This document shows positions 1-64,000 of a stretch of DNA of 64,000 nucleotides, piece by piece. The stretch comes from an uncultured Candidatus Saccharibacteria bacterium (lineage in GTDB: Bacteria; Patescibacteriota; Minisyncoccia; Phycocordibacterales; UBA918), in contig CAYGLK010000001.1 of the NCBI GenBank assembly GCA_964350985.1, positions 91,018 through 155,017 on the forward strand, given 5' to 3'. The notes below the pieces were generated by a model. That model ran no database searches and was not told the DNA's origin. It saw only the letters and a program-made list of their open reading frames with translations. The position numbers were made by a program, and so were the translations under genes. Position 1 is the stretch's first letter, and each line of letters begins with the position of its first letter.

Positions 1-325
1 TTAGGTTCTGATAGCCAGCAAAAGTTCTCGCTAGTAAAACTACTCGAGCCCTCGGCTTGTCTATCTGTGCATCTTTATCATGTCTGGTTCGTGGAGCTAA
101 GTGAGCATCAATTCCGAGAATCGGTTTAATACCTTCTTTGGTACAGGCTTTATAAAAATCTATTAGTCCGTATAGAGCACCGTTGTCTGTGAGTGCCAAC
201 GAAGTCTGACCATCAGCTTTAGCGGCGTAAGCCAGCTCTTTTGGGGTTGGTAGGGCATTTAATAGGGAATAGTGAGAATGGGTATGCAGGTGAACAAAAG
301 TGTTTTTTGGAGTAGTTTCGGACAT
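1..325 (-). CDS. dnaE: DNA polymerase III alpha subunit, N-terminal PHP-domain portion (partial; gene continues beyond window start)
   Basis: Reverse-strand translation MSETTPKNTFVHLHTHSHYSLLNALPTPKELAYAAKADGQTSLALTDNGALYGLIDFYKACTKEGIKPILGIDAHLAP matches the PHP domain start of DnaE (HxHxxYSxLDG motif). Confidence 0.7.
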   Translation of the reverse strand, partial: MSETTPKNTFVHLHTHSHYSLLNALPTPKELAYAAKADGQTSLALTDNGALYGLIDFYKACTKEGIKPILGIDAHLAPRTRHDKDAQIDKPRARVVLLARTFAGYQNL

Positions 326-448
326 GTTGAGGCTAGTATACCACTCACCGCGACCTCTCGCCAAAAGTCTTTTTGTCAGTTTGATTTATACGTTTTTCAA
401 TGCTTTAATCTCCTGGGATAAGTATCAAGCTGGAATCTAATAAGGGGA

Positions 449-868
449 ATGACCTTGGACATCTTTTCTTTCGTGGTTGATAATTATTTTGGATTTATCA
501 CCTCATGGTGGTGGGTCAGTATTTGGGTAGTTTCTTTTGTCTCATTTACTGCGATTCTACTCCGAGATTCTTACCTTAGCTTTACAAAGTGGGAAGCGGC
601 GACATTTTCTCTTATTGCCTTGGTCAGTATCGTTCCATTTCTTGAAAATATTACCCACGGCGCATCAAGGACTGAGTTTTTTAGTAGGTGGAATTACATT
701 GCTGTAGAGTCGCATGGTTACCATTCTCGCTTTAGTTCCTTCAAATTTTTTGTGTTCTGTGTCTTATTGACCACTTACTGGTTCGCCCCTATATGGCTCA
801 TCCAGATCTGGATTTCACGCATTTACTTGATCCTGAAAATTAAATGGGAGATGCGTAATTGGAAATAA
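449..868 (+). CDS. hypothetical Trp-rich membrane protein
   Basis: 139-aa ORF with several hydrophobic segments. No recognisable domain. Confidence 0.3.
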   Translation: MTLDIFSFVVDNYFGFITSWWWVSIWVVSFVSFTAILLRDSYLSFTKWEAATFSLIALVSIVPFLENITHGASRTEFFSRWNYIAVESHGYHSRFSSFKFFVFCVLLTTYWFAPIWLIQIWISRIYLILKIKWEMRNWK

Positions 869-932
869 AAGCCCTGCATTGAAGCCAGCCTTCATGTGGG
901 GTTTCTTTGTAGTAATTTGTTATACTTGGCCA

Positions 933-1298
933 ATGGAAAAAATAAGATCATACGCCTTTGATTTTGACGGGGTTATTGCTAAATATGATGGCTTCAAGGG
1001 AGTAGGTCATTTTGGTGAGCCAAACGAATCTGTTGTTGCAGCTATTCGACAGTTAAGTCAGGCTGGACACAAGATAATTCTGCATTCTACTCGAGGTGAA
1101 GAAGCTTTACGAAAGTATTGTTTGGAAAATGATATTCCTATTGATTACTTTAATCATAATCCCGACCTAGAAGGTGAAAATCCAGGAAAGCCGATAGCTT
1201 TTGTATATGTAGACGATCGGGCTATTTGCTATCGTGGTCAAACGACTAAAGAGTTGGTGAAAGAAATCACTGAGTTCAAAGCTTATTGGCAAAAATAA
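933..1298 (+). CDS. HAD-superfamily hydrolase (small)
   Basis: Motif I FDFDGVI near the N-terminus. Start chosen at the internal Met MEKIRSYAFDFDGVIA. Confidence 0.55.
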   Translation: MEKIRSYAFDFDGVIAKYDGFKGVGHFGEPNESVVAAIRQLSQAGHKIILHSTRGEEALRKYCLENDIPIDYFNHNPDLEGENPGKPIAFVYVDDRAICYRGQTTKELVKEITEFKAYWQK

Positions 1299-1338
1299 GG
1301 TCTAACTTTTTCCTTTCGGATGTAGTTAAAAACAATGG

Positions 1339-1692
1339 ATGCACCCGCCTAAGGAGAGCGTTGTGAAAGAAGACATCATTAAAGCTGATGGTATTCGTTT
1401 TTCTGTTTCAGACGACGGCAAAGAAGTTGGTCGAGCCTATCTTTATCCCTTAAAAAATGATCTACATTCACGTCCTTTCGGACTACTTGAAGATGTTTAC
1501 GTGGATGAGAAATATAGAGGCAAGGGGGTAGCAAGTCAGCTTTTGGAAGCCGTAACGCAAAAGGCCAAGGCTTTGAATTGCTATAAGCTGATAGCTACAA
1601 GTCGCAATGACGGCACTCGACAAGCAGTCCATGACTGGTACTTGAGATTAGGTTTTGCGGATTATGGAACCGAGTTTCGAATCAATTTCTAA
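1339..1692 (+). CDS. GNAT family N-acetyltransferase
   Basis: Acetyl-CoA binding motif A, VDEKYRGKGVASQLLEAV, followed by the typical C-terminal Y-containing segment. Confidence 0.6.
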   Translation: MHPPKESVVKEDIIKADGIRFSVSDDGKEVGRAYLYPLKNDLHSRPFGLLEDVYVDEKYRGKGVASQLLEAVTQKAKALNCYKLIATSRNDGTRQAVHDWYLRLGFADYGTEFRINF

Positions 1693-1750
1693 GCACATGA
1701 GCGCCAGGCAACTGGTGCTCCTTTGGTATTAAGTCACTACTTATTTTTTA

Positions 1751-2392
1751 ATGTATACTCACTTTGTGAAAAAAGCCGAATACACTATTGGTATCGATGA
1801 AGCAGGTCGGGGTCCTTTGGCTGGGCCGGTGGCTGTCGGCGTTGCTTTGGTGAAGAGTAATTTTTCCTGGACTAAGGAACTACCTGGAGTTAATGATAGT
1901 AAAAAATTATCAGCGTCTAAGCGAGATGATATTTTTCTTAAAGCCAAGCAGTTAAAAAAGAAAGGTTTGCTTGATTATCAAGTAGTACTAATGTCAGCTC
2001 AAATTATTGATCGTATTGGAATTGTGCCAGCCATTACTAAAGCGATGCATCAGGGTTTGAAAAAAATAATGCAACGCTCTGGTCTAAAAGAATATCAGGT
2101 GTTTGTAAAGCTAGATGGGGGGCTAAGGGCACCGGCTACATATATAAGTCAAGAAACTATTATAAAAGGAGATGCTAAAGAGAAAGTTATCGGACTGGCG
2201 TCAATTATGGCCAAGGTAACTCGGGATCAATACATGGAGAAGTTGGCTGTGAAGAAAGAGTTTGTTGTCTATGATTTTGCAAAACATAAAGGTTACGGCA
2301 CCAAGATCCATAGGGAATCCATTGCCGGAAATGGGCTTTCTTTGGAACATAGGGTTAGTTTCTGCCGGAATATAAAGCTTAAGGCTAATTAG
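1751..2392 (+). CDS. rnhB: ribonuclease HII
   Basis: IGIDEAGRGPLAGPV active-site motif at the N-terminus. Length 213 aa. Confidence 0.85.
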   Translation: MYTHFVKKAEYTIGIDEAGRGPLAGPVAVGVALVKSNFSWTKELPGVNDSKKLSASKRDDIFLKAKQLKKKGLLDYQVVLMSAQIIDRIGIVPAITKAMHQGLKKIMQRSGLKEYQVFVKLDGGLRAPATYISQETIIKGDAKEKVIGLASIMAKVTRDQYMEKLAVKKEFVVYDFAKHKGYGTKIHRESIAGNGLSLEHRVSFCRNIKLKAN

Positions 2393-2518
2393 TTCAGTTT
2401 GTTGCCTGAACTAGCTTAAATTAGCTGATTGTGTAGTATTTACATATAAGTGAGTCTTTTGACTCCAGGGGGACTAAATAGTTGCTTTTTTACAAGGATT
2501 TGTTATAGTTTCGCCACT

Positions 2519-2800
2519 ATGGTAATTCGAATGCGGCACACGCGGTCTCACACCGCTAATAGACGTTCTCATCATGCTTTAACAGCGCCTAATATGGCTG
2601 TGTGTAAGAATTGTGAAGGACACTATCGTCAACATCACATGTGTTTAAATTGTGGTTTTTATAAAGGTAGAGTTGTAACTGACCTACTAACGAAAAAGAA
2701 AGAACGAGAAGAACGAATCTCTAAGAAGAAAGAAGCGATTGGTGGGCAAGCAGCTGGTGATGAATCTCCAGTAGCTGAAGTAGAATCAAAGACAAAATAA
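2519..2800 (+). CDS. rpmF: 50S ribosomal protein L32 with a Lys/Glu-rich C-terminal extension
   Basis: MVIRMRHTRSHTANRRSHHALTAP...CKNCEGHYRQHHMCLNCGFYKGRVV matches the L32 zinc-ribbon core. Start is at an internal Met of the ORF-track ORF. A ~35-aa KKKEREERISKKKE tail follows. Confidence 0.75.
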   Translation: MVIRMRHTRSHTANRRSHHALTAPNMAVCKNCEGHYRQHHMCLNCGFYKGRVVTDLLTKKKEREERISKKKEAIGGQAAGDESPVAEVESKTK

Positions 2801-2918
2801 ATATCGATCTAGAAAAGTCACCTGCATGGGGGCTTTTCTTTTTGTGGATTCATGACCTTTGTATCCGAAAGGGCATGGTACACTATTTTCAGGACAGATA
2901 AGTTTTAGTACATTTTTT

Positions 2919-3821
2919 ATGGCAAATAGGCACCTTTCGCGCAGTATAGTTCTTCAAGCACTCTTTGAGTGGGATTTAAATGCAATTGATAAAAAGGAAG
3001 TTATAAATATTTTAGATAGAAATATCGAAGAGTTTGCTCAAAACAAGACGGACCGACCTTTTATGGAGAAGCTCTTAAATGGGATTCTTGGAAAGCAAAC
3101 AGAACTAGATTTAGTAATTACTAAAGCTGCACCTGAGTGGCCTATTGATCGTATCTCTCCAGTTGATCGAAATATTTTAAGACTAGGATTGTTTGAACTC
3201 CTTTTCTCTGAGCGTTCTGAAGTGCCAGCTAAAGTGGCGATAAATGAAGCGATTGAATTAGCTAAGCAATTTGGGGGTGATAACAGTAGTCGTTTTGTAA
3301 ACGGTGTACTCGGCGCTGTCTATAAAGAGATCGGTGAGCCAGGAAAAGCTGAGACAAGCAAGCAGCGTAAAAAAGACGTTCCGTTTGATCAGATGCCAAT
3401 TGAAAGACTTGCCGGTGCTGTGGTCTATGCTGAATCAGGTGGGCAGATGTACTTTGCTTTGGTCCACGATATCTTTGGTCACTGGACTCTGTCTAAGAGT
3501 AAGGTAGCTGAAAACGAGACTGTTGAACAAGGAGCTGTACGAGCTCTTAAGGAAGAGATTGGTTTGCCAGTAGAGATTGAAGCTGAATTAGGTAATAATG
3601 AATATATCGCCACTCAGCCAGAAAAAGGAAAGGTACGAAAGCAAGTACACTATTTCTTAGCTAAAGCCCCGTATCAAGACATTGCTTTGGCAAAGAAAGG
3701 CGGCTTAGATGACGCTCGATGGTTTAGAGTTTCTGATATTTTGAACCTTAATTTCTATGAGGATATTCTACCGATTGTAACCAAGGCTATTACCATGTTG
3801 GTTGGCAGAAGCGGCAAATAG
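2919..3821 (+). CDS. nusB: transcription antitermination factor NusB fused to a C-terminal Nudix hydrolase domain
   Basis: N-terminal ~148 aa (MANRHLSRSIVLQALFEWDL ... FVNGVLGAVYKE) is a complete NusB. The C-terminal ~140 aa carries a Nudix box, ETVEQGAVRALKEEIGL. Start is at an internal Met of the ORF. Confidence 0.75.
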   Translation: MANRHLSRSIVLQALFEWDLNAIDKKEVINILDRNIEEFAQNKTDRPFMEKLLNGILGKQTELDLVITKAAPEWPIDRISPVDRNILRLGLFELLFSERSEVPAKVAINEAIELAKQFGGDNSSRFVNGVLGAVYKEIGEPGKAETSKQRKKDVPFDQMPIERLAGAVVYAESGGQMYFALVHDIFGHWTLSKSKVAENETVEQGAVRALKEEIGLPVEIEAELGNNEYIATQPEKGKVRKQVHYFLAKAPYQDIALAKKGGLDDARWFRVSDILNLNFYEDILPIVTKAITMLVGRSGK

Positions 3822-3853
3822 TGATAATCTCACCAAATAACCCCCAATTATCT

Positions 3854-4570
3854 ATGTCAGAAAGAAATCTTGAAGCGGATTTGTTGTCACTCCAGACCTT
3901 GGTTGGAGTTACTTTTAGTAACCCGAAGATCTTACTTTCAGCGGTAACACACCGATCTTATTTAAATGAACACCGCGAGGCTGACTGGGAGCATAACGAA
4001 AGATTGGAATTCTTGGGAGATGCGGTTTTAGAACTAGCAGTGACGACATTTTTGTTCGATAAATATCCTGATAAGCCAGAAGGAGAGCTAACAGCTATTA
4101 GAGCAGCTTTGGTAAACACAAACTCTCTGGCAGCAGCCTCAGAGCTTCTAGGTATCAATCAGTATCTCTTAATGTCTAAGGGTGAATCAAAAGATGAAGG
4201 GCGAGCACGACAGTATATCTTGGCAAATGTATTTGAGTCTTGTATTGGAGCTATCTATATTGACCAAGGTTACGAAGCTGCAAAGAAGTTTATTGCTGAC
4301 AGACTTTTTGGTAACACAGAAGAGATTGTTGCAAACAAAACCTGGCAAGACGCTAAGAGTCGCTTCCAAGAACTTTCACAAGACAGAGCTTCAATCACTC
4401 CAACATATGAGACCTTATCTCAAGATGGTCCCGACCATGACCGAGTCTTTACAGTAGGAGTATTTTTACGACATGAAAAAGTAGCGGAAGGAAAAGGTCG
4501 TTCGAAACAAGAAGCTGAACAAGAAGCAGCTAAAGCTGGTATCAAAGCTAAAGAGTGGGATCAGGAATAA
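3854..4570 (+). CDS. rnc: ribonuclease III
   Basis: RNase III signature ERLEFLGDAVLEL. C-terminal dsRBD-like region with an AEGKGRSKQEAEQEAA motif. Confidence 0.85.
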   Translation: MSERNLEADLLSLQTLVGVTFSNPKILLSAVTHRSYLNEHREADWEHNERLEFLGDAVLELAVTTFLFDKYPDKPEGELTAIRAALVNTNSLAAASELLGINQYLLMSKGESKDEGRARQYILANVFESCIGAIYIDQGYEAAKKFIADRLFGNTEEIVANKTWQDAKSRFQELSQDRASITPTYETLSQDGPDHDRVFTVGVFLRHEKVAEGKGRSKQEAEQEAAKAGIKAKEWDQE

Positions 4571-4591
4571 TTAAATATATTAAAAGTAAAA

Positions 4592-4618
4592 ATCCCCTTA
4601 AGGGGATTTTTACTTTTT
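4592..4618 (+). terminator. rho-independent terminator after rnc
   Basis: Hairpin AAATCCCCTTAAGGGGATTT followed by a T-tract. Confidence 0.6.
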
Positions 4619-4665
4619 AACCCACTACTTCAAGCTTTTGAGGCAAGTCTGCGTGTTATAATTTT

Positions 4666-5436
4666 TTGATGAATCTCAGCCGTTTAAACAAAACTACTAC
4701 TGGACTTACTTTGATTGAAATCTTGGTAGTGGTTGCGATTGTCGGTATTTTAGCTGCTGTTATTGCGGTAAATGCGATTGAGTCAGGAAAGCTGTCTCGA
4801 GATGCTAAAAGGCAAGCTGATCTTAGATCACTGCAAAGTGCTATTGAGTTGTATAAAAATAAAGAAGGAAGGTATCCTTATGGTTGCAATGCCCCTGAAG
4901 GATCATGGAGTGACGTATGGTCAGGGCAAATAACTAGCGTCGACTACAGATGTACAAATGGAAGTACACAGTATATTAACGGTTTGGCTCCTAAGTACAT
5001 TCCAACACTACCTCAAGATCAAAGGCTAAATGGAAATAATTCTGGTTATGTATACCGTACGAATGCCGCAGGAACTGTTTATAAATTGATGGCAATGAGA
5101 ACCGTGGAGGCAGATTCAGTAGATTATAATCATGAATTTAAGAGCTGTGACATTAGGCCGGATGTTGCTGGAAAATTACAAAATCTTGGGGCTTCGGGTG
5201 TGGATACTTCTGGATGGTGTGCCACAGCAACTGAAGCAGCTCTCGATCCAGCAGGACAAGTGTCAACATATAATCCTATACCAGGGTGTCGAATGAATAG
5301 TGGAATCAATGTAGCGGATAATGGTAATGGACGCTTTGAAATATCTTACGGTGTTTGGGGAGGTTTTGCTGAGGAGATGACTGGTCCACATAGAGCTGCC
5401 GAAGTAAGAGAGACTGCGAGAGTTATTTGTAAATAA
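4666..5436 (+). CDS. type IV pilin / prepilin-type N-terminal cleavage-methylation domain protein
   Basis: N-terminal TGLTLIEILVVVAIVGILAA is a class III signal peptide with the G/LTLIE motif. Cys pairs in the C-terminal globular part. Confidence 0.7.
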   Translation: MMNLSRLNKTTTGLTLIEILVVVAIVGILAAVIAVNAIESGKLSRDAKRQADLRSLQSAIELYKNKEGRYPYGCNAPEGSWSDVWSGQITSVDYRCTNGSTQYINGLAPKYIPTLPQDQRLNGNNSGYVYRTNAAGTVYKLMAMRTVEADSVDYNHEFKSCDIRPDVAGKLQNLGASGVDTSGWCATATEAALDPAGQVSTYNPIPGCRMNSGINVADNGNGRFEISYGVWGGFAEEMTGPHRAAEVRETARVICK

Positions 5437-5441
5437 ACAAT

Positions 5442-5978
5442 ATGAAAATTTTAAATAAAAAACTAAACGGCTTTACCTTGATTGAGATCATGGTAGTGAT
5501 CGGGATCATTGGTATCCTCTCCGCTGTACTTTTTGCTAACTTTAGTGAAGCGCGAATGCAAGCTCGTGATAAAGCACGTATGACAACTTTGAAAGAAATG
5601 CAATTAGCGATTGAATTTTATAAGGCGCAAAATGGCAGTTACCCAGTTGCGGGATGTGGAGCGGTCGGAGATGCTTTCTCTGGACCTGGTCCACGTGTCG
5701 GCTTGCTTACTTCATGTCCCCTTTATATTGAAGGATTAGTTCCGGATTTTATTTCCGTATTACCTAATGATCCTGTCTTTGAACAGGAAGCTGGAAGAGG
5801 ATATTACTATGCGTCTAATGAAACGAGTTATAAATTAATGTCGCTAGATAGTGTAGAAGTTTTAACTGTGTCACTAGGTGATGAGTTTGCTCGCTGTCCT
5901 AGTGCAACCGGTGCTTGTTCTGGCGGAATCCCAACAAACACCTACGCGGTCTATAGTTCTGGAGCAGAAGCTTGGTAA
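5442..5978 (+). CDS. type IV pilin / pseudopilin (paralog of the upstream gene)
   Basis: NGFTLIEIMVVIGIIGILSA prepilin motif. Shares the QARD...AIE.YK..G.YP core with the preceding pilin. Confidence 0.7.
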   Translation: MKILNKKLNGFTLIEIMVVIGIIGILSAVLFANFSEARMQARDKARMTTLKEMQLAIEFYKAQNGSYPVAGCGAVGDAFSGPGPRVGLLTSCPLYIEGLVPDFISVLPNDPVFEQEAGRGYYYASNETSYKLMSLDSVEVLTVSLGDEFARCPSATGACSGGIPTNTYAVYSSGAEAW

Positions 5979-5994
5979 AATAATTTAAATTTAA

Positions 5995-8259
5995 ATGTAT
6001 CTCAAAGACTTAACAATTTCTGGATTTAAATCTTTCGCTAAGAAAGGGGAGTTAGAGTTCTCGGCTCCGATCACGGCTATTGTGGGTCCTAATGGTTCTG
6101 GAAAAAGTAATGTAGCTGAGTCTTTCAGGTTTGTGCTTGGTGAGCAGTCAGTTAAGTCGATGCGTGGTAAACGGGGAGAGGATTTAATTTGGGGCGGGTC
6201 TACACAAGTCTCTAGAGGTAATCGCGCCCATGTTACTGTCACGCTCGACAATAGTAAAAGAGTTTTTCCGCTCGATTTCTCTGAGATTAAGATTGAAAGA
6301 GTAGTAAACCGCGATGGGCAAAACGAATATATTTTAAATGGGTCGGTGGTGCGACTAAAAGACATCCAAGAACTATTAGCTTCAGCTAATATTGGATCAA
6401 CCGGACATCATATTATTTCGCAAGGTGAAGCTGATCGTATTTTGACAGCCAATCCAAAAGAAAGACGAGAGATGATTGAGGATGCTCTTGGTCTCAAGAT
6501 CTATCAATACAAACGACAAGAAGCAGAAAAGAAATTAACTAAGACTGTTGAGAACGTAGCTCAAGTAGAGTCTCTTAGACGTGAGTCAGCCCCGCACTTA
6601 AAGTATCTTGAAAAACAGGTACAGAAGATCGAGAAATCATTAGAACTGCAAGAAAAATTAAAGGGAGTTTATGCAGAGTATTTGAGACGTGAAGATATTT
6701 ATATTAGTAGTCATCATGACAGGCTAGAAGGAGAACTAAGAGAACCAAGAGAGGTATTAAAGAAAACAATTGATGACCTTAGTGAAGCTAAGAAAAAACT
6801 ACAAGAATCAGAATCAGGTAATGATTCAAAGGAGCTTATTCATGCTGAAGAAGAACTTCAAAAAGCGACCCATAGTCGACAGTCAGTCGAACGGGAATAT
6901 AGTAAGTGTGAAGGACAGATTGCTTTGCTAGAACGACGCTTGTCTGATTATGAAAAGCGAAGCAAAACTGAGACTGGTAAAGCGATTGCCTACGAAGATA
7001 TTTCTAGTTTGATCAAAGATATTGAACAGCAAGTTAGTAAAGCAGTACAAAAAGAAGAGGTTTCTTTTTTACAAAGAGCACTAACTGATATTGTCCATAA
7101 ACTAAAAGTCTTTATTGAGCGCTCAACAGTTGTGACTGATACTGGAGTAGAGTTTGATAAGGAAGAATTAGGAAGACTACAAAAAGAGATTGAGCAATTA
7201 AGCAAACAACTAGAAAAAGCCAAGCAAGACGAAGTAGGTGCTCGAAAAGGCTATGACGAGATGGAACAAAAGCGTCTACAAGAAGCCACAGATGGTCGTG
7301 AAGCCGAGCGGGCGGTGTTTAGGCTAGTAAGTGAGCAACGTGAGCTAGAAACTAAAATTGAACGCCTGGAGCGCGAGCTAGCGATACTTGATCGTGACCG
7401 TAATGAGTTCAAACAAGAGCTACAAGAAGCTGTAGCTTTGCTTGGTAGAGCAGCAGCTCAATACTATGACCAAGTAGTAAAGGATGAATCTGGAAAAGAA
7501 TTAACTGAGACAGATATTGTGAACGAGAGTCGTGATATTCAAAGAACTCGACGTCATGAATTGGAAAAATTAAAGATCCGTTTGGAAGAGCTTGGTATTG
7601 GTGCAACGGAAGATATTATAAAAGAATACAATGACGCTAAAGACCGTGACGCATTCTTAGCTCGAGAGATTACTGATCTGGAAAGCTCAATTGAGAAACT
7701 ACGTGAATTGATCGAAGAACTACAAGGAAAACTTGAAGAGCAATTTGTTGAAGGAATCAAAAAAATCTCAAGTGAATTTAATCGCTTCTTCACTTTGATG
7801 TTTGGTGGTGGAGAGGCAGAGTTGGTGACTGTGACTACTAAGTCTCGCGCAGTGACAGAAGATGATCTGATGGAAGAAGGGGATGATGAAGAAAAGAAAA
7901 AAGAAGATGGTATTGAACTAGTGGCTAAGTTGCCAAACAAGCGCGTTAAGGGACTAGAGATGCTTTCTGGAGGAGAGAGAGCTCTGACTTCGATTGCACT
8001 TATTTTTGCAATGTCACAAGTAAACCCTCCGCCATTTATTATCTTGGACGAGACTGATGCTGCTTTGGACGAAGCTAACAGCCGTCGCTATGGAGACATG
8101 ATTGAAGAATTGGCTAAGAAGTCTCAATTAATTTTAATTACTCACAATCGGGAGACTATGAGTCGCGCAGGTATTCTATACGGGGTAACAATGGGGAGTG
8201 ACGGAATTTCTAAATTACTTTCAGTAAAGTTTGATGAGGCGGTGGCGGTGGCTAAATAA
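5995..8259 (+). CDS. smc: chromosome segregation protein SMC, short (754 aa) hinge-less form
   Basis: Canonical SMC N-terminus MYLKDLTISGFKSFA...IVGPNGSGKSN and QGEADRILTANPKERREMIEDALGL. C-terminal signature LSGGERALTSIAL plus Walker B FIILDETDAALD. The middle ~450 aa is continuous predicted coiled coil with no Gly-rich hinge. Position after rnc matches the rnc-smc order seen in Firmicutes. Confidence 0.8.
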   Translation: MYLKDLTISGFKSFAKKGELEFSAPITAIVGPNGSGKSNVAESFRFVLGEQSVKSMRGKRGEDLIWGGSTQVSRGNRAHVTVTLDNSKRVFPLDFSEIKIERVVNRDGQNEYILNGSVVRLKDIQELLASANIGSTGHHIISQGEADRILTANPKERREMIEDALGLKIYQYKRQEAEKKLTKTVENVAQVESLRRESAPHLKYLEKQVQKIEKSLELQEKLKGVYAEYLRREDIYISSHHDRLEGELREPREVLKKTIDDLSEAKKKLQESESGNDSKELIHAEEELQKATHSRQSVEREYSKCEGQIALLERRLSDYEKRSKTETGKAIAYEDISSLIKDIEQQVSKAVQKEEVSFLQRALTDIVHKLKVFIERSTVVTDTGVEFDKEELGRLQKEIEQLSKQLEKAKQDEVGARKGYDEMEQKRLQEATDGREAERAVFRLVSEQRELETKIERLERELAILDRDRNEFKQELQEAVALLGRAAAQYYDQVVKDESGKELTETDIVNESRDIQRTRRHELEKLKIRLEELGIGATEDIIKEYNDAKDRDAFLAREITDLESSIEKLRELIEELQGKLEEQFVEGIKKISSEFNRFFTLMFGGGEAELVTVTTKSRAVTEDDLMEEGDDEEKKKEDGIELVAKLPNKRVKGLEMLSGGERALTSIALIFAMSQVNPPPFIILDETDAALDEANSRRYGDMIEELAKKSQLILITHNRETMSRAGILYGVTMGSDGISKLLSVKFDEAVAVAK

Positions 8260-8261
8260 TT

Positions 8262-8420
8262 ATGAGTAATAATCAAACACAAACCGTTGAGCAGATTATG
8301 GAGGACACTCAACACCTCCTTCATTTACTTGCTGAAGAGCAGTTAGTAATTAGAGAAATGGTTGAAACAAGATATCGTGAACTACATGATAAAGACATTT
8401 CAGAACCTTCTGACAATTAA
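8262..8420 (+). CDS. small hypothetical protein (52 aa)
   Basis: ATG-initiated ORF MSNNQTQTVEQIMEDTQHLLHLLAEEQLVIREMVETRYRELHDKDISEPSDN filling the smc-downstream gap. Too short for the ORF track; speculative. Confidence 0.25.
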   Translation: MSNNQTQTVEQIMEDTQHLLHLLAEEQLVIREMVETRYRELHDKDISEPSDN

Positions 8421-8426
8421 AATGTT

Positions 8427-9701
8427 ATGGATTTTGAAAAATTAGGTACAAAAAAAGATGATAGATTTGATAAACCTGAAGCAGAACAGGAGACAGAAAC
8501 ATTTTTGTTTGAAATAGAACAAGATCTCCAAAATTTATCTACTAATAGTGCTGAGATTAGTAGTCTTCTTGAAAAATTACCATCAGATGATGATGGGGTT
8601 ATAGAGATAAAAGAAAGTTTAATTAACATACAGCATCGTATTAGCAGCGTCTTACAGCGGGCCATGTTATTACTTTCTCTTTCAGCTGCTTCTAGTTCGG
8701 CTTATGCGCAAGAAGGGTCATCAGCTGCTCCAGAAAATTCCCGTCCACATGTTGAGCTTGAGTATGACAACCCACAAAGATTGGCGTCAAAGAAGGTTAG
8801 AACATACAAATCTTTTATTGATAAGGAGATAAAAAAATACGAAGAATTAGCAATACCGTTCAAATCTAGGGATGGGGATTATATTGATAACTTAGAAATT
8901 GCACTTGATTCAGAACAAGAACTTAGTGAAGAACAGACAAGTATTGTACAAAGCGCAAGGGCAGCCTGGTATGTTGAACTATTACGTATTGAACGCAAAA
9001 GTATCAGAAAACATGCTAGACAAACACAGCAAGCTTATGAGGAAGCTGATACTGCACGCCAATGGCTTGCCGACCTCATACATTCAGAAGAGTATGAAAA
9101 GCGAGCTCTTGCTGAAGGTTTAAGCGAAGAAGAAATACAAGAAAGGCGTAAACGCAGTAAGCAAGATAGCACCCAATTCTTTGAGAGCTTAGCCAGCGGA
9201 GATAGTTATGGAAAGTATATTTTAAAAGGTAGTTTAGTACACCCTGAAGCATTGCGTGATCAGATTAAACTTTCTCGACAAAAGTTTTTTAATGGATTCG
9301 GTAGGGTAAATAAAATATCAGAAATTCAGGTTCATGAAATGGAACACCGCGTTACTCGTGCTAATGAAGGACTTAGTCAGCGAGCGAAAGACTTATACAC
9401 AGAAGCATTTATTACTAGACCTTATCATGATAAAGAATATGCAAACTATCTCGCGACACTTACTGAATTAGACGCTCGAAAAAAATCTTTTGAGTATCAA
9501 TTTGAAAAATTAACAAATTGGCGTTGTGGTATGCCATTTACTTCGGAACACAAAGAGCAAGCAATAAGACTGTACTATGAAGGAAAGTTCAGTAGTGATG
9601 TCGGAGAGTTTTTTAATGTTATTAAACTTGATTATTTTGAACGAATAATGAATGAACTAGCCGATATAAGTGAGTTGGATGAGAGTGAAAATATTGTTTA
9701 G
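8427..9701 (+). CDS. hypothetical protein; possibly a secreted protein starting at internal Met (8664)
   Basis: 424-aa ORF. Acidic coiled N-terminal 79 aa is followed by an internal signal-peptide-like segment, MLLLSLSAASSSAYAQE. No recognisable domain. Confidence 0.5.
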   Translation: MDFEKLGTKKDDRFDKPEAEQETETFLFEIEQDLQNLSTNSAEISSLLEKLPSDDDGVIEIKESLINIQHRISSVLQRAMLLLSLSAASSSAYAQEGSSAAPENSRPHVELEYDNPQRLASKKVRTYKSFIDKEIKKYEELAIPFKSRDGDYIDNLEIALDSEQELSEEQTSIVQSARAAWYVELLRIERKSIRKHARQTQQAYEEADTARQWLADLIHSEEYEKRALAEGLSEEEIQERRKRSKQDSTQFFESLASGDSYGKYILKGSLVHPEALRDQIKLSRQKFFNGFGRVNKISEIQVHEMEHRVTRANEGLSQRAKDLYTEAFITRPYHDKEYANYLATLTELDARKKSFEYQFEKLTNWRCGMPFTSEHKEQAIRLYYEGKFSSDVGEFFNVIKLDYFERIMNELADISELDESENIV

Positions 9702-9705
9702 CTAA

Positions 9706-9775
9706 TTTTGTTCCAGTGATTTTCTCAAAGAGGGAAAATCACTGGAACAAAATACCGATTTGCAGAAAATCGGTA
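9706..9775 (+). terminator. tandem hairpins (19-bp perfect inverted repeat plus a second hairpin and U-run)
   Basis: TTTTGTTCCAGTGATTTTC-TCAAAGAGG-GAAAATCACTGGAACAAAA, then TACCGATTTGCAGAAAATCGGTA, then TTTCT. Member of the GTTCC...GGAAC hairpin family. Confidence 0.55.
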
Positions 9776-9796
9776 TTTCTGCTATTCTTTAAATAT

Positions 9797-10066
9797 ATGA
9801 ACACAATTAAACTACAGAATCGTGGCACTTTAACTTTACCTAAAAAAATTCGTGAAGTTTTAGGTTTAGCTGATGGCTCAATCCTGCAAGTGTCTTCTGA
9901 CAAAAATAGAATTATTTTGGAAAAAATTACGACAGTTTCCTCAGATGATTCAGAACTACTGGGAGATATTAAACAGTCTTTGGCTGATATTAAGAAAGGT
10001 GATTTTATTGAGTTTAGCTCAATAAATGAATTTAAAAAGAAAGCTAAAGCTTATGGTGAAAATTAG
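9797..10066 (+). CDS. AbrB/MazE-family (SpoVT-AbrB swapped-hairpin) antitoxin
   Basis: MNTIKLQNRGTLTLPKKIREVLGLADGSILQVSSDKNRIILEKI matches the SpoVT_AbrB domain. Stop overlaps the toxin start by 14 nt. The ORF-track start at 9716 is a read-through of the upstream hairpin. Confidence 0.7.
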   Translation: MNTIKLQNRGTLTLPKKIREVLGLADGSILQVSSDKNRIILEKITTVSSDDSELLGDIKQSLADIKKGDFIEFSSINEFKKKAKAYGEN

Positions 10067-10301
10067 GATATCTAAGACAGCTTTAAAACAATATCAAAAT
10101 CTTTCTCCTGAACTAAAGAAAAAAACTGATAAGCAATTTGCCTATCTTTTGTCAGACCATAAACATCCTTCACTGAAAGCAAAAAAGTATCGTACAGAAG
10201 ATGATCTCTGGCAGGCGCGTATTGATCGTAATTGGCGTTTTTATTTCTTCGTTGTGTCACCAAACTATTTGATTGTTTCTATCATAGCTCATCCAAAGTA
10301 A
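10053..10301 (+). CDS. RelE/ParE-superfamily toxin
   Basis: MVKIRISKTALKQYQNL...DLWQARIDRNWRFYFFVVSPNYLIVSIIAHPK matches the RelE/ParE C-terminal pattern (R-x-RiiY ... ghR/HPK). Translationally coupled to the upstream antitoxin. Confidence 0.7.
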   Translation: MVKIRISKTALKQYQNLSPELKKKTDKQFAYLLSDHKHPSLKAKKYRTEDDLWQARIDRNWRFYFFVVSPNYLIVSIIAHPK

Positions 10302-10348
10302 AATGAACAAATGCCAATAGGGCATATTGTGAATTTTGTTCCGAGTTT

Positions 10349-10389
10349 GGCCCTTTCCTAGGCCAAACTCCTGGAACCGGAACTCCAAT
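10349..10389 (+). repeat. hairpin of the GTTCC...GGAAC family downstream of the TA module
   Basis: GTTCCGAGTTTGGCC-ctttccta-GGCCAAACTCctGGAAC, preceded by the same AATTTTGTTCC lead-in as the hairpin at 9706. Confidence 0.5.
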
Positions 10390-10654
10390 GCTAAGTCAGA
10401 ACAATATTTATTTAGGTAAAGTTGCTATTCTGATACTAAAGTGTAAAATCGTTTTTAACTGTCTCCATACCTGTAGAGGTAGGCGGGTGCCAACGTCCGC
10501 TATAACGCTTCAAACAGTTCCCATGTCTGGAAAGATCGAGCGGCACTTTTCAGAATGTTGGTTTGGTTTCAGCCAGGTATCAGAGCTGGCTTGTCCGCTC
10601 CCGAACCGAAGGCGTCAGATGCTTGTACCCTTGTATCTGCCGCCTTTTTTAATA

Positions 10655-10690
10655 TAAAAAAACCGCATGCCTAGGCATGCGGTTTTTGTT
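10655..10690. terminator. bidirectional terminator between the TA region and rnr
   Basis: AAAAACCGCATGCCTAGGCATGCGGTTTTTGTTTT. Confidence 0.65.
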
Positions 10691-10705
10691 TTTCTGCTTG
10701 TTTTA

Positions 10706-12649
10706 TTATTTCGTGATCAACTCAAAATCCAATTGCCTTGCTTCTTTGTCAGCATTGATCAGCTTCACAGTCACAGGATCACCAAGTTGGTAAATCTTGC
10801 CTGTCTTTTGGCCTTTGATTCGATACTTACTAGCTTCGTGTTCGAAGTAATCACTCTTGATTGAAGCTAGACGTACCATACCGTCAGCTAAACAAGTAGA
10901 CTCTTGAACGTAAAGACCCCAGTCAGTTACTCCAGTAATTACACCAGTGAAAGTTTCTCCAACTTTGTTCATTAAGTATTCTACTTGCTTGAACTTAATT
11001 GAGTCTCGTTCAGCTGTCACAGCTTCCATTTCACGTTGTGAAGACTTCACTGCCATTTGTTCATACTTAGCTACTTCTTTAGGTCCAATGAATTCTCCGT
11101 CTAAGTGCTTCCTGAGCATTCGGTGAGCCATCAAGTCTGGGTAGCGACGAATAGGGGAAGTGAAGTGAGTGTAGAACTTGAAGGCTAGTCCAAAGTGACC
11201 AATGTTCTTAGTTGAGTAGACGGCTTTAGCCATAGTTCGGATACTGGCGGTCTTAATGAGGTCAGCCTCAGGTTTGCCTTCAACTTGCTTTAGGAGGTTA
11301 TTGATAGCTGTTGCTTTAACAATACCTTTATGAGTTTCAAACTCGTAACCAATCGCCTTTAGGAAAGTCGCTAGTTCTTCTACTTTGTCTGGATTAGGGA
11401 CATCGTGAATTCTGTAAATAAAAGCCAAATCTTTATTCTTGTCTTTCGACATATCATAAATGTAGGTAGCAACCTCACGGTTAGCCAAAAGCATAAAGTC
11501 TTCGATCATGAGCATCGTCTCAACTCTTTCTTTTTTGTAGGCTCGGATTGGTGCTCCTCGCTCATCGAGTTCAAACTTTACTTCCGCTGATTCAAAAGCA
11601 ATCGCTCCTGAGGCAAAGCGCTTCTTTCGAAGTTTGCGTCCAAGTGTCATCAGGGTATTTAAATCTTCGAGGTGAGGACCTGACTGCTTGTCTAATACTT
11701 CTTGAGCTTCTTCATAACTGAAACGTTTGTCTGAGTGAATGACAGTTTGTCCATACCAAGCGTTAGCGATATCAGAGTCTGGAGTCAGTTCAAAAATAGC
11801 TGAGAAAGCTAAACGATCTTCGTTTGGCCGAAGTGAACATAAGTCGTTACTAAGGATTTCTGGAAGCATCGGAATTACTCGGTCTACTAAGTAAACAGAA
11901 GTAGCTCTGTCTTTTGCTTCGATATCAATGCCATCATTGTCTCGTACATAATGAGATACGTCAGCAATATGGATTCCAATCTCAAAGTTACCAGAAGGCA
12001 ATTTTCGACAAGACAAAGCATCGTCAAAGTCTTTTGCGTCCGCTGGGTCGATAGTCATTGTCATTACGTCGCGCATGTCACGACGTTTAGGGTCTTTTAG
12101 AGCGTCCGCAAAAATCTGTTCTTTGGTATTAAATAATTCTTGAGCGGCTTTTTGAACTGACTCTGGAAAGTCTTTTGAGAAACCACCGCTACGAATAATA
12201 GCTTGCATTTCAGTTTCGTGATCACCAGCGTGCCCGAGAGTTTCAGTGATCTTGGCAGTTGGATCAAGTAGTGGTTGAGTCCAAGAAGTGACTTCAACTA
12301 CCACTTTCATCCCTAGGTCATTTTTAGAAGCTGTGGGAACTAGAGGTCTGATATGGATTCTTCCGTTGTCTGGAAGGAAAAAGAGAACTGGCTTACCATC
12401 GACTTTCTTTTCTTTAATAATACCGATTAATTCACGGTAGGCAGCCTTCACTACACGAACCACTTCACCTTCCTGGCGTTTACCAGGAACTTTATTCTTT
12501 AGTTTAAGCTCTACAATGTCACCATCGAGCGCGAAGCCTAAGGCTTCGCGCTCGATCACAATATCTTCTTCTAGGTCAGGATGATTAACAAAACCTGTCC
12601 CTTTCCCTCGAACCATAATGATTCCTTCGTATGTATTAGCGTTATTCAT
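10706..12649 (-). CDS. rnr: ribonuclease R / RNase II-family 3'-5' exoribonuclease
   Basis: RNB-domain motif TIDPADAKDFDDALS. N-terminal cold-shock-like region and C-terminal S1 region (KGQKTGKIYQLGDPVTVKLINADKEARQLDFELI). Confidence 0.85.
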   Translation of the reverse strand: MNNANTYEGIIMVRGKGTGFVNHPDLEEDIVIEREALGFALDGDIVELKLKNKVPGKRQEGEVVRVVKAAYRELIGIIKEKKVDGKPVLFFLPDNGRIHIRPLVPTASKNDLGMKVVVEVTSWTQPLLDPTAKITETLGHAGDHETEMQAIIRSGGFSKDFPESVQKAAQELFNTKEQIFADALKDPKRRDMRDVMTMTIDPADAKDFDDALSCRKLPSGNFEIGIHIADVSHYVRDNDGIDIEAKDRATSVYLVDRVIPMLPEILSNDLCSLRPNEDRLAFSAIFELTPDSDIANAWYGQTVIHSDKRFSYEEAQEVLDKQSGPHLEDLNTLMTLGRKLRKKRFASGAIAFESAEVKFELDERGAPIRAYKKERVETMLMIEDFMLLANREVATYIYDMSKDKNKDLAFIYRIHDVPNPDKVEELATFLKAIGYEFETHKGIVKATAINNLLKQVEGKPEADLIKTASIRTMAKAVYSTKNIGHFGLAFKFYTHFTSPIRRYPDLMAHRMLRKHLDGEFIGPKEVAKYEQMAVKSSQREMEAVTAERDSIKFKQVEYLMNKVGETFTGVITGVTDWGLYVQESTCLADGMVRLASIKSDYFEHEASKYRIKGQKTGKIYQLGDPVTVKLINADKEARQLDFELITK

Positions 12650-12687
12650 TGGTGGCAGTATAGCATTAGGACCTTAATTTACCAGTG

Positions 12688-12812
12688 GGGGACCTACACA
12701 AACGACACATTTCTTCGTTGTCCGGCGTAAAATATTCCTCACCGTACAATCGGTACGACTCGTCTTATTTTACTAGGACGTCTCGAACTGTATTCGCTTG
12801 TGTTGGTCTCCT
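12688..12812 (+). repeat. stem-closed conserved element L1 (contains a GTAC-core module) in the rnr/rpsP divergent region
   Basis: 5' GGGGACCTACACAAACG pairs with 3' CGCTTGTGTTGGTCTCC. Interior shares ~60 nt near-identity with 40455-40573. Confidence 0.5.
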
Positions 12813-12887
12813 AAGACACTTTCACTTTGAGTTTGGCGGTTCTACCTATTGACCAAATTTATTCTATCTGCTACTCTAGCGCCACTT

Positions 12888-13376
12888 ATGTTAATGATGC
12901 GTTTACAACGAATTGGTCGCAAAAACGACCCCTCTTACCGTTTGGTTGTCGTAGACAAGCGAACTGGTCCTAAGAGTAACAAGCACATAGATCACTTGGG
13001 TTCTTATAATCCTAAGCAAGGTCAGGTGCAGATTGATGCTGTTAAGGCAAAAGATTGGTTGAGTAAAGGAGTACAAGCTTCTGACACAGTTCACAATCTT
13101 TTAATTACTCACAAGGTTATTGAAGGTAAGAAGCGAAACGCTCTACCACGAAAGACACCTATTATTGATGAAGCTAAAGTAAAGGCAGAAGCTGAGGCAA
13201 AAGAAAAAGCTGAAGCAGACGCAAAAGCTGCTGCAGAAGCAGCTGAGGCGGCAAAGAACGCTCCAGTAGAAGAAACTCCAGCCGCTGAGGAAACTCCAGC
13301 TGAAGAGCCAAAAGCTGAAGAAGCTCCAGAAGAGACACCTGCTGAAGAGCCAAAGAAAGAAGAAGCAGCTGCTTAA
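12888..13376 (+). CDS. rpsP: 30S ribosomal protein S16 with Ala/Glu/Pro/Lys-rich C-terminal tail
   Basis: MLMMRLQRIGRKNDPSYRLVVVDKR...SYNP matches the S16 core. A ~70-aa low-complexity tail (KAEAEAKEKAEADAKAAAEAAEAAK...ETPAEEPK) follows. Confidence 0.8.
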   Translation: MLMMRLQRIGRKNDPSYRLVVVDKRTGPKSNKHIDHLGSYNPKQGQVQIDAVKAKDWLSKGVQASDTVHNLLITHKVIEGKKRNALPRKTPIIDEAKVKAEAEAKEKAEADAKAAAEAAEAAKNAPVEETPAAEETPAEEPKAEEAPEETPAEEPKKEEAAA

Positions 13377-13407
13377 GTATACAAAAGCTAAATACTAGCT
13401 TGCACCA

Positions 13408-13436
13408 AATCGGGATTTACTCCCGTTTTTTTGTTG
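13408..13436 (+). terminator. terminator after rpsP
   Basis: CGGGATTTACTCCCG followed by TTTTTTT. Confidence 0.5.
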
Positions 13437-13518
13437 ACGGTACTAATCTATTCTCGTATTATTATAAAAGCAGCACCACAAACGGAGCGTGCTTACCAGA
13501 ATACTAAAATATTGATGT

Positions 13519-13872
13519 ATGGATACCCACGAAGATAAGCAATTTCTTGAGACTTTAGTAAAATCATTGGTTGATCACCCTGAAGCTGTCAAAATTAATC
13601 GGACAGTAGATGAGATGGGAGTTTTGTTGATGTTAGATGTACACGCTGAAGATATGGGGAAGATTATCGGCCGTTCAGGTAATACAGCCAAAGCGATAAG
13701 AACTTTACTTCGAGTAGTAGGAATGAAGCATGACGCTCGAGTAAATCTAAAGATCAATGAACCAGAAGGAGGACGAGGAATGAATAGTGAAATGAGTGAA
13801 GCGATGCGAGAGGATAATTTGGCTACTGAGCCTAAATCACTCGACCAGGCCATAGAAGACCTAAAGATTTAA
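13519..13872 (+). CDS. KH-domain RNA-binding protein (YlqC/UPF0109-like)
   Basis: LVKSLVDHPEAVKINRTVDEMGVLLMLDVHAEDMGKIIGRSGNTAKAIRTLL matches a KH domain. Its position between rpsP and trmD is conserved. Confidence 0.75.
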   Translation: MDTHEDKQFLETLVKSLVDHPEAVKINRTVDEMGVLLMLDVHAEDMGKIIGRSGNTAKAIRTLLRVVGMKHDARVNLKINEPEGGRGMNSEMSEAMREDNLATEPKSLDQAIEDLKI

Positions 13873-13894
13873 TACTGGAAAATTTCTTTGTTGG

Positions 13895-13965
13895 ACTACA
13901 AAATTTTTCGGTCAAAGTACTATTCGTACATTTCTCTCAAAATTTTTTGTCCGCCTCGAAATTTT
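13895..13965 (+). repeat. GTAC-core conserved intergenic element, copy C1
   Basis: CAAAATTTTTCggtCAaaGTACtattcGTACattTCtCTCAAAATTTTTTGtCCGCCTCGAAAT; see findings. Confidence 0.6.
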
Positions 13966-13999
13966 CACAGTCTAAATCTTTAGGTTTGTAAGAGTATAC

Positions 14000-14035
14000 A
14001 AAAGCCCCGGCGCTACGCGCCGGGGCTTTTGTATG
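14000..14035 (+). terminator. hairpin between the KH-protein gene and trmD
   Basis: AAAGCCCCGGCGCTACGCGCCGGGGCTTTTGT. Confidence 0.55.
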
Positions 14036-14049
14036 CTAGGATTTTATCA

Positions 14050-14730
14050 ATGCATTTTCATATCATCTCAATCTTTCCAGAATTGTGTCAAACCTACCTA
14101 GAGGCAGGTGTTCTTGGACGGGCGCAAAAAACAGACAAAGGGCAGGGGGCAAAGATACGCGGTAAAAAGATGTCGGTTTCATATTACAATCCTCGTGACT
14201 ACTCTAGCGATGCTCGAAAGCGAATCGATGATCGTCCATACGGTGGTGGTCCAGGTATGGTGATGCAAGCATTGCCAATAGTCCAGGCTTGGGCTGCAGC
14301 AGTAGGAAGGAAGCGTGACCAGAAAAAGGTTAAGACTTTAATCATGTCTCCACGCGGTACGACCTTCACTCAAGCTAAGGCTAAAGAATACGCCAAGAAG
14401 TATGATCATCTGGTTTTAATAAGTGGACGCTATGAAGGGATTGATGATAGAGCGAGGCAAATACTCAACGCTGAAGAAATATCAGTGGGTGATTATGTCC
14501 TGACAGGCGGAGAGTTACCAGCTCTGACTATCATTGACGCAACTGCCAGACAAATCCATGGAGTACTCGGTACCTTTGAATCTTTGGAGGACGAACGTGA
14601 TACAAATGGGGAAGCTTACACTCGCCCCGAAGTTTTTAAATATAAAGGGAAGACTCACTCAGTCCCCAAGGTTTTAGTTGAAGGCAATCATAAAGAGATA
14701 GATAAGTGGCGTTCGGGCAAGGGGAAGTAG
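14050..14730 (+). CDS. trmD: tRNA (guanine37-N1)-methyltransferase
   Basis: MHFHIISIFPEL...DDRPYGGGPGMVM...GRYEGIDDR matches TrmD motifs. The ORF-track TTG at 14029 is a likely read-through; Met at 14050 preferred. Confidence 0.85.
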   Translation: MHFHIISIFPELCQTYLEAGVLGRAQKTDKGQGAKIRGKKMSVSYYNPRDYSSDARKRIDDRPYGGGPGMVMQALPIVQAWAAAVGRKRDQKKVKTLIMSPRGTTFTQAKAKEYAKKYDHLVLISGRYEGIDDRARQILNAEEISVGDYVLTGGELPALTIIDATARQIHGVLGTFESLEDERDTNGEAYTRPEVFKYKGKTHSVPKVLVEGNHKEIDKWRSGKGK

Positions 14731-14802
14731 CGTTTATTTTGACGATTTGAGTAATTTATAATATAAAGCACTGGTGCAATAAGGCACTACAGGGAGTTGT
14801 CC

Positions 14803-15165
14803 ATGCAAGTTTACTTGTCGCGACGCGTCAGTTCATTTTATTCTGACGTGACCCATATTCCGATTTCGACACTCTTGCGGTGTCTCAGGAACGGGCGGTA
14901 TGTCTTGGCGGAAAAGACAGACTCCGGTCCTGCGGAGATGATTGTCATCATTTGGGACTGCAAGATTCGGCTGCCAATTGTGCTCATCTTGATTGATGAC
15001 CAAAAGGGCAAGTGGAAGGTAACCAGGCTTTTTAAGCTTTTGCCTGGAAAGAAAACCCTTGGTCGTCGCAGAGTACCGGTATCACCTTACTGGGCTGGTC
15101 ACGCAAAGGTGATGAGTAACCGGTCTGCCAAACGCAGAGATCAACGGCCCTGCAGACGGGCCTAA
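14803..15165 (+). CDS. hypothetical Arg-rich small protein with HTH-like N-terminus (paralog 1)
   Basis: Strong RBS AGGGAG 6 nt before ATG. GC-rich. Shares the RY(V/I)(L/V)...I(I/L)(I/M)WDC...P(I/V)(V/I)(L/I)(I/V)L core with the next ORF. Confidence 0.5.
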   Translation: MQVYLSRRVSSFYSDVTHIPISTLLRCLRNGRYVLAEKTDSGPAEMIVIIWDCKIRLPIVLILIDDQKGKWKVTRLFKLLPGKKTLGRRRVPVSPYWAGHAKVMSNRSAKRRDQRPCRRA

Positions 15166-15241
15166 GTTCTTTTTGGTCTAAGTCCAGGTAAATGCGTAGC
15201 GTTTGCCTGGACAAGGGCCTCTAACTAATGGGGGAGCTGAG

Positions 15242-15586
15242 ATGAAAGCTAAATTGAAGCCAGGTCACGCCATTGAACAACTGAGAGCCAGGACTTCTCT
15301 TAGAGCTAAAACAGTAAGAAGGTGGCTTAAGGAAGATCGCTACATTGTGCTTCCCGGTACACGAAGATCTGTGGCAAATATTGGGATACTGATGTGGGAC
15401 TGTTTTGGACACCAACCAGTCATAATAGTTCTTTTGAAATCCATGGATACATATGTGGTTAAGACAGTCATGGTTCCAAGCAAAGGTAGGCGCTGGAACG
15501 GACGTCTGGTGGAAACTGATTGGAATATCAAACAAGTCAAACAACTTTGTACACTAGAATCAGCTGAAAAAACAAGGAAGAGTTGA
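15242..15586 (+). CDS. hypothetical Arg-rich small protein with HTH-like N-terminus (paralog 2)
   Basis: RBS GGGGGAG 5 nt before ATG. LRAKTVRRWLKE is a resolvase/transposase-type HTH-like segment. Paralogous to the preceding ORF. Confidence 0.5.
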   Translation: MKAKLKPGHAIEQLRARTSLRAKTVRRWLKEDRYIVLPGTRRSVANIGILMWDCFGHQPVIIVLLKSMDTYVVKTVMVPSKGRRWNGRLVETDWNIKQVKQLCTLESAEKTRKS

Positions 15587-15587
15587 A

Positions 15588-15640
15588 ACCCCTGAGTAAA
15601 GCAAACGCGTGCGTTTGCTTTACTCAGGGGTTTTTCTTGC
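15588..15640 (+). terminator. strong rho-independent terminator
   Basis: CCCCTGAGTAAAGCAAACGC-GTG-CGTTTGCTTTACTCAGGGG (20-bp stem) followed by TTTTT. Confidence 0.75.
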
Positions 15641-15833
15641 TTAATTCTCCAGATTTGTTATAATCCCGCCACATACGTAAAGAGGTCTCGGGTGAGTTAT
15701 GGTTGGGAGATGATTTCGTGTCGCACACAAGCAATTGATGTCGATATTAATAAAATAAAACAAACGGGTTGATAAAGCGCACGTAGCGCGTTTTGCTGTT
15801 CGTTTGTTAGGGGTAATAATCATTTAGTGTTTT

Positions 15834-18800
15834 ATGGATACAACACATAAGGATCGTACAATCTCAGTTGGTAATTTACCTCAAAAGCGGTTTGAGGTTA
15901 GTCCACAGCCGAGAATTCCATTACCAGATTTGATCGAACCACAACACGAGTCATATCGTTGGTTCATCGAAACAGCTCTTAAAGAAATCTTTACCGAGTT
16001 TTCACCTATCAGTGACTACTCAGAAAAGAAATTTGAATTAAAGTTTAAGAAGTATGAACTTGGTTCACCTAAATGTACTCCAGAGCAAGCTAAAGAAAAT
16101 AAACTAACTTACGAAGCTCCACTACGAGCGCACGTGATTTTGAAGAACAAAACTTTTGAATCTGACAAGGATCAAGAGATTTTCATGACGGACCTACCAG
16201 TAATGACTGAGCAAGGAACTTTCATCATCAATGGTGTAGAAAGAGTTATTGTGCCTCAGCTAGCACGTTCTTACGGTATCTTCTTTACTCAAGCTGAATC
16301 AAAAGGAAAAACACTTTTTGGTGCCAAGATTATTCCAGCTCGTGGCGCTTGGGTAGAAATCGAATCTGAAGCAGACGGAGTTATCTATGTAAAGATCGAC
16401 CGAAAGAAGAAATTCCCAATCTCTTCTCTTTTGCGCGTTCTTGGTGTTGATAAGGAAAAGGACATGATTGAGCTTGTGAAAGGTGTACCTCGAGGAGAGG
16501 AATACCTAAAGGCGACAATCGCTAAGGACCCAGCTCTAACTAAAGACGAGTCTTATATTGAAATCTACAAGCGTCTACGTGACGGGGACTTAGCTACTGT
16601 TGATAACGCTCGAGACTTTGTTAATTCTATTTTTGCTCCAGAACGCTACGACCTTTCTGAAATCGGACGACACCACTTCAACGAACGATTTGGCCGACCA
16701 ATCGACAAAAAAGCTACTGACGAACGAACTATCTCAATTGAAGATATGCGTTTGATCATGACTCACATCATCACTCAAAACCACGAACCAGGTGCTTTGG
16801 CTGACGATATCGACCACCTAGGATTCCGACGAGTACGATACTTTGGTGAAATGCTCCAACAACGAGTGCGTGTTGGTATGACTCGAATGAAGCGAAATAT
16901 TCAAGACAGAATGTCTACTATCGAAGCGGAAACTTCTTTGCCGATGCAGATCATCAACCCACGTCCGCTACAAGCTGCGATTAAAGAATTTTTCAGTACT
17001 AACCAGCTTTCTCAATTCTCACAACAACAAAACATCCTAGCTGAGATTGAACACTTGCGTACTTTGTCTGCTTTAGGTCCTGGTGGACTTACTCGAGAAC
17101 GAGCTAGTTTTGAAGTACGTGACATTCACCCAAGTCACTATGGTCGTCTTTGCCCAATCCACACACCAGAAGGTCCAAACATTGGTTTGATCTTGCGTCT
17201 TTCAATGTACTCAAGAGTAAACCGTTTCGGTATCATCGAAACTCCTTACGCTAAAGTAGAAAAGGGAGTTGTTACTGACGAGATCGTTTACTTCAATGCT
17301 CATGAAGAAGAAAAGTTCAACATTGCCCATGCGGCGATTGAACTTGATTCACACGGAAAGATTAAGTCTGACTTTGTCGAAGCTCGAAAGAAAGGTGACC
17401 CAAGAATGATTGCCCGAAAAGATGTTGAATACATCGATATTGCAACTAACCAACCTTTCTCAGTAGCGACTTCAATGATTCCTTTTTTGAATCACGACGA
17501 CGCCAACCGTACTCTGATGGGTTCAAACATGCAGAAGCAGGCGACTCCTTGTCTAGTACAAGAGGCGCCGTTGGTTGCGACTGGAGTAGAAGGAATGGTA
17601 GCTCGAGATACAAGTCGAGTGATCTTTGCTAGTGAAGCTGGAGAAGTGGTGGAGTGTGACGCTCGTCATGTTGTAGTTAAGGATAAAGACGGAAAGAAGA
17701 AAGACTATCCTTTAACAACTTTTCAACGAACAAACGACTTCTCTGCTTTCTATCACCGTCCCGCTGTAACTGTTGGAAAGAAGGTTAAGCGAGGAGACTT
17801 GCTAGCTGATACATCATCAACTGACAATGGTCAGATTGCGGTAGGGCAAAATGCTCTAGTAGCTTTTATGAGTTGGAATGGTGCTAACTACGAGGATGCG
17901 ATTGTTATTTCAGAAAGACTCGTAAAGCAAAGTAAATTCTCAACCGTACACTTAGACGAACTTGATGTTTCTGTTCGAGATACAAAGTTAGGTCCAGAAG
18001 TAACTTCTTCTGACATTCCTAATGTGTCTGAACTTAAACTACGAAACCTAGATGAAAACGGAATTATCCGCATCGGAGCTGAAGTACGACCAGGAGATAT
18101 TTTGGTTGGAAAGGTAACTCCAAAGGGAGAAACTCAACTAACTCCAGAAGAAAGACTACTACGTTCTATCTTTGGTGAGAAAGCTAAGGATGTTAAAGAT
18201 ACTTCTCTTCGACTCGAAGCAGGAAAGCGTGGTCGAGTAATTGGAGTAAAAATCTTCTCACGAGAAAACGGTGACCAACTAGAAAGTGGTGTTATCAAGC
18301 GAATCCACATTACTGTGGCGCAAGTTCGTAATGTTTCTGTTGGAGATAAGTTGGCTGGACGTCACGGAAACAAGGGAGTTATTTCTCGAATTCTTCCTGA
18401 AGAAGACATGCCATACACAGAAGACGGACAACCAATCGACCTACTTCTAACACCGCTTGGAGTACCTTCACGTATGAACCTTGGTCAGATTCTTGAGCTG
18501 CACTTAGGAATGGCTGCTAATACTCTTGGCTACCAAGCTATCGTACCGCCATTTGCTGGAGCATCAGAAACTCATGTTAAGGCTGAACTTAAAGCAGCTG
18601 GTCTACCAGAAGATGGAAAGATTCAACTACGTGATGGTTTGACTGGAGTCGAGTTTGCACAAAAGACAGCTGTTGGATACATGTATATCCTTAAGCTGCA
18701 CCACATGGTGGAAGACAAGATCCACATGCGATCAATTGGGCCGTACTCTCTTATTACTCAGCAGCCACTTGGAGGAAAGGCGCAGGTTGGAGGACAGCGA

Positions 18801-19052
18801 TTTGGAGAGATGGAAGTGTGGGCGCTACTTGGATATGGAGCGGCCTATACTTTGCGGGAAATGTTGACTATCAAGTCAGACGATATCGTGGGACGATCGG
18901 CTGCTTTTGACTCGATTGTTCGAGGTGAAAAGATCAGTCATCCACATACACCAGCTGCCTTTAACGTACTTATGAACCAGCTTCGAGGATTATCTCTTGA
19001 CGTCAAATTGACGAGAGCGGAGAAACCAAAGCGTGATTATGAATCTGCATAA
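15834..19052 (+). CDS. rpoB: DNA-directed RNA polymerase subunit beta
   Basis: 1072 aa. Conserved RpoB blocks, e.g. NMQRQAVP-like GSNMQKQATP and GDKLAGRHGNKGV. Confidence 0.95.
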   Translation: MDTTHKDRTISVGNLPQKRFEVSPQPRIPLPDLIEPQHESYRWFIETALKEIFTEFSPISDYSEKKFELKFKKYELGSPKCTPEQAKENKLTYEAPLRAHVILKNKTFESDKDQEIFMTDLPVMTEQGTFIINGVERVIVPQLARSYGIFFTQAESKGKTLFGAKIIPARGAWVEIESEADGVIYVKIDRKKKFPISSLLRVLGVDKEKDMIELVKGVPRGEEYLKATIAKDPALTKDESYIEIYKRLRDGDLATVDNARDFVNSIFAPERYDLSEIGRHHFNERFGRPIDKKATDERTISIEDMRLIMTHIITQNHEPGALADDIDHLGFRRVRYFGEMLQQRVRVGMTRMKRNIQDRMSTIEAETSLPMQIINPRPLQAAIKEFFSTNQLSQFSQQQNILAEIEHLRTLSALGPGGLTRERASFEVRDIHPSHYGRLCPIHTPEGPNIGLILRLSMYSRVNRFGIIETPYAKVEKGVVTDEIVYFNAHEEEKFNIAHAAIELDSHGKIKSDFVEARKKGDPRMIARKDVEYIDIATNQPFSVATSMIPFLNHDDANRTLMGSNMQKQATPCLVQEAPLVATGVEGMVARDTSRVIFASEAGEVVECDARHVVVKDKDGKKKDYPLTTFQRTNDFSAFYHRPAVTVGKKVKRGDLLADTSSTDNGQIAVGQNALVAFMSWNGANYEDAIVISERLVKQSKFSTVHLDELDVSVRDTKLGPEVTSSDIPNVSELKLRNLDENGIIRIGAEVRPGDILVGKVTPKGETQLTPEERLLRSIFGEKAKDVKDTSLRLEAGKRGRVIGVKIFSRENGDQLESGVIKRIHITVAQVRNVSVGDKLAGRHGNKGVISRILPEEDMPYTEDGQPIDLLLTPLGVPSRMNLGQILELHLGMAANTLGYQAIVPPFAGASETHVKAELKAAGLPEDGKIQLRDGLTGVEFAQKTAVGYMYILKLHHMVEDKIHMRSIGPYSLITQQPLGGKAQVGGQRFGEMEVWALLGYGAAYTLREMLTIKSDDIVGRSAAFDSIVRGEKISHPHTPAAFNVLMNQLRGLSLDVKLTRAEKPKRDYESA

Positions 19053-19062
19053 ATAATTATCT

Positions 19063-22000
19063 ATGTCTAAAACACAACAATTCACAAAGCACACTCCGGC
19101 TCTCGCTGACATTAATGAAATTAGTTTAAAGCTAGCTTCACCTGAAACTATTCTTGAATGGTCACATGGAGAGATCACTAAGCCTGAAACAATCAACTAC
19201 CGAACACAACGTCCTGAAAAGCACGGTCTTTTCGACGAAAGAATCTTTGGACCAGTAGAAGACTACGAATGTTCTTGTAAGAAGTATCGTGGTATTCGTT
19301 ACAAAGGTATCGTTTGTGAGAAGTGTGGAGTAGAAGTTACTCGCGCTATCGTAAGACGAGAAAGAATGGGTCACATTGATCTTTGTATTCCAGTGTCACA
19401 CATTTGGTTCTTACGTGGAGTACCAAGTCGAATTGCTATGATCCTAGGGATCACAGCTTCTGCTGTGGAGAAGGTAATTTACTTTGCTGGATACATCGTT
19501 ACAAAAGTAAGTGAAGAAGACCGAACTCGTCTACTTAGAGAACTTGATACTGAATTTAAGACAAAATTCAAAGCGCTACAGAACGAAGATGCTAAAGAAG
19601 CTTTGAAGACTCGAATGGAAGGAATGAAAAAGGAGATTGACAGTATTGCTCCTGGAGTTGTACTAGATGAAGCAAATTTCCACCGTTACTCAATCAAATA
19701 CAGTACGCTTTTTGAAGCGAAGATTGGAGCAGAAGCGATTTTTGAATTATTTAAAGCTGTAAAGATTGATGAGTTAATCAAGCGTCTTGAAACTGAACGT
19801 GAGACAGCTGGAGCAATGGAACGAGCAAAGCTTGATAAGCGTTTGTCTTTGATCCGAGGTATGTCTAACTCAGGCGTTCGTCCTGAATGGATGTTCCTAA
19901 CTCGAATTCCAGTTATCCCGCCAGCGATTCGTCCAATGGTAGCTCTTGAAGGTGGACGACATGCGTCTTCAGACCTAAACGACCTTTACCGACGTGTGAT
20001 CAACCGAAACAATCGTTTGAAGAAATTGATTGATATTCAAGCACCTGACGTTATTCTTCGAAACGAAAAGCGTATCTTGCAAGAAGCCGTCGATGCTTTG
20101 ATCGATAACTCAATTCGTCATGGTGGTGGAGCTTACTCAGCAATGAGTCAAGCACAACGCCGACCTTTGAAGTCTCTTTCTGATTACCTTAAGAGTAAGC
20201 AAGGTTACTTCCGACAAAACCTACTTGGTAAGCGTGTGGACTACTCTGGACGTTCTGTGATCGTTATTGGTCCTGAACTTGCTCTAGATCAATGTGGTCT
20301 ACCAAAGCACATGGCTCTGGAACTTTTCCGACCGTTTGTGATTGCTGAACTTCTAAAACAAGAACTTGCATACAACATTCGTGGAGCGGGAAGGTTGATT
20401 GAAGACGGAGTACCAGAAGTATGGGCAATTTTGGAAAATGTAATTAAGCCAAAACACGTTCTACTAAACCGTGCGCCGACACTTCACCGTCAAGGTATCC
20501 AAGCTTTCCGTCCAGTATTGATTGAAGGAAATGCTATCCAAGTTCACCCTCTTGTTTGTCGAGCGTTTAACGCTGACTTCGACGGTGACCAGATGGCGGT
20601 ACACGTACCATTGTCTGATGAAGCACAAATGGAAGCTCGAGAAATTATCTCTGCAAACAAAAACATCCTAAAGCCTGGATCTGCTGAGCCGGTTGTATCT
20701 GAAAAGCTACTTGATATGGCTTTGGGTGCATACTGGATGACTAAAGCAATGCCAGGCGCAAAGGGAGAAGGAAAGTTCTTCTCTTCACCAAACGATGCTA
20801 TTAACGCTTACGACTATGGAGTGATTGACTTCCGAGCGATGGTGAAAGTACTAGCGACAGACACTGATAAGTACAAGCAATACGAAGGAAAAATATTTGA
20901 AACTACTGTTGGGCGTTTGATCTTCAACAGTGTGCTTCCTTCAGACCATCCATTTATCAATGACGTGATTGTGCAGCGAACTATTTTTGCTGTAGTGATC
21001 GATATTATTGATGCACGTGGACCTGAAGCTGTACCAGCGATTGTCGACAAGCTTAAGAAACTAGGACTCAAGTATGCAACTCTATCTGGAGTAACTTGGG
21101 GAATTGATGAAGTAAGTGTGCCAAAACAAAAGCCAGCAATCCTTGAAAAGGCTCGTGTAGAAGAACGTGGTATTTTCGAAGCTTATGACGAAGGTTTGAT
21201 CTCACGAGACGAACGTCGTCGTATGATCGTGGAAGTTTGGCACCGAGCTAAGACTGAAATCGAACGAGTACTACCTGAAACTCTAGACGAAAACGGATCT
21301 GCCTATGAAATGTGGAAGTCAGGAGCTCGAGGGTCTCTAGGACAGATCGCTCAGATGGCCGGTATGAAGGGACTGATTGTAAACACTCGAGGTGAGACAG
21401 TTGAGTTCCCAATTCTTTCTTCAATGAAAGAAGGTATGTCACCGATTGAATACTTTACGACTACTCACGGTTCTCGTAAGGGTCTGGCCGATACAGCCCT
21501 TCAAACAGCTAAAGCTGGTTACCTTACTCGTCGTCTCTTCGTAGTAGCGCAAGACGCTATTGTGACTGAAGCTGATTGTAAGACTAAGCTTGGAATCAAG
21601 ATTGGTAGAATTTCAGCTTCTGGGATTGAAATTGCTTTCTCAAAGGCAATTAAGGGTCGAGTTTTGACTGAGGATGCAACTGATAGTAAGGGTCGAGTAA
21701 TCTTCCCGAAAGGACACTTGCTCACTCGTCTAGACGCTATATCTGTAGAAGAATCAACTTGTGAAAATGTTGGTGTACGATCACCGATGACTTGTAAGAC
21801 ACTTCGAGGAGTTTGTCAGCAATGTTATGGTGTTGACCTTTCAAGTAACAAGCTAGTTGATATCGGAGAAGCGGTAGGAACTGTTGCTGCTCAAGCGATT
21901 GGAGAGCCAGGAACACAGCTGACAATGAACACTAAGCACGCCGGAGGAACTGCGTCAGCTGGAGGAGACGTAACTTCAGGTCTTCCTCGAGTAGAAGAAG

Positions 22001-22725
22001 TATTTGAAAAGCGACAACCAAAGATTCCTGCAGTTGTTTCTAAGTGTGAAGGTCAAGTAGTTGATATTCGAACTGAAGGACGTGAGAAGATTGTGGTGGT
22101 AGCACCAGACATGACAGCAAAGGGCGCACCAAAGAAGAAGGATAACATCGAATACGAAATTCATTATCGTCGTGTAGTAACTGTCTCAAAGGGAGATAAA
22201 GTTATTGCTGGACAAATGATCACTGACGGATCAGCTCTCTTGCCTGAACTATTTAAGTTTGGTGGTCAAGAAGTAACTCAAGACTACATCATTGCTGAAG
22301 TAAACAAGATTTACGAACTACAAGGTGTAACTATTGCTCGAAAGCACATTGAACTTATTGTTAAGCAAATGATGTCTCGAGTGAAGATTACAGCGTCAGG
22401 TGAAAGTCCGTTTACAGTTGGTGAAGTTGTTGAAGAATGGATCTTTGTTGAAGCAAACATGAAGCTTAAAGAAGAAGGTAAAGAAGTAGCTAAGGCAGAT
22501 AAATTGATCTTGGGTATTACTGAGACTTCATTATCTCGAAAGAGTTTCTTGTCAGCTGCTTCATTCCAAAACACAACTCGTGTCTTGATCAATGCTGCTG
22601 TAAAGGGAAGTCACGATAATCTAGCTGGACTTATGGAGAACGTGATCATTGGTAAATTGATTCCTGCTGGATCTGGATTTAAGGGCAGCAAGAAGTTCGA
22701 TATGATCGAAAACATGCCTAAGTAG
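19063..22725 (+). CDS. rpoC: DNA-directed RNA polymerase subunit beta'
   Basis: 1220 aa. Zinc-binding CSCKKYRGIRYKGIVCEKCGV and catalytic NADFDGDQMAVH motifs. Confidence 0.95.
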   Translation: MSKTQQFTKHTPALADINEISLKLASPETILEWSHGEITKPETINYRTQRPEKHGLFDERIFGPVEDYECSCKKYRGIRYKGIVCEKCGVEVTRAIVRRERMGHIDLCIPVSHIWFLRGVPSRIAMILGITASAVEKVIYFAGYIVTKVSEEDRTRLLRELDTEFKTKFKALQNEDAKEALKTRMEGMKKEIDSIAPGVVLDEANFHRYSIKYSTLFEAKIGAEAIFELFKAVKIDELIKRLETERETAGAMERAKLDKRLSLIRGMSNSGVRPEWMFLTRIPVIPPAIRPMVALEGGRHASSDLNDLYRRVINRNNRLKKLIDIQAPDVILRNEKRILQEAVDALIDNSIRHGGGAYSAMSQAQRRPLKSLSDYLKSKQGYFRQNLLGKRVDYSGRSVIVIGPELALDQCGLPKHMALELFRPFVIAELLKQELAYNIRGAGRLIEDGVPEVWAILENVIKPKHVLLNRAPTLHRQGIQAFRPVLIEGNAIQVHPLVCRAFNADFDGDQMAVHVPLSDEAQMEAREIISANKNILKPGSAEPVVSEKLLDMALGAYWMTKAMPGAKGEGKFFSSPNDAINAYDYGVIDFRAMVKVLATDTDKYKQYEGKIFETTVGRLIFNSVLPSDHPFINDVIVQRTIFAVVIDIIDARGPEAVPAIVDKLKKLGLKYATLSGVTWGIDEVSVPKQKPAILEKARVEERGIFEAYDEGLISRDERRRMIVEVWHRAKTEIERVLPETLDENGSAYEMWKSGARGSLGQIAQMAGMKGLIVNTRGETVEFPILSSMKEGMSPIEYFTTTHGSRKGLADTALQTAKAGYLTRRLFVVAQDAIVTEADCKTKLGIKIGRISASGIEIAFSKAIKGRVLTEDATDSKGRVIFPKGHLLTRLDAISVEESTCENVGVRSPMTCKTLRGVCQQCYGVDLSSNKLVDIGEAVGTVAAQAIGEPGTQLTMNTKHAGGTASAGGDVTSGLPRVEEVFEKRQPKIPAVVSKCEGQVVDIRTEGREKIVVVAPDMTAKGAPKKKDNIEYEIHYRRVVTVSKGDKVIAGQMITDGSALLPELFKFGGQEVTQDYIIAEVNKIYELQGVTIARKHIELIVKQMMSRVKITASGESPFTVGEVVEEWIFVEANMKLKEEGKEVAKADKLILGITETSLSRKSFLSAASFQNTTRVLINAAVKGSHDNLAGLMENVIIGKLIPAGSGFKGSKKFDMIENMPK

Positions 22726-22744
22726 ATCCTACTTAAAGCATTAA

Positions 22745-22780
22745 AAAACAGGACGGCCTTCGGTCGTCCTGTTTTTTAAT
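22745..22780 (+). terminator. terminator after rpoC
   Basis: CAGGACGGCCTTCGGTCGTCCTG followed by TTTTTT. Confidence 0.7.
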
Positions 22781-22830
22781 AAAAATAAGTGACCATTGAC
22801 ACATTTAAAATCTAATGTAGCATTAAAATA

Positions 22831-24846
22831 ATGAACAGCTATATATTTAATAGCATATACATGTACGCCTTTAAGGTGCTTATAGTAGCAATCTTGCTAA
22901 TCTGCCTACCACTTGTTGTCTTGGCTCATTCTGAGGCTGTAGCGGGGCATTTTGACACTAATAAGGCTGTCCAGGATTTGGTTGTAAAGATTCAATCTAT
23001 TTCAGGAGAGGTAAGCGATTATGTTAATGAAGTAAGCACAATTAAGAAGCTGAAAAGTAGAAACGAACTCCTGACTGATCTAGCTGTTGTTAACCCGGCG
23101 GCATTCTTTGGTGCTATTTTCACTGACAAAGAAAGGGAAAAAATTCCTAAATTATTCACAGATAAGATTGAAGTAAATGTTACTCAGACTGGAAAAATAA
23201 GAGCCTTTCAAGTTGACGATTTTTCACGCCCAGAAAACTCCCAGACAGATTATTACCTTGAAGTTGATGGTAAAGAGTTCAGCCTTTATTCAGTCGTACC
23301 TTTGAGTCAGTTTGATCCAGGTTCTACCGTTACTGTAAGTGGTATCGGTTTAGATAATATCTTAGTTGCTAAAAATGTAACTGCTGCAGATACTTCTGTT
23401 AATACAGAATCAATTGGCGAACAAAAGACAGCAGTACTGTTGGTTGATTTTGAAGATTCTGTGGCGCAAAGACCTTTTAATATTAAGGAAGCCCAAGATA
23501 TTATCTTTGATAGTCAGTTTCAGAAGTTTTACCAAGAACAATCTTACGGAAAAATTAGTTTTGTTGGGGATGTTTTTGGCTGGTTTACTATACCGCGATC
23601 TATCAACAGGCTTAACTCTGCTTGTGGAGCTGTAACTATAAGTGAGATTGAGAATATTATTGTACAAAATAGTATTAACTTAGAAAAGTACGATCGCTTG
23701 GTTATCATGCCTAGCCATCCAAGTATCACAGGAGGCTGCTCTTCAGTGGGTAAGTACAACCAAGTTTTTAATGGAAAGAATTATTATATTTCAGTTTCTT
23801 GGATCGGAAATATAATTCAATATAACGAGCCTTCACAGTGGGGTAGCCAGCCGTTTTTGTGGACTAATTTAGATTATCTCTTAGCTCATGAACTAGGCCA
23901 TGCAATAGGACTCCCTCATGCCAATGGTTTAGATTGTCACAATGAAATTATTTACGGAAACAATTGCCAAGATATTGAGTATGGAAATGCTTTCGATACG
24001 ATGGGCAACATTAGTTACGGGCTTCATTTTAATGCTGTCTATAAAGATAAACTAGGTTGGCTTTCAAAGGAAAATTTAAAAACAATTTCCGCTAGTACAA
24101 AAGAAATTAAACTGAGTCCGCTAGAAACTGGAAAAGAAAATGCTGCTATAAAAATAATACTTGGAGATAAAAATACTCGAATTAAAAATAGTGTGTATTA
24201 TCTTGAGTATAGAAACCCAATTGGTTTTGATGCAAATTTAGGAAGAAAAGATTTGTTTCAGAATACTAGAGGAGTGTTTGTAAATAAAAATCCACTGTTT
24301 TCTACGGAGTCAAAGTTACTAGATATGACTCCGTCTGACTCTACTTCTTGGTACGCAGGCATCAAAAATACTACTCTTAATCCTGGCAAGGTTTTCATAG
24401 ATCCAGGTATGGGTATCTCTATTAAGGTCTTAGGAAGCTCAAATTTATCGGTCAGTAGAGAAAGTTCTCCGTCTGTAGCTGTTATTTATTCTGAGCCAGA
24501 GTGCCAAAATTTTGCTCCTAAGATTAATAATGCTTTTGCTTTACTCCACACATCAGCAGGTGCTACTGGTTACGTCAGTCTTCAGTATGAAAATGCTGAT
24601 TACTTTGGTTGTGGCGCTACGGACTTTGTGACGGAAATATCTTTACCAGAAGGTTGGTCCATAGCGCAAATGTATCCAGATTCAGGGAGTCAAAGGCTCG
24701 TACCTGAGCAACCTGCTTATAGTGACGTTTACTTCTACATTCCTTTTAATACCACTCCCGGCGCTTACTTTATTGAAACAAGAGTAAGAAATACTAGTAG
24801 CGGTCTAGTGAGTTCATATCCAACGAATATCTTTGTCTCAAACTAG
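22831..24846 (+). CDS. secreted zinc metalloprotease, metzincin-type
   Basis: N-terminal signal peptide (KVLIVAILLICLPLVVLAHS). HELGHAIGLPH exactly fits the metzincin HExxHxxGxxH motif. Confidence 0.65.
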   Translation: MNSYIFNSIYMYAFKVLIVAILLICLPLVVLAHSEAVAGHFDTNKAVQDLVVKIQSISGEVSDYVNEVSTIKKLKSRNELLTDLAVVNPAAFFGAIFTDKEREKIPKLFTDKIEVNVTQTGKIRAFQVDDFSRPENSQTDYYLEVDGKEFSLYSVVPLSQFDPGSTVTVSGIGLDNILVAKNVTAADTSVNTESIGEQKTAVLLVDFEDSVAQRPFNIKEAQDIIFDSQFQKFYQEQSYGKISFVGDVFGWFTIPRSINRLNSACGAVTISEIENIIVQNSINLEKYDRLVIMPSHPSITGGCSSVGKYNQVFNGKNYYISVSWIGNIIQYNEPSQWGSQPFLWTNLDYLLAHELGHAIGLPHANGLDCHNEIIYGNNCQDIEYGNAFDTMGNISYGLHFNAVYKDKLGWLSKENLKTISASTKEIKLSPLETGKENAAIKIILGDKNTRIKNSVYYLEYRNPIGFDANLGRKDLFQNTRGVFVNKNPLFSTESKLLDMTPSDSTSWYAGIKNTTLNPGKVFIDPGMGISIKVLGSSNLSVSRESSPSVAVIYSEPECQNFAPKINNAFALLHTSAGATGYVSLQYENADYFGCGATDFVTEISLPEGWSIAQMYPDSGSQRLVPEQPAYSDVYFYIPFNTTPGAYFIETRVRNTSSGLVSSYPTNIFVSN

Positions 24847-24879
24847 TTAAAAGAAGTTGCTTATTAATACTTTATTATA

Positions 24880-24919
24880 AAACTAGTTTATCTATCATCA
24901 GGGATAGATAAACTAGTTT
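24880..24919. promoter_or_regulatory. palindromic operator site a (TTATCTATC-N6-GATAGATAA family)
   Basis: AAACTAGTTTATCTATC-ATCAGG-GATAGATAAACTAGTTT, 17-bp perfect arms. Lies just 3' of the TrpR-like regulator gene. Confidence 0.6.
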
Positions 24920-24929
24920 TATTATTTTC

Positions 24930-25397
24930 TTACTTGTCCTTATTTAAAAGAATGTTGTCTGCGATACTAAAAAGTAAAAAGTGCATTGGATAACGACTTT
25001 TCAAATCAGTGAAACTTAGTGGAGACACGCGATTTCTGGAACCGCTAGATTTTTTGGACTTAGGCTTCTTTTGTTTATCTTTGACATCTCTATATGAAGG
25101 TAACTCTTTACTGATCCATTGTCTGATATTGCGAAAAGTATTAGGACTGATCTGTAATATCTCATTAACTTCATAATAAGTTGCACCAGTTAGTATCAAA
25201 CGTGCAATTACTATTCGTCTTCCAACCGCAAGACGTTCTTTTTCAGTCAAGACTTGTTGAATAAAAGAATTTACTGCAGCCTCACCTTTAAATTGACCGG
25301 CAGCAGCGGAGAGTGCGTCATTTATTAATTTATCCTCCTTAATTTGTCTCAGATTCATAAATAAAAATTTAATTAGTAACTCTCTATCTATCATCAA
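24930..25397 (-). CDS. TrpR/YerC/YecD-family DNA-binding regulator with basic C-terminal extension
   Basis: LTEKERLAVGRRIVIARLILTGATYYEVNEILQISPNTFRNIRQWI fits the YerC/YecD TrpR-like HTH. Start is ambiguous: TTG 25397, ATG 25394 or Met at 25358. The start overlaps operator site b. Confidence 0.6.
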   Translation of the reverse strand: MMIDRELLIKFLFMNLRQIKEDKLINDALSAAAGQFKGEAAVNSFIQQVLTEKERLAVGRRIVIARLILTGATYYEVNEILQISPNTFRNIRQWISKELPSYRDVKDKQKKPKSKKSSGSRNRVSPLSFTDLKSRYPMHFLLFSIADNILLNKDK

Positions 25398-25492
25398 TGA
25401 TAGATAGAGACCACACTATAAATACTATCATCAGTGATAGATAAAGAGAATCACATTGGTTTAATTTATCTATCCTCAATGATAGATAAATT
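25382..25492. promoter_or_regulatory. three tandem palindromic operator sites (b, c, d) over the regulator promoter/start
   Basis: b 25382-25409 CTCTATCTATC-ATCAAT-GATAGATAGAG; c 25421-25446 imperfect aCTATC-ATCAGT-GATAGATAA; d 25463-25492 AATTTATCTATC-CTCAAT-GATAGATAAATT. Confidence 0.6.
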
Positions 25493-25502
25493 TGATGCAG
25501 AA

Positions 25503-25958
25503 TCAATAACATATGTTTTTAAAAGACAAAACCCGGCAAGCGCAGGGCTTGTCAGGTTCTAAAGTTTGGTAAGTTGGTAGTAGATTTATCAGCCAAGTCT
25601 CTACAGTCGGTGTCCGAACTGCTTCAAATTTCTTCAGGCGCGGATTAGGAGTGTGATTGGTCCGAGAACAATGAACAAAAAAGCACCGCATACATATCCA
25701 AATTTGAACTGAAAAGTGGCGGAACTTTTGATGCGGAAGATCAATTTCCTCTTGTACCAAATCGAAATTGTACAAATGATAGAGCGAACCAGCCAAAAAA
25801 ACAGCAAACCATTGAGCAGAAAAGGGAGGAGGTAGGTCACGATTTTCTCCAAAGTGAGGGTAGGCGGGGTGGAACTTGTTTACAAGAACAATACAATACT
25901 TAGAATACAAGTCAATACTTTGGGCATAGTCTTTGTTTTCGCGTATAATGGCTGGCAT
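25503..25958 (-). CDS. hypothetical protein (151 aa)
   Basis: ORF divergent from dnaG; His/Cys-containing; no domain recognised by eye. Confidence 0.4.
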   Translation of the reverse strand: MPAIIRENKDYAQSIDLYSKYCIVLVNKFHPAYPHFGENRDLPPPFSAQWFAVFLAGSLYHLYNFDLVQEEIDLPHQKFRHFSVQIWICMRCFFVHCSRTNHTPNPRLKKFEAVRTPTVETWLINLLPTYQTLEPDKPCACRVLSFKNICY

Positions 25959-25963
25959 AAGAT

Positions 25964-27727
25964 ATGTCAGATCCGGTGCAACAAATTAAAGATCGGCTAA
26001 ACATCGTTGATGTTGTTTCAGCTTATGTAGAACTCCATAAGGCAGGCAGACACTTCAAAGGAAAGTCTCCGTTTACCAGCGAGAAGACTCCTTCTTTTTA
26101 TGTTTCTCCAGATCGTGGAATGTACTACTGTTTTTCTACTAGCCAAGGCGGAGACATGTTCACTTTTGTGGAAGCGATGGAGGGAGTTGATTTTAAAGGC
26201 GCTTTAAAAATATTGGCAGAGAAAGCTAATGTTGAGTTAGTACCAGTGTCGCCGCAAAAGAAAAGTGAACGCGATCGTCTGTATGTTGTTATGGAAGAGG
26301 CAACCAACTTTTATGTTACGCGACTTCAGAATGCTAAAGCAGCCAAAAAGTATTTGGAAGAAAGAGGTGTTAATGAAGCTAGTCTAGAGTCTTGGCGGAT
26401 TGGTTTTGCTCCTGGTCCGCCTGACGATGGTTGGAGGGAAGTGAAAGACCATCTCTTAATGAAGGGCTATACCGAAGCAGAATTATTTAAAGCCGGTTTA
26501 GTAAAAGAAAGTGGAAAAGGGAAAGATGCCTACGATGTATTTCGTAACCGGATAATGTTTCCACTCTTTGATCAAGGTGGGCGAGTAGTAGGCTTTTCTG
26601 GAAGAACACTTGAGTCAGGTCCTGAAATACCAAAATACGTAAACTCACCCGAAACTGAACTCTATAAAAAATCAGAACTACTCTATGGCTATGACCGAGC
26701 CAGAAAGGGAATTAGAAACCTCAACTTTTCACTGATTGTAGAGGGGCAGTTTGATGTCGTTATGAGCCATCAGTCGGGCTACACAAACACAGTAGCTGTT
26801 TCTGGGACTGCTTTAACGCCACTTCACGTGCAATTACTTGAACGACTATCTACAAAGGTTGTTTTGGCCCTGGATTCAGACAAGGCTGGTGTGGCTGCCG
26901 TAAAGAGAGCGGCTGACCTAATGCTTAGACGTGGTTTGGACGTTAAGGTGGCTGCTTTGCCCAAGGGGCAAGATCCAGCTGATATCGTACTTAAAGACAT
27001 CAAAGAATATAAACAAGCGATTGGAAAATCACTACATGTAATCGAGTTCTTACTTCAACACCTCAAAGAAAGAAACTTAGATGAACGCACCTTTAAGCTT
27101 CAGGCTAGAGAAGAGATTTTGCCGTACATAAATCTTTTACCAAATCATATTGATCAAGATCACTTTGAAGCTAAGCTGGCCGAAGCTTTGAACACTACCA
27201 AAGAGGCGGTTCATTATGAGGTTGAAAGATTGAATGAAAATAAAGAAAGAGCTTCAAATACCAAAGAAGTTACAAATAAACCAGTCGTAAAAAAGCCAGC
27301 AGTTGAACAACTACCACAACAAAGAATGACAGCACTCCTAGCTTACGTTGTCTCCGCTTACACTCTTTTTGATTCAGATATTTCTAGTAAGCTAAAAGCG
27401 TTGATAGAAGCTATTACTAGTAAAACTATAGAGGAGCTAGATAGTACTATAAGCCCAGGAACAAAAGCTGAAGTACTTTTTAGAGCAGAGTCATTTTTAG
27501 ATAAAAACCCTCGTAAAGTTTTTGATGACGAATTTATTCACTCCCTAAACGAATTGCGAGCTCAGACAATTAAAAACGAGATTAACCGAGCCAGGAAGCA
27601 GTTAGAAGAGGCGGAGAGTATGGGTCAAGAGGATAAGATTACAGAAGCAATTCAGTTAGTTTCCTTATTACGGCAAAAATTACAAGAAAACCCTTATACT
27701 GTTGAACTACTTGAAGAAAAGCAGTAA
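25964..27727 (+). CDS. dnaG: DNA primase with degenerate zinc-ribbon
   Basis: N-terminal zinc-binding-domain-like [13 protein letters not shown]...[22 protein letters not shown] motif [16 protein letters not shown]. Classic dnaG-rpoD operon arrangement. Confidence 0.85.
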
Positions 27728-27762
27728 CAGTACTGGACAATTTCCATTTTTTCTGTATAGTA

Positions 27763-29136
27763 GTGGACACTATGGCTACCAAAAAGGCCACAACAAAAAA
27801 AGTTAAAAAAGCGGCCAAAACCGTTACAAAAAAAATCAAAAAGGCTCCGGCCTCAAAAACAAAAGCAAAGAAGGTTGTAAAGAAGGCAGCTACGAAGAAG
27901 ACAAAAAAAGTAGTTAAAAAAGCGGCTAAAGCCGCTGTTAAAAGTGTCAAAAAAGTAACTACAAAGAAACTAGTCTCAAAAGCAAAGAAGGTTGTAAAGA
28001 AGGTTGTAGCTCCAAAAGCTAAAAAACCAGCTAAACCAGTCAAGAAAGTGCCGCTAACCAAGAGTGAGAAGATTCTTGAAATGAAAGCAGCTGAGTTAAT
28101 GCGCTCTGGTCGTGACCGAGGTTATGTTACTTATGACGAACTACTGAGAGCTTTTCCAGAAATCGAAAAAGACATCGCTTTTCTTGATGTGCTCTATGAT
28201 CGGTTTTCAATCGCTGGGGTTGATGTGCTACAAAGCGGTGGAATGTTGGGTGAGGATACCAGTGCTGAGATTATTGCTCAGAAAAATGCTTTTAAGCGAA
28301 GCGATAGTAGTTACGACTCTATTCAAATGTATCTGCGAGAGATCGGACAATATCCACTTTTGAATGCTCAAGAAGAACGAACATTAGCAAAAAGAATTGT
28401 TGATGGAGATGATGAGGCTAGAAACTTACTGGCGCGGGCAAACCTACGTTTGGTAGTTTCAATTGCTAAGAAGTATGTTGGACGTTCTCCTGACCTAACT
28501 TTACTTGATCTTATTCAGGAAGGAAACCTTGGTTTGTTTAAGGCGGTAGATAAGTTTGACTTCACTAAAGGTTTTAAGTTTTCTACTTATGCTACTTGGT
28601 GGATCAGACAAGCGATTACTCGAGCATTAGCAGACCAGTCTAGAACTATTCGTATCCCGGTTCATATGGTTGAGACTATGGCTAAGTATAAGCAGGTCTC
28701 AAGGAGATTATCTCAAGACTTGGGTCGTGACCCGATGCCTGAGGAGATCGCTACTGAAATGGGTGTTGAAGTAGAGAAGGTTTACCAGATTGAAAAAATC
28801 AGTCAGGATACTATTTCACTTGAACTGCCAGTAGGTGACGACGACGACCGCTCAAGACTTTCAGACTTTATTTCTGACGATAAAATCGTATCTCCAGACC
28901 AAGAAGTGGCTCACAGTATTTTGACAGACCAAATTACTGAGATTCTAGATACTTTATCTGAAAAAGAAAGAAAGATTTTGGAAATGCGTCATGGATTACT
29001 AGATGGTACTTACCATACACTTGAAGAGGTAGGAAAAGAGTTTGGTGTCACTCGTGAACGTATTAGACAAATTGAAGCTAAAGCATTAGAGAAGATCAGA
29101 CAACACGAAAAAGCACGAAGACTTAAGTCTTACTAA
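27763..29136 (+). CDS. rpoD: RNA polymerase sigma-70 factor with histone H1-like Lys/Ala-rich N-terminal domain
   Basis: Regions 2-4: [73 protein letters not shown]. The first ~100 aa are KKA/KKV repeats. Confidence 0.9.
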
Positions 29137-29146
29137 ACTAAATAAA

Positions 29147-29183
29147 AACAGCGCGGCCTACGGCCGCGCTGTTTTTATTTGAG
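29147..29183. terminator. bidirectional terminator
   Basis: AAAAACAGCGCGGCCTACGGCCGCGCTGTTTTTATTT. Confidence 0.7.
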
Positions 29184-29186
29184 TTA

Positions 29187-30542
29187 CTAACTACTGTGAG
29201 GAATGACAATCTCTTCTAGTTCATTGTAGTGACTAGTTCCAGAGTGCTTATTGAACCATGGTTCAAAGGCTACTAGGGCAATAGTGGCAATAGTGAGGCC
29301 AACAACCATCGTCGGTACTCCAAGCTTCATCCAACTTATGAAGCTGATTGGGTTGTCAGTTTTCTCTGATTTAGCTACTACAATCACCCCAACAGTAGAA
29401 CCGATTGGCGAACCATTTCCTCCGAAACCAACTCCAAACACTAGCGCCCACCATAGCAGGTCAATTGGTACTCCTTGAGTCCCAAGGTAACCAATGATTG
29501 GAATCATAGCAACTGTGAATGGAATATTATCAATCATGGCTGACAAGACAGCACTAGTCCAAAGTAAGATAATAGCTGTTAGGAGTAGATTACTTTCAGC
29601 TCCAGAGATTAGGAGACCAGCCGCTTCTTTAAGTACACCAGAAAATTCTAGACCACCAACAATCACAAACAAAGATCCAAAGAAAAGTAGAACTGAGAGC
29701 TCACACTTCTCAATAATATGTTGCGGGTCATTATGAGGAGCAACTATGATTAGGGCCAAAGCGGCACCAATTAAAGCAACCATTGAAGCTTCTAAGTGGA
29801 TCAGTGAGTGCGTAAAGAACATGGCTACAACTAAAACCATAATCCAAAGTAATCGCTTCAAAGTCTTTGGATCCTTAATTGCATCTTTTTCGTTCATCAA
29901 CATTAGTTTGTCGATATTTTGCGGCTGGGCTTTTAGATCTTTTCGGAAAATAAGTCTAAATACACCCAAAGTTACAACCCAGGTTACTAAGACAACTGGT
30001 AGTGAGTGAAGTAAGAAATCATTAAAGGTTAGTCCAGCAAAAGAACCAATCATGATGTTTGGAGGGTCTCCAATTAGAGTTGCAGTACCACCAATGTTTG
30101 AGAGTAGGGCCTCAGCCATCAAGATTGGAATTGGGTTGATCTTGAGCATGTCAGCAATAATGATCGTAATTGGTACAATCAAAATGATAGTGGTTACGTT
30201 ATCAAGAATCATCGACAAGAAAGCTGTAATACCAGAAAGAGCTACCATCAAGAGCCAAGGATTACCCTTAGTCTTTTTAGCGGTCCAGATACCTAGATAC
30301 TGGAAAACACCAGTTTTCTCGAGCATCCCGACAATGATCATCATTCCAAAAAGAAGACCAAGGGTATTGAAGTCAACAGACTCAAGGGCTTTTTCAGGAC
30401 TGTAAAAGTCAAAATAAATACCAGCGACAACCATTGTTAAAGCTCCAAAAAGAGCAATAACTGTCCGGTGAATCTTTTCAGTTAAAATGAAGAAGAAAGT
30501 GACCCCAAAAATAAGCAGCGAAATAATTTCAATTGTTTCCAT
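29187..30542 (-). CDS. ArsB/NhaD-superfamily anion permease (citrate-transporter-like)
   Basis: 451 aa, ~12 TM segments, internal duplicated halves. LIGDPPNIMIG-type motif. Confidence 0.7.
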   Translation of the reverse strand: METIEIISLLIFGVTFFFILTEKIHRTVIALFGALTMVVAGIYFDFYSPEKALESVDFNTLGLLFGMMIIVGMLEKTGVFQYLGIWTAKKTKGNPWLLMVALSGITAFLSMILDNVTTIILIVPITIIIADMLKINPIPILMAEALLSNIGGTATLIGDPPNIMIGSFAGLTFNDFLLHSLPVVLVTWVVTLGVFRLIFRKDLKAQPQNIDKLMLMNEKDAIKDPKTLKRLLWIMVLVVAMFFTHSLIHLEASMVALIGAALALIIVAPHNDPQHIIEKCELSVLLFFGSLFVIVGGLEFSGVLKEAAGLLISGAESNLLLTAIILLWTSAVLSAMIDNIPFTVAMIPIIGYLGTQGVPIDLLWWALVFGVGFGGNGSPIGSTVGVIVVAKSEKTDNPISFISWMKLGVPTMVVGLTIATIALVAFEPWFNKHSGTSHYNELEEIVIPHSS

Positions 30543-30620
30543 ATAAATTTAATAATCAGATAATTTAAAATAAAAAATAATAGGCGCTTTATTTTAAAGG
30601 CGCCTTTATTTTGTTTAGGT

Positions 30621-31079
30621 TTACTCGTTGTCTGCGATGTTTAGTACGTTGGCAATAATGTGTTTTAGTCCCCGTCTTGAGATCATTCCAACCGGACGAC
30701 CGTCTTCGTCAATAACAGGAATATGAGTACGGTGATTAGCAATTGCTATTGAGGCAACTGACATTAGACTTGAAGTAGTCTCAACTGGCGTTAGGGCTGT
30801 AGACATAAATTTCTTTACTGGAGTGTCTTTTGCATCAGTAACAGCCTCAGTAAACATCTCGTCACCAGCAAAGTGCGCAGCAATACTATCTCCGTCAAGG
30901 TATTCTGGAACAATAGCATCCAGTATATCTGACATATTAATTTCACCTACTAATACACCACCTCCGTCAACTACTAATAATGAATTCGTCTTTTCTTGAA
31001 CCATTAAACGAACTGTCTCTTCAAAAGTAGCTTCCTGACTAATGGTGACGGCTGTTTTGGTAATATCTTGAATTTCCAT
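30621..31079 (-). CDS. CBS-domain pair protein
   Basis: Two CBS repeats (LLVVDGGGVLVGEINMSDIL and IPVIDEDGRPVGMISRRGL). Confidence 0.7.
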   Translation of the reverse strand: MEIQDITKTAVTISQEATFEETVRLMVQEKTNSLLVVDGGGVLVGEINMSDILDAIVPEYLDGDSIAAHFAGDEMFTEAVTDAKDTPVKKFMSTALTPVETTSSLMSVASIAIANHRTHIPVIDEDGRPVGMISRRGLKHIIANVLNIADNE

Positions 31080-31223
31080 TGCTCGCTATCATACACCTAT
31101 GATTTTAAAATGTATAGACCTTTGGAGTGATAAAGGTGCATAGTAAAATACTCAATAAAATATCTGGTTGGACTAGGACCATTCGCTCTAGCTAGGGTGC
31201 TATAATGCCTACAAGACGAACTT

Positions 31224-34220
31224 ATGACTGATTCTACTAATTTTAAAGCTGCCTTAGCAACACTAAATAAAGCCCAAAAAGAGGCTGTTTTGACTATAGA
31301 AGGGCCGGTCATGGTGATTGCTGGTCCTGGTACTGGAAAGACTCAGATTTTGACTCTCAGAATCGCTAACATCCTCATGGAAACAGATACTGCCCCTGGT
31401 AGTATCTTGGCCCTGACTTTTACAGAGTCTGGTGCCAAGGCTATGCGTGAGCGACTACGTCAGTATATAGGCGCTACTGCTTACCAGGTACCTATTTTTA
31501 CTTTTCATGGTTTTGCGCAAAAGTTGATTTCAGATTATCCAGATGCTTATGAAAGAGTTGTTGGTGGTCGACCAATCAATGACTTAGAAAAAATCACCAA
31601 TATAGAAAATATTATTAATGGTGGGGAAGTAAAGCTCCTTAGACCTTTTGGTAATCCAACTTATTATGTAACTCATATCCTAAGAATTATTGGGCAGTTA
31701 AAACAAGAATACGTAACCCCAGACAACTTCCTAAAGATTATTGAAAGACAAGATCAAGAGCTTTTGGGAATCGAAAAAATTCACCAAAAAGGAGCTCATA
31801 AGGGAAAGGTGAGAGGAGAGTATACTAATAAAGAAAAAAGTATAGCCAAAAATAGAGAGCTGCTTTTTATCTACCGCCAGTATGAGGCTTTACTCGGTGA
31901 GCAAAATTTTTATGATTTTGAAGACATGATTGTTGAGACTATTAATGCTCTTTCAAATAATGAAGGGATGTTAAGGGATCTACAGGAAAATTATCAATAC
32001 ATCTTAGCTGACGAACATCAGGACGTTAATGGTTCTCAAAATAAAATTTTAGAATTATTGTCTTCTTTCCATGAGTCACCAAACATTTTTGTGGTAGGTG
32101 ATGAGAAGCAGGCTATCTATCGCTTTCAAGGAGCGTCTCTAGAAAACTTTTTATATTTTACCGAGCACTATCCAAACACAAAAGTTATTAGTCTTGAAGA
32201 AAATTATCGATCTGGACAACCTATTCTTGATGCAGCACATAGCTTGATGAGAGTTGAGTCAGGACCACTAAAAGAATTACGACTAGAACTCAAGGCTTCA
32301 CTGGTCCCTAAGGCAGAATTAACTAGACACTCTTTTTCTCACCAGGCAGTGGAAGACTTGTGGCTAACTAATGAAGTCAAGAAAAAAATAGACACAGGAG
32401 TATCAGCTAGCGAGATAGCTGTTATTGTTAGAACCAATCGTGAGGTTGAACAGGTAACTACTCTTTTACGTAAGCAAGGCATTGCGGTAATGGCTTCAGC
32501 TGATGGTGATATCTTACAACATCCAATTACTCACGCCGTACAGACTCTGATCCGGGCTGTTGTTACCACTCAAGATCAAACAGCACTCTTTACCGTTTTA
32601 CATGGTGCTTACTGGGGTATTAGTGCTGACGATCTATTTAAAGTTTTGTCAGCTCAGTCTTATGACCATAACCTGTGGCAAATTATTTCTGATCAAAAAT
32701 ATTTGTTGGAGATTGGTGTAGTAGATACTTCTGTGTTTGAAAATATTGTTAGGGTGATCACAGAGGCGAGACAACTAGAAGTTCATGAAGCTCCACATCG
32801 GGTATTAGAATATCTCTTACAAGAGAGTGGATTAATAAAACACCTAGTGAAGTACGATTCGTTTGAAGGTACCAGGGTTGTTCGTAGACTTTATGACGAG
32901 ATTGAATCTTTGGTCTCACGAGAAGGGATAAATACCCTGAAAGCAATCGCTACAGCTTTTGAGTTACGTATCTCATATAATTTACCTCTAAATGCTCCTT
33001 ATATTGTCACTAGTAGTGAATCAGTTCAGGTAATGACAGCCCATAAATCAAAAGGACTCGAATTTGAAGTGGTATTTGTTCCGCATCTAAACGACAATAG
33101 TTGGGGTGGTTCAGGTAAAAAGAAATACTTTGATATTCCTCTAACTAGGCGGCAGATTGAAGAGGAGGATGATTTTATTGAAGACGAGAGAAGATTGTTT
33201 TATGTGGCTATTACTAGAGCAAAAAGTACACTATTTCTCTCTTCTTCAAAAATGAATATTGAAGGCCGTGAATTAACTGAAGCAAGACTCGTTTCTGATA
33301 TTGAACCAGATTTGATTAAAGAAGTTTCCACCAAAGAAATCGAAGATAATTTTGACCCTCTGGCAAATTTAGCCAGAATGGAATCTATGAGTAAGGTAGA
33401 TAACCAACTCTTACTTAAAATTTTAACTGATCGTGGCTTCTCTGCTACTTCATTGAATAATTACTTACGTAGCCCGTGGGATTATTTTTACCGAAATATT
33501 TTACGCATACCTGAAACCCAAGCACCACATATGCAGTTTGGTACTGCTATTCACAACACTTTGGAATATATGACCAAATTCCGAACCCAAAATGGAAAAT
33601 TACCAAAAATATCCGTCTACAAGAAAAAATTAGAACAAGAACTTAGTCGACTACCTCTTAATATCGAAGAATTTTCACGTTTACTAAAAAAAGGCCTAGA
33701 GTCACTAGTGGTCTACACTGAGCATCTAGAAGCTACTTTATCTAAAAGTGCAAAAGAAGAAATGAAAATAAGAGTAGTGCTGGAGACTGGTATTACTGAA
33801 CTACCTGAATTAGTACTTACAGGTAAATTAGATAGGATTGATCTTGATGACAATGGTCAGGCTATAAGAGTGGTTGATTATAAAACAGGGAAGCCAAAGT
33901 CGAGGAATTTCATTGAAGGTAATACTAAAGATGCTGATGGTGGTTACAAAAGACAGTTGGTTTTTTATGCTCTACTTTTATCACTTCATGATGATGAAAG
34001 GTATGTTTGTAGTGAAGGGACGTTGTCTTTTGTAGAGCCTGACGCAAAGGGTCAGATCAAAGAAGAGAGTTTTGCTATTACACAGCGAGAGATAGAGGCA
34101 CTTAAAACAGAGATAATTTCATCAGTGAAAGAAATTATTACCGGGGAATTTCTAAAGTCAGACTGCGATCCTAAAACTTCTGATTATTGTGACTTGGTAG
34201 AGCAATTTAAAAATAAATAG
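31224..34220 (+). CDS. UvrD/AddA-like SF1 helicase fused to C-terminal RecB-family PD-(D/E)xK nuclease
   Basis: Walker A AGPGTGKTQ and motif II LADEHQDVN. C-terminal nuclease motifs GKLDRIDLDDNG...VVDYKTGKP plus three C-terminal Cys (CSEG, DCDP, DYCDL). Confidence 0.8.
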   Translation: MTDSTNFKAALATLNKAQKEAVLTIEGPVMVIAGPGTGKTQILTLRIANILMETDTAPGSILALTFTESGAKAMRERLRQYIGATAYQVPIFTFHGFAQKLISDYPDAYERVVGGRPINDLEKITNIENIINGGEVKLLRPFGNPTYYVTHILRIIGQLKQEYVTPDNFLKIIERQDQELLGIEKIHQKGAHKGKVRGEYTNKEKSIAKNRELLFIYRQYEALLGEQNFYDFEDMIVETINALSNNEGMLRDLQENYQYILADEHQDVNGSQNKILELLSSFHESPNIFVVGDEKQAIYRFQGASLENFLYFTEHYPNTKVISLEENYRSGQPILDAAHSLMRVESGPLKELRLELKASLVPKAELTRHSFSHQAVEDLWLTNEVKKKIDTGVSASEIAVIVRTNREVEQVTTLLRKQGIAVMASADGDILQHPITHAVQTLIRAVVTTQDQTALFTVLHGAYWGISADDLFKVLSAQSYDHNLWQIISDQKYLLEIGVVDTSVFENIVRVITEARQLEVHEAPHRVLEYLLQESGLIKHLVKYDSFEGTRVVRRLYDEIESLVSREGINTLKAIATAFELRISYNLPLNAPYIVTSSESVQVMTAHKSKGLEFEVVFVPHLNDNSWGGSGKKKYFDIPLTRRQIEEEDDFIEDERRLFYVAITRAKSTLFLSSSKMNIEGRELTEARLVSDIEPDLIKEVSTKEIEDNFDPLANLARMESMSKVDNQLLLKILTDRGFSATSLNNYLRSPWDYFYRNILRIPETQAPHMQFGTAIHNTLEYMTKFRTQNGKLPKISVYKKKLEQELSRLPLNIEEFSRLLKKGLESLVVYTEHLEATLSKSAKEEMKIRVVLETGITELPELVLTGKLDRIDLDDNGQAIRVVDYKTGKPKSRNFIEGNTKDADGGYKRQLVFYALLLSLHDDERYVCSEGTLSFVEPDAKGQIKEESFAITQREIEALKTEIISSVKEIITGEFLKSDCDPKTSDYCDLVEQFKNK

Positions 34221-34221
34221 A

Positions 34222-34258
34222 AAAAGACTCGGATCACTAGTGATCCGAGTCTTTTTCT
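34222..34258. terminator. bidirectional terminator
   Basis: GACTCGGATCACTAGTGATCCGAGTC flanked by A/T runs. Confidence 0.65.
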
Positions 34259-34266
34259 TTTAGTAA

Positions 34267-34998
34267 TTATTCTGTTTCTCTACCTTCAAGTTGACCAATC
34301 AAGTTATCAACAATTTGTTTGACTACAGCATATGGTTGTGCACCTTCAATTGGAGCCTGTTGGTTACCGATTAAGACAAAAGAATGTGGTGTTCCTTGGA
34401 TTCCTGCTGCTACGGCTTCGTTGTAACTAGCTGTTACCCTGTCTTTCATTTGACCACTGTTTAGACAAGCGTTAAATTCAGCCTCATTCGCTCCCGCACT
34501 AACAGCATATTCAGGCAGTCTAGTAATATTTGTTGGTTCGTTTATATCTCTTTCATTGAAAACTAGGTCACTAAAAGCCCAGAAAGCGTCGTTGCCAGCA
34601 ATTTCACCTACACAAAGAGCTGCTTCTGAGATACGAGGGGCATTTGGGTGTAGTTGTGCGATTGGGAATTGACGGTAAACCCAGGCAACTTTTCCACTTA
34701 CTCCGTATTCGTCCATAACTTGATTCATCGTGTCATGGTAACGCTTACAGAAAGGGCAGTCATAGTCAGAGTATTCAACAATTAAAATTGGGGCATTTGG
34801 ATTTCCTCTAATAAAGTCAGTTTCATCAACTGGTCTGATTTCCGCCTTCTCTACAACTTGTGGTTGGGCATTGTCTGCTGTTACATTGAGAGCTGGAGCC
34901 TTATTTCCAGTAAAATAAATCGCAGCAGCGATTAGTGCAAAACCTAATATAATTGATATTGGTATTGCCAAAGATGATTTTGAAGATTGTGGTTCCAT
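34267..34998 (-). CDS. membrane-anchored DsbA-like thiol:disulfide oxidoreductase
   Basis: N-terminal TM anchor. Thioredoxin-fold active site YSDYDCPFCKRYH. Confidence 0.75.
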   Translation of the reverse strand: MEPQSSKSSLAIPISIILGFALIAAAIYFTGNKAPALNVTADNAQPQVVEKAEIRPVDETDFIRGNPNAPILIVEYSDYDCPFCKRYHDTMNQVMDEYGVSGKVAWVYRQFPIAQLHPNAPRISEAALCVGEIAGNDAFWAFSDLVFNERDINEPTNITRLPEYAVSAGANEAEFNACLNSGQMKDRVTASYNEAVAAGIQGTPHSFVLIGNQQAPIEGAQPYAVVKQIVDNLIGQLEGRETE

Positions 34999-35063
34999 AA
35001 TATGATTTATTGTTATGTAGACATTATATCATGTTGTTTAAATGAGGTGGTATAATATTATCC

Positions 35064-35873
35064 ATGGATATTACTGGAGCACTTATTTTAGGTTTAGTAC
35101 AAGGAATAGCTGAATTTTTACCAATTTCTTCTAGCGGGCACTTGGTAATTGTCCGTGATTTTTTGACTCTAGACACTACCAATGCGCTGGCTTTTGACGC
35201 TTTGTTACATCTTTCGACAACAGCGGCAGTTACTATTTATTTCTGGTCAGATATCTGGGCTATGATTCAGACTGCTATTAGAAAGCTTGGGCGACTTCCG
35301 GTAAATGAAAAAGATTTAGTACTTCTCTACGCCTTATTTTTTGGAACAATTCCAGCAGTCATTTTTGGTCTACTCCTAGAGCCATTGATGGAAAAATATT
35401 TATACTCACCATTAATAGTCGCTGGTATCCTGGCGGTGGCAGCACTTTTCTTTATGTATGCTGAGTGGAGATACTACGTTAACCCACCACGAGGTGTGCT
35501 TACTGTCCGTCGGGGTGTATTAGTCGGCTTCTTTCAGGTAATCGCTCTCTTACCTGGTTTCTCTCGCTCAGGAGCTACTTTAGCAGGAGGAATGCTCCTT
35601 GGACTAACTCGTTTAGAGGCAGCTAGGTTTTCATTCTTGCTGGCGATTCCTATAACGGCTGGGTTGGGTATAAAAAAGCTACTTGAGTTAATAGTAACTG
35701 GAGGATCAGTATCCTGGGTCTTAATATTGGTTGGTACAACGGTAAGTTTTGTTAGTGCCCTGATTGTTATCCATTTCTTCTTAGCTTTTATAAGAAAGTA
35801 CACTCTGTGGCCTTTTATCTGGTATACCTTAGTCTTGGCAGCTGTTGTTGCTTACGTAGCGCTTTACGTATAG
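35064..35873 (+). CDS. uppP: undecaprenyl-diphosphate phosphatase
   Basis: GLVQGIAEFLPISSSGHL signature and PGFSRSGAT motif. Confidence 0.85.
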   Translation: MDITGALILGLVQGIAEFLPISSSGHLVIVRDFLTLDTTNALAFDALLHLSTTAAVTIYFWSDIWAMIQTAIRKLGRLPVNEKDLVLLYALFFGTIPAVIFGLLLEPLMEKYLYSPLIVAGILAVAALFFMYAEWRYYVNPPRGVLTVRRGVLVGFFQVIALLPGFSRSGATLAGGMLLGLTRLEAARFSFLLAIPITAGLGIKKLLELIVTGGSVSWVLILVGTTVSFVSALIVIHFFLAFIRKYTLWPFIWYTLVLAAVVAYVALYV

Positions 35874-35880
35874 TAAAGAC

Positions 35881-36456
35881 TTAAAAAAGAAGAGAGTGAG
35901 TCATCGATGATTCTTCTTTTACAATCCAATCAGAAGTATCAAGGGGAATTTCTTTTTTTCTAAAACCATCCTTAAATTTTAAATGACCATTCTTAAGAGC
36001 ATAATCAAAGATTTTTTTGGTCACTTTTACATCCTGTTCACAATATTTTTTTATTTCATCTATTTTACCTTCACGCCACCAACGTATCGCTTGGAGTCCG
36101 TTTGCGGTTTTCTTGGCGCCAACAGTGGCTTCTGCCACGCTATCTAGCCTTAACCTTCGTCCTAAAGACTTTTTAATTTCTGCCATTAAGTCAATACTTT
36201 TAATTGCAGTTAGGTCTCCTGGGTAATACTTGTTTAGTAAAGGAATATCAAAGTGATCGGTGTTATAACCAACCAAAGCATCAGCTTTTTCTAAAAGTGG
36301 CCATACAGTTTGAAGTTCACTAACTTCAACTGTTGTGTATTTGTCTGTTTCACTATCATAAAATGTACCGACAGAAATATCTAAAGCAGCCGGATTATTG
36401 CCGACGTCCTGAAGAAGGTTTTGAGTTTCAAGGTCAAAAATAACGTAACGCATCAA
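35881..36456 (-). CDS. DEDDy-type 3'-5' exonuclease
   Basis: Exo I VIFDLETQ, Exo II YNTDHFDIPLL, Exo III KYCEQDVKVT. Confidence 0.6.
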   Translation of the reverse strand: MMRYVIFDLETQNLLQDVGNNPAALDISVGTFYDSETDKYTTVEVSELQTVWPLLEKADALVGYNTDHFDIPLLNKYYPGDLTAIKSIDLMAEIKKSLGRRLRLDSVAEATVGAKKTANGLQAIRWWREGKIDEIKKYCEQDVKVTKKIFDYALKNGHLKFKDGFRKKEIPLDTSDWIVKEESSMTHSLLF

Positions 36457-36458
36457 AC

Positions 36459-37721
36459 TTATTTTAGGATTAATTTAATTATATTTTCAAGAGTGTCTTT
36501 TGTTTCAGTTTCTGAAACCAGGTTTTTTAGAGTGAAAACTTGGCTAGCGACTTCCTCTTCGCCAACAATGACAACAAAACTACTACCTTGACTGACTGCT
36601 CCGGCAATCTTCTTGCCAATCTTTTTGTTACTAATATCAGTAGTGACACTAAGGCCTGCTTCGCGTATTAGCTTGGCTAGTTTTTGACTCTCTAGGTTTT
36701 GCTCAGTGTCAGTAGGAATTACAGTGACAAATGCCCCTGTCTTAGTTACAGATTCTGGTAGAAGATCATGTGTTTCTAGAAAATCTCGCATAGTCACGTC
36801 ACCCATACCAAAACCAATTCCTGGGATAGCGTCATCACTAAACATGGCAGTTAAGTTGTCGTAGCGACCACCCCCTAACATCGAGCGATTATTGTCAGGA
36901 TGTTTATCAACTATTTCAAAAATCGTACCGGTGTAGTAGTTGAAACCACGAGCTATGGATCGGTCAATTTTTACATTGTGTATTCCTAGCGCAGCTAGCG
37001 CTTTAGTAACCTGGTTTTCGCCACTAGTATTCTCTACTAATTCTGTGACTTTTGGTATTAATTCGTCATTATTTAGAATAAAAGATAATGTTTCTCGGTA
37101 TTGTTCTTTTGAAATTTTCTTCTTGAGGTCGTTAAGTTTACTGAGTTGGTTGATTTTTTCATTATCAGTAATACCAATTTGGTTGTAGAGCTCTGCCATT
37201 TCGCGACGGTCATTTATTAGAATTTCAAACATTTCTGGAGTAGCACCAAAATCAATAAATAGTTGGTACGCCAAGACTATCAGTTCAACATCTGAAGAAA
37301 TATGGTCTGAGCCAAATAAATCACAGTTCAGCTGCCAGTGTTCTCGTAAACGTCCGCGCTGAGGACGTTCATAACGATAGAGACTAGGTATAGAGTACCA
37401 GCGTAAAGGGAAGTTTAGTTCACGTCGTTTGCCAGCCACCATACGAGCTACGGTCGGAGTCATCTCTGGACGAAGAGTAACTTCTCTATCTCCACGATCA
37501 GTAAAAGTATAGGTCTGTTCATTAACTATTTCTTCACTTTCAGAACCTTTTGCTTTGTATAAGGCAGCTGGTTCAAGGATTGAAGCATCGTAGCGCTCAT
37601 AGCCAAAAGACTCAGCTGTTTTTGACCAAGTATCAAAAATATATCTTTGAACCGCCATCTCTTTAGGGTAGAAATCCCTTACTCCTTTATATGATTCAGT
37701 AGACTGGTGTTCTTTTTTCAT
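36459..37721 (-). CDS. hisS: histidine--tRNA ligase
   Basis: GVRDFYPKEM and RYERPQRGRLREHWQ class II motifs. Confidence 0.9.
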   Translation of the reverse strand: MKKEHQSTESYKGVRDFYPKEMAVQRYIFDTWSKTAESFGYERYDASILEPAALYKAKGSESEEIVNEQTYTFTDRGDREVTLRPEMTPTVARMVAGKRRELNFPLRWYSIPSLYRYERPQRGRLREHWQLNCDLFGSDHISSDVELIVLAYQLFIDFGATPEMFEILINDRREMAELYNQIGITDNEKINQLSKLNDLKKKISKEQYRETLSFILNNDELIPKVTELVENTSGENQVTKALAALGIHNVKIDRSIARGFNYYTGTIFEIVDKHPDNNRSMLGGGRYDNLTAMFSDDAIPGIGFGMGDVTMRDFLETHDLLPESVTKTGAFVTVIPTDTEQNLESQKLAKLIREAGLSVTTDISNKKIGKKIAGAVSQGSSFVVIVGEEEVASQVFTLKNLVSETETKDTLENIIKLILK

Positions 37722-37766
37722 AAAGTGATTGTATTTTAGTAGGCGGGGTAATGCAAGTAAGGGTGA

Positions 37767-38351
37767 TTATTCAATATCTACACCACGCAATGATTGCAGT
37801 CTTTCATCCATTGCTTTTTGAATAGTAGATTGTAGTTCACGAGGATCAGGTAAGCCCACGGAGACAAAGTTGCTTTCAGCTGCACTGGCAGTTTGAGCTC
37901 TAAGTGTTCCATAGTTCAGAAAAGTAGGAATAATACCTTTGATAGTTACTTTTATATCTTGCAGACGTTCCAGTCTAAAACTACTAACTTTACGGTTAAA
38001 GAAGTGCACTTGATCAACTGTAATAATCCTTCTGTCAGTAATAATCCAAAGATCAAGAAAGTAATGAGTCCAGATCATAAAAGCAGATAAGCTGATCATT
38101 AAAGTCCAAAACAAAGCTGCAAAAATAAAAATTGCTTCGTAGTCTAGGATTAAGCTGGTAATGGCGCTAGTGTTAGGGATTAGGAAAAGAAAGCTAAAAA
38201 TTAATATTGGAATGAAAATTAAAAAGATAGTAGCCGCTAGTTCAGTTACAATAATAAACCAATGTTTTCTGACAACTTTTAATACCGCTTCTGACTCCTC
38301 TAATTCTATCTTCTCAAATAACATAAATTTATATATAAAGAGTAGTAACAC
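37767..38351 (-). CDS. membrane protein with bacterial PH (YdbT-like) domain
   Basis: Two N-terminal TM helices followed by a soluble domain resembling bPH_2. Confidence 0.45.
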   Translation of the reverse strand: MLLLFIYKFMLFEKIELEESEAVLKVVRKHWFIIVTELAATIFLIFIPILIFSFLFLIPNTSAITSLILDYEAIFIFAALFWTLMISLSAFMIWTHYFLDLWIITDRRIITVDQVHFFNRKVSSFRLERLQDIKVTIKGIIPTFLNYGTLRAQTASAAESNFVSVGLPDPRELQSTIQKAMDERLQSLRGVDIE

Positions 38352-38544
38352 CTAAAGCTATCAGTAAAGGAATGTTTGTTGCTAAATAGAGGATAAGAGT
38401 AATGCTGGAAACCTTGGTGTCAGGACTGTATGAGTTCCAGTGGTAATACATTATTAAAGAAAAGATAACAAAAATAAACGCAGACAAGTAAAAAACTAGC
38501 ATAGCTACTGTTTGCAGAGAAATAGTTAGTACTATCTGTTCCAT
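38329..38544 (-). CDS. small membrane protein (71 aa)
   Basis: Two predicted TM helices. 3' end overlaps the downstream gene start by 23 nt. Confidence 0.35.
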   Translation of the reverse strand: MEQIVLTISLQTVAMLVFYLSAFIFVIFSLIMYYHWNSYSPDTKVSSITLILYLATNIPLLIALGVTTLYI

Positions 38545-38550
38545 ATCAGT

Positions 38551-39333
38551 TTATTGTAGCACTAGTTTAGAGAAGCGATCTAGGCCGTATTGGTCTTTTT
38601 GGGTACTACAATCAAATTTTTCTTTAGCTAAATCTGCAATATCATCAGTTTGTTCTGGCTCATGTTCAATCCAGAGTTGGCCACCAGGGTTTAAAAAGTC
38701 TCCCGCTTCTTTAACAATTCGTTTGATTAACTCTAACCCATGATCACCGCCATAAAGTGCTAGCTTGGGTTCGTGGTTTTTCACAGAACTTTCTGTTCGA
38801 TCGAGCATGGGATCTATGTATGGTGGATTACTAACAATAAAATCGTATGTTGCTAATTTGTCCGAAAAAGCAAGATCAAATAAATCTCCTGATAAAATCC
38901 TGGTTCTATCCAGATCAATCTCATTTAATTGAGCGTTCTTGGTAATAGTTGGTAAGTGGGCCATGTCGACTTCAATAAAATCCACCTGACTTTCTGGGAT
39001 TGCCTTAGCAATGGCAATCCCAATACAACCGCTACCAGCACAAAGGTCGAGTATTTTTATTGGTTTATCGTCAGACCTATTTAGGGATTTAATTTCTTCT
39101 ATGACTTTTTCAACCCAAAACTCCGTTTCTGTTCTTGGAATAAGTGGTCTAGAAGTTAGTGAAATTTTAGTGTTAAGAAAAGGAACGAAGCCGATGATAA
39201 AAGCCAAAGGAGTACCGTCTTTAAGTTTTTCGACGTCCTCAAGGAAAGCGTCAGTTTTTTCTCCTTGATATTTTTCTTGGAGTAGCCAATTAATCTCTTG
39301 TTCAATATTCATATCTTCTAAATAATTTAGCAC
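38551..39333 (-). CDS. prmC: release factor glutamine N5-methyltransferase
   Basis: LDLCAGSGCIG SAM-binding motif and the VSNPPY catalytic motif. Confidence 0.8.
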   Translation of the reverse strand: MLNYLEDMNIEQEINWLLQEKYQGEKTDAFLEDVEKLKDGTPLAFIIGFVPFLNTKISLTSRPLIPRTETEFWVEKVIEEIKSLNRSDDKPIKILDLCAGSGCIGIAIAKAIPESQVDFIEVDMAHLPTITKNAQLNEIDLDRTRILSGDLFDLAFSDKLATYDFIVSNPPYIDPMLDRTESSVKNHEPKLALYGGDHGLELIKRIVKEAGDFLNPGGQLWIEHEPEQTDDIADLAKEKFDCSTQKDQYGLDRFSKLVLQ

Positions 39334-39421
39334 AAAATATCACAAGAATCTTTTATTTAGTTATTAGTTGCCAACACTATGGTCTGTGGTTCAAATATTA
39401 TTTTGCTACACTTATTATATT

Positions 39422-40450
39422 ATGAAAAAGAATACAAAACTTTACGAAACAGTAGCGGCGATGATGGCTTCAGGGAAAGGAATTTTAGCAGCGGATGAAA
39501 GTGATTCTACAGCTGGCAAGCGGTTAGAGATGGTTCATCTGCCAAACGAACCAGAAAACAGGCAGGACTTTAGAGAGATTTTATTTACTGCTCCAGGGAT
39601 CGAAGAATATCTTTCAGGTGTCATTATGTATGATTCTTCAATCAAGAATTTTACTGACGATGGAACTCCATTCCCAGATGTTTTGATTTCAAAGGGAATT
39701 GTCCCTGGGATTAAAGTAGATATGGGAACTGTAGACCTGCAAGGTTTTAAAGGGGAAGTAGTTACTCAAGGGCTCGATAACTTAGCAGAGCGATTTGCTG
39801 AGTACTATGACCTTGGCGCACGTTTTGCAAAATGGAGAGCAGTTATCACTATCGATGAAGAAGAGTCGCCAACTGACGCTTCTATCACCATGAACTGTAT
39901 GATGTTGGCGCGTTATGCCCAGATTGCTCAAGAGGCGGGTATTGTGCCTATGGTAGAGCCAGAAGTAATCTTTGCCGGTGATCATACTCTAGCAAGAGCA
40001 GAAATGGTAACCACGAGAACACTGCAAATTCTTTTTCACACTCTACAGACTTACAAAGTAGATCTAGAAGGTCTGATCTTGAAGTCTTCCATGGTCTTAG
40101 CTGGAGACATGTGTCCAGATCAATCAACTCCAGAACAAGTTGCTAACGCTACACTGCGAACCTTCCACCTATCTGTGCCACATGAAGTGGGAGGAATCGT
40201 TTTCCTTTCTGGTGGTCAGACTGCAAAGCGAGCTACTGAAAACCTAAACACAATGGCAAAGCTTGGTGAACAACCGTGGCCAATTACTTTCTCGTTCTCA
40301 AGAGCGATTGAAGAACCAGTTCTACTTGCTTGGCAAGGTAAGCCTGAAAATGTCAATGAAGCTAAGAAGACTTTGCTTCACGCTTGTAAGATGAATAGTC
40401 TGGCTACTCAGGGGAAGTATGATGCAGCAGCTGATACTGTCCTTAAGTAG
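39422..40450 (+). CDS. fba: fructose-bisphosphate aldolase, class I
   Basis: GILAADES signature and lysine-Schiff-base region. Start at the internal Met MKKNTKLYE. Confidence 0.85.
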   Translation: MKKNTKLYETVAAMMASGKGILAADESDSTAGKRLEMVHLPNEPENRQDFREILFTAPGIEEYLSGVIMYDSSIKNFTDDGTPFPDVLISKGIVPGIKVDMGTVDLQGFKGEVVTQGLDNLAERFAEYYDLGARFAKWRAVITIDEEESPTDASITMNCMMLARYAQIAQEAGIVPMVEPEVIFAGDHTLARAEMVTTRTLQILFHTLQTYKVDLEGLILKSSMVLAGDMCPDQSTPEQVANATLRTFHLSVPHEVGGIVFLSGGQTAKRATENLNTMAKLGEQPWPITFSFSRAIEEPVLLAWQGKPENVNEAKKTLLHACKMNSLATQGKYDAAADTVLK

Positions 40451-40454
40451 GGTA

Positions 40455-40573
40455 AACCTACACAAACGGCACACTTCTTTGTTGTCCTGCGTAAAATATT
40501 ACTCACCGTACATTTAAGTATGGCTCGTAACATTTGACTTGGACGCCTTGAATTGCACTCGTTTGAGCAGGTC
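40455..40573 (+). repeat. stem-closed conserved element L2 (paralog of L1) directly after fba
   Basis: 5' ACCTACACAAACG pairs with 3' CGTTTGAGCAGGT. Interior CACAYTTCTTYGTTGTCCKGCGTAAAATATTMCTCACCGTACA is shared with L1. Confidence 0.5.
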
Positions 40574-40596
40574 CAATAAAGAAAAAATAGAAAACA

Positions 40597-40625
40597 GAAA
40601 TAACAAAAAAGTCCCCGTAAGGGGA
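40597..40625. terminator. bidirectional terminator
   Basis: AAAAAAGTCCCCGTAAGGGGACTTTTT. Confidence 0.65.
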
Positions 40626-40691
40626 CTTTTTGGAGATGACTCGGCTATTTATTACGAGTTATGACCTTTTTCTTAGTTTTAGAACTCGAGT

Positions 40692-40805
40692 TCCAGCGAT
40701 TTTCTCAAGGAGAGAAAAAATCGGGAACAAAGTAAAAAGATCCACCCAACCTTAATTCGCAGTAAACTGACGAAGTAAGGTTGGGTGGAATCAGGGTGTT
40801 TTTTC
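40692..40805 (+). repeat. degenerate copy of the GTTCC...GGAAC hairpin plus an adjacent 13-bp-stem hairpin with T-run
   Basis: GTTCCAGCGATTTTCTCAAGGAGAGAAAAAATCGGGAAC is homologous to 9710-9748. Then CCACCCAACCTTA...TAAGGTTGGGTGG followed by GGGTGTTTTTT. Confidence 0.5.
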
Positions 40806-40887
40806 TAGCAGCTGAAACGGCTCCGCCGCTACTTATATTTTGTCCATTCAAACTCACTGCAAACAGATGAGTTATTCTGGACGAACT

Positions 40888-40915
40888 AGTAAACAAAAAG
40901 CCCCTAAGGGGCTAA
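40888..40915 (-). terminator. terminator downstream of rpmG
   Basis: Minus-strand GCCCCTTAGGGGC followed by TTTTTGTTT. Confidence 0.6.
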
Positions 40916-40918
40916 TGT

Positions 40919-41098
40919 TTACTTTTTCTGTTTGTAGACAGTGTGTGTCTTAGAAATTGGATTAAATTTCTTAGTTTCGTACTTCTTGCTAGGGTCTTTT
41001 TTGACCTTGTTGTTAAAACGAGTGTAGTAAGTATGACCTTTTCCAACACCTTTCTTATCTCCAACAGAGACCAATTTGACTAGTAAATCTTGTGACAT
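40919..41098 (-). CDS. rpmG: 50S ribosomal protein L33
   Basis: KKYETKKFNPISKTHTVYKQKK matches the L33 C-terminus (ELKKFDPV..H.VYKE). Start at an internal Met of the ORF-track ORF. Confidence 0.7.
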   Translation of the reverse strand: MSQDLLVKLVSVGDKKGVGKGHTYYTRFNNKVKKDPSKKYETKKFNPISKTHTVYKQKK

Positions 41099-41202
41099 AG
41101 TGGCTCCGATTCTAGCAAATAAAGCAGTTTTAGTCAATTAGTTTACTATTGGTTTAAAACACTATGATATAATTTCAACATTACTTAGTTAGTAGCTATT
41201 TT

Positions 41203-43113
41203 ATGAACCTCACCCTAAAACACCCCCTAACTGCCAAACTAGGACTATCTCTCTTCCTACTCTACCTACTCTTCTCTAGAAGTGCTGTAAAACAAGCAGA
41301 AGCTGCTCCAGTAGCTACAGACTGTAGTCTACCTCTAGATACAGAAGACGGAGAGTACTTCTTATCTGGTAATGTAGTCGGAAACTGTGTTATTACTGCT
41401 AACAACGTTACTATTGATGGACTTGATCTCTATGAGATTAATGGGGATGTTTTAGCTACAAATGCATCTACTACTCAAGATTCTTTTGACATTGTTTTGC
41501 AGAATGTTCTTGTTACTGGTGATGTAAATTCAGTTGGAGCTACTAGCCTTCTGCTTAGTCGTGGTGGAGACATTGATATTACAAACTCTGAAGTACAAGG
41601 TGATATATTAGCAATGGGAGGAACAACAAGTTATTACGGCTTTGTTAATTATTCTGATGGTGGTGTAGTTACTATTACAGATTCTGAAGTAGCTAATATA
41701 AATACAAGTGGAGGGACTAATTTAAATTCCGGTTACGGTTATTATGGTGGAAGGGGAGGAAATGTCACGATTACTGATTCTGATGCAGGTAATATAACTG
41801 CAAATGGTATTGCGAGTTATTTCGGCACCCGTGGAGGAGCAATAGATGTTTCAGATTCAACAGTAGGAGACATTGAGAACGTTGGAGGTGATGGTGATGT
41901 TTCAGGTTATTACGGTGGAAAGGGAGGAGACGTCACTATTACTAATTCTGTCAGCGGGACTATTCTTAATAGAGGCGGAGACGGTGTTACCGCGGGAGAC
42001 GGTGGAGACATAACGATTACTGATGAATCATTTACTGGAGACATCAATGGTTTTGGTGGCGATAGTCTAGGTGTTGCAGATAGTTTTGGAGCTGGTGGAA
42101 GTGGAGGTGCTCTTGTAATCACTGACTCAGAAGCAGGAAATATAAACATCTCTGGAGGTTATATAGATAACGGGTATGGTCATGGTGGAGACGCTACAAT
42201 TACTCGTTCTACAGTTGGAACTGTAACTTCAAATGGAGGGGACGCTTATGATGGAGGAGGAAATGGTGGAGATATGATAATCACTGACTCTACAGTCGGC
42301 ACTGTAAGTTCTCTGGGTGGAGATGGTTATGGATCTGATGGTAATCCAGGAGTTTTAACTCTCACAGACAACGTTCCAACTATCACTGCTCCTGACACCA
42401 CCATCGCTTTTTCTGACACTTTCAGTCCACTAAGTGGAGTAACTGCCACTGACCTCAAAGACGGTAACCTCATCGCTAGTACAACCGCTTCAGGCACAGT
42501 CGCTGTAGCCGCCGGAATATATCCTATAGAATACGAAGTAACAGACTTAGGTACCTCTTTCTTATTTAACTCTGTCGCTACCAGTACTGGTCCAAACACC
42601 ACCACTCTAACCAGACTAGTCACCAGAGAGGCACAAGTATCTTCAGGCGGAGGTGGTGGAGGAAGTAGTACCTCAATTAAGCGTCGAGTGGATGTATTAA
42701 CCAGAGAAGGTGAGGTAGAAAGAGCAGAAGATATTAAAGAAGCACACCCAAGATTCTTTGATAATGTTACCGTCACTCCAACTTTAACTAGCTTCATTAA
42801 TCAAAACCGAGCAATCTTTATCACTGCTCTTGACTTAGGTATAGAACTACCTGAGTTCATCCTGACAATTATCGGCACCAAGCCAGCTTTTTCTCTACCG
42901 ACTCGCGATCTAGATCTAGATATGGAAGGACTAGATGTTGCACAACTCCAAAACTACTTGATCAACAAGGGTTACTCTATCCCAGCTGGATCAACTGGTT
43001 ACTTTGGTACTCAAACCCAATCAGCTTTAGCTCGCTTTCAAGCTGACCACAACATCACACCAGCAGCGGGGTATTATGGACCGAAGACGAGAGCATATCT
43101 CCAAGTTAACTAA
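41203..43113 (+). CDS. secreted Gly-rich repeat surface protein with C-terminal peptidoglycan-binding (PG_binding_1) domain
   Basis: Signal peptide. Then ~9 repeats of ~27-30 aa with core GG(D/N)(V/I)TITDS..G(N/D)I. An Ig/HYR-like segment (PTITAPDTTIAFSDT...YPIEYEVTDLG). A Gly6 linker. C-terminal LDVAQLQNYLINKGY...GYFGTQTQSALARFQADHNITPAAGYYGPKT. Confidence 0.7.
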   Translation: MNLTLKHPLTAKLGLSLFLLYLLFSRSAVKQAEAAPVATDCSLPLDTEDGEYFLSGNVVGNCVITANNVTIDGLDLYEINGDVLATNASTTQDSFDIVLQNVLVTGDVNSVGATSLLLSRGGDIDITNSEVQGDILAMGGTTSYYGFVNYSDGGVVTITDSEVANINTSGGTNLNSGYGYYGGRGGNVTITDSDAGNITANGIASYFGTRGGAIDVSDSTVGDIENVGGDGDVSGYYGGKGGDVTITNSVSGTILNRGGDGVTAGDGGDITITDESFTGDINGFGGDSLGVADSFGAGGSGGALVITDSEAGNINISGGYIDNGYGHGGDATITRSTVGTVTSNGGDAYDGGGNGGDMIITDSTVGTVSSLGGDGYGSDGNPGVLTLTDNVPTITAPDTTIAFSDTFSPLSGVTATDLKDGNLIASTTASGTVAVAAGIYPIEYEVTDLGTSFLFNSVATSTGPNTTTLTRLVTREAQVSSGGGGGGSSTSIKRRVDVLTREGEVERAEDIKEAHPRFFDNVTVTPTLTSFINQNRAIFITALDLGIELPEFILTIIGTKPAFSLPTRDLDLDMEGLDVAQLQNYLINKGYSIPAGSTGYFGTQTQSALARFQADHNITPAAGYYGPKTRAYLQVN

Positions 43114-43184
43114 AATCCTAGGGAGACAAAGCCTTTGAGTCGACTCAAAGGTTTTATCTTAAATTATCACTTAAACACAAAGAG

Positions 43185-43210
43185 TTTATCTATCATTGAG
43201 GATAGATAAA
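43185..43210. promoter_or_regulatory. palindromic operator site e, same family as the sites at 24880-25492
   Basis: TTTATCTATC-ATTGAG-GATAGATAAA, ~170 bp upstream of the glycosyltransferase gene. Confidence 0.55.
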
Positions 43211-43379
43211 ATTAAATTTACATAGGACTTTCCTATGTCTTTAATTAGCTTCAGAAATTATTTTTTGACTCCAAGTATTCAACAATATTTTCTAATATTC
43301 TGGACTCGAATATTCGGCTGCGTGTTATCATAAATGTGAGCTGTTTTTTTAAATTTTAATATTTTCAGCTTGGTAAATA

Positions 43380-44603
43380 ATGAAAGTACTAACATTTGGT
43401 TGGGACTTTCCGCCATCTAAAAATGGCGGTTTAGGTGTAGCGTGTTTTGGTCTAACACGAGAGCTGATCCACGAAGGTGTGGAAGTTATTTTTGTATTGC
43501 CAAAAAAACAAGAGACTATTGGGAATACTAGATTTGTCTTTGCTGACTTGGCTAAGAATGTTTCAGTCAGAGAAGTAGATTCATTGCTACAGCCATACAA
43601 TGCTGCCGCTAGTGAAGTTCAGTATATCGAGTCATATGATAGTAATGGAAATCCGATTATTAAATCAAGAACAATTCTAGATGAAGTACATCGTTTTGCT
43701 CACCAGGCCTCATTGATCGCCAAGCAAGAAAATTTTGATATCATTCACGCCCATGATTGGACTTCCTTCTTAGCTGGAGTTGCTGCAAAAAGATCAAGTG
43801 GTAAACCGTTGATTTTGCATGTTCACGCCACATCTTTTGATCAGGCTGCTGGTGAAAACGTTGATCCAAGTATTTTTAAAATAGAATGTGAGAGTTTTGC
43901 AGAAGCAGATAGAATTGTAACTGTTAGTCAATTTACAAAAAATATTTTAATAAATAAACACGGAGTCAGTTCAGAAAAAATAGAAGTTGTGCATAATGGT
44001 TGTGATACAAATGAACCCGTGCGTTACGAACCAACCTTGTCGGCTCTTAAAGCACAAAATAAAAAAATCGTTCTTTATCATGGACGAATTACTATTCAAA
44101 AAGGGGTGGACTATTTTATTAAAGCGGCTAGAAGAGTAGTAGATATGGATCCAGATGTTATTTTTGTTATTTCCGGTTGGGGTGATATGACAAATCAGAT
44201 TATCAATCAAGTAGGGGAATCAGGTCTCTCTCAACATGTTATTTTTGCCGGCTCATTATGGGAAGAAGAAAGAGATCAGATGTATCAAAGTGTAGATTTA
44301 TTAGTCATGCCTTCAGTATCTGAGCCGTTTGGCCTGGTGCCACTTGAGGCCTTGCAGCACGGAACAGCTTCACTGATATCTAAGCAGTCTGGAGTGGCAG
44401 AAGTTTTAAGTCATGTTCTTAAGGTGGATTTCTGGGACGTTGATCAAATGGCTAACCAGATTTTGTCTGCTTTACGTTACCCGGTACTGCGGTCTCAGAT
44501 TGTTAAAGAGGGCAAGAGGGAGTTATTGAAAATGTCTTGGAAAGAGGCTGCAAACAAGATCTACACGCTTTATAAAAATTTGATAAACTACTTAACAACC
44601 TAG
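43380..44603 (+). CDS. glycogen synthase-like glycosyltransferase (archaeal-type GT5/GT4)
   Basis: N-terminal KNGGLGVA corresponds to the K-x-GGL motif of starch/glycogen synthases. C-terminal GT1-type Rossmann half (VMPSVSEPFGLVPLEAL). Confidence 0.75.
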   Translation: MKVLTFGWDFPPSKNGGLGVACFGLTRELIHEGVEVIFVLPKKQETIGNTRFVFADLAKNVSVREVDSLLQPYNAAASEVQYIESYDSNGNPIIKSRTILDEVHRFAHQASLIAKQENFDIIHAHDWTSFLAGVAAKRSSGKPLILHVHATSFDQAAGENVDPSIFKIECESFAEADRIVTVSQFTKNILINKHGVSSEKIEVVHNGCDTNEPVRYEPTLSALKAQNKKIVLYHGRITIQKGVDYFIKAARRVVDMDPDVIFVISGWGDMTNQIINQVGESGLSQHVIFAGSLWEEERDQMYQSVDLLVMPSVSEPFGLVPLEALQHGTASLISKQSGVAEVLSHVLKVDFWDVDQMANQILSALRYPVLRSQIVKEGKRELLKMSWKEAANKIYTLYKNLINYLTT

Positions 44604-44609
44604 TATCTC

Positions 44610-45998
44610 ATGTTAAGTATCTGTCCTTATTTCCACGTTCATCAACCTTACCGGATAAAAAAATATCGGGTTTTTGATATTGGAAATGATAATGAGTACT
44701 TTAATGATGGTTCAGAAACAGATCTCAATAACCGCCGGATTATTGAGAAGGTAGCCAATAAATCTTATCGACCAACAAACAAAATCCTACAAGAACTTTT
44801 AGATAATCATCCGGAGTTTCGTTTTGCTTTATCGTTTTCAGGAACAGTCTTAGATCAGTTTGAAGCTTACGCACCCGACGTACTGGAGTCATTTCAAAAA
44901 CTAGTTGCTAGTGGACGGGTAGAGATACTAGCCGACACTTACCATCACTCTTTAGCTTTCTTTTATTCTGTTCCGGAATTTGAGCGGCAAGTACTAAAGC
45001 ACCGTAAGAGAATAGAAGACCTCTTTGGAGTTACTCCAAAAGTGTTTAGAAATACTGAGCTTTCGTACAGGAATGATTTGGCAAAATGGTGTGAAGATAA
45101 TGGTTACATAGGCATCATGGCTGAGGGTTGGGAAAAATACCTTGGCTGGCGAAGTCCAAATTTTTTGTACCAACCACCTGGTTGCAAGAAAATAAAAGTC
45201 TTACTCAAGAACTATAAACTCTCAGACGATGTTGCTTTTCGTTTTAGTAACCAAGGCTGGGAAAGTTGGCCGCTTTCAGTTGAAACCTATACAGAGTGGA
45301 TTCATTCACACCATGGCTCAGCTGAAACTATCAATCTTTTCATGGACTATGAGACCTTTGGTGAACATCAATGGGAGGATACTGGTATCTTTAATTTTTT
45401 AAAGACGCTACCACACTTACTAACAACTAGAAGTGACACCTCTTTTAAAACACCAACCGAAACAATTCAACACTATGACTCAGTTGGAGAAATTGATGTT
45501 CCAGATATCTTGACTTGGGCTGACACAGATCGTGACCTGACAGCTTGGACTGGAAATGATATTCAACGAGACGCTATTAAGTCTATTTATTCAATTGAAC
45601 CTCAAGTTCTAAAAACTAGAAAGAAAGATTTGATTGAAAACTGGCGGAAACTTCAAACTTCTGATCACTTCTATTACATGTGTACTAAGTGGTCTAATGA
45701 CGGAGATGTGCACGCATATTTTAGTCCGTACCAATCCCCATATGACGCATATATCGCTTTCATGAATGCCCTAAGTGATTTACAATTAAGAGTAAGTCAC
45801 GCATTACTAGCAAAAGAAGAGCGTGCCAAAGAGCGAGCCTTAAAGAAAGAAAAAACAGTTGAATTTTCTACCCCAATACCTCCAGAAAAATCAATTGTTA
45901 TCAGTCCAAATATTTCATTCTGGCAAAAGCTCAAAGGAAAAATCAGTCAAAGTTTAAGTTGGATAAGTTCTTTAGTAGAAAAAGTAAAGCCAAAGTAA
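44610..45998 (+). CDS. glycoside hydrolase family 57 (alpha-amylase/branching-enzyme-like)
   Basis: CPYFHVHQPYR N-terminal GH57 motif; TYHHS and WTGND...E-containing blocks. Confidence 0.8.
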   Translation: MLSICPYFHVHQPYRIKKYRVFDIGNDNEYFNDGSETDLNNRRIIEKVANKSYRPTNKILQELLDNHPEFRFALSFSGTVLDQFEAYAPDVLESFQKLVASGRVEILADTYHHSLAFFYSVPEFERQVLKHRKRIEDLFGVTPKVFRNTELSYRNDLAKWCEDNGYIGIMAEGWEKYLGWRSPNFLYQPPGCKKIKVLLKNYKLSDDVAFRFSNQGWESWPLSVETYTEWIHSHHGSAETINLFMDYETFGEHQWEDTGIFNFLKTLPHLLTTRSDTSFKTPTETIQHYDSVGEIDVPDILTWADTDRDLTAWTGNDIQRDAIKSIYSIEPQVLKTRKKDLIENWRKLQTSDHFYYMCTKWSNDGDVHAYFSPYQSPYDAYIAFMNALSDLQLRVSHALLAKEERAKERALKKEKTVEFSTPIPPEKSIVISPNISFWQKLKGKISQSLSWISSLVEKVKPK

Positions 45999-46017
45999 AT
46001 AAATAGTTCATTATAAT

Positions 46018-46353
46018 ATGCCAAAAAAAGTTTCAGTGACCAAAAAAGCTGTGACCAAAAAAGCTGTCAAGAAAGATACTGCAAAGCGGTCTTTGGTTTA
46101 CGCAAGTAACAAGACATCTTTTTGGGTTAACGATGGCCGGATATTAAATAATTTAAAAGCATTAGAGGATGCTTTTAGTTCAATGAATGCTGAAACTTTT
46201 AAACACCATGTTACTAAAGAAAAAAACGACTTTGCTAACTGGGTAGATGCTGTCTTGGGAGATAGTGTTTGTGCTAACTCATTATTTAAAGCAAAAACAC
46301 CTAAGACCGCAAAAACAGCAGTCACCAAATGTCTAAAAAATTATTCACTGTAG
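46018..46353 (+). CDS. hypothetical Lys-rich small protein within the glycogen cluster
   Basis: 111-aa ORF between the GH57 and GH15 genes in the same orientation. Confidence 0.4.
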   Translation: MPKKVSVTKKAVTKKAVKKDTAKRSLVYASNKTSFWVNDGRILNNLKALEDAFSSMNAETFKHHVTKEKNDFANWVDAVLGDSVCANSLFKAKTPKTAKTAVTKCLKNYSL

Positions 46354-46354
46354 T

Positions 46355-48322
46355 ATGTCCAGATCTGTCACAATCGGAAATGGAAAGATGCTCGTTGGGT
46401 TAGATAATAAGGGTCAGTTAAGAGACCTTTACTATCCTCACGTTGGTGAATCTAACCACGTTAGTGGAGCTAGTGGAAATTTTGTGCACCGGGTTGGTGT
46501 TTTTGTCGACGGTGTTTTGTCTTGGCTAGATAGTGATGAGTGGGAAGTGAATATTGGAGCCAATGATAAAGCGGCTGTTGGTACAATGACGGCTATAAAT
46601 AAAAATAAGCAAGTTACTTTAGTATCAAAAGATACTGTCCACAATGAGCAAGATGTTTTTTTGAGAAATTTTACAGTTACCAATGACAGTACCGAGACTA
46701 GAGAGATTAAAGTTTTTTTATCGCAGCAATTTAGAATATCTGAATCTAGACGAGGTGACACAGCTTTTTATGACCCAAGAGTGAAGGCAATTATTCACTA
46801 CAAGGGTAACACTACTTTTCTAGTTAACGCTTTTATCAACAACAACCAATTTACGGAATACAATATTGGTCTTTTTGGAATTGAAGGAAAAGAAGGAACC
46901 TACATGGATGCTGTTGACGGTATATTAGAAAAAAACCCAATTGAACACGGTTCAGTTGATTCGGTTGTTGGTCTTTCAGCTCATTTAAATGGGGGAGAAA
47001 GCGCTGATATTTTTTATTGGATTGTTGTTGCTAATACAATCCCGGAAGTCCACACTCTTGATGAGTATGTTATTAAAGAAACCCCTGAAAGGTTAATTGA
47101 TTCGACTGAAGCCTACTGGGAAGCTTGGCTCGAAAAAGAAGAAAGAGATTTAACCATCTTACCCAAAGCTTTGCGTACTCTGTTTGATAGATCTCTTATT
47201 ATTATGAGAGTGCATGCTGATGAAGAAGGGGGGATAATTGCTTCAAGTGATACCGATATGCTCCACCACGGACGTGATACTTATAGCTACGTTTGGCCGC
47301 GTGATGGTGCTGTTATAGCTGAAGCTCTGGATGTCTCTGGTTATCGTGACGCTGCCAGAAGGTTCTTTACCTTTATGACCAGGTGTATCGAACCAGGAGG
47401 TTATTTGATGCACAAATACCGAACAGACGGTGTGCTTGGAAGTTCTTGGCATCCTTGGATGCAAAACGGTAAGCCGCATTTGCCGATTCAAGAAGATGAA
47501 ACAGCAGCGATAGTTTTTTCTTTGTGGAAATACTACGAACGCAACCGAGACCTGGAGTTTATTGAATCACTTTATAATCCATTTATTGAACCTGCAGCTA
47601 AGTTCATGTCGGAGTATGTTGAATCACTAACTGGCTTACCTCAGGCTTCGTATGATCTCTGGGAGGAAAAATACGGTACATCAACCTATACAACTGCTTC
47701 AGTCTACGCTGCTCTATCAGCCGCTTCTCGTTTTGCGATGATTTTAGGTAAAGAAGATGATTCACGTACTTATCAAGCTATAGCAGAAAGAATGAAGTCA
47801 GCTATTAGTTCAGTTTTGTTTGATGACTCGCTCGGAATGTTTGTTAAACATGTGACACATGAAGAAGACGGAGAGCTTACTTTTGATCGTACTATTGATA
47901 TAAGTAGTTTTTATGGAGTCATTTTGTATGAAGTGTTTGATATTGATGATCCAAAAATTATTAAAGCTGCTAAGAGCATATCTCAAACACTACAAGTACA
48001 TGCCAGTAGTATGGGCTATGTTCGTTATCAAAATGATGCCTACTATCGAATGCAAGATGCCGATAGTCCAAACCCTTGGGTGATAACCACACTATGGATG
48101 GCACATTACCAAATTAAAAAAGCCGTTAAACTAACGGACTTAAAAGAGCCATTAAAGTTGCTTGAATGGACTTGTTCACATGCTTCTCCTGGAGGTGTAT
48201 TAGCAGAACAGATGCACCCAAATACTAGAGAGCACTTATCAACCTCACCACTAATCTGGAGTCATGCGGAGTATGTCTTAGTCGTCGATGCTTATTTGAA
48301 CAAAGTTAAAGAGCTTTCTTAA
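46355..48322 (+). CDS. glycoside hydrolase family 15 glucoamylase/glucodextranase-type enzyme
   Basis: N-terminal beta-sandwich plus (alpha/alpha)6 catalytic domain with YSYVWPRDGA and LWEEKYG motifs. Confidence 0.85.
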   Translation: MSRSVTIGNGKMLVGLDNKGQLRDLYYPHVGESNHVSGASGNFVHRVGVFVDGVLSWLDSDEWEVNIGANDKAAVGTMTAINKNKQVTLVSKDTVHNEQDVFLRNFTVTNDSTETREIKVFLSQQFRISESRRGDTAFYDPRVKAIIHYKGNTTFLVNAFINNNQFTEYNIGLFGIEGKEGTYMDAVDGILEKNPIEHGSVDSVVGLSAHLNGGESADIFYWIVVANTIPEVHTLDEYVIKETPERLIDSTEAYWEAWLEKEERDLTILPKALRTLFDRSLIIMRVHADEEGGIIASSDTDMLHHGRDTYSYVWPRDGAVIAEALDVSGYRDAARRFFTFMTRCIEPGGYLMHKYRTDGVLGSSWHPWMQNGKPHLPIQEDETAAIVFSLWKYYERNRDLEFIESLYNPFIEPAAKFMSEYVESLTGLPQASYDLWEEKYGTSTYTTASVYAALSAASRFAMILGKEDDSRTYQAIAERMKSAISSVLFDDSLGMFVKHVTHEEDGELTFDRTIDISSFYGVILYEVFDIDDPKIIKAAKSISQTLQVHASSMGYVRYQNDAYYRMQDADSPNPWVITTLWMAHYQIKKAVKLTDLKEPLKLLEWTCSHASPGGVLAEQMHPNTREHLSTSPLIWSHAEYVLVVDAYLNKVKELS

Positions 48323-48323
48323 A

Positions 48324-49127
48324 CTAGAATAGTTTTTTCCACTCAGATTTAGTTGGGTTATAGGTACCGATCTTTTCTCGGTGAATATTAAAAGCCAGCC
48401 CAGTAGTATTTAAGCTACGAGCAATAAACTCTGCTAAGGTACGCATGTATGTGCCACTAGAGCAGATACATTTAATACTGGCCACCTGATAGCTGACTGA
48501 GACTTCTCCAGCCGTTAAAAAGTCTTGCCATGACTGTAGTACTTCTGGTCGTCTAAAATCATTTCCTAGAGCCTTACGAGGATCAGTAACTTTTGGAAGA
48601 AGGGTTATCTTATGAATTGCTTCATCGTACACCTCAACGCGAGTCTTGGTTTCAAGAGAGGTAAGTTCAAGTTTATAAATAGTAGATTCCCTTGTTGGTA
48701 TTTCTATTTCGTCCAATCTACCTTCCATAGTCCAAGTATGAAGTGGTTTACCTTGAACGGTCTTGGCCGAAAAAATAGGGTAGGGCATTTCTATCTCACC
48801 AACAAAATCTTCTAGAGCTTTTATTAAAGAACTTTGGTCAATAGAAGTCGGTTTATCTGTCTTTACAATACCAAGCACGTCACCACTATCAGAAGCGGTG
48901 TCAAAAAGAATATCGACAAAGTATTCTTTGTCTAAGTCATGATACTCGGCTTGTTTTTTGCACTCCTCCCCAATCAGTATCAAAAGTTTACCTGAGGCCA
49001 TTGGATCAAGTCTGCCGGCATAGGCTAAAGCTACTCCGGACATTTCCGGATTATTTGCGCGCCAATTTTCAGCTACTTCAAGGGGGGTTTGACCAATTTT
49101 TTTATCAAGTAGAACGTAGGGAGGCAT
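48324..49127 (-). CDS. truB: tRNA pseudouridine synthase B-like
   Basis: PPYVLLDKKIGQTP and AYAGRLDPMASGKLLILIGE correspond to the TruB HxGTLDPxAxGxL catalytic-Asp motif. Start at an internal Met of the ORF. Confidence 0.7.
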   Translation of the reverse strand: MPPYVLLDKKIGQTPLEVAENWRANNPEMSGVALAYAGRLDPMASGKLLILIGEECKKQAEYHDLDKEYFVDILFDTASDSGDVLGIVKTDKPTSIDQSSLIKALEDFVGEIEMPYPIFSAKTVQGKPLHTWTMEGRLDEIEIPTRESTIYKLELTSLETKTRVEVYDEAIHKITLLPKVTDPRKALGNDFRRPEVLQSWQDFLTAGEVSVSYQVASIKCICSSGTYMRTLAEFIARSLNTTGLAFNIHREKIGTYNPTKSEWKKLF

Positions 49128-49131
49128 AACT

Positions 49132-50088
49132 TTATTCGTCACTTTCGTCTTCAATTTCAAATTGAATTATCTCTTCAATAATATCTTCTAGAGTAACAAC
49201 ACCTAAAAAGATTCCACTTTTACTCATGACAATACCCATGTGTTTTTTTCGCTTTAGCATTTTTCCAAGCACTAAGTCTAGTTTTTCTTCCGGTCTGATT
49301 TTAAGGAAGCTTTCTTCAAAGGCGTCTTCAGTTTGGTGAAGAGCAGTGTTTGGTTCTTCGGAGATTAATTCTTTACTATAAAGAATACCAACAATATTGT
49401 CCGGGTTTCCACTATAGATAGGATATCGAGAAAAAGAAGCATCAACTACATGCTCAATGAAATCTTCATTAATGCGTTGATTTTTTTCATAACAAACAAC
49501 CTTGTCTTTAGGAGTCATAATTTCACGCACAGTTGTGTGCGAAAACTTTAAGGCGCCGTGGACAATACGTCCTTCGTCTTCATCAACATCACTATGTTCA
49601 GACTGCTCTAGTTCAGAAACAATATGCATTATCTCTTTACGTGAATGCAGAGAAGGCATTTCTTTTCCGAGCATTTTATCGATCAGATAAGCAATCGGAT
49701 AGGCAACAGGAGCTAGCAATACCATAATTATTTTCATTAAAGGTGCTAGCCGACTACCAAACCATAATGCATGTCTTGAAATAATCGCTTGAGGAAGAAT
49801 CTCACCAAAGATAAAAATTAGTGAAGTTGCTACTATTCCCGCAATCACACCGCTCACAATTGATCCAAGATAAACTGAAAGAGCTGTATTAACTCCAACG
49901 TTACCAAGAAGCAATGTGGTCAAGAGCCAGTTACCGTGTTTCCTGATGGGGTAGATGGCTTTGGCTTCTTTGTTGCCAAGCTTAGCTTTTCTCTCAAGAA
50001 CATGTAGGTTCAGAGAAAAATAACCCAGCGTTAGACCAGAGAAGAGGGCAGAGAAAGAAATGAGGATAAATGAAATTAAATACTCCAC
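49132..50088 (-). CDS. CNNM/CorC/HlyC-family transporter (DUF21 + CBS pair + CorC_HlyC)
   Basis: Four N-terminal TM helices, then CBS pairs, then an acidic C-terminal transporter-associated domain. Confidence 0.75.
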   Translation of the reverse strand: MEYLISFILISFSALFSGLTLGYFSLNLHVLERKAKLGNKEAKAIYPIRKHGNWLLTTLLLGNVGVNTALSVYLGSIVSGVIAGIVATSLIFIFGEILPQAIISRHALWFGSRLAPLMKIIMVLLAPVAYPIAYLIDKMLGKEMPSLHSRKEIMHIVSELEQSEHSDVDEDEGRIVHGALKFSHTTVREIMTPKDKVVCYEKNQRINEDFIEHVVDASFSRYPIYSGNPDNIVGILYSKELISEEPNTALHQTEDAFEESFLKIRPEEKLDLVLGKMLKRKKHMGIVMSKSGIFLGVVTLEDIIEEIIQFEIEDESDE

Positions 50089-50203
50089 AAAGTTAATTTA
50101 TATAGGACTTCCACCAAAGTAAGTGTTTGCCATTAAGAGTAGGACAAATAAAGCTAAAGCAAGTACAACATACTTCATATAGCCTCATTATAGCAGACTG
50201 AAA

Positions 50204-51541
50204 CTAAGCCGGGACAAATGTCAGAGCTTTTCCTTGTTTGTCACTTCGTCCAGTTCTACCAATACGGTGAACATAGTCTTCGTAAGTTCCAGGAAGGTCG
50301 TAGTTAATTACGTGTGAGACATCATTAACGTGAATACCTCGAGCCGCAACGTCTGTAGCTACTAGGACTTTCACTCGACCGTCTTTGAAGTTATTCAAAG
50401 CTCGTTGTCGTTGGATGTGTGATTTATTTCCGTGGATAGCGTCAGCTTTAATTCCAGCATGAACTAATTCTAGGCTTAGTTTTTCTACACTGTGCTTCAT
50501 AGCACCAAAGATAATTACTCGAGTGAATTCATCTTCTTTAAGTAGTTCAACTAGTTTTGTAAATTTAGAACTGTGTTCGTAACGAACCACGTCTTGGGTA
50601 ATACTGTTTGTAATATCAGTCTTTCGAACAGAAACAGTAATCGGCTTACGTAAGAATTCGTGCACTAAGCCTTCAACGCTCTTTGACATTGTCGCAGAGA
50701 AGAAAAGAGTCTCACGATCTTCAGGAACGTCTTTCAAGATCTTCTTCATATCGTGAATGAATCCCATGTCTAGCATACGGTCAGCTTCATCGAAGATAAC
50801 AGTAGTGATTCCACCTGGCTTTATATGTCCACGATCCATAAGATCTTGAACTCGCCCAGGTGTACCAATAATAAATTGATTCTTTCGTCTAAGACCACTG
50901 ATTTGTGGGCGAATATTCATTCCACCAACACAAACAGTAGAATAGATATTCATTCGAGGTGTTAGTTTACGAAGTTCTTGTTCAACTTGGATAGCTAGTT
51001 CACGTGTTGGAGTCAAGATTAAAGTTTGACGTCCGCGATCTTTAAGAGTCTTTTGAATCACAGGGATCAAAAAAGCAGCTGTTTTTCCAGTACCTGTTTG
51101 CGCTAGGCCAACAACGTCATGACCGTCTAAGATGTAAGGAATAACCTGATCTTGAATAGCACTAGGAACAACTAGTCCACTGGCAGCAATAGCATCAGCT
51201 AGATACTTATCTAGACCAAAATCATTAAAAGTATGCTTTGCAACATATGGTGCTTCAGTTACTGGCTTTACTGGATTTAAGTTAATGAATTTTGAAACAT
51301 CGAAAGTACTCATTACTCGGCCTCCTCGTCCACCACGAGAACCTCCTCGGCTACCGCCGAAACTTCGTCCACCACTAAAACGACGTCCACCACCTGATGA
51401 TGAACCTCCTCCAGATCGACTGCTTCCAGATCGAAAGCCTGAACTGGGTCGGCGGCTACCGCTTGAACTTGAATTACTACTAAAAGGGCGACGGGTACGT
51501 CCCGCCATGGGTCGACTAGGTCGACCAGATGTATTTGGCAT
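50204..51541 (-). CDS. DEAD-box ATP-dependent RNA helicase with N-terminal Arg/Gly/Ser-rich tail
   Basis: Q-motif, AQTGTGKT, PTRELA, DEAD (IFDEADRMLDMGF), SAT, HRIGRTGR. The first ~75 aa are RGG/SR low complexity. Confidence 0.85.
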   Translation of the reverse strand: MPNTSGRPSRPMAGRTRRPFSSNSSSSGSRRPSSGFRSGSSRSGGGSSSGGGRRFSGGRSFGGSRGGSRGGRGGRVMSTFDVSKFINLNPVKPVTEAPYVAKHTFNDFGLDKYLADAIAASGLVVPSAIQDQVIPYILDGHDVVGLAQTGTGKTAAFLIPVIQKTLKDRGRQTLILTPTRELAIQVEQELRKLTPRMNIYSTVCVGGMNIRPQISGLRRKNQFIIGTPGRVQDLMDRGHIKPGGITTVIFDEADRMLDMGFIHDMKKILKDVPEDRETLFFSATMSKSVEGLVHEFLRKPITVSVRKTDITNSITQDVVRYEHSSKFTKLVELLKEDEFTRVIIFGAMKHSVEKLSLELVHAGIKADAIHGNKSHIQRQRALNNFKDGRVKVLVATDVAARGIHVNDVSHVINYDLPGTYEDYVHRIGRTGRSDKQGKALTFVPA

Positions 51542-51750
51542 TTTTTATTTAATTTAGGGGAATTTAAAAATTCCGGGCTGTGCAGAATATAATCAAATGG
51601 TCACGTGAGCCCAAACACAAGGGAGGGGAAGTGACGGCTATTTGTGACTCAAGAGCCCTACACGAGAATCTTAAGGTGACAAGAGAGTAACACTAATACT
51701 AAAAATAGTCAAATATTCTGTAATTGATAGCTTTATCAGAGCTTTATAAA

Positions 51751-51820
51751 TAAAAAACCTCACCTGGAGGTTCAGATGGGGCTTGGTCCGGACGCACCTA
51801 CGGTGCGTCCGGTTAGGTAA
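51751..51820 (-). terminator. 70-nt terminator module, copy 1 (identical to 52491-52560)
   Basis: Minus-strand CCGGACGCACCGTAGGTGCGTCCGG, then ACCTCCAGGTGAGGT, then TTTTTTATTTAT. Confidence 0.6.
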
Positions 51821-51852
51821 TTTTCTTCCGCTGGTTGCGACGCTGAGGTTGC

Positions 51853-52407
51853 CTACAGTCTGACTGCCAAACACGCGCCAAGGCAATGGACTGTCTTTCG
51901 GAACGTCTCACCATACCTCCCGTCTATCTTTGGATAGATTTCCGGGAACCAAGTCCTTTTCATCCCGTGCGGTTGAGAACCCTCAAGCCTAACAAGAGAT
52001 CCAAGACAGATCAGTCTTTCCGGGGTGTTGCCCTGAGCTTTCATGGTCTTTATGTAGGCATCACACTCCGCAATGTCGGCCGGACGAAGTCCTTTTTCTT
52101 TCATCTTTTGGATGGTGTCGTACGGCTGAGCATCGTAGTTAAATCCGACAAGATGCATGGTCAGCTCTTGATCGACCGTTTTTTCAGGCACGACGTAAAC
52201 GTTGTTGCTGTTTACTGAATTGACAACCATTGCCGGTTGGGCTGGGACAAAAACCGTTACAGCAGATGAGATGGTGTCCTCGCCGCAACAAACCTGGTAG
52301 ACTTTTAGCGAGATGTTGTACAGTACCAGGAGGCCAAAAAGTGAAAGGACGATTCCGGACCAGATCTTTTGAAGAATTGTCATGACAATTGCCTTGTCTC
52401 TACTCAA
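51853..52407 (-). CDS. hypothetical membrane-anchored protein (184 aa)
   Basis: N-terminal TM helix. GC-richer than surroundings. Followed by the repeated terminator module. The antisense plus-strand ORF 51886-52218 was rejected. Confidence 0.4.
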   Translation of the reverse strand: MSRDKAIVMTILQKIWSGIVLSLFGLLVLYNISLKVYQVCCGEDTISSAVTVFVPAQPAMVVNSVNSNNVYVVPEKTVDQELTMHLVGFNYDAQPYDTIQKMKEKGLRPADIAECDAYIKTMKAQGNTPERLICLGSLVRLEGSQPHGMKRTWFPEIYPKIDGRYGETFRKTVHCLGACLAVRL

Positions 52408-52490
52408 CGGAATGCTGAGCTCTTTCTGTTTTATAACAAATATAACGAAAAAGTCAATATTTCGTTAGGTACACACATAATATTTAAATA

Positions 52491-52560
52491 TAAATAAAAA
52501 ACCTCACCTGGAGGTTCAGATGGGGCTTGGTCCGGACGCACCTACGGTGCGTCCGGTTAA
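52491..52560 (-). terminator. 70-nt terminator module, copy 2
   Basis: Identical over ~70 nt to 51751-51820. Confidence 0.6.
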
Positions 52561-52958
52561 CGGCCTATGGTCTTTTTCTTGTTCGGCCATTTGACCATCA
52601 CCCACAGTATCCGTAACACGGAAAGGATAAAAAGCAGGCCAAAAAACGATATGTTAAACGCTAGAGTAAGACCAAAGAAAACACCAAGGTCTTTATCCTT
52701 TACTGCCCATAAGAAGGGAACCAAGACTCCGCCAAATGTTGTGACGATAGATAGTCTTAACCCCTCACGACAGAGTGTGCTACCTGTCTCGTGTAGTGTC
52801 GGGGCTACAAAGGCGAAGACTATTGCAGCAATGACCAGTCCGAAGATGGCGCTGGCTACAGCTCCGTTTGAAAACAGAGCTGTATAGGTAGAGTGACGAG
52901 CGTCATACAGCAGGCCAAGCATGACGCCTAGGCTGGCGCAGAACAGAAGTTTTTTCAT
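52557..52958 (-). CDS. hypothetical polytopic membrane protein (133 aa)
   Basis: Four predicted TM helices. Confidence 0.4.
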   Translation of the reverse strand: MKKLLFCASLGVMLGLLYDARHSTYTALFSNGAVASAIFGLVIAAIVFAFVAPTLHETGSTLCREGLRLSIVTTFGGVLVPFLWAVKDKDLGVFFGLTLAFNISFFGLLFILSVLRILWVMVKWPNKKKTIGR

Positions 52959-53127
52959 GGAACTTTGCTCCCATGATAGGAAGGGGGGTGAGCAGTACTG
53001 ATTATAATAATCTCATAAAATTACTATTGATGATACTAAGCCAGCTGTTTATATAACCTATTGCTCGGTTTGATTGTTATTTATCGCTATTTTGTGTTAA
53101 TATACGCGCGCAAAAACGTTTGTCATT

Positions 53128-53904
53128 TTGTTTCTAATGCTTTCATTCATCAATACAGCTTACGCGGCCGGAGACGGTATTAAGGTTGCTCTTAAGCCAT
53201 ATGTTGTTGGTGAACTTTGGGGTATTCCAATTACGGCCACTCTTATTACTACTTGGTTGACGATGGCTCTTTTGATCGTTGCTGCTTACTATTTTACTCG
53301 TAAACCACAGCTGATCCCTAAAAAAGTACAAAGTATGGCCGAATTGGTAGTGGGTGGCGTTTATGATTATATGGCTGATGTGCTAGAAAGTCGTAAACTA
53401 GCACTACAATACTTTCCAATCGTGATGACAATCTTTATCTTTGTCTTAGCTTTAAACTGGATCGGACTACTTCCAGGAGTAACTTCAATTGGTTTTAATC
53501 ACGATGGTCACTTTACTCCACTCCTATATCCGGCGGCGACTGACTTAAATATCACGGTCGCTTTTGCGATTGTAGCTTTCTTAACTATAGAGATCGCTGG
53601 TGTGGTAGCTTTAGGACTGTGGAAGTATGGTGGGAAGTTTATTAACTTCTCTTCACCGCTAGCTTTTATTATTGGTATTATTGAACTAATAAGTGAATTA
53701 GCTCGTCTAATCTCATTCTCATTTCGTCTCTTCGGTAATATTTTTGCCGGTAAGACGCTACTGGTAGTGATAATTTTCTTCGTACCTTATATAGTGCCAG
53801 TCCCGCTGTATGGGTTTGAAGTCTTTGTTGGGTTTATTCAGGCATTCATTTTTGCTATCCTAACCTTGTTCTTTATTAAAATTGCCATTGCAGAACCGCA
53901 TTAG
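53128..53904 (+). CDS. atpB: F0F1 ATP synthase subunit a
   Basis: RLFGNIFAG motif with the conserved Arg. Confidence 0.85.
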   Translation: MFLMLSFINTAYAAGDGIKVALKPYVVGELWGIPITATLITTWLTMALLIVAAYYFTRKPQLIPKKVQSMAELVVGGVYDYMADVLESRKLALQYFPIVMTIFIFVLALNWIGLLPGVTSIGFNHDGHFTPLLYPAATDLNITVAFAIVAFLTIEIAGVVALGLWKYGGKFINFSSPLAFIIGIIELISELARLISFSFRLFGNIFAGKTLLVVIIFFVPYIVPVPLYGFEVFVGFIQAFIFAILTLFFIKIAIAEPH

Positions 53905-54036
53905 TTGATAATCACGAGTCCCGTAAATAATTGGGCGTGACTCGTACTTGTCCATTAATCTTTAAAGCAATTGCTTTTAAGTAGTCTTTTCTTCCCAGAA
54001 ATTTAGACTCAGATGGCACATTATTATTTAAAATAA

Positions 54037-54312
<276 letters not shown>

Positions 54313-54345
54313 TTCTTCCAATATCACTTCGTCTGCTTTGTCGTA

Positions 54346-54415
54346 GTGCAGAAAAATTTACTCAACGTACTACTAAGTACGTATCGCAAATTTTTCTTTC
54401 TACTTCGCGCATACT
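54346..54415 (+). repeat. GTAC-core conserved intergenic element, copy C2 (between atpE and atpF)
   Basis: CAGAAAAATTTActCAacGTACtactaaGTACgtaTCgCAAATTTTTCtttctacttCGCGCATA. Confidence 0.6.
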
Positions 54416-54476
54416 CGTAATATTGAAAGAATTAGAAAAAGATTATTACCACTTTAGTCACTAAAATCTAATCACT

Positions 54477-54926
54477 ATGGAAGATATCATTAACGCATTT
54501 GGAATCGATGCCAGACTCATAATCATCCAAATTGTAAACTTCGCTATTTTGATGGCGGTGTTGGGATATTTCCTATACAAACCGATTCTCAAAATGTTGC
54601 AGGATCGCGAAGATAAGATTAAGCAAGGAATTGCAGACGCTGAACAAGCGGCTGTAGCTCTAAGTCAGGCTGAAGCTGGTAAAAAAGAAATTCTTACTGC
54701 AGCACACTCTGCTGCCGAAGAAGTAGCTCAAAGAGCAAAAGGAAGCGCTGAAGAGGCTGCAGCCGACATTGTTAGAGGTGCTGAAGATAAGGCGACTCAA
54801 GTTTTGAAGACAGCAGCTGAAAAAGCGGAACAACTTCGAACGCAAATTCAAAAAGAAGCTGAAGCTGAAATCGCTAAAACAGCGATCCTGGCTGCAGAAA
54901 AAATTCTTCGTGAAAAAACTTCTTAA
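54477..54926 (+). CDS. atpF: F0F1 ATP synthase subunit b
   Basis: N-terminal TM helix followed by a long Ala/Glu/Lys-rich helix. Confidence 0.8.
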   Translation: MEDIINAFGIDARLIIIQIVNFAILMAVLGYFLYKPILKMLQDREDKIKQGIADAEQAAVALSQAEAGKKEILTAAHSAAEEVAQRAKGSAEEAAADIVRGAEDKATQVLKTAAEKAEQLRTQIQKEAEAEIAKTAILAAEKILREKTS

Positions 54927-54929
54927 ATT

Positions 54930-55319
54930 ATGAAGGACACTTATATTAAAGCTTCATTAGAATTACTTAAAGCTGGGGAACCAGTAGAAGTAGTTCTAAA
55001 AAATATGCAGCAAGTAATGGCAAAGAAAGGCCATAGCTCTTTGTATGGCAGTGTCCTTCAGGGTCTTGTTACTCAAATAGAGTCTCAAGATGAGCTAGCG
55101 CAACCTATGGTTATCGTTGCTAACGCAAAAGATGTAGATGCAGAAAGAGTTAAATCACTACTAAAAGAAATTGGCAGTGAAGCAGAGAATTATTCAACAA
55201 CGGTAGATGAAACTGTTGTTGGCGGAATGATTGTCTCGCACAATTACAAAATGATCGACGAGAGCTATAAAACCAAACTTAAAAACCTTTATCAATCAAT
55301 TGTCTCAAAGACCAACTAA
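54930..55319 (+). CDS. atpH: F0F1 ATP synthase subunit delta (short, 129 aa)
   Basis: C-terminal TVDETVVGGMIVSHNYKMIDESYKTKL matches the OSCP/delta C-terminus. Position in operon. Confidence 0.7.
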   Translation: MKDTYIKASLELLKAGEPVEVVLKNMQQVMAKKGHSSLYGSVLQGLVTQIESQDELAQPMVIVANAKDVDAERVKSLLKEIGSEAENYSTTVDETVVGGMIVSHNYKMIDESYKTKLKNLYQSIVSKTN

Positions 55320-55335
55320 TCACTAAATTTTTACT

Positions 55336-56904
55336 ATGAACCCAACCATCATCGAAAGAATCAAGAAAGAAATTCAAGGACTGGAAACAAATAGTCAACC
55401 ACAAGAAATTGGTAAGGTTACCAACGTGGGTGACGGTGTAGCTGAAATCGACGGACTCCTAAGTGCGCAAATGATGGAGATGGTAGTTTTCGCTACTCAT
55501 GATGGACTTTCACTGAAAGATACTCTAGATCAAACAACAGTACTTTATGGTTTGGTACTTAACCTTGAAGAGGAGAGTGTAAAAGTGGTGATCTTGGGAG
55601 ACAGTGGTTTGGTTAAGGAGGGGATGACTGTTTTCCGAACTGGAAAGCTACTCTCAGTTCCAGTTGGTGAAGCGATTGTTGGTCGAGTAGTAAATGCTCT
55701 TGGTGAGATTATCGACGGTAAAGGTCCGATTGAAACTAAGCGTGATATGCCTGTAGAACGAGTGGCTTACGGTGTAATGGATCGTTCAAGTGTAAACGAA
55801 CCAATTCACACTGGTATCAAGGCTATCGACTCAATGATTCCTATCGGACGTGGTCAGCGAGAATTAATTATTGGTGATCGTGGTACTGGGAAGACTACAA
55901 TTGCGATTGATACTATTATCAATCAGAAGTACGAACCAAAAGAAAAGCGCCCAATTTGTATCTACGTTGCTATTGGTCAGAAGCGTTCTAAGACTGCCAA
56001 CATCATGGCTCAATTAGAAGCAGCTGGAGCAATGGAATACACAACTATTATTGCTACTTCAGCTTCTGAAGCTTCACCGATGCTTTTCCTGGCACCGTTT
56101 ACTGGAATGGCTATCGGAGAATATTTTATGGAACAAGGAAAGGATGTCTTGGTAATCCTAGACGACCTTTCTAAGCACGCTGTTGCGTATCGACAAATGT
56201 CGCTTCTGCTCCGACGTCCACCAGGACGTGAAGCGTATCCTGGAGATATTTTCTATCTACACTCACGACTTCTAGAGCGGTCAGCAAAACTTTCAAAAGA
56301 ACTTGGTAGTGGATCGATCACCGCTTTGCCTATCATTGAAACTCAAGAAGGAGATGTGTCTGCTTATATTCCAACCAACGTAATTTCTATTACTGACGGA
56401 CAGATCTTCCTTGAAGGTGAGTTGTTCAACAAAGGAATTCGTCCAGCTCTAAACGTAGGTATTTCAGTATCACGTGTAGGGTCTTCAGCGCAAACTAAAG
56501 CGATGAAAGCAGTGTCTGGAAAGATTCGTCTTGAGCTAGCTCAGTTCCGAGAACTGGAAGCTTTTATGCAATTTGCTTCAGATCTAGATGAAGATACTAA
56601 ACAGAGAATCGACAGCGGCCGAAAGTATGTGGAGTTGTTGAAACAAAAACAAAACAATCCAATGCCTTTCTACAAGCAAGTAGTATCTATCTATGGTGCT
56701 AACAACGGTTTGCTCGATGGTGCTAAGGCTGAGGATGTCCAAAAAATAGAAAAGGCTTACCATGACTTTATTGAACGAGATCGAAAAGAAATCTTGACTT
56801 CAATTGAAACAGAGCGCGCTCTAAGTGACGAACTGCAAGCAGATCTAAAGAAATCAATTTCTGATTTTAAAGAAGCTAATTCTGATTTTTATTCAAAAGC
56901 ATAA
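55336..56904 (+). CDS. atpA: F0F1 ATP synthase subunit alpha
   Basis: GDRGTGKT P-loop. Confidence 0.95.
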
Positions 56905-56942
56905 ATAGCCCACGAGGCATTATTAGCTTTCATTCAAATTAA

Positions 56943-57848
56943 ATGGCACTCAAACAAATCAAAAACAAAATAATTTCTACCAAAAAAACTGGCAAAGTGA
57001 CTAAGGCCATGGAGTCGGTTTCAGCGGTGAAGATGCGTAAGAGTCAGGCTCGAGCTTTTGAAAGCCGACCTTATATCAGAGCCGCAATGCGTATTTTGTC
57101 TCGTTTGTCTGACACTCGCGACGTAGAGCAGCATGAATTTTCTAAGGTTAGAACTTCAACTAAAAAGTTGGTTGTAATTGTCACTAGTGACAAAGGTCTG
57201 GCTGGAAGCGTTAACAGTGCTGTTTTACGGAAGGTGGAACTAATGAAAAAAGACGGTGAGATTTTTGATGTTGTTACTATTGGACGCAAAGCCTTTGAGT
57301 TTGCTGAGCGTGAGAAGTTGGTCATCAAAGCTCACTACCTAAATGTTAGTGACGGAGTGACTTTATCTGATGTTTACGAGATGTCAGATGTAGTAATGAA
57401 AGCTTTTGCAGCTGACCTGACTTACGGAATCGTTGAAGTTGTTTACCAAAACTTTATTTCTACATTTGAACAAAACCCAACTAAGCGGCAAATCTTGCCG
57501 CTAGATCCAAAAGAAGTAAAAGAAATAATGCTAGACATCCGTCCAAAGACTGGAAAGTTTAGCGACGAAATAGTGGTTGAAGGGGCGACTTTGCAATATG
57601 AAATCGAACCAAGTGCTAGTGCTGTTTTGGACGTCTTGATTCCACAACTAGTACAGATCTTGATCTTCCACGCTCTACTTGAAAGTAAGGCGTCAGAACA
57701 CTCTTCAAGAATGGTGGCGATGAAGAACGCAACTGATAAATCTAAAGAAGTAGCCAAAGCTCTGACTTTGGTTTACAACAAAGCCAGACAAGCCGCTATT
57801 ACAGCTGAGGTAGCTGAGATAACCGGAGGTATGGAAGCTATGAAATAA
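56943..57848 (+). CDS. atpG: F0F1 ATP synthase subunit gamma
   Basis: N-terminal IKNKIISTKKTGKVTKAMESVSAVKMRK and C-terminal helix motifs. Confidence 0.9.
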   Translation: MALKQIKNKIISTKKTGKVTKAMESVSAVKMRKSQARAFESRPYIRAAMRILSRLSDTRDVEQHEFSKVRTSTKKLVVIVTSDKGLAGSVNSAVLRKVELMKKDGEIFDVVTIGRKAFEFAEREKLVIKAHYLNVSDGVTLSDVYEMSDVVMKAFAADLTYGIVEVVYQNFISTFEQNPTKRQILPLDPKEVKEIMLDIRPKTGKFSDEIVVEGATLQYEIEPSASAVLDVLIPQLVQILIFHALLESKASEHSSRMVAMKNATDKSKEVAKALTLVYNKARQAAITAEVAEITGGMEAMK

Positions 57849-57967
57849 ACTTGCGATACGACTCCATATGCTTTGTCGCTAAAATATTTTAGCCTAGGGC
57901 CTCTGGAGCCGTCTCACAAGTTTATGAGATACATTTGAAAGATTATTAAGCCAAACACAATTATTAA

Positions 57968-59347
<1,380 letters not shown>

Positions 59348-59372
59348 GTAAATAGCTAATCTGTTTTGTTGC

Positions 59373-59442
59373 TACGAAAAAATTTTCTTTCACTGTACAT
59401 TTAAGTACACCTCAATAAAATTTTTTCTAGCGCCGCGCATCT
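59373..59442 (+). repeat. GTAC-core conserved intergenic element, copy C3 (between atpD and atpC)
   Basis: CGAAAAAATTTTCtttCActGTACatttaaGTACaccTCaataAAATTTTTTCtaGCGCCGCGCAT. Confidence 0.6.
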
Positions 59443-59490
59443 TAACCATTTATTTAACTCTCTTGAGGAGACGATTAAATTTATAAATAT

Positions 59491-59742
59491 ATGGCAACAC
59501 AAAAACTACTAAAACTAAACATCTCAAAAGTTGACGGCTCTCTCTTCGATGAAGAGGTGATTTCAGTTACAGTGCCTGGTACAGAAGGAGAGATGACTTT
59601 GTTAGCAGAACACGCTCCAATCGTCTCCGTGCTTCGTCCAGGGGTTATTACTGCACGCAAAGCGGATGGTACAACAGCAGAATTTCCAGTTGAAGTTGGT
59701 ACTCTCGAAGTCAGTCACAACACAGTGACGATCCTACTTTAA
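59491..59742 (+). CDS. atpC: F0F1 ATP synthase subunit epsilon (N-terminal beta-sandwich only, 83 aa)
   Basis: LNISKVDGSLFDEEVISVTVPGTEGEMTLLAEHAPIVSVLRPGVI; lacks the C-terminal helical hairpin. Confidence 0.85.
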   Translation: MATQKLLKLNISKVDGSLFDEEVISVTVPGTEGEMTLLAEHAPIVSVLRPGVITARKADGTTAEFPVEVGTLEVSHNTVTILL

Positions 59743-59774
59743 AACTATTTATATAAAAATGGGTTGTGTTAAGG

Positions 59775-59810
59775 CCCGCCACTATGATGGTGGCGGGCCT
59801 TGGTTTTTTG
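59775..59810 (+). terminator. terminator after atpC
   Basis: AGGCCCGCCAC-TATGATG-GTGGCGGGCCT followed by TGGTTTTTT. Confidence 0.7.
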
Positions 59811-59825
59811 CGCTTAAGCTGTCCT

Positions 59826-60212
59826 TCAGTAATACTTCAGGAAGTCAGTCAATGCAGCATGAACCTCCCTGATCATCACTAGACCGTAAAGGGTTGCCTT
59901 GTAACGTGTATCCAGATCGCCGACGATCCTAACCTCGTCTTTGATGGCTTCCCAAATCACACTTCCGAAGCTCCCCTCAACTCCGCCGTCAAGGAAGAAG
60001 GAGTGATCGACGTTTGGTTGCTCGATGATTTTCGCCAGAGATTCAACTACGTGAACCAAAGTGGTCCTGTATTGAATCCGAGCGTAGTGATCAGGGACCA
60101 CGCTGTAGATTCTCACTCGGTGGCGGTCACGACAGAGAGAGACGAGAGGTCGGTCCAATTCGTGACCTATGACCACAAAGGTGTAAGGGGGTTTTTTGGG
60201 AGGTGTCGACAT
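59826..60212 (-). CDS. hypothetical protein (128 aa) on the GC-rich island
   Basis: ATG with an AGGAA-type RBS. GC-rich relative to neighbours. No domain recognised. Confidence 0.45.
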   Translation of the reverse strand: MSTPPKKPPYTFVVIGHELDRPLVSLCRDRHRVRIYSVVPDHYARIQYRTTLVHVVESLAKIIEQPNVDHSFFLDGGVEGSFGSVIWEAIKDEVRIVGDLDTRYKATLYGLVMIREVHAALTDFLKYY

Positions 60213-60334
60213 GAGCTAGGTTCCTGTCTGGGAGATAGATCGAAAGGTCTGAAAATCCATTTTATTTATAACACACTAACGATATTAGGTAAATATAATA
60301 TATATCACCAAATAATTTTGCTCTGGTTATTTTT

Positions 60335-60405
60335 TATTAAGTATTCATTTGTTTGACTAAAGTGTTTACAGCCAAAAAATCCTCAATATGAAGATAGGGG
60401 AGATG
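60335..60405 (-). pseudogene. duplicated fragment of the ung 3' region
   Basis: TGTTTACAGCCAAAAAATCCTCaATAtgAAGATAGGGGAGA is ~90% identical to 61057-61097 inside genuine ung, and the similarity extends leftwards. Confidence 0.6.
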
Positions 60406-60552
60406 ACCTTGCTCGCAGAACACGCTCCAATCGTCTCTGTGCTTCGTCCAAGGGTTATTACTGCACGCAAAGCGGATGGTACAACAGCAGAATTTCCAGT
60501 TGAAGTTGGTACTCTCGAAGTTAGTCACAATACTGTTACTATCTTACTTTAA
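60398..60552 (+). pseudogene. duplicated 3' fragment of atpC (codons ~33-83)
   Basis: GAGATGACCTTGCTCGCAGAACACGCTCCAATCGTCTCTGTGCTTCGTCCAAGGGTTATTACTGCACGCAAAGCGGATGG...TTACTTTAA is ~93% identical to 59590-59742. Confidence 0.7.
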
Positions 60553-60638
60553 GAATATTTGCATAATAAAAAGAAAGAACCGCCGCACCGAATGGGGAAG
60601 TCGGGACGGATGTCCTTTCTTCCGCCTGGTGTGGCGGT

Positions 60639-60887
60639 TCAGCTTGCTTTTTTTGGCAATTCGCCGCGAAAAATGAATCTGTGGGCATCGCTGCCAGTAA
60701 GAACAATGGTGCCGCCGTCGCATTTCGTTACCTTGACCGCCGACGTTTTTCCAATAAAGCTTGCATCTTGGATGCATGCATCGACACTAGACCTAGGCAT
60801 AGAAAGCACTGCGAGCAACAGACTGGCGCTGGCAAGCACTATTGCCAGCAAAACACTCTTGATGAACAATGGAAATAATGGGAACAT
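60639..60887 (-). CDS. small secreted/membrane-anchored protein (82 aa) on the GC-rich island
   Basis: Strong RBS GAGGAG 6 nt before ATG. Signal-peptide-like MFPLFPLFIKSVLLAIVLASASLLLAVLS. The antisense plus-strand ORF was rejected. Confidence 0.4.
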   Translation of the reverse strand: MFPLFPLFIKSVLLAIVLASASLLLAVLSMPRSSVDACIQDASFIGKTSAVKVTKCDGGTIVLTGSDAHRFIFRGELPKKAS

Positions 60888-61010
60888 GGGACACTCCTCG
60901 TTTGTCAGCGTTTGGGTTGAGCTTTTATATAATACAATGTTAGTATCACATGTCAAGTCAGTGAAGATTTTCTAGTCAATTTGAGGTAAAGTACGCAATA
61001 ATTTTTTATT

Positions 61011-61673
61011 TTACCAAACAATTTCATTTTCACCTTGACCCTTTAAATAATCATTAGTTTTACTAAAATGTTTACAGCCAAAAAATCCTCTATAAGAAGA
61101 TAGGGGAGAGGGATGTGGCGCAGTTAAGATTAAGTGCTTACTGTTATCAATCAATTTTTTCTTTGCTTCAGCAGGCTTTCCCCAGAGTAAGAAAACAACG
61201 TGATCTTTTTCTTCGGAAATTTTCTGAATGATTGCATCAGTAAATCTCTCCCAGCCTAAGCCTTGATGTGATCCGGGAGCATCTTCTTTTACTGTTAAAG
61301 TGGTGTTAAGTAAAAGGATTCCTTGTTCAGCCCAATGTTTTAGATCGCCAGACTCTGGCATCACTTTTCCTACATCAGAAGTAACTTCTTTATAAATATT
61401 TCGCAGTGATGGTGGAAGAAGAATTCCTTCAGGTACTGAAAAACTTAAGCCGACGGCTTGTCCGGCACCATGATAAGGATCTTGACCCAGTATAACTACT
61501 TTAGTTTCTCTTAGAGGGCAAAGTGAGAAAGCTCTGAAGACGTTGTCTTTGTTGGGGAAGACCTTTTCAGTCTGGTACTTTTCTTCAATGACTCGCTCGA
61601 GGTTTTTGACATAAGTAAGTTCAAGCTCTTCTTTTAAAGCATTCTGCCAGTCTTGAGGTAGTTCCTGAAACAT
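61011..61673 (-). CDS. ung: uracil-DNA glycosylase, family 1
   Basis: VVILGQDPYHGAGQA motif and the HPSPLS C-terminal motif. Confidence 0.9.
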   Translation of the reverse strand: MFQELPQDWQNALKEELELTYVKNLERVIEEKYQTEKVFPNKDNVFRAFSLCPLRETKVVILGQDPYHGAGQAVGLSFSVPEGILLPPSLRNIYKEVTSDVGKVMPESGDLKHWAEQGILLLNTTLTVKEDAPGSHQGLGWERFTDAIIQKISEEKDHVVFLLWGKPAEAKKKLIDNSKHLILTAPHPSPLSSYRGFFGCKHFSKTNDYLKGQGENEIVW

Positions 61674-61721
61674 ATCTATACCTTACTATGCTTAGGTCTT
61701 TCTGTTAAGAACACCAGTCTT

Positions 61722-61985
61722 TTGCTCCGTGGGCTTATGCTAATATTTAAATATATGCTTGAATCACATACCCGTAGCGTAGTTAAAGGAATGACTTGGA
61801 GAATCATTGCTTCTGGCACCACTATGGCAATTGTCTATGTTTTGACGGGTAATTTAGAATTAGTTGCTAGTGTTGGAGCAATTGATGTTGCTTTGAAGAT
61901 TTTCTTTTATTACTTACACGAAAGAAGTTGGGGTAAGGTTGGCTGGGGAATTTTACCAAATAGATTATCTAGACTAAAGCGCTAA
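61722..61985 (+). CDS. small membrane protein (DUF2061-like)
   Basis: 87 aa; two TM helices. Confidence 0.4.
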   Translation: MLRGLMLIFKYMLESHTRSVVKGMTWRIIASGTTMAIVYVLTGNLELVASVGAIDVALKIFFYYLHERSWGKVGWGILPNRLSRLKR

Positions 61986-62854
61986 GCAAGCTTTTGACAC
62001 GAAGGACAAAAATGCGTACCGCGACCAGCGACGCGCATTTTTTTGATTTCAGTCTTACACCTAGGGCAAGGAGTTTTTTGTTTTCCGAATACCTTCAAGT
62101 AGTTAGTATAGTTTCCTTTGCTTCCGTCTGTATCTTTAAAGTGCTGGAAAGTAGTGCCACCAACGCTAATGGATTTATTCATCACGTCACCACTAGCTTT
62201 TCCAATACTTCTGGCTTCTTTTACGGTAATGGTGTTAGCTTTTCTTTCGGGGTGTACCTTAGCTTTAAATAACGCTTCATCGACATAAATGTTACCCAAA
62301 CCAGCAATGAAAGTCTGATCTAAAAGTACGGCCTTGATACTACGGTTCTTTTTTTGTAGTCCTAGGTAAAAAGACTTTTGATCAAAATCAGGATGAATTG
62401 GTTCTGGTCCAAAACGACTTCGTGCTTGGGCTACCCTAGCTTTGTTAGCGATTTCGATATAACCAAACTTACGCATGTCATTAAAGAAAAGAGCTGACCC
62501 GTTTTCCAAGTAAAAAGCTATCCTGGTGTGTTTGTTCGGTAAGTTTTTAGTATCTGCTTCAGATAAAGAGTGTCCACCGCCACTGACTGACTTTTTTCTA
62601 TCAACAAAAAAGAACTGCCCAGTCATTTTCAGGTGTGCAAGGAGATATAAGTCTGGTTCAGCTTTAAAGCTAAAAATCATCAGCTTACCAACTCGATCAA
62701 TACTGGAAAAAGTTTTATTTTTGAGTATCTCACTAAAAGTATAGTTTCCACGAGCAGTTTTTGGATTAAAAACCTCTATTTTCTTGATTTTTTTATTTTT
62801 AATCTTATGCAAAAGCTGTAGACGAACAGTTTCTACTTCTGGGAGTTCTGGCAT
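61982..62854 (-). CDS. mutM: formamidopyrimidine-DNA glycosylase
   Basis: N-terminal MPELPEVETV and C-terminal zinc finger CPRCKTEIKKMRVAGRGTHFCPSCQ. Confidence 0.9.
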   Translation of the reverse strand: MPELPEVETVRLQLLHKIKNKKIKKIEVFNPKTARGNYTFSEILKNKTFSSIDRVGKLMIFSFKAEPDLYLLAHLKMTGQFFFVDRKKSVSGGGHSLSEADTKNLPNKHTRIAFYLENGSALFFNDMRKFGYIEIANKARVAQARSRFGPEPIHPDFDQKSFYLGLQKKNRSIKAVLLDQTFIAGLGNIYVDEALFKAKVHPERKANTITVKEARSIGKASGDVMNKSISVGGTTFQHFKDTDGSKGNYTNYLKVFGKQKTPCPRCKTEIKKMRVAGRGTHFCPSCQKLA

Positions 62855-62940
62855 GGTTTTATTGTATGACCTTAAGACTAAAATGCCAAATTACGTTTAA
62901 CTCTAGCCAAAAAGGGATTATTTGCCTATAGTAGGCACAT

Positions 62941-63156
62941 ATGGCCCATCCATTTACCAAAATATTTGATTTAGCTTTGAAAAAAAGTTCAAGCGAAGAG
63001 AACTTTGTCTTAATCGAAGCTGAGAAAATTATTAAAAAAGGCTACTCAGCCACAGAGATTCATACTGTGCTTACCAAACTGCAAAAATCACTCATAGACC
63101 AAACTGAAGCTGAAATTGTCTCTGAAGCAGCTGAAGAGGTGAGTCGGTACTTGTAA
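62941..63156 (+). CDS. hypothetical small acidic protein
   Basis: 71-aa ORF only. Confidence 0.3.
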   Translation: MAHPFTKIFDLALKKSSSEENFVLIEAEKIIKKGYSATEIHTVLTKLQKSLIDQTEAEIVSEAAEEVSRYL

Positions 63157-63204
63157 TACAAACGATCAAGGCCGACTGGGGTTACCAATCGGCCTATCTT
63201 TCAG

Positions 63205-63561
63205 TCACGTTCTCGTTACCGTAAAGGCTCTCTTGTACAGAGCTGTATTTTTTTCAATGCTTGCTGAACAAAGAATACCAGCTAGCCTAGGTAACTTTTC
63301 CTTGAATAATTCCGGCAACCGGGTCGCAGCAGAAGAACCTGCGACAGAAATTATGTAGCAGTCGCCAATGTCTTGGTATCCGTTGACACCAAATAAATCT
63401 CGAACATCTTCCGCTGAAATTCGACGGCGAATGCAACCGCTGTCTCTAAAATTGGAGTTCCTGAAAGCCAAGACTATTTTGTCAAACTTGCCTTCACTTA
63501 ACGCTTCTGGTGTTATCAGTACCAGAACTGTTTCAGGAACACCTAAGACGTTAGCAATCAT
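63205..63561 (-). CDS. hypothetical protein (118 aa)
   Basis: ORF only; weak resemblance to a Rossmann-like nucleotide-binding fold. Confidence 0.35.
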   Translation of the reverse strand: MIANVLGVPETVLVLITPEALSEGKFDKIVLAFRNSNFRDSGCIRRRISAEDVRDLFGVNGYQDIGDCYIISVAGSSAATRLPELFKEKLPRLAGILCSASIEKNTALYKRAFTVTRT

Positions 63562-63860
63562 AGAGCACCCCGTGGTTTAGATTGAAAGTACTTTTGGCAC
63601 AAATTTTGTGCCGAAGGAACTGCTTTACCTAAATATTACACATTTAGGTAAGGGTGACAATTTATATATGTGTAGAGACGCAGTGTCAGGTTTACCTGGT
63701 GATCTTAAAAGCTGCCCAGATGCCCAAAATAGCTCCAAGTGAGCTAAAAATGATCGATGAGAAAGAGAAGTAGGCAGCACCCCAGAGCAGTGGAATATAC
63801 CCACCAATAATGCCCCCAACAGAAAGTAGTAACCACATTATTTTTTTACTCTCCATAGGG

Positions 63861-64000
63861 TTAAAAGTTAAGATAGGTGATCGTTAGTTGAAGAACGGTC
63901 GCAAATGAAACCCAAGCTAAGTAGGGAATATTTACATAGGTTACCCAAGGAACGTACTGATAGATAGCGTAAAGCGCCCAGACCAAGGTACCTAATACTA
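63861..64000 (-). CDS. TspO/MBR-like membrane protein, C-terminal part (partial at window end)
   Basis: ...YVPWVTYVNIPYLAWVSFATVLQLTITYLNF resembles the TspO C-terminus (YLxWVSFA..LN..IW.LN). Confidence 0.4.
   Translation of the reverse strand, partial: VLGTLVWALYAIYQYVPWVTYVNIPYLAWVSFATVLQLTITYLNF

Follow-up and report, generated by a model that had tools for sequence, protein, structure and literature searches.

NusB, the rRNA antitermination factor that binds boxA RNA and S10 (NusE), is among the most conserved single-domain bacterial transcription factors, and its canonical length is ~140 aa. To our knowledge, only one fusion of a NusB-type RNA-binding domain to an rRNA-acting enzyme domain is well known, namely RsmB (Sun), the 16S rRNA methyltransferase with a NusB-like domain at its N-terminus. 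The gene described here likewise joins a NusB-type domain to an enzyme fold. Its partner, however, is a Nudix domain and not a methyltransferase, and its NusB part is orthologous to NusB itself, whereas the RsmB domain is a NusB-like paralogue.

Nudix domains are marked by the box GX5EX7REUXEEXGU, in which the first Glu of REUXEE is a Mg2+ ligand. The described enzymes closest to the Nudix half of the fusion are the NUDT2-class Ap4A/Ap6A hydrolases, i.e. Aquifex aq_158 (3I7U), Thermus thermophilus Ndx1 (1VC8), the Caenorhabditis elegans enzyme (1KTG), Chlamydia CT771 (4MPO), Mycobacterium tuberculosis Rv2985/MutT1 (9CXX) and human NUDT2 (4IJX). In Ap4A hydrolases the Lys of the PKG motif, a loop-5 Tyr and a C-terminal Tyr/Phe bind phosphate and adenine (PMC4734340). 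Nudix enzymes can also act on RNA 5' ends: the Ap4A hydrolase NUDT2 converts ppp-RNA to p-RNA (PMC8616924), and RppH decaps NpnN-RNA (PMC7044304). A Nudix domain may also bind without cleaving. NUDT9 is inactive once its first REUXEE Glu has been replaced, yet the NUDT9-H domain of human TRPM2, which is without that Glu, still binds ADPR, while its invertebrate orthologues are canonical and active (PMC6461439). In NrtR, too, a Nudix domain that binds a ligand is joined to a non-enzymatic partner, in that case a wHTH domain instead of NusB.

The fusion gene and its neighbourhood

The window, by which is meant the whole 64-kb stretch of DNA that was analysed, contains the features listed in Table 1. 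ORF prediction and direct reading of the sequence agree on a single unbroken frame of 300 aa from the ATG at 2919 to the TAG at 3819-3821. Pfam recognizes NusB at aa 7-136 (5.8e-37; 127.5 bits against the PF01029 threshold of 23.1) and NUDIX (PF00293) at aa 165-281 (1.3e-12; 48.3 bits, threshold 21.1). Homologues back the start at 2919, as all are ~300 aa long and share the same N-terminal residues, and a protein on a 528-kb NCBI contig (P0001) is 100% identical. The initial annotation read a NusB of 148 aa that continues in frame into a Nudix domain of ~140 aa. The second domain is there as described (aa 161-300; PF00293, 1.3e-12), but the NusB part is shorter, ~139 aa, and a linker of 21 aa follows it.

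Table 1. Features of the nusB::nudix locus, with positions in the 64-kb window
Feature	Position	Strand	Remarks
rpmF (ribosomal protein L32)	2522..2800	+	Upstream; Pfam Ribosomal_L32p
NusB-Nudix fusion CDS, complete	2919..3821	+	300 aa and TAG stop; Pfam NusB and NUDIX
NusB domain	2919..3335	+	aa 1-139, all-helical; conserved R4, R8 and F126-V-N-G-V-L motif
Linker	3336..3398	+	aa 140-160 (21 aa); disordered in the model, conserved motifs
Nudix-fold domain	3399..3818	+	aa 161-300; Ap4A/Ap6A-hydrolase (NUDT2-like) class
Degenerate Nudix box	3498..3566	+	aa 194-216; from direct reading, family alignments and parsimony
rnc (RNase III)	3821..4570	+	Directly downstream; Pfam Ribonucleas_3_3, Ribonuclease_3, dsrm
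Hairpin	4582..4617		Just after rnc; perfect 16-bp palindrome with A/T runs on its flanks

The GTG start of rnc overlaps the stop of the fusion gene (an alternative ATG lies at 3845), and the two genes are probably co-transcribed. The hairpin that follows rnc would be a terminator-like end of this nusB::nudix-rnc unit. The arrangement is not peculiar to this genome: in related loci rnc lies directly downstream in 76 cases, overlaps or lies within ~600 nt in two more, and in three there is no room downstream, while the L32 gene is upstream in 75 of 80. Even a divergent locus (L081) has L32 upstream and rnc downstream. The conserved gene order is rnhB-rpmF-nusB::nudix-rnc-smc. Within the 64-kb window no Rfam matches of any kind, rRNA included, and no tRNAs were found, and boxA-like sequences occur at chance level (12 observed, 11.7 expected).

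The NusB half

The N-terminal half is a bona fide NusB, by sequence and by predicted fold. Full-length aa 1-139 score above the cutoff of the NCBIfam equivalog TIGR01951 (132.4 bits against 88.35, covering aa 4-137) and match NusB structures in the PDB by sequence at 2e-20 to 5e-16. The AF2 model has seven helices across aa 4-138 (pLDDT ~85-97), which is the all-helical fold of the NusB proteins of Escherichia coli, Aquifex aeolicus, M. tuberculosis and Thermotoga maritima; Foldseek places it with 3r2d_B (TMt 0.85), 3imq_A (TMt 0.83) and 1eyv (TMt 0.82). Conservation extends to the N-terminus, which is Arg-rich, and to the FVNGVL motif of NusB. In 79 species 53 of the 139 NusB sites are invariant, and little or no variation is seen in the fusion family at R4, R8, F16, F126, N128 and G129. 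In the alignment F16 lies opposite Y18 of E. coli NusB and N122 opposite D118, positions which we take to have functional roles. The RsmB equivalog models reach 31-61 bits against cutoffs of 269-540, over the NusB part only, and a methyltransferase domain was not found. The protein differs from the canonical one-domain NusB in the ~140-aa Nudix domain carried on the 21-aa linker, and in the position of its gene between rpmF and rnc.

Spread of the fusion

Are the two halves truly one gene? Proteins of ~300 aa with both Pfam domains form >240 clusters, the best 120 of which are 83-100% identical to the one described here, all ~300 aa long and all with both domains. Matches were found in 255 GTDB species genomes, and the fused ORF is present in all of the best 80, the closed chromosome CP060229.1 included. 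It is a single full-length ORF in 78 of these 80 loci; of the remaining two, L022 is truncated where its contig ends and L070 has an ORF without roughly the first 50 residues. More distantly, NusB is also present in 57 of the 150 best matches to the Nudix part among cluster representatives (50% identity), at Nudix identities as low as 29-30%, and a profile of divergent members gave 643 matches, the top 120 being fusions without exception. Taxon labels in the profile search are solely 'Candidatus Paceibacterota' or 'Patescibacteria group'. The fusion is old, stably inherited and clade-wide in the Paceibacterota (Parcubacteria, candidate phyla radiation).

The initial annotation favoured a genuine fusion over a frameshift, proposed a survey of NusB lengths in relatives, and named separate nusB and nudix genes in high-quality relatives as the case that would tell against it. 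The survey agrees with a genuine fusion: the ~300-aa protein recurs uninterrupted in 79 independently assembled species genomes, the closed chromosome included, and the opposing case is contradicted by these loci and by the profile search. A sequencing or assembly error that joined two genes by a frameshift is thus extremely improbable. Evidence in its favour was not found, the shortened L070 standing alone among the 80 loci, while all of the 79 genomes, and hundreds of clusters from NCBI, JGI, ENA and Logan, share the in-frame junction and the conserved motifs of the linker. The artefact was rejected on the 80-locus survey and the profile search with divergent members. A few short metagenomic fragments look Nudix-only. 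Two close Nudix-only matches were examined as possible split genes; the contig ends within the first, and the second lies on a short, chimeric-looking contig, so that neither is evidence of a split. True stand-alone relatives of ~140 aa (30-38% identity, e.g. P0245) are found in unrelated gene contexts, and fission back to two genes was not seen among the relatives surveyed. Database entries for the fusions are annotated just 'NusB', and full-text literature searches on NusB, Nudix and Patescibacteria/Candidate Phyla Radiation gave no description of the NusB-Nudix architecture.

The linker

The linker is conserved both in length, 20-22 aa in 73 of 79 species, and in its motifs, which are G139-E-P-G-K143, a basic run K148-K152, V154-P-F156 and M159-P160. 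In the AF2 model (mean pLDDT 90.2, pTM 0.53) pLDDT falls below 50 at aa 142-151. No fixed NusB-Nudix interface is seen in the model and therefore no allosteric coupling is visible. The protein is predicted to consist of two independent domains joined by a flexible, partly basic tether of ~21 residues. An internal start at M159, which would yield a separate Nudix protein, was considered, but no Shine-Dalgarno-like sequence precedes it. M159 is conserved in 78 of the 79 species and is hydrophobic-variable in deeper members, a pattern more likely to be structural than that of a start codon.

Fold and ligand-site residues of the Nudix half

The C-terminal half has the alpha/beta/alpha sandwich of Nudix proteins, and most of aa 161-300 is modelled with pLDDT >90. 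A Foldseek search of the whole model against the PDB gave 525 matches at E <= 1e-3, a total that includes NusB structures, and dozens of these are Nudix proteins. The closest is Aquifex 3i7u_A (E 7.9e-10, TMt 0.88, rmsd 2.3), and the Nudix domain of NrtR is also among the matches (2.6e-8). By sequence, the PDB matches of the Nudix part are Rv2985/MutT1, Ndx1, the C. elegans Ap4A hydrolase and CT771. The best matches from sequence and structure together are 3i7u, 9cxx, 1vc8, 1ktg and 4mpo, and also 4ijx. The fold class is thus that of the Ap4A/Ap6A hydrolases, which fits Ap4A, NpnN or a 5'-polyphosphate as ligand.

The likeness to the NUDT2 class extends to the W-T-x-x-K-G motif and to a strand with basic residues (K238/R240/K241), and there are tyrosines which align with adenine-stacking positions and may have that role here. 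H188-W-T-L-S-K193-S aligns with H-W-T-P-P-K-G of 1kt9, and in the same alignment K193, K241 and Y280 correspond to K36, K83 and Y121 of the C. elegans enzyme; Y229 aligns with a Tyr common to Ndx1, MutT1 and CT771. Invariant sites number 39 of 140 in the 79 species and include W189, K193, R208, E213, Y229, K241, Y245 and Y280 as well as the acidic residues D184, D264 and D282. Among divergent fusions W189 is kept in 40 of 40 and K193 in 39 of 40. Judged from these alignments, the residues kept include the counterparts of those which in Ap4A hydrolases contact the phosphates and stack on the base, although the conserved aromatics may instead be core residues and not ligand contacts. The fusion differs from the class in that its box is without the first Gly and the first REUXEE Glu, in that it is joined to NusB and does not stand alone, and in identity, which is just 24-28%.

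Which ligand would such a domain have? The initial annotation suggested hydrolysis of (p)ppGpp, Ap4A, NAD-cap or 8-oxo-dGTP. The Ap4A-hydrolase fold class supports a part of this, but with a box that is not intact hydrolysis itself is doubtful. Removal of (p)ppGpp or of an NAD cap finds no specific support, the NudC and RppH models scoring far below their cutoffs: the RppH models NF001936 and NF001937 give 15.0 and 13.2 bits against 118 and 139. A specificity for (p)ppGpp, NAD-cap or ADP-ribose was set aside, as the NCBIfam models for NudC, NudE and NadM-Nudix give marginal scores.

The domain might have no role at RNA ends at all, and serve instead as a small-molecule module for the sensing or hydrolysis of free Ap4A/NpnN or oxidised NTPs, either an alarmone sensor that modulates NusB, or an uncoupled housekeeping Nudix enzyme that was fused to a neighbouring gene during genome reduction. 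The closest structures are indeed enzymes of free nucleotides (Ap4A/Ap6A hydrolases, MutT1/Rv2985), and the Nudix domain carries a net negative charge (mean -6.7), unlike typical RNA-binding surfaces. The predicted independence of the domains and the high compaction of Patescibacteria genomes point the same way, as does the fact that Ap4A hydrolase genes adjoin ribosome-biogenesis genes elsewhere (apaH/ksgA in E. coli, yqeK/rsfS/yqeH in Bacillus). A housekeeping hydrolase, however, should have retained its catalytic box, which this one has not, and were the domain a sensor regulating NusB, one would look for an interface between the two domains, but none is predicted (pTM 0.53). No fission is seen, moreover, and as the fusion persists with its linker motifs to ~30% Nudix identity, selection on the linkage itself can be argued. 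We consider a small-molecule module improbable.

State and evolution of the Nudix box

The initial annotation called the Nudix box intact. Direct reading and alignments to 1kt9, 1vc8 and 9cxx show otherwise: set against the consensus, aa 194-216 read S-KVAEN-E-TVEQGAV-R-A-L-K-E-E-I-G-L, with Ser194 in place of the Gly at position 1 and Ala209 (codon GCT, 3543-3545) in place of the first Glu of REUXEE at position 16. E200, R208, E212, E213, G215 and L216 are kept. This S/A state is common to 113 of 120 close clusters. In the 79 species position 209 is Ala in 39, Glu in 33, Lys in three, Ser in two, and Thr and Val in one each, and the canonical box is kept in 33 of the 79 (~40% of lineages). 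Among close orthologues, L013 and L014 have a canonical box (GEREEEG, against SERAEEG here) and are 83-84% identical. In deeper members Lys also occupies box positions 19 and 20, e.g. GEKKEKD and GTKKQKG.

Parsimony gives G/E/E as the ancestral state and 11 steps at position 209, against a domain mean of 9.4 and none at R208 and E213. By this reconstruction the ancestral box was canonical and the first REUXEE Glu changed about 11 times independently; the catalytic glutamates drift freely across the fusion family. The broken box (RE to RA, G to S) and this family-wide drift make hydrolysis doubtful in the present lineage. The rest of the Nudix domain appears, from its sequence conservation, to be under strong purifying selection. 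Per-domain dN/dS values (NusB 0.016, Nudix 0.017) come from four unsaturated pairs and are indicative only; dS could be computed for 227 of 3081 pairs, four of them usable, and since synonymous sites are saturated we relied on site invariance and parsimony.

Could the domain nevertheless be a fully active tethered hydrolase here too, an RppH/NUDT2-like RNA 5'-pyrophosphohydrolase, an NpnN-decapping enzyme or an Ap4A hydrolase, in which another acidic residue compensates for the lost Glu209? E200, R208, E212, E213 and G215 are kept, R208 and E213 without any change; the invariant D184, D264 and D282 might compensate; the S194/A209 state is stable over a large clade and does not decay further; and the fold class includes enzymes of ppp-RNA (PMC8616924). 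Yet the residue lost is the one that coordinates the catalytic Mg2+ and whose replacement inactivates NUDT9 (PMC6461439), and position 209 evolves like an average site, having changed to A, K, S, T or V in 11 steps. The Lys at positions 19 and 20 of deeper members is incompatible with a canonical metal site, and canonical catalysis can therefore not be what is conserved in the domain. Full activity in this lineage is, on balance, unlikely.

With catalytic residues adrift and many surface and core positions and linker motifs invariant, one may ask whether the domain has any ligand, or is a purely structural subunit, a scaffold for protein-protein or protein-RNA contacts in the rRNA antitermination complex. 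There is a precedent in SuhB, an inositol-monophosphatase fold that is non-catalytic in the E. coli rrnTAC, and the Nudix fold is used elsewhere for non-catalytic recognition, e.g. in NrtR. Such a subunit, however, would not account for the invariant K193, K241, Y229 and Y280, which by alignment correspond to phosphate- and base-binding residues of Ap4A hydrolases, nor for the invariant R208 and E213. A perfect canonical box in ~40% of lineages also speaks against it, because it implies that selection for chemistry persists there. A SuhB-like role with no nucleotide ligand therefore seems very unlikely.

Proposed role

The reading we prefer, held tentatively and with a little less than even confidence, is that the Nudix half is a binder of polyphosphate nucleotides or RNA 5' ends, mounted on boxA-bound NusB, probably hydrolytic in relatives with a canonical box and probably impaired here. 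In this lineage it is more likely that the domain binds a nucleotide polyphosphate than that it cleaves one. The ligand would be a nucleoside 5'-polyphosphate, either free NpnN (Ap4A) or the ppp/Np4 5' end of an RNA. The most likely target may be the 5' end of the same pre-rRNA transcript that NusB holds, given the flexible tether to a NusB that clamps the boxA leader at the RNA polymerase exit. In canonical-box relatives the Nudix domain would probably hydrolyse the RNA 5' end, as RppH and NUDT2 do, and this hydrolysis would feed processing of the pre-rRNA leader together with the co-transcribed RNase III. The comparison with RppH and NUDT2 is a functional analogy only: the Nudix domain of the fusion is tethered to the holder of the nascent 5' leader, and it is not a member of the RppH family (13-15 bits against 118-139), with the first REUXEE Glu missing.

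In the RALKEE lineage the domain probably has little or no catalysis left and would act mainly as a binder or reader, although residual or alternative catalysis is possible because E200, E212 and E213 remain. This drift appears to parallel the change from enzyme to binder in TRPM2 NUDT9-H. In both, one orthologous family of fusions has some lineages with a canonical box and others without the first REUXEE Glu. They differ in class (ADP-ribose versus Ap4A) and partner (an ion channel versus NusB), and binding by a domain without the Glu has been shown for TRPM2, whereas for the NusB fusion we infer it.

Significance

In bacteria of the candidate phyla radiation, with their minimal genomes and their unusual ribosome biogenesis, genes that stay fused are informative. 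A clade-wide fusion of NusB with a Nudix domain can be read as a 'Rosetta stone' that links rRNA antitermination either to the chemistry of RNA 5' ends or to alarmones of the Ap4A type, a connection that has been suspected but is mechanistically not established. The hundreds of database entries named just 'NusB' miss half of the protein.

It is conceivable, though we regard it as doubtful, that the Paceibacterota have a two-headed NusB, in which NusB clamps boxA and the Nudix domain reads, or in canonical lineages removes, the 5'-ppp or NpnN of the same transcript. If true, antitermination would be coupled to the status of the 5' end and to the way in which the co-transcribed RNase III processes the leader, and the fusion would be the first known antitermination factor with an RNA 5'-end module, one caught midway in a transition from enzyme to reader. 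Close orthologues with a canonical or a degenerate box constitute a natural experiment on these two states.

A fusion gene found in many genomes

The NusB-Nudix ORF consists of one uninterrupted frame (see table), and each half is readily recognized. The Pfam matches are to NusB over aa 7-136 (E 5.8e-37) and to NUDIX over aa 165-281 (E 1.3e-12), and TIGR01951, the nusB equivalog of NCBIfam, gives 132.4 bits (cutoff 88.35). In PDB sequence searches, the N-terminal half matches NusB structures (2e-20 to 5e-16) and the C-terminal half the Nudix enzymes Rv2985/MutT1, Ndx1, C. elegans Ap4A hydrolase and CT771 (5e-7 to 2e-5). These matches bear out the initial annotation, which proposed both domains in a single ORF. 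No second NusB copy or related Nudix ORF was found within the 64-kb window.

Could a frameshift artefact have joined two genes, the alternative raised in the initial annotation? The best 120 protein clusters (83-100% identity), from NCBI, JGI, ENA and Logan assemblies with contigs up to ~1 Mb, are all ~300 aa and carry both Pfam domains. With each GTDB species represented by one genome, a scan turned up a relative in 255; the 80 best of these (63-93% identity) include the closed chromosome CP060229.1, and 78 of the 80 loci have a single full-length uninterrupted ORF. One exception, L022, is truncated by a contig end. When the Nudix part alone was searched against 1.84 billion cluster representatives (50% identity), NusB was N-terminal of Nudix in 57 of the 150 best matches, with Nudix identity down to 29-30%. 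A profile from twelve divergent members retrieved 643 proteins (E <= 1e-10), and ~300-aa fusions account for all of the top 120. The same fusion recurs across clusters and species genomes; the artefact is refuted, and the fusion is a real gene.

Several atypical forms were also seen. The two close 'Nudix-only' matches that were examined give no evidence of a split gene: one is truncated by a contig end, and the other is on a short, chimeric-looking contig. The L070 ORF (JAWKSQ010000001.1, ~4001-4899 of the locus) starts at query residue 51 and lacks about the first 50 residues, the sole N-terminally short case among the 80 loci; it may be a pseudogene, or the product of a frameshift or sequencing error. 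A few metagenomic proteins (P0125, P0128, P0142) resemble internally deleted fusions, e.g. NusB residues 1-62 straight onto Nudix, and are probably misassemblies or decayed copies. P0212 (577 aa) is longer: its partial NusB (aa 317-417) and Nudix (aa 423-545) are preceded by ~300 additional residues that match no Pfam family, and it may be either a triple fusion or the product of merged gene calls.

Gene neighbourhood

Features of the fusion gene and its surroundings (window positions)
Feature	Position	Strand	Remarks
ORF of 139 aa	879-1298		follows a membrane-protein ORF and precedes GNAT; without Pfam matches at E <= 1e-3
GNAT acetyltransferase	1339-1692		before RNase HII
RNase HII	1751-2392		after GNAT
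Ribosomal protein L32	2522-2800		directly before the fusion gene
NusB-Nudix fusion ORF	ATG 2919 to TAG 3819-3821	+	300 aa
Interdomain linker	3336-3398		aa 140-160; conserved motifs across 79 species
RNase III (rnc)	3821-4570		start overlaps stop of the fusion gene
Perfect 16-bp palindrome	4582-4617		AAAAGTAAAAATCCCC-TTAA-GGGGATTTTTACTTTT; A/T runs on both sides, directly after rnc; candidate bidirectional intrinsic terminator
Two type-IV-pilin-like genes	4666-5978		N-terminal methylation motif PF07963; between rnc and smc
SMC (smc)			after the pilin-like genes

The rnc gene is directly downstream of the fusion in 76 loci and overlaps it or lies within ~600 nt in 2 more, while 3 loci leave no room for it; L32 is upstream in 75 of 80. 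At L081, a locus whose Nudix is only 30% identical, the order L32 - fusion - RNase III - SMC is kept. Because this L32/RNase III order is conserved, the fusion gene sits in an RNA-processing neighbourhood and is probably co-transcribed with it. As smc is closer behind rnc in many relatives, the two pilin-like genes look like a lineage-specific insertion into the conserved order. No tRNA, rRNA or other Rfam family was detected in the 64 kb at the gathering threshold; the lack of tRNA genes over this length is noticeable for a genome of ~0.5-1 Mb.

Two domains and a conserved linker

An AlphaFold2 model from a 46-sequence alignment (mean pLDDT 90.2, pTM only 0.53) shows NusB as helices spanning aa 4-138 and Nudix as an alpha/beta/alpha sandwich at aa 161-299, with pLDDT < 50 at aa 142-151. 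The model predicts two well-folded domains with no confident mutual orientation. Among the 79 species, G139-E-P-G-K143 is invariant, the basic K/R-rich run K148-K152 is kept, V154-P-F156 and M159-P160 are conserved, and linker length is 20-22 aa in 73. To judge from the alignment, the linker is more than a random spacer; its conserved motifs point to a short linear motif or to a basic patch in contact with RNA, and not to passive spacing.

Within the NusB domain, N122 (window 3282-3284) aligns with D118 of E. coli NusB. This is the same change as in nusB101 (D118N), the variant crystallised in 3IMQ; nusB101 reportedly has raised affinity for boxA RNA.

Class of the Nudix domain

Foldseek searches of the PDB place the Nudix domain nearest to diadenosine-polyphosphate hydrolases: Aquifex aq_158 (3I7U; E 7.9e-10, TM 0.88 on target, rmsd 2.3 Å), M. 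tuberculosis Rv2985/M. smegmatis MutT1, T. thermophilus Ndx1 (an Ap6A hydrolase), C. elegans Ap4A hydrolase, Chlamydia CT771 and human NUDT2. In HMMER alignments with the C. elegans enzyme, H188-W189-T190-x-x-K193-S194 is opposite H-W-T-P-P-K36-G37, E200/R208/A209/E212/E213 opposite E43/R51/E52/E55/E56, and K241, Y245, W268 and Y280 correspond to K83, Y87, W109 and Y121; Y229 aligns with a Tyr common to Ndx1, MutT1 and CT771. Ap4A hydrolases hold the P1 phosphate by His, the 'PKG' Lys and a loop-5 Tyr, and adenine stacks between the loop-5 Tyr and a C-terminal Tyr/Phe (PMC4734340). The RppH, NudC, NudE and MutT models all score far under their curated cutoffs; the domain falls outside every named equivalog.

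Two other readings are a sensor of free Ap4A/NpnN and a housekeeping enzyme that was joined to NusB by chance. Either would agree with the nearest structures and with a domain that is net acidic (charge -6.7), but both seem rather unlikely, as a sensor would be expected to form an interdomain interface and a housekeeping enzyme to keep its box.

A Nudix domain of this subfamily (39% identical to the Nudix part of the query) also occurs in P0204 (379 aa), where its partners are a sigma-70 region-4 HTH and a DnaA C-terminal HTH domain. This is a second, independent case in which such a Nudix domain has been joined to a module that binds nucleic acid or is related to transcription.

Drift of the catalytic box

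The box RALKEEIGL, initially described as intact, is degenerate. Set against GX5EX7REUXEEXGU, aa 194-216 read S-KVAEN-E-TVEQGAV-R-A-L-K-E-E-I-G-L, with Ser194 in place of the first Gly and Ala209 in place of the first Glu of the REUXEE core. This S194/A209 state is common to 113 of 120 close clusters; canonical E..RE..EE is kept in 5 of these 120, in 5/40 cluster representatives (50% identity) and in 53/119 divergent profile matches. In the query and 39 divergent full-length fusions taken together, box position 16 (aa 209) is V9/E8/K8/A7, position 19 (aa 212) E21/K6/D6 and position 20 (aa 213) E34/K5. The seven signature positions in some of these fusions read GEKKEKD, GTKKQKG or GLKKSEN, which are incompatible with a canonical metal site. 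Near-invariant in the same set are W189 (40/40), K193, Y245 and W268 (39 each), D184 and Y280 (38 each) and T190 (37).

Across the 79 species, position 209 is A39/E33/K3/S2/T1/V1 and position 212 E66/D5/Q4/A3/S1; R208 and E213 never vary, and 39 of the 140 Nudix sites are invariant overall. Fitch parsimony on a neighbour-joining tree made without the box positions gives an ancestral G/E/E state, with 11 changes at position 209, 8 at 212, 4 at 194 and none at R208 or E213 (domain mean 9.4). Ser194 is found only in combination with Ala209, which suggests that Gly194 was released after loss of Glu209. Both domains are under strong purifying selection, as dN/dS is 0.016 (NusB) and 0.017 (Nudix) in the four usable pairs, synonymous sites being otherwise saturated. 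Read from these comparisons of sequence, it is the catalytic box that drifts and not the rest of the Nudix domain.

Possible function

The first Glu of REUXEE is a ligand of the catalytic Mg2+. NUDT9 has no activity when its box reads RILGEE, human TRPM2 NUDT9-H (RILRQE) binds ADP-ribose without hydrolysis, and invertebrate TRPM2 orthologues with canonical boxes are active (PMC6461439). The NusB-Nudix family has the same canonical-to-degenerate pattern, here among orthologues of a single fusion: the box is canonical in the ancestor and in many lineages, and others, including that of this genome, lack metal-ligand residues yet retain the fold. Putative phosphate- and base-binding residues are also kept in the box-degenerate lineages. 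Because metal ligands are lost while fold and putative binding residues persist, as in TRPM2, the Nudix domain would be a binder of nucleoside 5'-polyphosphate, with hydrolysis probably impaired in this genome's lineage. A fully active hydrolase here is possible, given that E200, E212 and E213 are still present, but is disfavoured by the NUDT9 precedent and the free drift of position 209. A purely structural, SuhB-like scaffold is also possible, but the invariant residues are those of the nucleotide site, and ~40% of lineages keep a perfect box.

The established role of NusB is to clamp the boxA of a nascent pre-rRNA 5' leader. For a nucleotide-binding Nudix domain tethered flexibly to such a factor, a local target would be the most economical, namely the 5' end of that transcript, bearing either ppp or an NpnN cap. 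Enzymes of this class are active on ends of this kind: NUDT2 converts ppp-RNA to p-RNA (PMC8616924), and RppH takes off NpnN caps (PMC7044304). Co-transcription with RNase III would be consistent with a role in leader processing; we infer both this role and the 5'-end target.

NusB and Nudix are well-known families, and the proteins are already public; where their sources name them, it is only as 'transcription antitermination factor NusB' of Candidatus Kaiserbacteria, Nomurabacteria, Paceibacterota or the Patescibacteria group. Full-text literature searches found no description of the NusB-Nudix architecture. Conceptual relatives are RsmB, where a NusB-like domain is joined to an rRNA methyltransferase; RppH and NUDT2, for RNA 5'-end chemistry; and TRPM2 NUDT9-H and NrtR, as Nudix domains turned ligand binders. 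The fusion would be of greater interest if the model of a tethered 5'-end reader/eraser is true.

Follow-up and report, generated by a model that had tools for sequence, protein, structure and literature searches.

A short Smc without a hinge domain, conserved in Paceibacteria beside rnc

Textbooks define SMC proteins in part by their hinge, which gives them constitutive dimerisation. It also features in models of how DNA is loaded and loops are extruded, for example through hinge opening and hinge-DNA contacts in swing-and-clamp or scrunching schemes. RecN, as seen in the structures from D. radiodurans, dimerises through the end of its coil. A hinge-less SMC clade from Tara Oceans metagenomes has been assigned to the class Actinomycetes (Environ Microbiome 2025, PMC12153180), and CPR Smc sequences are found among the seeds of that study, without comment there. 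The effect of arm length has been studied with B. subtilis Mini-Smc, of which only certain arm lengths are functional, and the arms of natural SMCs fall into discrete modes of 163, 238, 341, 423 and 515 aa (Burmann et al. 2017, PMC5344682); that survey relied on the hinge to define the arms, and proteins without one would have dropped out of it. In the literature searched, we found no description of a hinge-less SMC for these bacteria, and nothing relevant that connects SMC, the hinge, ScpA or ScpB with CPR, Patescibacteria or Parcubacteria.

The gene described here lies in the window, that is, the whole stretch of 64,000 nucleotides that was analysed, together with these upstream neighbours:

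2859..3821, + strand: nusB-NUDIX fusion gene (Pfam; in the same conserved gene string as rnc)
3821..4570, + strand: rnc, RNase III (Pfam; synteny in related loci L001-L014, L137 and L138)
4666-5436 and 5442-5978, + strand: two type-IV-pilin-like genes between rnc and smc (N_methyl motif)
5995..8259, + strand: smc, hinge-less short form, 754 aa (ORF with ATG start; Pfam SMC_N, without SMC_hinge)

The 754-aa reading frame given by the first-pass annotation was reproduced exactly, and the preceding gene ends 16 nt before it. The canonical SMC head domains claimed there are also confirmed, since the quoted motifs were located (Walker A, GPNGSGKSN, at residues 31-39; the signature motif, LSGGERALTSIAL, at 657-669; Walker B and D-loop, FIILDETDAALD, at 681-692) and, with the Q-loop and the H-loop, they complete the ABC-type head set. 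Pfam SMC_N spans residues 2-739 (E 3e-63), Smc heads in the PDB are matched at E 5e-89, and the head is 42-44% identical to those of Bacillus/Geobacillus Smc. K37, R57, Q143, S658-G660, D685, E686, D688 and H717 are invariant in 141 aligned sequences. The bacterial Smc model TIGR02168 scores 538.4 bits, below its NCBIfam cutoff of 567.35, because the middle of the model has no counterpart in this protein. By the equivalog models it is not a RecN (TIGR00634, 41.4 bits against a cutoff of 407.85), and those for Rad50 are unmet (NF041034, 54 bits against 1000; PRK03918, 49 against 700). Alignments and an AlphaFold2 (AF2) model with a pLDDT of 87.4 give the following layout:

5995..6495, + strand: ATPase head, N-terminal half, residues 1-167 (residue-for-residue alignment with B. 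subtilis Smc 1-210)
6085-6111, + strand: Walker A, in the N-terminal head half
inside 6154-6174, + strand: arginine R57, in the N-terminal head half (invariant in the 141 sequences)
6412-6435, + strand: Q-loop, in the N-terminal head half (Q143 invariant)
6496..6810, + strand: N-strand helix of neck and joint, residues 168-272, single and continuous (AF2 helix 168-272)
6823..7119, + strand: distal arm, N-strand, residues 277-375, with helices 277-322, 333-352 and 356-375 (AF2; two-stranded heptad pattern)
6895..6924, + strand: conserved patch EYSKCEGQIA of the distal arm, residues 301-310 (local entropy minimum)
7120..7143, + strand: loop at the tip, residues 376-383, reversing the coiled coil in the hinge's place (AF2 loop)
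7144..7443, + strand: distal arm, C-strand, residues 384-483, a single 100-residue helix (AF2; heptad pattern)
7444..7605, + strand: joint, C-strand part, residues 484-537, short broken helices (AF2 helices 485-492, 505-509 and 513-533; match to 5XEI)
7606..7803, + strand: neck helix, C-strand, residues 538-603 (AF2 helix 538-603; aligns with B. subtilis Smc from ~976; strongly conserved)
7804..8259, + strand: ATPase head, C-terminal half, residues 604-754 and stop (alignment with Smc heads; invariant catalytic residues)
7963-8001, + strand: signature motif, in the C-terminal head half
8035-8070, + strand: Walker B and D-loop, in the C-terminal head half
8134-8151, + strand: H-loop, in the C-terminal head half (H717 invariant)

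Between the head halves lie residues 168-603, and this count of 436 aa comes close to the ~450 aa of coil without a hinge that had been proposed from the first reading. The AF2 model has only helices and short loops in this stretch, and a second model, of a 45%-identical relative, has the same layout with helices only. In both, the coil folds back as an antiparallel structure with a hairpin end, the RecN/Rad50-like topology that had been anticipated, and a two-stranded heptad pattern is present in both strands of the distal arm. Pfam did not match SMC_hinge (PF06470) at E<=0.01 in this protein or in four distant family members, and a Planctomycetes SMC used as a positive control returned it at E 1e-14. 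A hidden hinge is ruled out by this search and by the two models, neither of which contains, in its centre, the alpha/beta fold that would have refuted the proposal. Matches to a Gly-rich motif were obtained in just 22 of 384 family members. The lack of a CxxC zinc hook noted at first holds too: the scanned central region (residues 201-554) has one cysteine, C305, and no CxxC, and across the family just 6 of the 384 members have a CxxC there, with a mean of 0.7 Cys per central region.

The missing part was mapped by alignment with B. subtilis Smc, using the landmarks of PMC5526789, and corresponds roughly to its residues 380-792, which are the hinge and the hinge-proximal coiled coil. Residues 2-351 match TIGR02168 positions 1-353, residue 526 corresponds to ~976 of B. 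subtilis Smc, and a profile built on the short family matches canonical SMCs along the two arms, skipping the hinge. The joint remains, as the Pyrococcus structure 5XEI, which comprises head, coil and joint, can be aligned with the short protein over 494 of its 517 residues. Its N-strand helix, where column entropy is low across residues 168-272, is continuous like the joint helix alphaN1 of B. subtilis Smc (188-253), and the C-strand part (484-537) maps onto B. subtilis residues 922-1011, which split into four helices (PMC5526789). Beyond the joint there are ~100 residues of distal coiled coil, in which the C-strand helix 384-483 pairs with ~105 helical N-strand residues (254-375) in the AF2 model, ended by a short, poorly conserved loop. 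The remaining arm has ~210 residues and measures ~28 nm, versus ~49 nm in B. subtilis Smc, a shortening of about a third to 40%. Indels in the arm are few across the family (about 273, 323 and 381-386), with only four sites in all.

The tip loop is modelled with a pLDDT of 60-75 in this protein and below 50 in the relative. Low values might be expected of a surface that becomes ordered only in a dimer, and it is conceivable that the coiled-coil tips (~320-400) come together in the manner of RecN or of Rad50 rods without a hook, giving a head-arm-arm-head particle of ~55-60 nm that bridges or rings DNA, with the tip as a minimal replacement hinge. The RecN-like topology of the AF2 models, a head and an antiparallel coil with a hairpin end, would suit this arrangement, and the tip helices 333-375 are well conserved in close relatives (L..RAL.DI.H.LK.F.E). 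Family-wide, however, conservation is lowest at the tip, which bears indels, its hydrophobic residues are spaced as in a two-stranded coil and form no additional face, and CxxC is absent; we consider pairing through the tips unlikely.

The short form is not peculiar to this genome. Down to 40% identity, the 384 family members measure 693-783 aa, with a median of 752. Lengths of ~700-780 aa, bar a few shorter and evidently partial sequences, hold for the 120 best clusters (64-100% identity) and, among clusters made at 50% identity, for the 150 best representatives (40-61% identity), and nearly all of these sequences are collinear with the 754-aa Smc from end to end. The family members belong to Nomura-, Kaiser-, Terry-, Yonath- and Niyogibacteria, and some of the genes lie on contigs of up to 1 Mb and one on a complete genome. 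No long Paceibacteria Smc was seen among the best 150 representatives and 240 listed homologues, all of the short form. Hinge loss is thus lineage-wide among the relatives aligned, as the first-pass annotation had wondered, and, as far as sequence comparison can tell, hinge loss and arm shortening are common to the whole class Paceibacteria/Parcubacteria. Truncation by assembly error, which would have undone that annotation, is excluded, since hundreds of separate assemblies give the same length. Apart from the unusual length, nothing suggests that smc is misassembled or decaying here. For that reading practically no room is left by equal length and collinearity across these assemblies, the complete genome and the long contigs included, or by the invariance of the catalytic residues.

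The gene order rpmF-nusB/NUDIX-rnc-smc is kept from close relatives to members of 40% identity, including the complete genome. The rnc-smc context claimed at first holds in that rnc is upstream in the same orientation, although it is separated from smc here by the two pilin-like genes; this clade-specific pair is kept in the close-relative loci L001-L014 and absent from the related locus L137, and in a distant relative rnc directly adjoins smc. The same adjacency occurs in a metagenome locus with an SMC of canonical length (L024), and in one family member smc has a ParB gene at a distance of 1.2 kb. Because the order is conserved, the short gene looks like the housekeeping smc, which supports the earlier designation as the housekeeping condensin gene; a second SMC-family gene in the genome is not formally excluded. 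The short gene could, on that account, be an extra paralogue or a defence-type SMC-like ATPase, with a canonical smc elsewhere. We find this very improbable, given that the representatives and listed homologues include no long form from Paceibacteria, that the short gene holds the ancestral rnc-smc position, that its head is far nearer to Firmicute Smc heads than to JetC, MukB or LmuB, and that defence-gene neighbours are absent. A dedicated partner gene beside smc was also considered and rejected, the downstream ORF (8427-9701) and a toxin-antitoxin-like pair not being conserved in relatives.

The usual partners of Smc were not found nearby. CPR-specific HMMs, whose positive controls worked, detected no scpA or scpB in 353 kb around smc from 18 Paceibacteria sequences (the window and 17 related loci), approximate B. 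subtilis ScpA and ScpB query sequences had no match in the window or loci, and ~9 kb more at the right end of the window gained neither gene. A metagenome scan with the motif FEGPLDLLL retrieved 120 ScpA loci, and HMMs built from them had no match in the Paceibacteria DNA. Tetranucleotide similarity could not separate the CPR loci among these, a Ureaplasma control scoring equally high; three chosen by their neighbour genes (L065, L085 and L133) are from CPR, namely Buchananbacteria and Doudnabacteria, not Paceibacteria, and none of their contigs has the length of a short-SMC contig. ScpA and ScpB exist in CPR lineages other than Paceibacteria, and the ybaK-scpA-scpB cluster that comes after aspS in Buchananbacteria/Doudnabacteria is missing from that place in a Niyogibacteria genome. 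Meheust et al. 2019 report an SMC family (median 755 aa), ScpA and ScpB in 1016, 1010 and 1006 CPR genomes, respectively (PMC6744442 Supplementary Data 1); these counts are not per genome, and are compatible with co-occurrence of SMC and ScpAB.

Two further readings involve no kleisin. A minimal Paceibacteria SMC may work without hinge and without ScpAB, as a homodimer formed through ATP-engaged heads and lateral joint and arm contacts that still organises or segregates the chromosome; we hold this only as a doubtful possibility, which, if true, would make covalent ring closure at the hinge, and perhaps the kleisin too, dispensable for core SMC function. Less probable still is a shift of function to a kleisin-less RecN-/Rad50-like ATPase for DNA repair or tethering, without any role in chromosome organisation, which would make up for RecN being almost absent from CPR. 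The absence of scpAB near smc and the RecN-like shape of the AF2 models are in line with it, as is the presence of the RecN family in only 6 CPR versus 847 non-CPR genomes (PMC6744442 Supplementary Data 1).

The reading we favour, and consider probable, is that the gene is the orthologous housekeeping smc of Paceibacteria (Parcubacteria/OD1), which lost its hinge and outer arm by an ancient in-frame deletion and whose Smc function is retained by inference. The data establish the architecture, its lineage-wide conservation, the intact ATPase and DNA-stimulation residues, the nearly indel-free arm and the rnc-smc synteny. The deletion would have taken the hinge together with the adjoining third of each arm, and the short Smc is inferred, without biochemistry, to be still ATP-driven and DNA-clamping. 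In the absence of a multimer model, we suppose that ATP-dependent head engagement brings two subunits together and that lateral joint-joint and arm-arm contacts, used by canonical Smc rods too, hold them side by side. An engineered hinge-less B. subtilis Smc is reportedly non-functional (work attributed to Hirano and Hirano, 2002), and therefore lateral contacts alone might be too weak. A candidate contact is the 301-310 patch, with an entropy of 2.0 versus 3.0-3.5 in the flanking, otherwise variable distal arm, and with G307 invariant among close relatives. It sits where one canonical arm-arm contact lies, coinciding with the axial contact stretch of B. subtilis Smc, whose cross-linking is placed "around position 300 (266-331)"; crystals of the middle coiled-coil fragment of B. 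subtilis Smc show it packed side by side (PMC5526789). The role of the patch is inferred, and it could have another purpose. If the genome encodes ScpA, this kleisin may contribute by bridging neck and cap. Without a hinge, any closure of the arm compartment would be non-covalent, if there is closure at all, and DNA would be held atop the engaged heads and in the head-kleisin compartment, which may suffice to organise a genome of 0.5-1 Mb.

The region lost is usually regarded as indispensable, and how a hinge-less Smc pairs and holds DNA is a testable question. A large bacterial class has dropped the hinge and the outer arm, with head, neck and joint still tightly constrained, and so offers a natural minimal construct for asking which activities (DNA clamping, ParB-dependent loading, translocation, entrapment) need a closed compartment or a given arm length. 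The question also bears on how very small cells organise their equally reduced genomes of 0.5-1 Mb. The compact ~85-kDa protein suits structural work, and in vivo tests are conceivable because the class now has a cultured member, Minisyncoccus archaeiphilus (PMC12281837).

Compared with known systems, the protein shares with canonical Smc-ScpAB (TIGR02168; B. subtilis, Geobacillus and Pyrococcus structures 5XG3, 5H68 and 5XEI) the head, the ATPase motifs, R57, the neck, the joint, the first ~200 residues of each arm strand and the genomic place beside rnc. Missing from it are the hinge (PF06470) and, in each strand, ~130 residues of the coil next to the hinge, and its length is 754 aa versus ~1,180 aa in the canonical bacterial form. 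MukB, MksB and JetC are likewise SMC-class ATPases, and theirs is a mode of work with kleisins. Mini-Smc has shortened arms as well but keeps its hinge, and the ~210-residue arm described here matches none of the natural modes (PMC5344682). RecN has a similar ABC head and short antiparallel coiled coil with no globular hinge, and Rad50/SbcC a similar head and fold-back coiled coil, in that case with an apical CxxC zinc hook that the short Smc lacks. The marine clade (PMC12153180), presented as an unexplained natural variant, resembles it in joining SMC heads by a coiled coil with neither hinge nor CxxC, and differs in being marine and assigned to the Actinomycetes.

The gene on which this analysis centres, its protein being our query, is the following:

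5995-8259, + strand: smc, ATG start, 754 aa, separated from the preceding gene by a 16-nt spacer

The Pfam family SMC_N covers residues 2-739 of the query (E 3e-63), and the three motifs quoted in the first-pass annotation are present at residues 31-39, 657-669, and 681-692. By far the best NCBIfam family is TIGR02168 (bacterial Smc), with a score of 538 bits, slightly below the cutoff of 567, and with residues 2-351 matching model positions 1-353 in the N-terminal stretch; the RecN and Rad50 models reach only 41-54 bits against cutoffs of 408-1000. Pfam SMC_hinge was not detected in the query or in four distant members of its short family, the Paceibacteria/Parcubacteria relatives, and was detected in a Planctomycetes SMC used as a positive control (E 1e-14).

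In the AlphaFold2 model of the query, computed from an alignment of 141 sequences (mean pLDDT 87.4), only helices and no other fold are predicted between the two halves of the head, which, together with the Pfam search and its control, bears out the annotation's claim that there is no hinge domain. The predicted layout is as follows:

Residues 168-272, 277-322, 333-352, and 356-375: outgoing helices
Residues 376-383: tip loop
Residues 384-483: return helix
Within residues 485-533: short helices of the C-strand
Residues 538-603: final helix of the C-strand

An identical layout, with a pLDDT below 50 at the tip, is seen in the model of a 45%-identical protein from a complete Niyogibacteria genome, so that a central hinge-like fold, which would have refuted the claim, is predicted in neither protein. 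Because the part of the N-strand beyond the joint has ~105 helical residues against 100 in the return helix, and because a two-stranded heptad pattern of conserved hydrophobic positions continues to residue ~375, the simplest reading of the models is that the arm would be a plain antiparallel hairpin, as expected from the annotation's proposal of a coil folding back on itself. The breaks that interrupt the C-strand (484-537) are equivalent to the Smc joint, which in B. subtilis comprises a continuous N-helix (188-253) and a C-part (922-1011) of four helices (PMC5526789). The distal 100 residues of the query are the counterpart of CC2, the middle segment of B. subtilis Smc (246-379/793-929), so that the hinge and the coil next to it, approximately B. 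subtilis 380-792, are absent from the query; when the short-family profile is compared with canonical SMCs, both arms align and the hinge stays unmatched. The lack of a CxxC zinc hook stated in the annotation was also confirmed, as the central region of the query has a single Cys and CxxC occurs there in only 6 of 384 short-family members.

The best 120 clusters (64-100% identity) contain proteins of 747-765 aa, except for one partial protein of 699 aa, on contigs of up to 1.09 Mb. When 1.84 billion cluster representatives were searched exhaustively, the best 150 matches (40-61% identity) proved to have about 700-780 aa, not counting a small number of shorter sequences that are evidently partial, and almost all of the 150 align to the query in one collinear stretch. 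The most distant of the 150 was used as the seed of another search; the matches listed are all proteins of 712-780 aa, none with a hinge annotation. The lengths of 384 short-family members range from 693 to 783 aa (median 752), and one member is carried by the complete genome CP066691.1. The same length and collinearity in hundreds of relatives, the long contigs, and this complete genome rule out an assembly artefact or truncation, the other outcome that would have refuted the annotation. The named sources are Nomurabacteria, Kaiserbacteria, Terrybacteria, Yonathbacteria, Niyogibacteria, Paceibacterota, and the “Parcubacteria group”; the hinge loss is lineage-wide.

The gene order around smc is rnhB - rpmF - nusB/NUDIX - rnc - two pilin-like genes - smc - variable stretch - rnr - rpsP - KH - trmD - rpoB, and includes the following features:

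2859-3821, + strand: nusB-NUDIX fusion (NUDIX hydrolase domain C-terminal), adjoining rnc in close and distant Paceibacteria (L137, L138)
4666-5436 and 5442-5978, + strand: two type-IV-pilin-like genes with an N-terminal methylation motif, spacers 5-96 nt
8427-10301, + strand: variable island between smc and rnr, none of its genes conserved in 14 related loci

The full string from rnhB to rpoB is kept in 14 related genome loci, and members at only 40-45% identity still keep its core, rpmF - nusB/NUDIX - rnc - smc. The pilin-like pair is conserved in the window's clade and absent in Niyogibacteria, where smc directly adjoins rnc. Since this neighbourhood is conserved and rnc also adjoins smc on a metagenome contig with a canonical-length SMC, our results support the short smc as an orthologue of the housekeeping smc, the role already assigned to it from its rnc-smc context. 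The island contains a 424-aa ORF without a Pfam match, a MazE/AbrB-type antitoxin (9716-10066), and, overlapping the latter, a 91-aa ORF without a Pfam match that may be its toxin partner. The ORF at 8427-9701 and the antitoxin-like gene after it were rejected as Smc partners because neither is conserved. One short-family member has a ParB gene 1.2 kb downstream of its smc.

The trmD-rpoB spacer, ~500 bp shorter in relatives, holds two small basic paralogous ORFs (14797-15165 and 15203-15586), which share 27% identity over 48 aa (E 9e-7) and have no Pfam match; they are followed by a 48-nt near-perfect palindrome (~15586-15633). Neither tRNA genes nor Rfam families at gathering score were found in the whole 64 kb (1-64000). 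Just past the right end, an overlapping Logan contig (L142, 1023-8261) encodes a 2,412-aa ORF with no Pfam match. Other large genes of the window are:

31224-34220, + strand: UvrD-type helicase-PD-(D/E)XK nuclease fusion, AddA/PcrA-like, 998 aa
22831-24846 and 41203-43113, + strand: two large, probably secreted proteins, one matching metallopeptidases (HExxH) weakly, the other a repetitive, Gly/Asp-rich protein with a peptidoglycan-binding domain at its C-terminus

ScpA and ScpB are not encoded in the window, and none was found within 10 kb of smc in 17 related loci (353 kb in all, with the window) using HMMs built from CPR ScpA/ScpB, whose positive controls score 1e-58 to 1e-114. The seeds were three CPR-like loci chosen from metagenomes scanned for the ScpA N-terminal motif, with relatives named Buchananbacteria, Doudnabacteria, and Patescibacteria. 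Buchananbacteria-like and Doudnabacteria-like CPR have an aspS/asnS - ybaK-like (tRNA_edit) - scpA ... scpB cluster (L140 7130-11731; L141 5737-17131; L065); in the Niyogibacteria genome aspS is followed by mraZ instead, a weak hint, not proof, that the ybaK-like - scpA ... scpB cluster is absent there. In a non-Paceibacteria locus (L024, Ga0209270_1000040, 286-5299), scpA lies divergently beside rnc-smc, and the SMC is canonical-length (>1,140 aa).

Meheust et al. (2019, PMC6744442 Supplementary Data 1) report one SMC family (K03529, median 755 aa) in 1016 CPR and 813 non-CPR genomes, ScpA in 1010 and 746, and ScpB in 1006 and 777, respectively. These are totals, not counts per genome; given the near-equal CPR counts and a median typical of the short form, they are compatible with co-occurrence of short Smc and ScpAB in CPR. 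RecN is reported there in only 6 CPR against 847 non-CPR genomes, so a shift of the short Smc to a RecN-like repair role is conceivable; the Smc-specific neck and joint, as well as the synteny, are retained, which speaks against such a shift.

The 141 aligned sequences have an average column identity of 42%, with the Walker A lysine, R57, Q143, the signature SGG, D685/E686, D688, and H717 invariant. Column entropy is low in the head, neck, and joint, which are under strong constraint on a shortened arm ending in a loop. The sequence of the distal arm (231-520) varies, yet indels are nearly absent, being confined to near 273, 323, 381-386, and 491-510; this fits the functional tuning of arm length and register described for Smc (PMC5344682). 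The single conserved island of this arm is 301-310 (EYSKCEGQIA), and the tip is the least conserved part of the protein.

No description of a hinge-less Smc of CPR/Patescibacteria/Parcubacteria was found in the literature searched. The arm-length survey of Burmann et al. would miss such proteins because it used the hinge to define arms (PMC5344682). Databases have long contained the short form, annotated merely as “chromosome segregation protein” or “AAA family ATPase”, and its median length is visible in a published table, apparently without comment there (PMC6744442). One study assigned a “hinge-less SMC” clade, marine and abundant, to Actinomycetes and called it a new kind of biology (PMC12153180).

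The observation of a hinge-less short Smc is robust; its mechanism is unresolved and directly testable. We infer that ATP-driven head engagement would pair two subunits, with DNA clamped on the heads, and that the joints and arms may associate laterally, perhaps with the aid of a kleisin, in place of the constitutive link that a hinge normally gives. The main rival, a RecN-like dimer joined tip to tip, is disfavoured because at the tip the protein is poorly conserved and carries indels, and the heptad pattern is two-stranded. As for lateral association, the two arms of B. subtilis Smc run alongside each other; their N-helices make an axial contact “around position 300 (266-331)”, the joints form an additional interface with each other, and the middle segment on its own crystallises in side-by-side packing (PMC5526789). 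Query and B. subtilis residue numbers run in parallel as far as about residue 350, so that the conserved island of the query's distal arm coincides with this axial contact.

Follow-up and report, generated by a model that had tools for sequence, protein, structure and literature searches.

A dispersed two-domain structured repeat in Paceibacteria-type Patescibacteria, with copies on either side of an accessory toxin–antitoxin pair

REP/BIME and REPIN sequences, which go with RAYT transposases in Enterobacteria and Pseudomonas, are extragenic, structured and multi-copy; they typically lie just after genes, in either orientation and at times in tandem, and can persist at orthologous sites, and REPs are known to stabilise upstream mRNA. 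ERIC/IRU sequences of enterobacteria and Vibrio are imperfect palindromes of ~100 nt that occur in transcribed intergenic regions in either orientation, are kept across related genera and have a proposed effect on mRNA fate. The repeat family described here shares with REP/BIME and REPIN sequences the extragenic, structured, multi-copy character, the usual place after genes, the two orientations, the occasional tandem copies and the persistence at orthologous sites, and shares with ERIC/IRU the size of ~100 nt, the intergenic setting, the occurrence in either orientation, the conservation across related genera and a proposed action on mRNA. It differs from REPs, which measure 20–40 nt, in that its unit of ~95 nt contains two distinct hairpins, lacks a GTAG-type 5′ tetranucleotide, has its 5′ end at a stop codon and carries helices that are specific to each copy and covary. 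It is unrelated in sequence to ERIC/IRU, is built from P1/P2 and P3 instead of one long palindrome, and has a strict stop-codon register and a tandem G·A motif of its own. Integron attC sites are similar in folding on one strand, in their extrahelical bases and in their place right after the stop codon of an ORF, whereas the element lacks R/L core sites, an integrase and any array in a single orientation, is strongly conserved in sequence and has housekeeping neighbours.

TIGR arrays and box C/D-like guide RNAs also occur in CPR/Parcubacteria, and resemble the element in possible tandem arrays and in hairpin units with tandem G·A pairs. In a TIGR unit, which lies by a Nop-domain tas gene, box C/D-like motifs enclose two variable spacers that stay unpaired, and these spacers, A and B, "do not show obvious covariation" (PMC12045711). 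We rejected this identity for the element, whose variable segments pair with each other and leave no free spacers, and we found no Nop-domain Tas protein in the window, by which we mean the whole 64-kb stretch of DNA that was analysed.

A scan of the window with a covariance model (R2) built solely from copies in other genomes, run with filters off, returned three significant sites, c2, c3 and c1, and the next best site reached 20.5 bits (E 0.08). Copy c2 (10299–10395, plus strand; R2 92.3 bits, E 1.4e-15) is an intact element of ~97 nt in which the first UAA is the stop codon of the toxin gene. Its P1 helix pairs 10300–10310 with 10327–10337 and has the tandem G·A inside, P2 occupies 10312–10324, and in P3 10338–10352 pairs with 10361–10377 around the loop CUUUCCUA (10353–10360), with a CU bulge at 10371–10372. 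The GTTCC...GGAAC hairpin that an earlier note on this DNA had seen after the toxin–antitoxin (TA) pair is this P3, the 3′ half of the element. The hairpin is real and lies at 10338–10377, with its lead-in starting at 10332; the 10349–10389 given for it was about 11 nt too far to the right.

Copy c1 (9705–9753, no strand assigned) is a lone P3-like hairpin that starts 4 nt past the p424 stop codon and just upstream of the TA promoter. Its arms (9705–9724 and 9734–9753) are 100% complementary and form a 20-bp stem with a 9-nt loop (predicted dG −30.7 kcal/mol), slightly longer than the 19-bp perfect hairpin at 9706–9752 that had been reported before the TA pair. The stem appears "perfected": the CU bulge of the family is paired with an inserted AG, and a TTTT/AAAA extension lengthens the stem. 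Model R1 gave 28 bits on the plus and 24 bits on the minus strand; the best R2 match was on the minus strand (37.1 bits, E 5e-5, against 27.6 bits on the plus strand), a score to which the TA operator palindrome contributes in part, and the assignment of c1 to the family is one of moderate scores. Copy c1 may be a remnant that retained P3 alone and whose imperfect stem has since been made perfect.

Copy c3 (40672–40754, minus strand; R1 41.4 bits, E 1.5e-8; R2 43.6 bits, E 2.9e-6) lies in the convergent spacer between fba (PF00274) and rpmG (a weak PF00471 match), with a canonical terminator ~60 nt downstream on the same strand. It retains P3 and the 3′ CU bulge of the family, its P1 and P2 are replaced or degenerate, and it is probably a copy in decay. 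The third hairpin expected in the rpmG/fba region is thus present, with somewhat different measures: P3 is at 40690–40728 rather than 40692–40738, and 32/39 rather than 31/39 nucleotides are identical to c1. The 64-kb window contains exactly two occurrences of AATTTTGTTCC, one at 9704 and one at 10332, and these are the 5′ feet of c1 and c2.

The three sites could in principle be ordinary signals that look alike by accident, with c1 serving as antitoxin operator or as intrinsic terminator of p424 and c2 as terminator of the TA pair. The place of c1, just past p424 and just before the TA promoter, fits such a reading, as do the many long terminator hairpins in the window. Against it stand the model E-values of all three copies and the extent of the c1/c3 identity, which put the homology, once offered as possibly coincidental, beyond chance; in addition, no U-tract comes after c1, c2 or c3, and homologs of c2 occur in many genomes that lack the TA pair. 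Together with the promoter comparison described below, this makes accidental resemblance very improbable, and c1, c2 and c3 are homologous members of one dispersed structured repeat family.

In full, the unit of ~95 nt reads (U)UAAAUGA-NNNN-A-[P2 mini-hairpin, GNA triloop]-UA-N′N′N′N′-GAAUUU(U/A)-[P3], where P1 is a helix with a conserved tandem G·A/A·G, P2 is a small hairpin and P3 consists of GUUCC, a variable 10-bp stem, the loop (C)UUUCCUA, the returning stem, an invariant CU bulge and GGAAC. The 5′ end is (T/A)TAAATGA, whereas there is no sharp boundary on the 3′ side; after P3 comes A/C-NNN-A-(C)UC and no U run. The helices vary in sequence from copy to copy and yet covary, whereas the loops, the bulge and the tandem G·A/A·G of P1 are nearly invariant (CU bulge 98/98, CCUA 93–97/98, tandem G·A 84–90/98).

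The covariation is strong. The first model, with 8 sequences, had compensatory changes in 8 of 15 pairs and 97.5% pairing, and 0 of 500 shuffles was as good. In the full-length alignment of 95 sequences 24 of 31 pairs showed compensatory change, the compensatory cells numbered 463 against a shuffled mean of 111, and sliding the partners reduced pairing from 86% to 42–48%. RNAalifold independently recovered P1, P2 and P3, with 21 of 26 pairs compensatory. Within P2, G·A/A·G pairs interchange with Watson–Crick pairs and therefore one defined strand folds. The excess of G·U over A·C pairs is weak when the stop-codon column is left out (about 37 versus 20); that column supplies 20 of the 57 G·U pairs, and the comparison of G·U with A·C is a weak test of strand or of RNA.

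Rfam 15 had no match at gathering score in the window, and a canonical copy from another locus (L126, 6990–7170) had no match at all at E≤1. The region around the finding and three relatives gave nothing relevant in Rfam, the only matches being spurious miRNA-like ones to the perfect hairpin, and a scan for tRNA and tmRNA found none. The family thus apparently is undescribed, with no counterpart in Rfam or in the literature searched.

We found about 190 copies in total, in 80 related genomes and on more than 120 metagenome contigs: model R1 detected 20 copies at E below 0.001 in 80 GTDB loci, and a pattern scan of metagenomes matched the more than 120 contigs, which hold 172 further copies. 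The same kind of scan found no copies in IMG/VR viral contigs. The family is found in Paceibacteria-type Patescibacteria (candidate phyla radiation), where copies occur in both orientations and at many loci, some in tandem arrays but mostly solitary and dispersed. Their neighbours are mainly housekeeping genes, such as smc, gyrA, rplJ/rplL, rpsS, nusB and rpsP; the gyrA homolog lies upstream of the L096 and L145 arrays, the only arrays with a protein scan.

The placement of the copies relative to genes follows a register. The element model starts 23–24 nt or 18 nt past the stop codons of many unrelated genes, and the 5′ end of the element is typically flush with the gene boundary, so that the element's own UAA/UGA is the stop codon of the upstream gene. 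Between co-directional genes with robust neighbours the sense orientation prevails by 36:10 (18:7 for unique sites); the remaining copies in such spacers, about one in four, lie antisense to the genes on either side and are conserved equally well. At the ends of transcription units a canonical terminator lies within 130 nt downstream of 13 of 35 copies, which places the element inside the 3′ UTR. The element does not show the G+C-rich hairpin with an adjoining U-tract that marks an intrinsic terminator, and canonical terminators often stand further downstream; the element is not itself the terminator.

These properties bear on the idea that c1 and c2 are recombination sites, attC-like or Xer/dif-like, at the two ends of a mobile TA cassette, in the manner of integrons or pdif modules. 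Some observations are suggestive of it, for the TA pair is accessory and bracketed by related hairpins, the element abuts a stop codon as attC sites often do, and it has a conserved extrahelical bulge of 2 nt. The feet of the hairpins, though, are GTTCC(G/C)A and CTGGAAC and contain no RYYYAAC/GTTRRRY cores, sequence conservation is far above that of attC sites, and copies stand in both orientations beside housekeeping genes. The earlier note had seen no integrase in the window, and neither an integrase nor a recombinase was found among the 53 window ORFs scanned. The TA pair has its own predicted promoter and its homologs elsewhere lack the element, and the smc-linked site that corresponds to c2 is occupied in relatives without any cassette. 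We therefore consider recombination sites extremely improbable here. That note had named beforehand what would speak against its own recombination-site reading, namely a family of common, ordinary terminators across the genome that has no link to accessory genes, and the family was found mostly beside housekeeping genes. Its view of the hairpins as members of a repeat family was borne out, and its comparison of them with cassette boundaries or attC sites was not.

The TA pair itself comprises an AbrB/MazE-type antitoxin gene (9797–10066, plus strand, 89 aa; PF04014 MazE/AbrB 5.1e-8, TIGR01439 1.2e-8) and, downstream of it with an overlap of 14 nt, the gene for a toxin of RelE/YoeB fold (10053–10301, plus strand, 82 aa). 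Judged by its N-terminal AbrB/SpoVT domain, the gene order, the overlap and the palindrome at the promoter, the first product is a predicted AbrB/MazE-type antitoxin. The toxin has no Pfam, NCBIfam or PDB sequence match, and its profile retrieved RelE alone from PDB sequences (E about 0.5). Its AlphaFold model (pLDDT 93.1) was matched by Foldseek to YoeB 2a6r (TM 0.82), RelK 3oei (TM 0.85) and RelE 4fxe (TM 0.78), and every one of its 33 homologs adjoins a MazE-type gene. The toxin as modelled has the RelE/YoeB microbial RNase fold and belongs with the RelE/ParE superfamily toxins, in agreement with the types first proposed for the two genes. This putative pair resembles RelBE/YefM–YoeB-class type II modules in its small overlapping genes, AbrB/SpoVT domain, RelE/YoeB fold and promoter palindrome, and differs from them in a toxin too divergent for Pfam/NCBIfam and a predicted leaderless mRNA.

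The predicted promoter region (9750–9796, plus strand) has a −35 box TTGCAG (9760–9765), a 17-nt spacer and a −10 box TATTCT (9783–9788) separated by 8 nt from the ATG, which predicts a leaderless TA mRNA. A palindrome, AAATACCGATTT/AAATCGGTATTT at 9750–9761 and 9767–9778 (hairpin B), is centred on the −35 box. The layout TTGCAG-17-TATNCT-7/8-ATG is common to the window and four homologous TA loci (L202, L206, L207 and L209), and a palindrome over or beside the −35 box is present in three of these four, or four of five with the window. The upstream inverted repeat had been suggested as the antitoxin operator; the comparison of the five homologous promoters led us to reject c1 in that role, since hairpin B and not c1 is the positionally conserved palindrome, and the 9750–9778 palindrome is likely the operator. 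The R2 alignment would make hairpin B the P1 of a minus-strand c1, an assignment we also rejected, given that the palindrome recurs in this position in TA homologs free of the element.

The presence or absence of the TA pair in related strains had been proposed as a check. None of the 80 syntenic relatives carries a homolog of the pair, which is therefore accessory, and it is independent of the repeat element, of which there is no copy at eight homologous TA loci elsewhere.

How the TA pair came to stand between two copies is suggested by the surrounding spacer. An smc-like gene (5995–8259, plus strand; Pfam SMC_N 2.9e-63; syntenic in 80 loci) is followed by two orphan genes, p52 (8262–8420, plus strand) and p424 (8427–9701, plus strand), which form a two-gene accessory module between smc and the TA pair. 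Neither has a Pfam match or a homolog in the 80 syntenic relatives, and only two distant homologs of the p52–p424 pair were found among 5.8 billion proteins; the two genes recur together in L212 with different neighbours. The homologs of p424 yielded no reconstruction of the insertion, p424 being nearly an orphan whose sole informative relative (L212) has other neighbours.

In relatives an element follows smc directly. Its model start is exactly 24 nt past the smc stop codon, and c2 stands in the same register to the toxin stop codon. Such smc-linked copies were found in L009, L012, L019, L040, L041, L043, L047, L048, L059 and L060, with no TA pair between gene and element. In blastn the c2 region matched the smc/RNase R spacers of distant relatives, and the copies of L040, L041 and L043 are 82–86% identical to c2 over ~90 nt. 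Their distribution is patchy: the closest relatives, L002–L006 and L008, have no smc-linked copy, and L007 has a weak trace only. These comparisons suggest that c2 corresponds to the element resident behind smc in relatives, and that the p52–p424 and TA pairs entered the gap separating c2 from the smc stop codon, the TA pair probably bringing along a leaderless promoter and a palindromic operator (9750–9778) of its own. The grounds from which we infer an insertion upstream of a resident element are two, register and sequence similarity. A ~97-nt element that keeps the same stop-codon register after smc in TA-free relatives is at odds with a cassette bounded by hairpins. The hairpins thus probably bracket the TA pair because such repeats populate gene ends, and not through any part in mobilising it.

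Across the lineage the spacer between smc and RNase R is hypervariable and is a hotspot for gene insertion. Downstream of c2 it also holds a candidate small RNA outside the repeat family (10456–10652, plus strand; fold z-score −2.49) with a promoter-like site at 10422–10449. It has no Rfam match, and its motif GGGTGCCAACGTCCG is common to the same spacer of L003, L004 and L005. A canonical bidirectional intrinsic terminator (10658–10687) follows, ahead of the RNase R gene (10706–12649, minus strand), which is convergent with the TA side.

A further possibility is that the element is a selfish DNA repeat, REP/REPIN- or MITE-like, with hairpins that a Y1 (HUH) transposase or an enzyme of similar kind would recognise in single-stranded DNA; lying between inverted copies (c1 minus, c2 plus), the TA pair could then have been picked up or transferred together with them as one composite. 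Both orientations, tandem arrays and the many loci agree with this, and at L209 the homologous TA pair has on its flanks two copies of a different REP-like hairpin. Related genomes do carry RAYT-like Y1_Tnp genes with short palindromes on their flanks, but a tblastn search of 2.2 Mb of loci found five RAYT-like and two IS200-like Y1 genes that had different palindromes or none on their flanks, never this element, and none of these genes lay in the window. The element has no inverted counterpart of its 5′ end at its 3′ end, hence no terminal inverted repeats of the MITE kind, and no target-site duplication is evident. Near-identical copies within a genome were not found; where a single contig holds several, such as the six of L118, they differ all along their helices, each with its own compensatory changes, which speaks against a recent spread by copy and paste. 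Orthologous sites retain their copies, each site with its specific P1, across genomes whose RNase R is only 60–80% identical, which indicates selection in place, and both the sense-strand bias and the absence of the pattern from viral contigs also count against a selfish repeat. The perfected stem of c1, for its part, suggests that the palindrome was corrected as DNA. In single-stranded DNA, too, GNA triloops and tandem sheared G·A pairs are very stable, so a hairpin at the DNA level is conceivable. Weighing these points, we consider a selfish repeat improbable.

In our preferred explanation the element would be an RNA within the mRNA of its flanking genes, a 3′-UTR or intercistronic structure that starts at the stop codon. 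It might serve as a specific protein-binding, processing or 3′-end-protecting module, comparable to the effects of REP and ERIC sequences on mRNA stability. KhpA/B, RNase III and RNase R, whose genes lie close by, are candidate proteins for such an interaction. Hints of an RNA level are the sense-strand bias, the placement in 3′ UTRs before terminators and the one defined folding strand; the antisense copies, equally well conserved, are awkward for a purely mRNA-level role. We infer action at the RNA level as about an even prospect. The overall explanation, which comprises family membership, insertion history and an mRNA-level role, we regard as probable.

More tentatively, as a reading less likely than not, the element may represent a new class of functional structured RNA of Paceibacteria-type CPR, ~95 nt long, with two domains, starting at the stop codon and punctuating polycistronic transcripts. 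Were this so, the terminating ribosome would have to unwind P1, and the invariant CCUA loop, the CU bulge and the tandem G·A could form the docking site of a dedicated protein or nuclease. Processing, protection of 3′ ends or control coupled to translation might then bring about the punctuation, in loose analogy with tRNA punctuation in mitochondria; the genomes concerned have very short spacers, and many of their genes are leaderless or lack a Shine–Dalgarno sequence.

Non-coding and repetitive DNA has hardly been explored in genomes of the candidate phyla radiation. The repeat has practical consequences, since it fragments assemblies (a 5.7-kb Logan contig from another sample is broken inside c2) and can be mistaken for cassette boundaries. 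Its strong covariation, invariant single-stranded motifs, fixed stop-codon register and persistence at orthologous housekeeping sites of deeply diverged genomes form a set of features that REP, ERIC, MITE and attC sequences do not combine. An action in single-stranded DNA form would make the element a domesticated repeat of a new kind; an action in RNA form would point to an undescribed protein–RNA system that may shape transcripts in these ultra-small bacteria.

The window holds the three related hairpins of which the earlier note spoke. The first, c1, lies upstream of a toxin–antitoxin (TA) gene pair and has perfectly complementary arms of 20 nt (9705-9724 and 9734-9753). The second, c2, lies downstream of the pair (10338-10377; GTTCC-G-AGTTTGGCC / GGCCAAACT-CCU-GGAAC), and the third, c3, lies in the fba/rpmG spacer (40690-40728) and is identical to c1 at 32 of 39 positions. 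The hairpins are real, and their earlier positions are corrected here by ~10 nt for c2 and by 2-10 nt for c3. The 5' feet of c1 and c2 share the 11-mer AATTTTGTTCC, which was found nowhere else in the window. The window (40% G+C) is a core-genome stretch from a Paceibacteria-type member of the Patescibacteria (CPR); its RNase R is closest in GTDB to that of a Paceibacterota MAG (90% protein identity), and its genes include those for RNase HII, L32, NusB-NUDIX, RNase III, pilins, an SMC-like ATPase, RNase R, S16, KhpA, TrmD, RpoB/C, DnaG, RpoD, a class I aldolase, L33 and ATP synthase. The 53 window ORFs scanned included no integrase, transposase or Nop-domain protein.

A blastn search with the window spacer matched distant relatives directly downstream of smc, at 82-86% identity over a stretch of ~90 nt that surrounds c2. 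In the first eight sequences 8 of 15 pairs were compensatory, and a search with a first covariance model (R1) found smc-linked copies in at least 10 genomes, plus copies at other sites. JGI metagenomes, scanned with a degenerate pattern, yielded at least 120 matching contigs, and a further 172 copies on these contigs were among the matches listed. Viral contigs in IMG/VR lack the pattern, a canonical copy matches no Rfam family even at E ≤ 1, and our search of the literature found no comparable repeat described.

Alignments extended upstream showed that the conserved unit is ~95 nt long rather than a single hairpin, with the layout (U/A)UAAAUGA-NNNN-A-[P2]-UA-N'N'N'N'-GAAUUU(U/A)-[P3]. Helix P1 joins AAAU/AUUU and the covarying NNNN/N'N'N'N' tetramers (GCAA/UUGC, AGAA/UUCU, UGAA/UUCA, GAUA/UAUC, GCCA/UGGC and others), and is interrupted by a tandem G·A/A·G that hardly varies. 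P2 is a mini-hairpin of five pairs with a GNA triloop in which Watson-Crick and G·A/A·G pairs interchange, and P3, the GTTCC...GGAAC hairpin, comprises GUUCC and a variable 10-bp stem, with a loop end CCUA in 93-97 of 98 copies and a CU bulge on the 3' side that is invariant (98/98). Among 95 non-redundant copies, compensatory change affects 24 of 31 pairs; the 463 compensatory cells compare with a shuffled mean of 111, no shuffle out of 500 came up to the observed count, and sliding the partner by one column lowers pairing from 86% to 42-48%. RNAalifold independently recovered the same three helices.

When the 64 kb were scanned, filters off, with R2, a full-length model built from copies outside the window, c1, c2 and c3 were the only significant sites. 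The c2 element (10299-10395, plus strand) is intact and scores 92 bits, the c3 element (40754-40672, minus strand) scores 44 bits, having kept P3 with its 3' CU bulge and lost P1 and P2, and c1 scores 37 bits on the minus and 28 bits on the plus strand. With R1, c3 was found on the minus strand (E 1.5e-8) and c1 weakly on both. Two very long inverted repeats, perfect or nearly so, lie at gene ends between A/T-rich flanks (15586-15633 and 29130-29190; arms of 23 and 29 nt); they resemble strong bidirectional terminators and do not belong to the family (R2 <20 bits). Interlocking inverted repeats on CTATCATCAATGATAG / GATAGATAAA cluster between two minus-strand genes (25380-25492), beside a gene with a weak Trp_repressor match (24930-25397), and look like a multi-site operator.

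The 5' end of the element is flush with gene boundaries. The R1 model starts 13-28 nt past the stop codon in 47 of the 111 copies having a same-strand upstream ORF, with peaks at 22-24 nt (the stop being the element's UAA) and 18-19 nt (the UGA of AAUGA), and the proteins encoded upstream are mutually unrelated. For upstream genes on the opposite strand, it is often the start codon that lies against the element (peak at 25 nt). Short head-to-tail arrays of 2-3 copies with a period of ~85-110 nt follow gyrA, smc and other genes (L096 10725-10942; L142 3-263; L145 3423-3586; L170 5240-5453; L040 13744-13923); their later units keep P3, with P1 and P2 partial. The hairpins had been read as attC-like boundaries of an accessory cassette. 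We reject this reading, since family members mostly adjoin housekeeping genes (smc, gyrA, the rplJ/rplL spacer, rpsS, nusB-NUDIX, rpsP, an ABC ATPase), the very observation that the earlier note held to speak against such a link.

The TA pair itself is an ordinary but accessory RelE/YoeB-fold–AbrB/MazE module. The antitoxin (9797-10066) carries an AbrB/MazE domain. For the toxin (10053-10301), Pfam, NCBIfam and PDB gave no sequence match, and a MazE-type gene adjoins every one of its 33 homologs. Its assignment to the RelE/ParE superfamily is borne out at the fold level because its confident AlphaFold model (pLDDT 93) superposes on YoeB, RelK and RelE (TM 0.82-0.85). Homologous TA loci are bordered by genes for a histidine kinase and an aminoacyl-tRNA synthetase (Pfam tRNA-synt_1b) or, in locus L209, by other genes, and none in other genomes carries a copy of the element. 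An unrelated hairpin, AGCAAGGGNNNCCCTTGCT, stands on both sides of the L209 homolog as two direct copies (3048-3074 and 3614-3640), and the placement of a TA pair between repeat hairpins therefore recurs with a different repeat family.

The TA promoter region (9760-9799) shares the layout TTGCAG-17 nt-TATNCT-7/8 nt-ATG with TA loci L202 (~3720-3760), L206, L207 and L209 and has no Shine-Dalgarno sequence; with only 7-8 nt between the −10 box and ATG, this layout implies that the mRNA would be leaderless. A Shine-Dalgarno sequence is likewise not obvious in several other window genes. In three of the homologs (L202, L206 and L207) a palindrome covers or adjoins the −35 box, and its counterpart in the window is 9750-9778. 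Because these loci lack the element and share the palindrome, we assign 9750-9778 to the TA module as its likely operator; the alternative offered earlier, that c1 is the antitoxin operator, is rejected. The R2 alignment of 9750-9778 as P1 of c1 is fortuitous. What remains of c1 is a lone P3-like hairpin, nearest to the 'GAUUUU' subtype (c3, L083:7867, L042, L040:18266), in which the CU bulge pairs with an inserted AG and the stem is extended. A similar AG insertion occurs at L138:4347. These features would fit the correction of an imperfect palindrome once the copy had escaped constraint.

At 80 syntenic loci, fetched by RNase R, the genes keep the order TrmD–KhpA–S16–RNase R … SMC–pilin–pilin, whereas the length of the convergent RNase R/smc spacer runs from 69 bp to ~5 kb and its content is unrelated (L002-L081, downstream of RNase R). 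This spacer (8260-10705 in the window) is a hypervariable gene-insertion hotspot. The orphan genes p52 and p424, the antitoxin and the toxin have no homologs in the 80 syntenic relatives, and the TA pair, whose presence or absence in relatives had been proposed as a check, is accessory. The p52–p424 pair (8262-9701) has no Pfam domain and two distant homologs only, and the same two-gene arrangement occurs among other neighbours in a higher-G+C genome (L212 3-1393). The toxin stop codon is the first UAA of c2, and c2 up to P3 (AAGUAAAAUGAACAAAUGCC…) parallels smc-linked copies (AAAUAAAAUGAGCAAAUGCC…) in spacing and sequence. On the simplest history, p52–p424 and the TA pair would have entered by insertion between the stop codon of smc and smc's resident element. 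A qualification to this is that the closest relatives have no smc-linked copy, L007 has a weak trace only, and the distribution is patchy. A Logan contig from another sample (ERR3534985; L001) matches the window exactly from the pilin genes to the end of the toxin gene and stops inside c2 (L001 5714-5761), 18 nt past the AATTTTGTTCC lead-in. Repeats have this effect on de Bruijn graphs, and the break suggests that the element interrupts short-read assembly. A candidate small RNA (10422-10652, plus strand) occupies the stretch from c2 to RNase R, with a promoter-like site (10422-10449), a structured body of ~200 nt (fold z-score −2.49), a 3' hairpin with T-run, and no Rfam match. Its motif GGGTGCCAACGTCCG recurs in the same spacer of L003, L004 and L005.

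Whether the element acts as RNA within mRNAs is close to an even call, perhaps slightly short of one. One defined strand folds, since the tandem G·A pairs behave as pairs, and between co-directional genes with robust neighbours sense copies outnumber antisense copies 36:10 (18:7 at unique sites). At convergent gene ends a canonical terminator follows within 130 nt in 13 of 35 copies, which places the element inside the 3' UTR and not as the terminator itself. However, antisense-placed copies are conserved equally well, and the excess of G·U pairs shrinks to a modest one without the stop-codon column, both of which count against an mRNA role; GNA triloops and sheared G·A pairs are also typical of stable hairpins in DNA, which points away from a role as RNA only. 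A REP-like single-stranded DNA element is a distinctly less probable reading. RAYT-like Y1 transposases with flanking palindromes of their own are present in related genomes, which speaks for it, although none is linked to the element. These Y1_Tnp genes, on Patescibacteria contigs (L209 4443-5228, L120, L168, two copies in L082, and L021), encode proteins of ~166-226 aa with an HxH motif such as MPNHFHLL, and five of six have the same short palindrome (e.g. CCAGCCAGGGAAGTCTGACTTCCCTGGCTGG) on both sides, the exception being the truncated second L082 copy. They suggest that REP/RAYT-type systems exist in CPR bacteria. The hairpins c1-c3 are the local footprint of an apparently undescribed CPR repeat family that is both widespread and strongly structured.

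Follow-up and report, generated by a model that had tools for sequence, protein, structure and literature searches.

The locus considered here raises the question of what occupies the interval between trmD and rpoB. The window (the whole stretch of DNA that was analysed, 64,000 nt in length) carries two ORFs on the plus strand, ORF1 and ORF2, between the trmD stop codon (14728–14730) and the rpoB start (15834). A sequence-only reading of this DNA viewed them as helix–turn–helix (HTH) proteins in the slot normally taken by rplS, with a signature suggesting horizontal acquisition, and as potentially either a degenerate IS OrfA remnant or a small regulator pair. The features of the interval are as follows.

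14739–14767, plus strand: putative sigma-70-like promoter, TTGACG-17 nt-TATAAA, as read from the sequence
14792–14796, plus strand: Shine–Dalgarno (SD)-like GGGAG, 6 nt 5′ of the ORF1 ATG
14803–15165, plus strand: ORF1, 120 aa, pI 11.0, 16 Arg, with an Arg-rich C-terminal tail
15146–15162, plus strand: weak 5-bp GC hairpin at the 3′ end of ORF1, with T-rich sequence after it
15221–15544, minus strand: ORF of 107 aa, opposite ORF2
15230–15236, plus strand: SD-like GGGGGAG, 5 nt 5′ of the ORF2 ATG
15242–15586, plus strand: ORF2, 114 aa, pI 10.7, 12 Arg, with an S/P-x-H-A motif and a W-D-C core
15586–15636, plus strand: intrinsic terminator, a perfect 23-bp inverted repeat (15586–15633) plus T-run, −40 kcal/mol, z=−9.5
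15637–15664, plus strand: rpoB promoter, TTGCTT-16-TATAAT, within 15637–15833 and outside the cassette, marking the 3′ boundary of the slot

ORF1 and ORF2 as protein-coding paralogues

Comparison of the two proteins by BLASTP reveals 27 % identity over 48 aa (E=7e-7), and they can be aligned end to end, which bears out their description as paralogous basic proteins of about 115–120 aa. A tblastx comparison confines the match to the two coding frames (E=2e-7), with no similarity found between ORF1 and ORF2 at the DNA level, and identities at codon positions 1, 2 and 3 of the aligned core are 0.38, 0.60 and 0.25, respectively. The restriction of the match to the coding frames, together with this codon pattern, indicates an old protein-coding duplication rather than repeated DNA or chance ORFs. 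The frame of ORF2 is open from 15203, and the ATG at 15242, which was also picked by the gene caller, is most likely its start, rather than 15203 or 15224. Across the lineages that carry the family (see below), the plus-strand ORF is the sole conserved ORF. The antisense ORF opposite ORF2 was considered as a gene in its own right and rejected, being unconserved in homologous loci and probably fortuitous. A reading of the unit as a structured RNA was similarly rejected, as Rfam searches of the whole window at the gathering threshold, and of 14700–15860 at an E-value threshold, returned only chance matches of miRNA type to the hairpin.

With regard to composition, the elevated GC content previously ascribed to both genes is borne out strongly for one of them. 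The GC3 of ORF1, 0.575, lies well above the host mean of 0.32 (z=+5) and is reached by none of 416 host windows of 120 codons, whilst ORF2 shows only a mild deviation (GC3 0.37, with a codon score at the 3rd percentile).

The trmD–rpoB interval in related genomes

By its trmD sequence, the window is assigned to the class Paceibacteria of Patescibacteria (Kaiserbacteria-like MAGs), with the best GTDB species representative being 75 % identical. About 55–60 related Paceibacteria loci share the arrangement rpsP-KH-trmD-[gap]-rpoB, with a gap of between 129 and 3539 nt, and in none of them does rplS follow trmD. The only loci from the same search in which L19 lies after trmD are two of gammaproteobacterial origin. 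A tblastn search with L19 gave no match in the 64-kb window or in any Paceibacteria locus; the query was the Escherichia coli protein, and is validated by matches of 62–64 % in the two gammaproteobacterial loci. Neither ORF1 nor ORF2 bears any Pfam resemblance to L19. Since the trmD–rpoB order holds throughout the lineage, rplS was never displaced by ORF1 and ORF2, and the synteny assumed by the sequence-only reading is corrected to one in which trmD is followed by a variable cargo slot and then by rpoB.

Comparison at the DNA level sets the boundaries of this slot. From 15650 on, the window (rpoB promoter, leader and gene) is 84–86 % identical by blastn to two close relatives, L002 and L003, and 72 % identical to a third, L011, whilst for 14731–15649 none of the GTDB relatives has matching DNA by blastn. 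Within the slot, contents vary from genome to genome. In L011 only about 65 nt separate trmD from the conserved leader, so that the slot is effectively empty. L003 (6840–7417) and L007 (6700–7301) harbour a MazEF-type module there, with PemK matches of 1e-23 and 1e-28, respectively, and an ORF of 84–92 aa upstream. The slot of L162 contains an unrelated, SD-led ORF of 167 aa with its own hairpin, and that of L085 (1481–2218) an ORF of 245 aa with a hydrophobic N-terminus. In L208 (215–1165) and L084 a transposase-like gene (HTH_38) is inserted beside the gene of interest. The variety of these contents indicates that the trmD–rpoB gap is a hotspot for cargo. What looked like a conserved minus-strand ORF in the gap proved to correspond to the rpoB leader.

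A small family confined to the closest relatives

Word-indexed searches with ORF1 and ORF2 as single sequences recovered self matches only, and in such searches the only other occurrence of the pair is a Logan contig that is 100 % identical. When 1.84 billion representatives were searched exhaustively by HMMER with a two-sequence ORF1/ORF2 profile, three real relatives emerged: P0003 (110 aa, E=3e-9), P0004 (108 aa) and P0005 (106 aa). A further match, the WD40 protein P0006, is false and reflects an artefact of the 'hhhWD' motif. No members beyond these five were found by a word search with the five-sequence profile, or when each gap ORF of about 60 trmD–rpoB loci was compared with the family profile by hmmsearch and hhalign. 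What had been two hypothetical proteins now belong to a defined family, the sequences of which form five clusters within a total of about 15 billion proteins.

P0003, P0004 and P0005 are single-copy genes, and all lie in the trmD–rpoB slot of the window's closest relatives, in these arrangements.

L082: rpsP-KH-trmD-P0005-rpoB-rpoC-dnaG
L144, L210 and L214: trmD-P0004 type-rpoB
L085: trmD-245 aa ORF-P0003

The hosts are close to one another, with identities between the window and the family-bearing relatives of 95.6–96.5 % for RpoB, 92 % for the KH-domain protein and 76–81 % for TrmD, whilst the family members are mutually only 17–36 % identical. The gene is absent from the next-closest genomes with equivalent flanks (L002, L003, L011 and L162). 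The original interpretation was to be refuted by a conserved housekeeping family at this position in relatives, and this is borne out by half: a family is present, but it is hypervariable and clade-restricted rather than housekeeping.

The window is distinguished from its relatives by having two copies rather than one. ORF1 is closest to P0004 (36 % identity), and is more distant from ORF2 (21 %), indicating an old duplication or an old joining of two alleles. No antitoxin or immunity ORF was found beside the family gene in any lineage when a conserved second or antisense ORF was sought. In the relatives the gene has 63 nt upstream of it and a terminator directly downstream, and in L082 there is no room for an antitoxin.

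Promoter, Shine–Dalgarno motifs and terminator

The putative promoter of the cassette begins 9 nt past the trmD stop codon. It was missed by the consensus promoter scan because its −10 hexamer ends in A, but TTGACN-16/17-TATAAA or TAAAAA recurs at the equivalent position, right after trmD, in L082, L144 and L085. An SD-like motif likewise precedes all of the homologues: GGAGGG in L082, GGAG in L084 and L144, and GAGGGG in L085. The GGGAG-type motifs noted previously as ribosome-binding sites of ORF1 and ORF2 are confirmed, as is their contrast with the rest of the genome. A convincing SD is found at a plausible start of none of the window's 41 long ORFs; the host genes without one include rpsP, rpoB, rpoC and the ATP synthase genes, and their 5′ regions are A/T-rich. 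Remaining SD-like matches in the window are almost all internal to genes. Since the 64-kb window contains no 16S rRNA, the motifs of ORF1 and ORF2 are candidate SD sequences. SD-like motifs are also seen at two minus-strand ORFs, 52557–52958 and 60639–60887, both without family assignment.

The hairpin at the end of ORF2 has homologues in L082, L084 and L085, in each case 3′ of the family gene, and their alignment displays compensatory changes at 9 of 22 pairs, with 93 % of cells paired. Its portrayal as an unusually strong terminator needs qualification: it is the longest in the window, but is one of 14 perfect hairpins with stems of 12–23 bp, most of them intergenic, which indicates that long stems are this genome's usual style of terminator. 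Examples of the others are found at 4582–4617, 9705–9753, 13996–14034, 22740–22780, 24877–24922, 29140–29180 and 34219–34258, one being just 5′ of trmD. The short hairpin at the end of ORF1 comes from the consensus scan alone and is unconserved; it may act as a partial terminator between ORF1 and ORF2, which are probably carried in tandem on one transcript.

The presence of homologues in the same slot, with homologous promoter, SD and terminator, indicates that the cassette was already present in the ancestor of this small clade rather than having been inserted recently. To this extent the proposal of horizontal acquisition is contradicted. The more general impression of odd accessory cargo fares better, as the cassette is SD-led, compositionally atypical and missing from most relatives; it is the specifics of an rplS site, an HTH and a recent insertion that do not stand.

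Predicted fold and comparison with known families

Searches of ORF1 and ORF2 against Pfam, NCBIfam, PHROGs and PADLOC yielded nothing usable, so that the Pfam comparison called for at the outset returns no match for either protein. Models of the RelE/ParE clan (ParE_toxin, RelE, HigB, BrnT, YoeB, YafQ and DUF4258, among others), like those of all other families, are not matched by any member at E≤10, on the basis of Pfam, NCBIfam and PADLOC hmmscan for ORF1 and ORF2 and of Pfam alone for P0003–P0005. A sequence search of the PDB with the family profile gave WD40 false positives only, and a search of a viral fold library weak, unnamed matches only.

Structural prediction is more informative. 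AlphaFold2, supplied with the five-sequence alignment, returned a model of ORF2 with a pLDDT of 81 and a pTM of 0.74, with which an earlier, weaker model agreed. The modelled order is a strand, helices at residues 9–17 and 22–30, four strands and two C-terminal helices, with the N-terminal helices packed on a four-stranded antiparallel sheet as in the RelE/ParE (BECR) fold. The family is accordingly predicted to be RelE/ParE-like, with membership at the level of the fold only. KTVRRWLKE, which had been taken for a resolvase- or transposase-like HTH, matches no HTH model and corresponds to helix 2 of the N-terminal helical hairpin in the ORF2 model.

Conservation across the family is seen in the motif M-x-V-Y-L-S-x-H-A, where strand 1 meets helix 1, in an invariant W-D that closes a central strand and in an invariant Lys of the C-terminal helix. 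Helix 1 begins with His in four of the five members; ORF1 is the exception, with RR in place of H-A/V.

Compared with the RelE, HigB, BrnT, MqsR, YafQ, YoeB and ParE toxins, the family has no detectable Pfam or NCBIfam sequence similarity, lacks an adjacent antitoxin, is monocistronic (or, here, a pair of two toxin-fold genes), has extra C-terminal helices and has no identifiable counterparts of the catalytic residues. It also differs from type II toxin–antitoxin modules generally, as no adjacent, co-transcribed antitoxin is present. A possible likeness, judged by eye, is to DUF4258 (PF14076)/Ntox49, in the hydrophobic-x-S/T-x-H-A motif where the strand meets helix 1 and in an extra leading helix with a conserved His. 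Such a helix fits the account of colicin-like and DUF4258 BECR proteins as possessing a pre-alpha helix and a conserved His (bioRxiv 10.64898/2026.08.28.747851). DUF4258 is listed as being of unknown function, its genes normally lying beside an antitoxin in A/T order (PMC11980606). The Pfam model of DUF4258, however, matches no family member at E≤10, and the family has no paired antitoxin. Polymorphic toxin and hypervariable conflict loci are similar in their fixed slot, conserved flanks, deeply divergent alleles and amino acid-changing polymorphism, but the present family lacks an immunity gene, a delivery domain, a signal peptide and an array of orphan cassettes.

Divergence and polymorphism

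Between family members, identity at third codon positions is 0.19–0.34, which is at the level of random sequence, compared with 0.55–0.66 for rpoB in the same genomes. This indicates that the alleles are older than the species split, despite the conserved flanks, as is the pattern of a polymorphic cassette.

Variation at shorter range was assessed for the relatives' P0004-type allele, rather than for ORF1 and ORF2 themselves, using 11 near-identical contigs from several samples (L084, L144 and L208–L216). In this set the 327-nt ORF has seven variable sites, all seven of them nonsynonymous and all seven transversions, four lying within the last nine codons. The flanking intergenic DNA (384 nt, comprising 99 upstream and 285 downstream) has no variable sites and trmD has one in 681 nt, whilst of the variable sites in 1779 nt of rpoB 24 are synonymous and 6 nonsynonymous (Fisher p=1.7e-4 against the family ORF). 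When a synonymous-only neutral class is used instead, the ratio of 7:0 against an expected 3.3:1 is not significant (p about 0.16). The wholly nonsynonymous variation of this allele may be read as bearing signs of positive or diversifying selection. L084 and L208 exemplify the pattern, as their flanks are identical over 963 nt and their family proteins differ by six amino acids. In a second comparison, that of P0005 with P0013, dN/dS is about 0.6 and the changes cluster in the first 23 codons. Combining the Y7/N7 variant at the 5′ end with the 3′ haplotype, all four combinations are present among the P0004-type contigs, indicating recombination between alleles of this type.

The family gene was also considered as the target of a diversity-generating retroelement. 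This was rejected, as the seven variable sites show no adenine specificity, whichever strand is read; no template repeat of the gene exists in the surrounding 1.5 kb (14500–16000), and no reverse transcriptase was called beside it in the family loci read.

Interpretation and alternatives

We favour, with moderate confidence, an explanation in which a solitary conflict gene of toxin fold, hypervariable and restricted to one clade, has been duplicated in this genome to give the deeply divergent ORF1 and ORF2. The family unit would be a self-contained cassette, consisting of a dedicated promoter, an ORF preceded by an SD and a long hairpin as terminator, and residing in the cargo slot between trmD and the rpoB promoter. 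Its product is a basic protein of about 110 aa, predicted to have the BECR toxin fold of a beta-alpha-alpha arrangement, a four-stranded sheet and C-terminal helices, in which the conserved His of helix 1, the invariant W-D and the Lys are candidate active-site residues; ORF1, without the conserved His, may be catalytically altered. The role is most likely one in genetic conflict, as a solitary, toxin-like protein directed at RNA or the ribosome and possibly possessing RNase activity. This view is based on the fold, on the other occupants of the slot (MazEF and a transposase-like gene), on the patchiness of the family and on the way in which it evolves.

A functional toxin with no adjacent antitoxin is hard to reconcile with viability. 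As no adjacent antitoxin is found in any lineage, a non-toxic function stays a serious rival, in which a RelE-like fold has been reused in a small, basic RNA- or ribosome-binding protein with an accessory or regulatory role in translation or RNA metabolism. The need for an antitoxin then disappears, and the gene is indeed solitary, with no partner ORF, in all relatives, encodes a very basic protein, has its own promoter, SD and terminator, and lies between trmD and rpoB. Such a protein would nevertheless not be expected to be missing from the next-closest genomes with equal flanks (L002, L003, L011 and L162), to show 17–36 % identity between genomes whose RpoB is 96 % identical, or to vary solely at nonsynonymous sites. 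Patchiness, divergence and polymorphism of this kind are signatures of conflict genes rather than of accessory housekeeping, and we consider the non-toxic alternative unlikely, whilst taking it seriously.

A more elaborate version of the conflict-gene explanation is that of an antitoxin-less, ribosome- or RNA-directed conflict or defence factor of RelE fold, with ancient trans-species alleles under diversifying selection at a single fixed locus, the expression of which would be gated through its conserved SD by SD/anti-SD availability in place of an antitoxin. In this complete form the proposal is improbable. If the protein should be an active RNase without an antitoxin, or the SD should prove special, this would bear on how conflict genes are regulated and deployed in reduced, episymbiotic bacteria.

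The possibility that the neutralising partner is ORF1 itself, with a degenerate, His-less protein counteracting an active ORF2 in the manner of a toxin–antitoxin pair, is raised by their tandem and probably co-transcribed arrangement, and by the RR that replaces H-A and the extra Arg-rich tail of ORF1. Relatives survive, however, with just one gene, of one type or the other, and the His is retained in P0004, to which ORF1 is closest; both proteins are also basic, offering no charge complementarity, and no precedent is seen here, making such a pairing highly improbable.

Little is left of the original proposal of an HTH regulator pair, or of a degenerate IS OrfA remnant, taken here as a recent horizontal insertion at a former rplS site. 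Its attractions are that the N-terminal helices at 9–17 and 22–30 are superficially HTH-like, as in the small, basic OrfA and resolvase proteins, that ORF1 is atypical in composition, that the use of an SD appears foreign and that an IS insertion is present in the slot of L208. The absence of inverted terminal repeats, of a transposase and of any match to the relevant models speaks against the IS remnant, and that of an HTH, with a RelE/ParE-like fold predicted instead, against the regulator pair; this proposal is now scarcely credible.

Finally, that the ORFs are spurious, within a non-coding or RNA-coding spacer, could be argued from their orphan status, the long antisense ORF and a GC content elevated like that of some structured RNAs, but can be practically dismissed given a reading frame kept in five lineages with second codon positions more conserved than third, an unconserved antisense ORF, a confident fold prediction and Rfam matches confined to chance ones to the hairpin.

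In scope the finding is modest, being a new and tiny family inside the known RelE/ParE-like superfamily, from Patescibacteria, whose genomes are small and rich in unannotated genes. The family can now be described by the toxin-type fold predicted for it, by its fixed position in the genome and by the conservation of its regulatory flanks, together with an apparent signature of diversifying selection; it is unusual in being solitary, in its conserved SD within an SD-poor genome and in its hypervariability.

Other features of the window

The 5′ leader of rpoB, of about 165 nt (in the region 15637–15833), is 79–86 % identical in close relatives, and is seen in L002, L003, L011, L082, L084, L162, L009, L114, L123 and L131. 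It contains an invariant 17-mer, GTGATGTCGATATTAAT, that persists even where the N-terminus of RpoB is only about 81 % identical, as well as a short stem–loop followed by TTTTG (15773–15795), the sequence of which differs by lineage whilst its complementarity is kept. The leader has no Rfam match, and is a candidate attenuator or cis-regulatory leader. When metagenomes were scanned with the 17-mer, most matches were due to chance and only 8 of 120 loci were genuine, L144 and L162 among them.

Upstream of the slot (12849–14050), the KH-domain gene and trmD are separated by just 177 nt, containing a 20-bp hairpin, with no rimM between them. The S16 protein has a long C-terminal extension rich in Ala, Glu, Lys and Pro. 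Two ORFs of 139 aa at 449–1298 were compared as potential paralogues and are not paralogous.

Elsewhere in the window, a plus-strand ORF at 9797–10066 resembles MazE/AbrB-type antitoxins (Pfam MazE_antitoxin, 5e-8) and overlaps the start of an 82-aa plus-strand ORF at 10054–10301. The latter has no Pfam or NCBIfam match, and its C-terminal half is RelE/ParE-like by eye. Together, the two ORFs (9797–10301), which have no SD, probably form a conventional toxin–antitoxin module.
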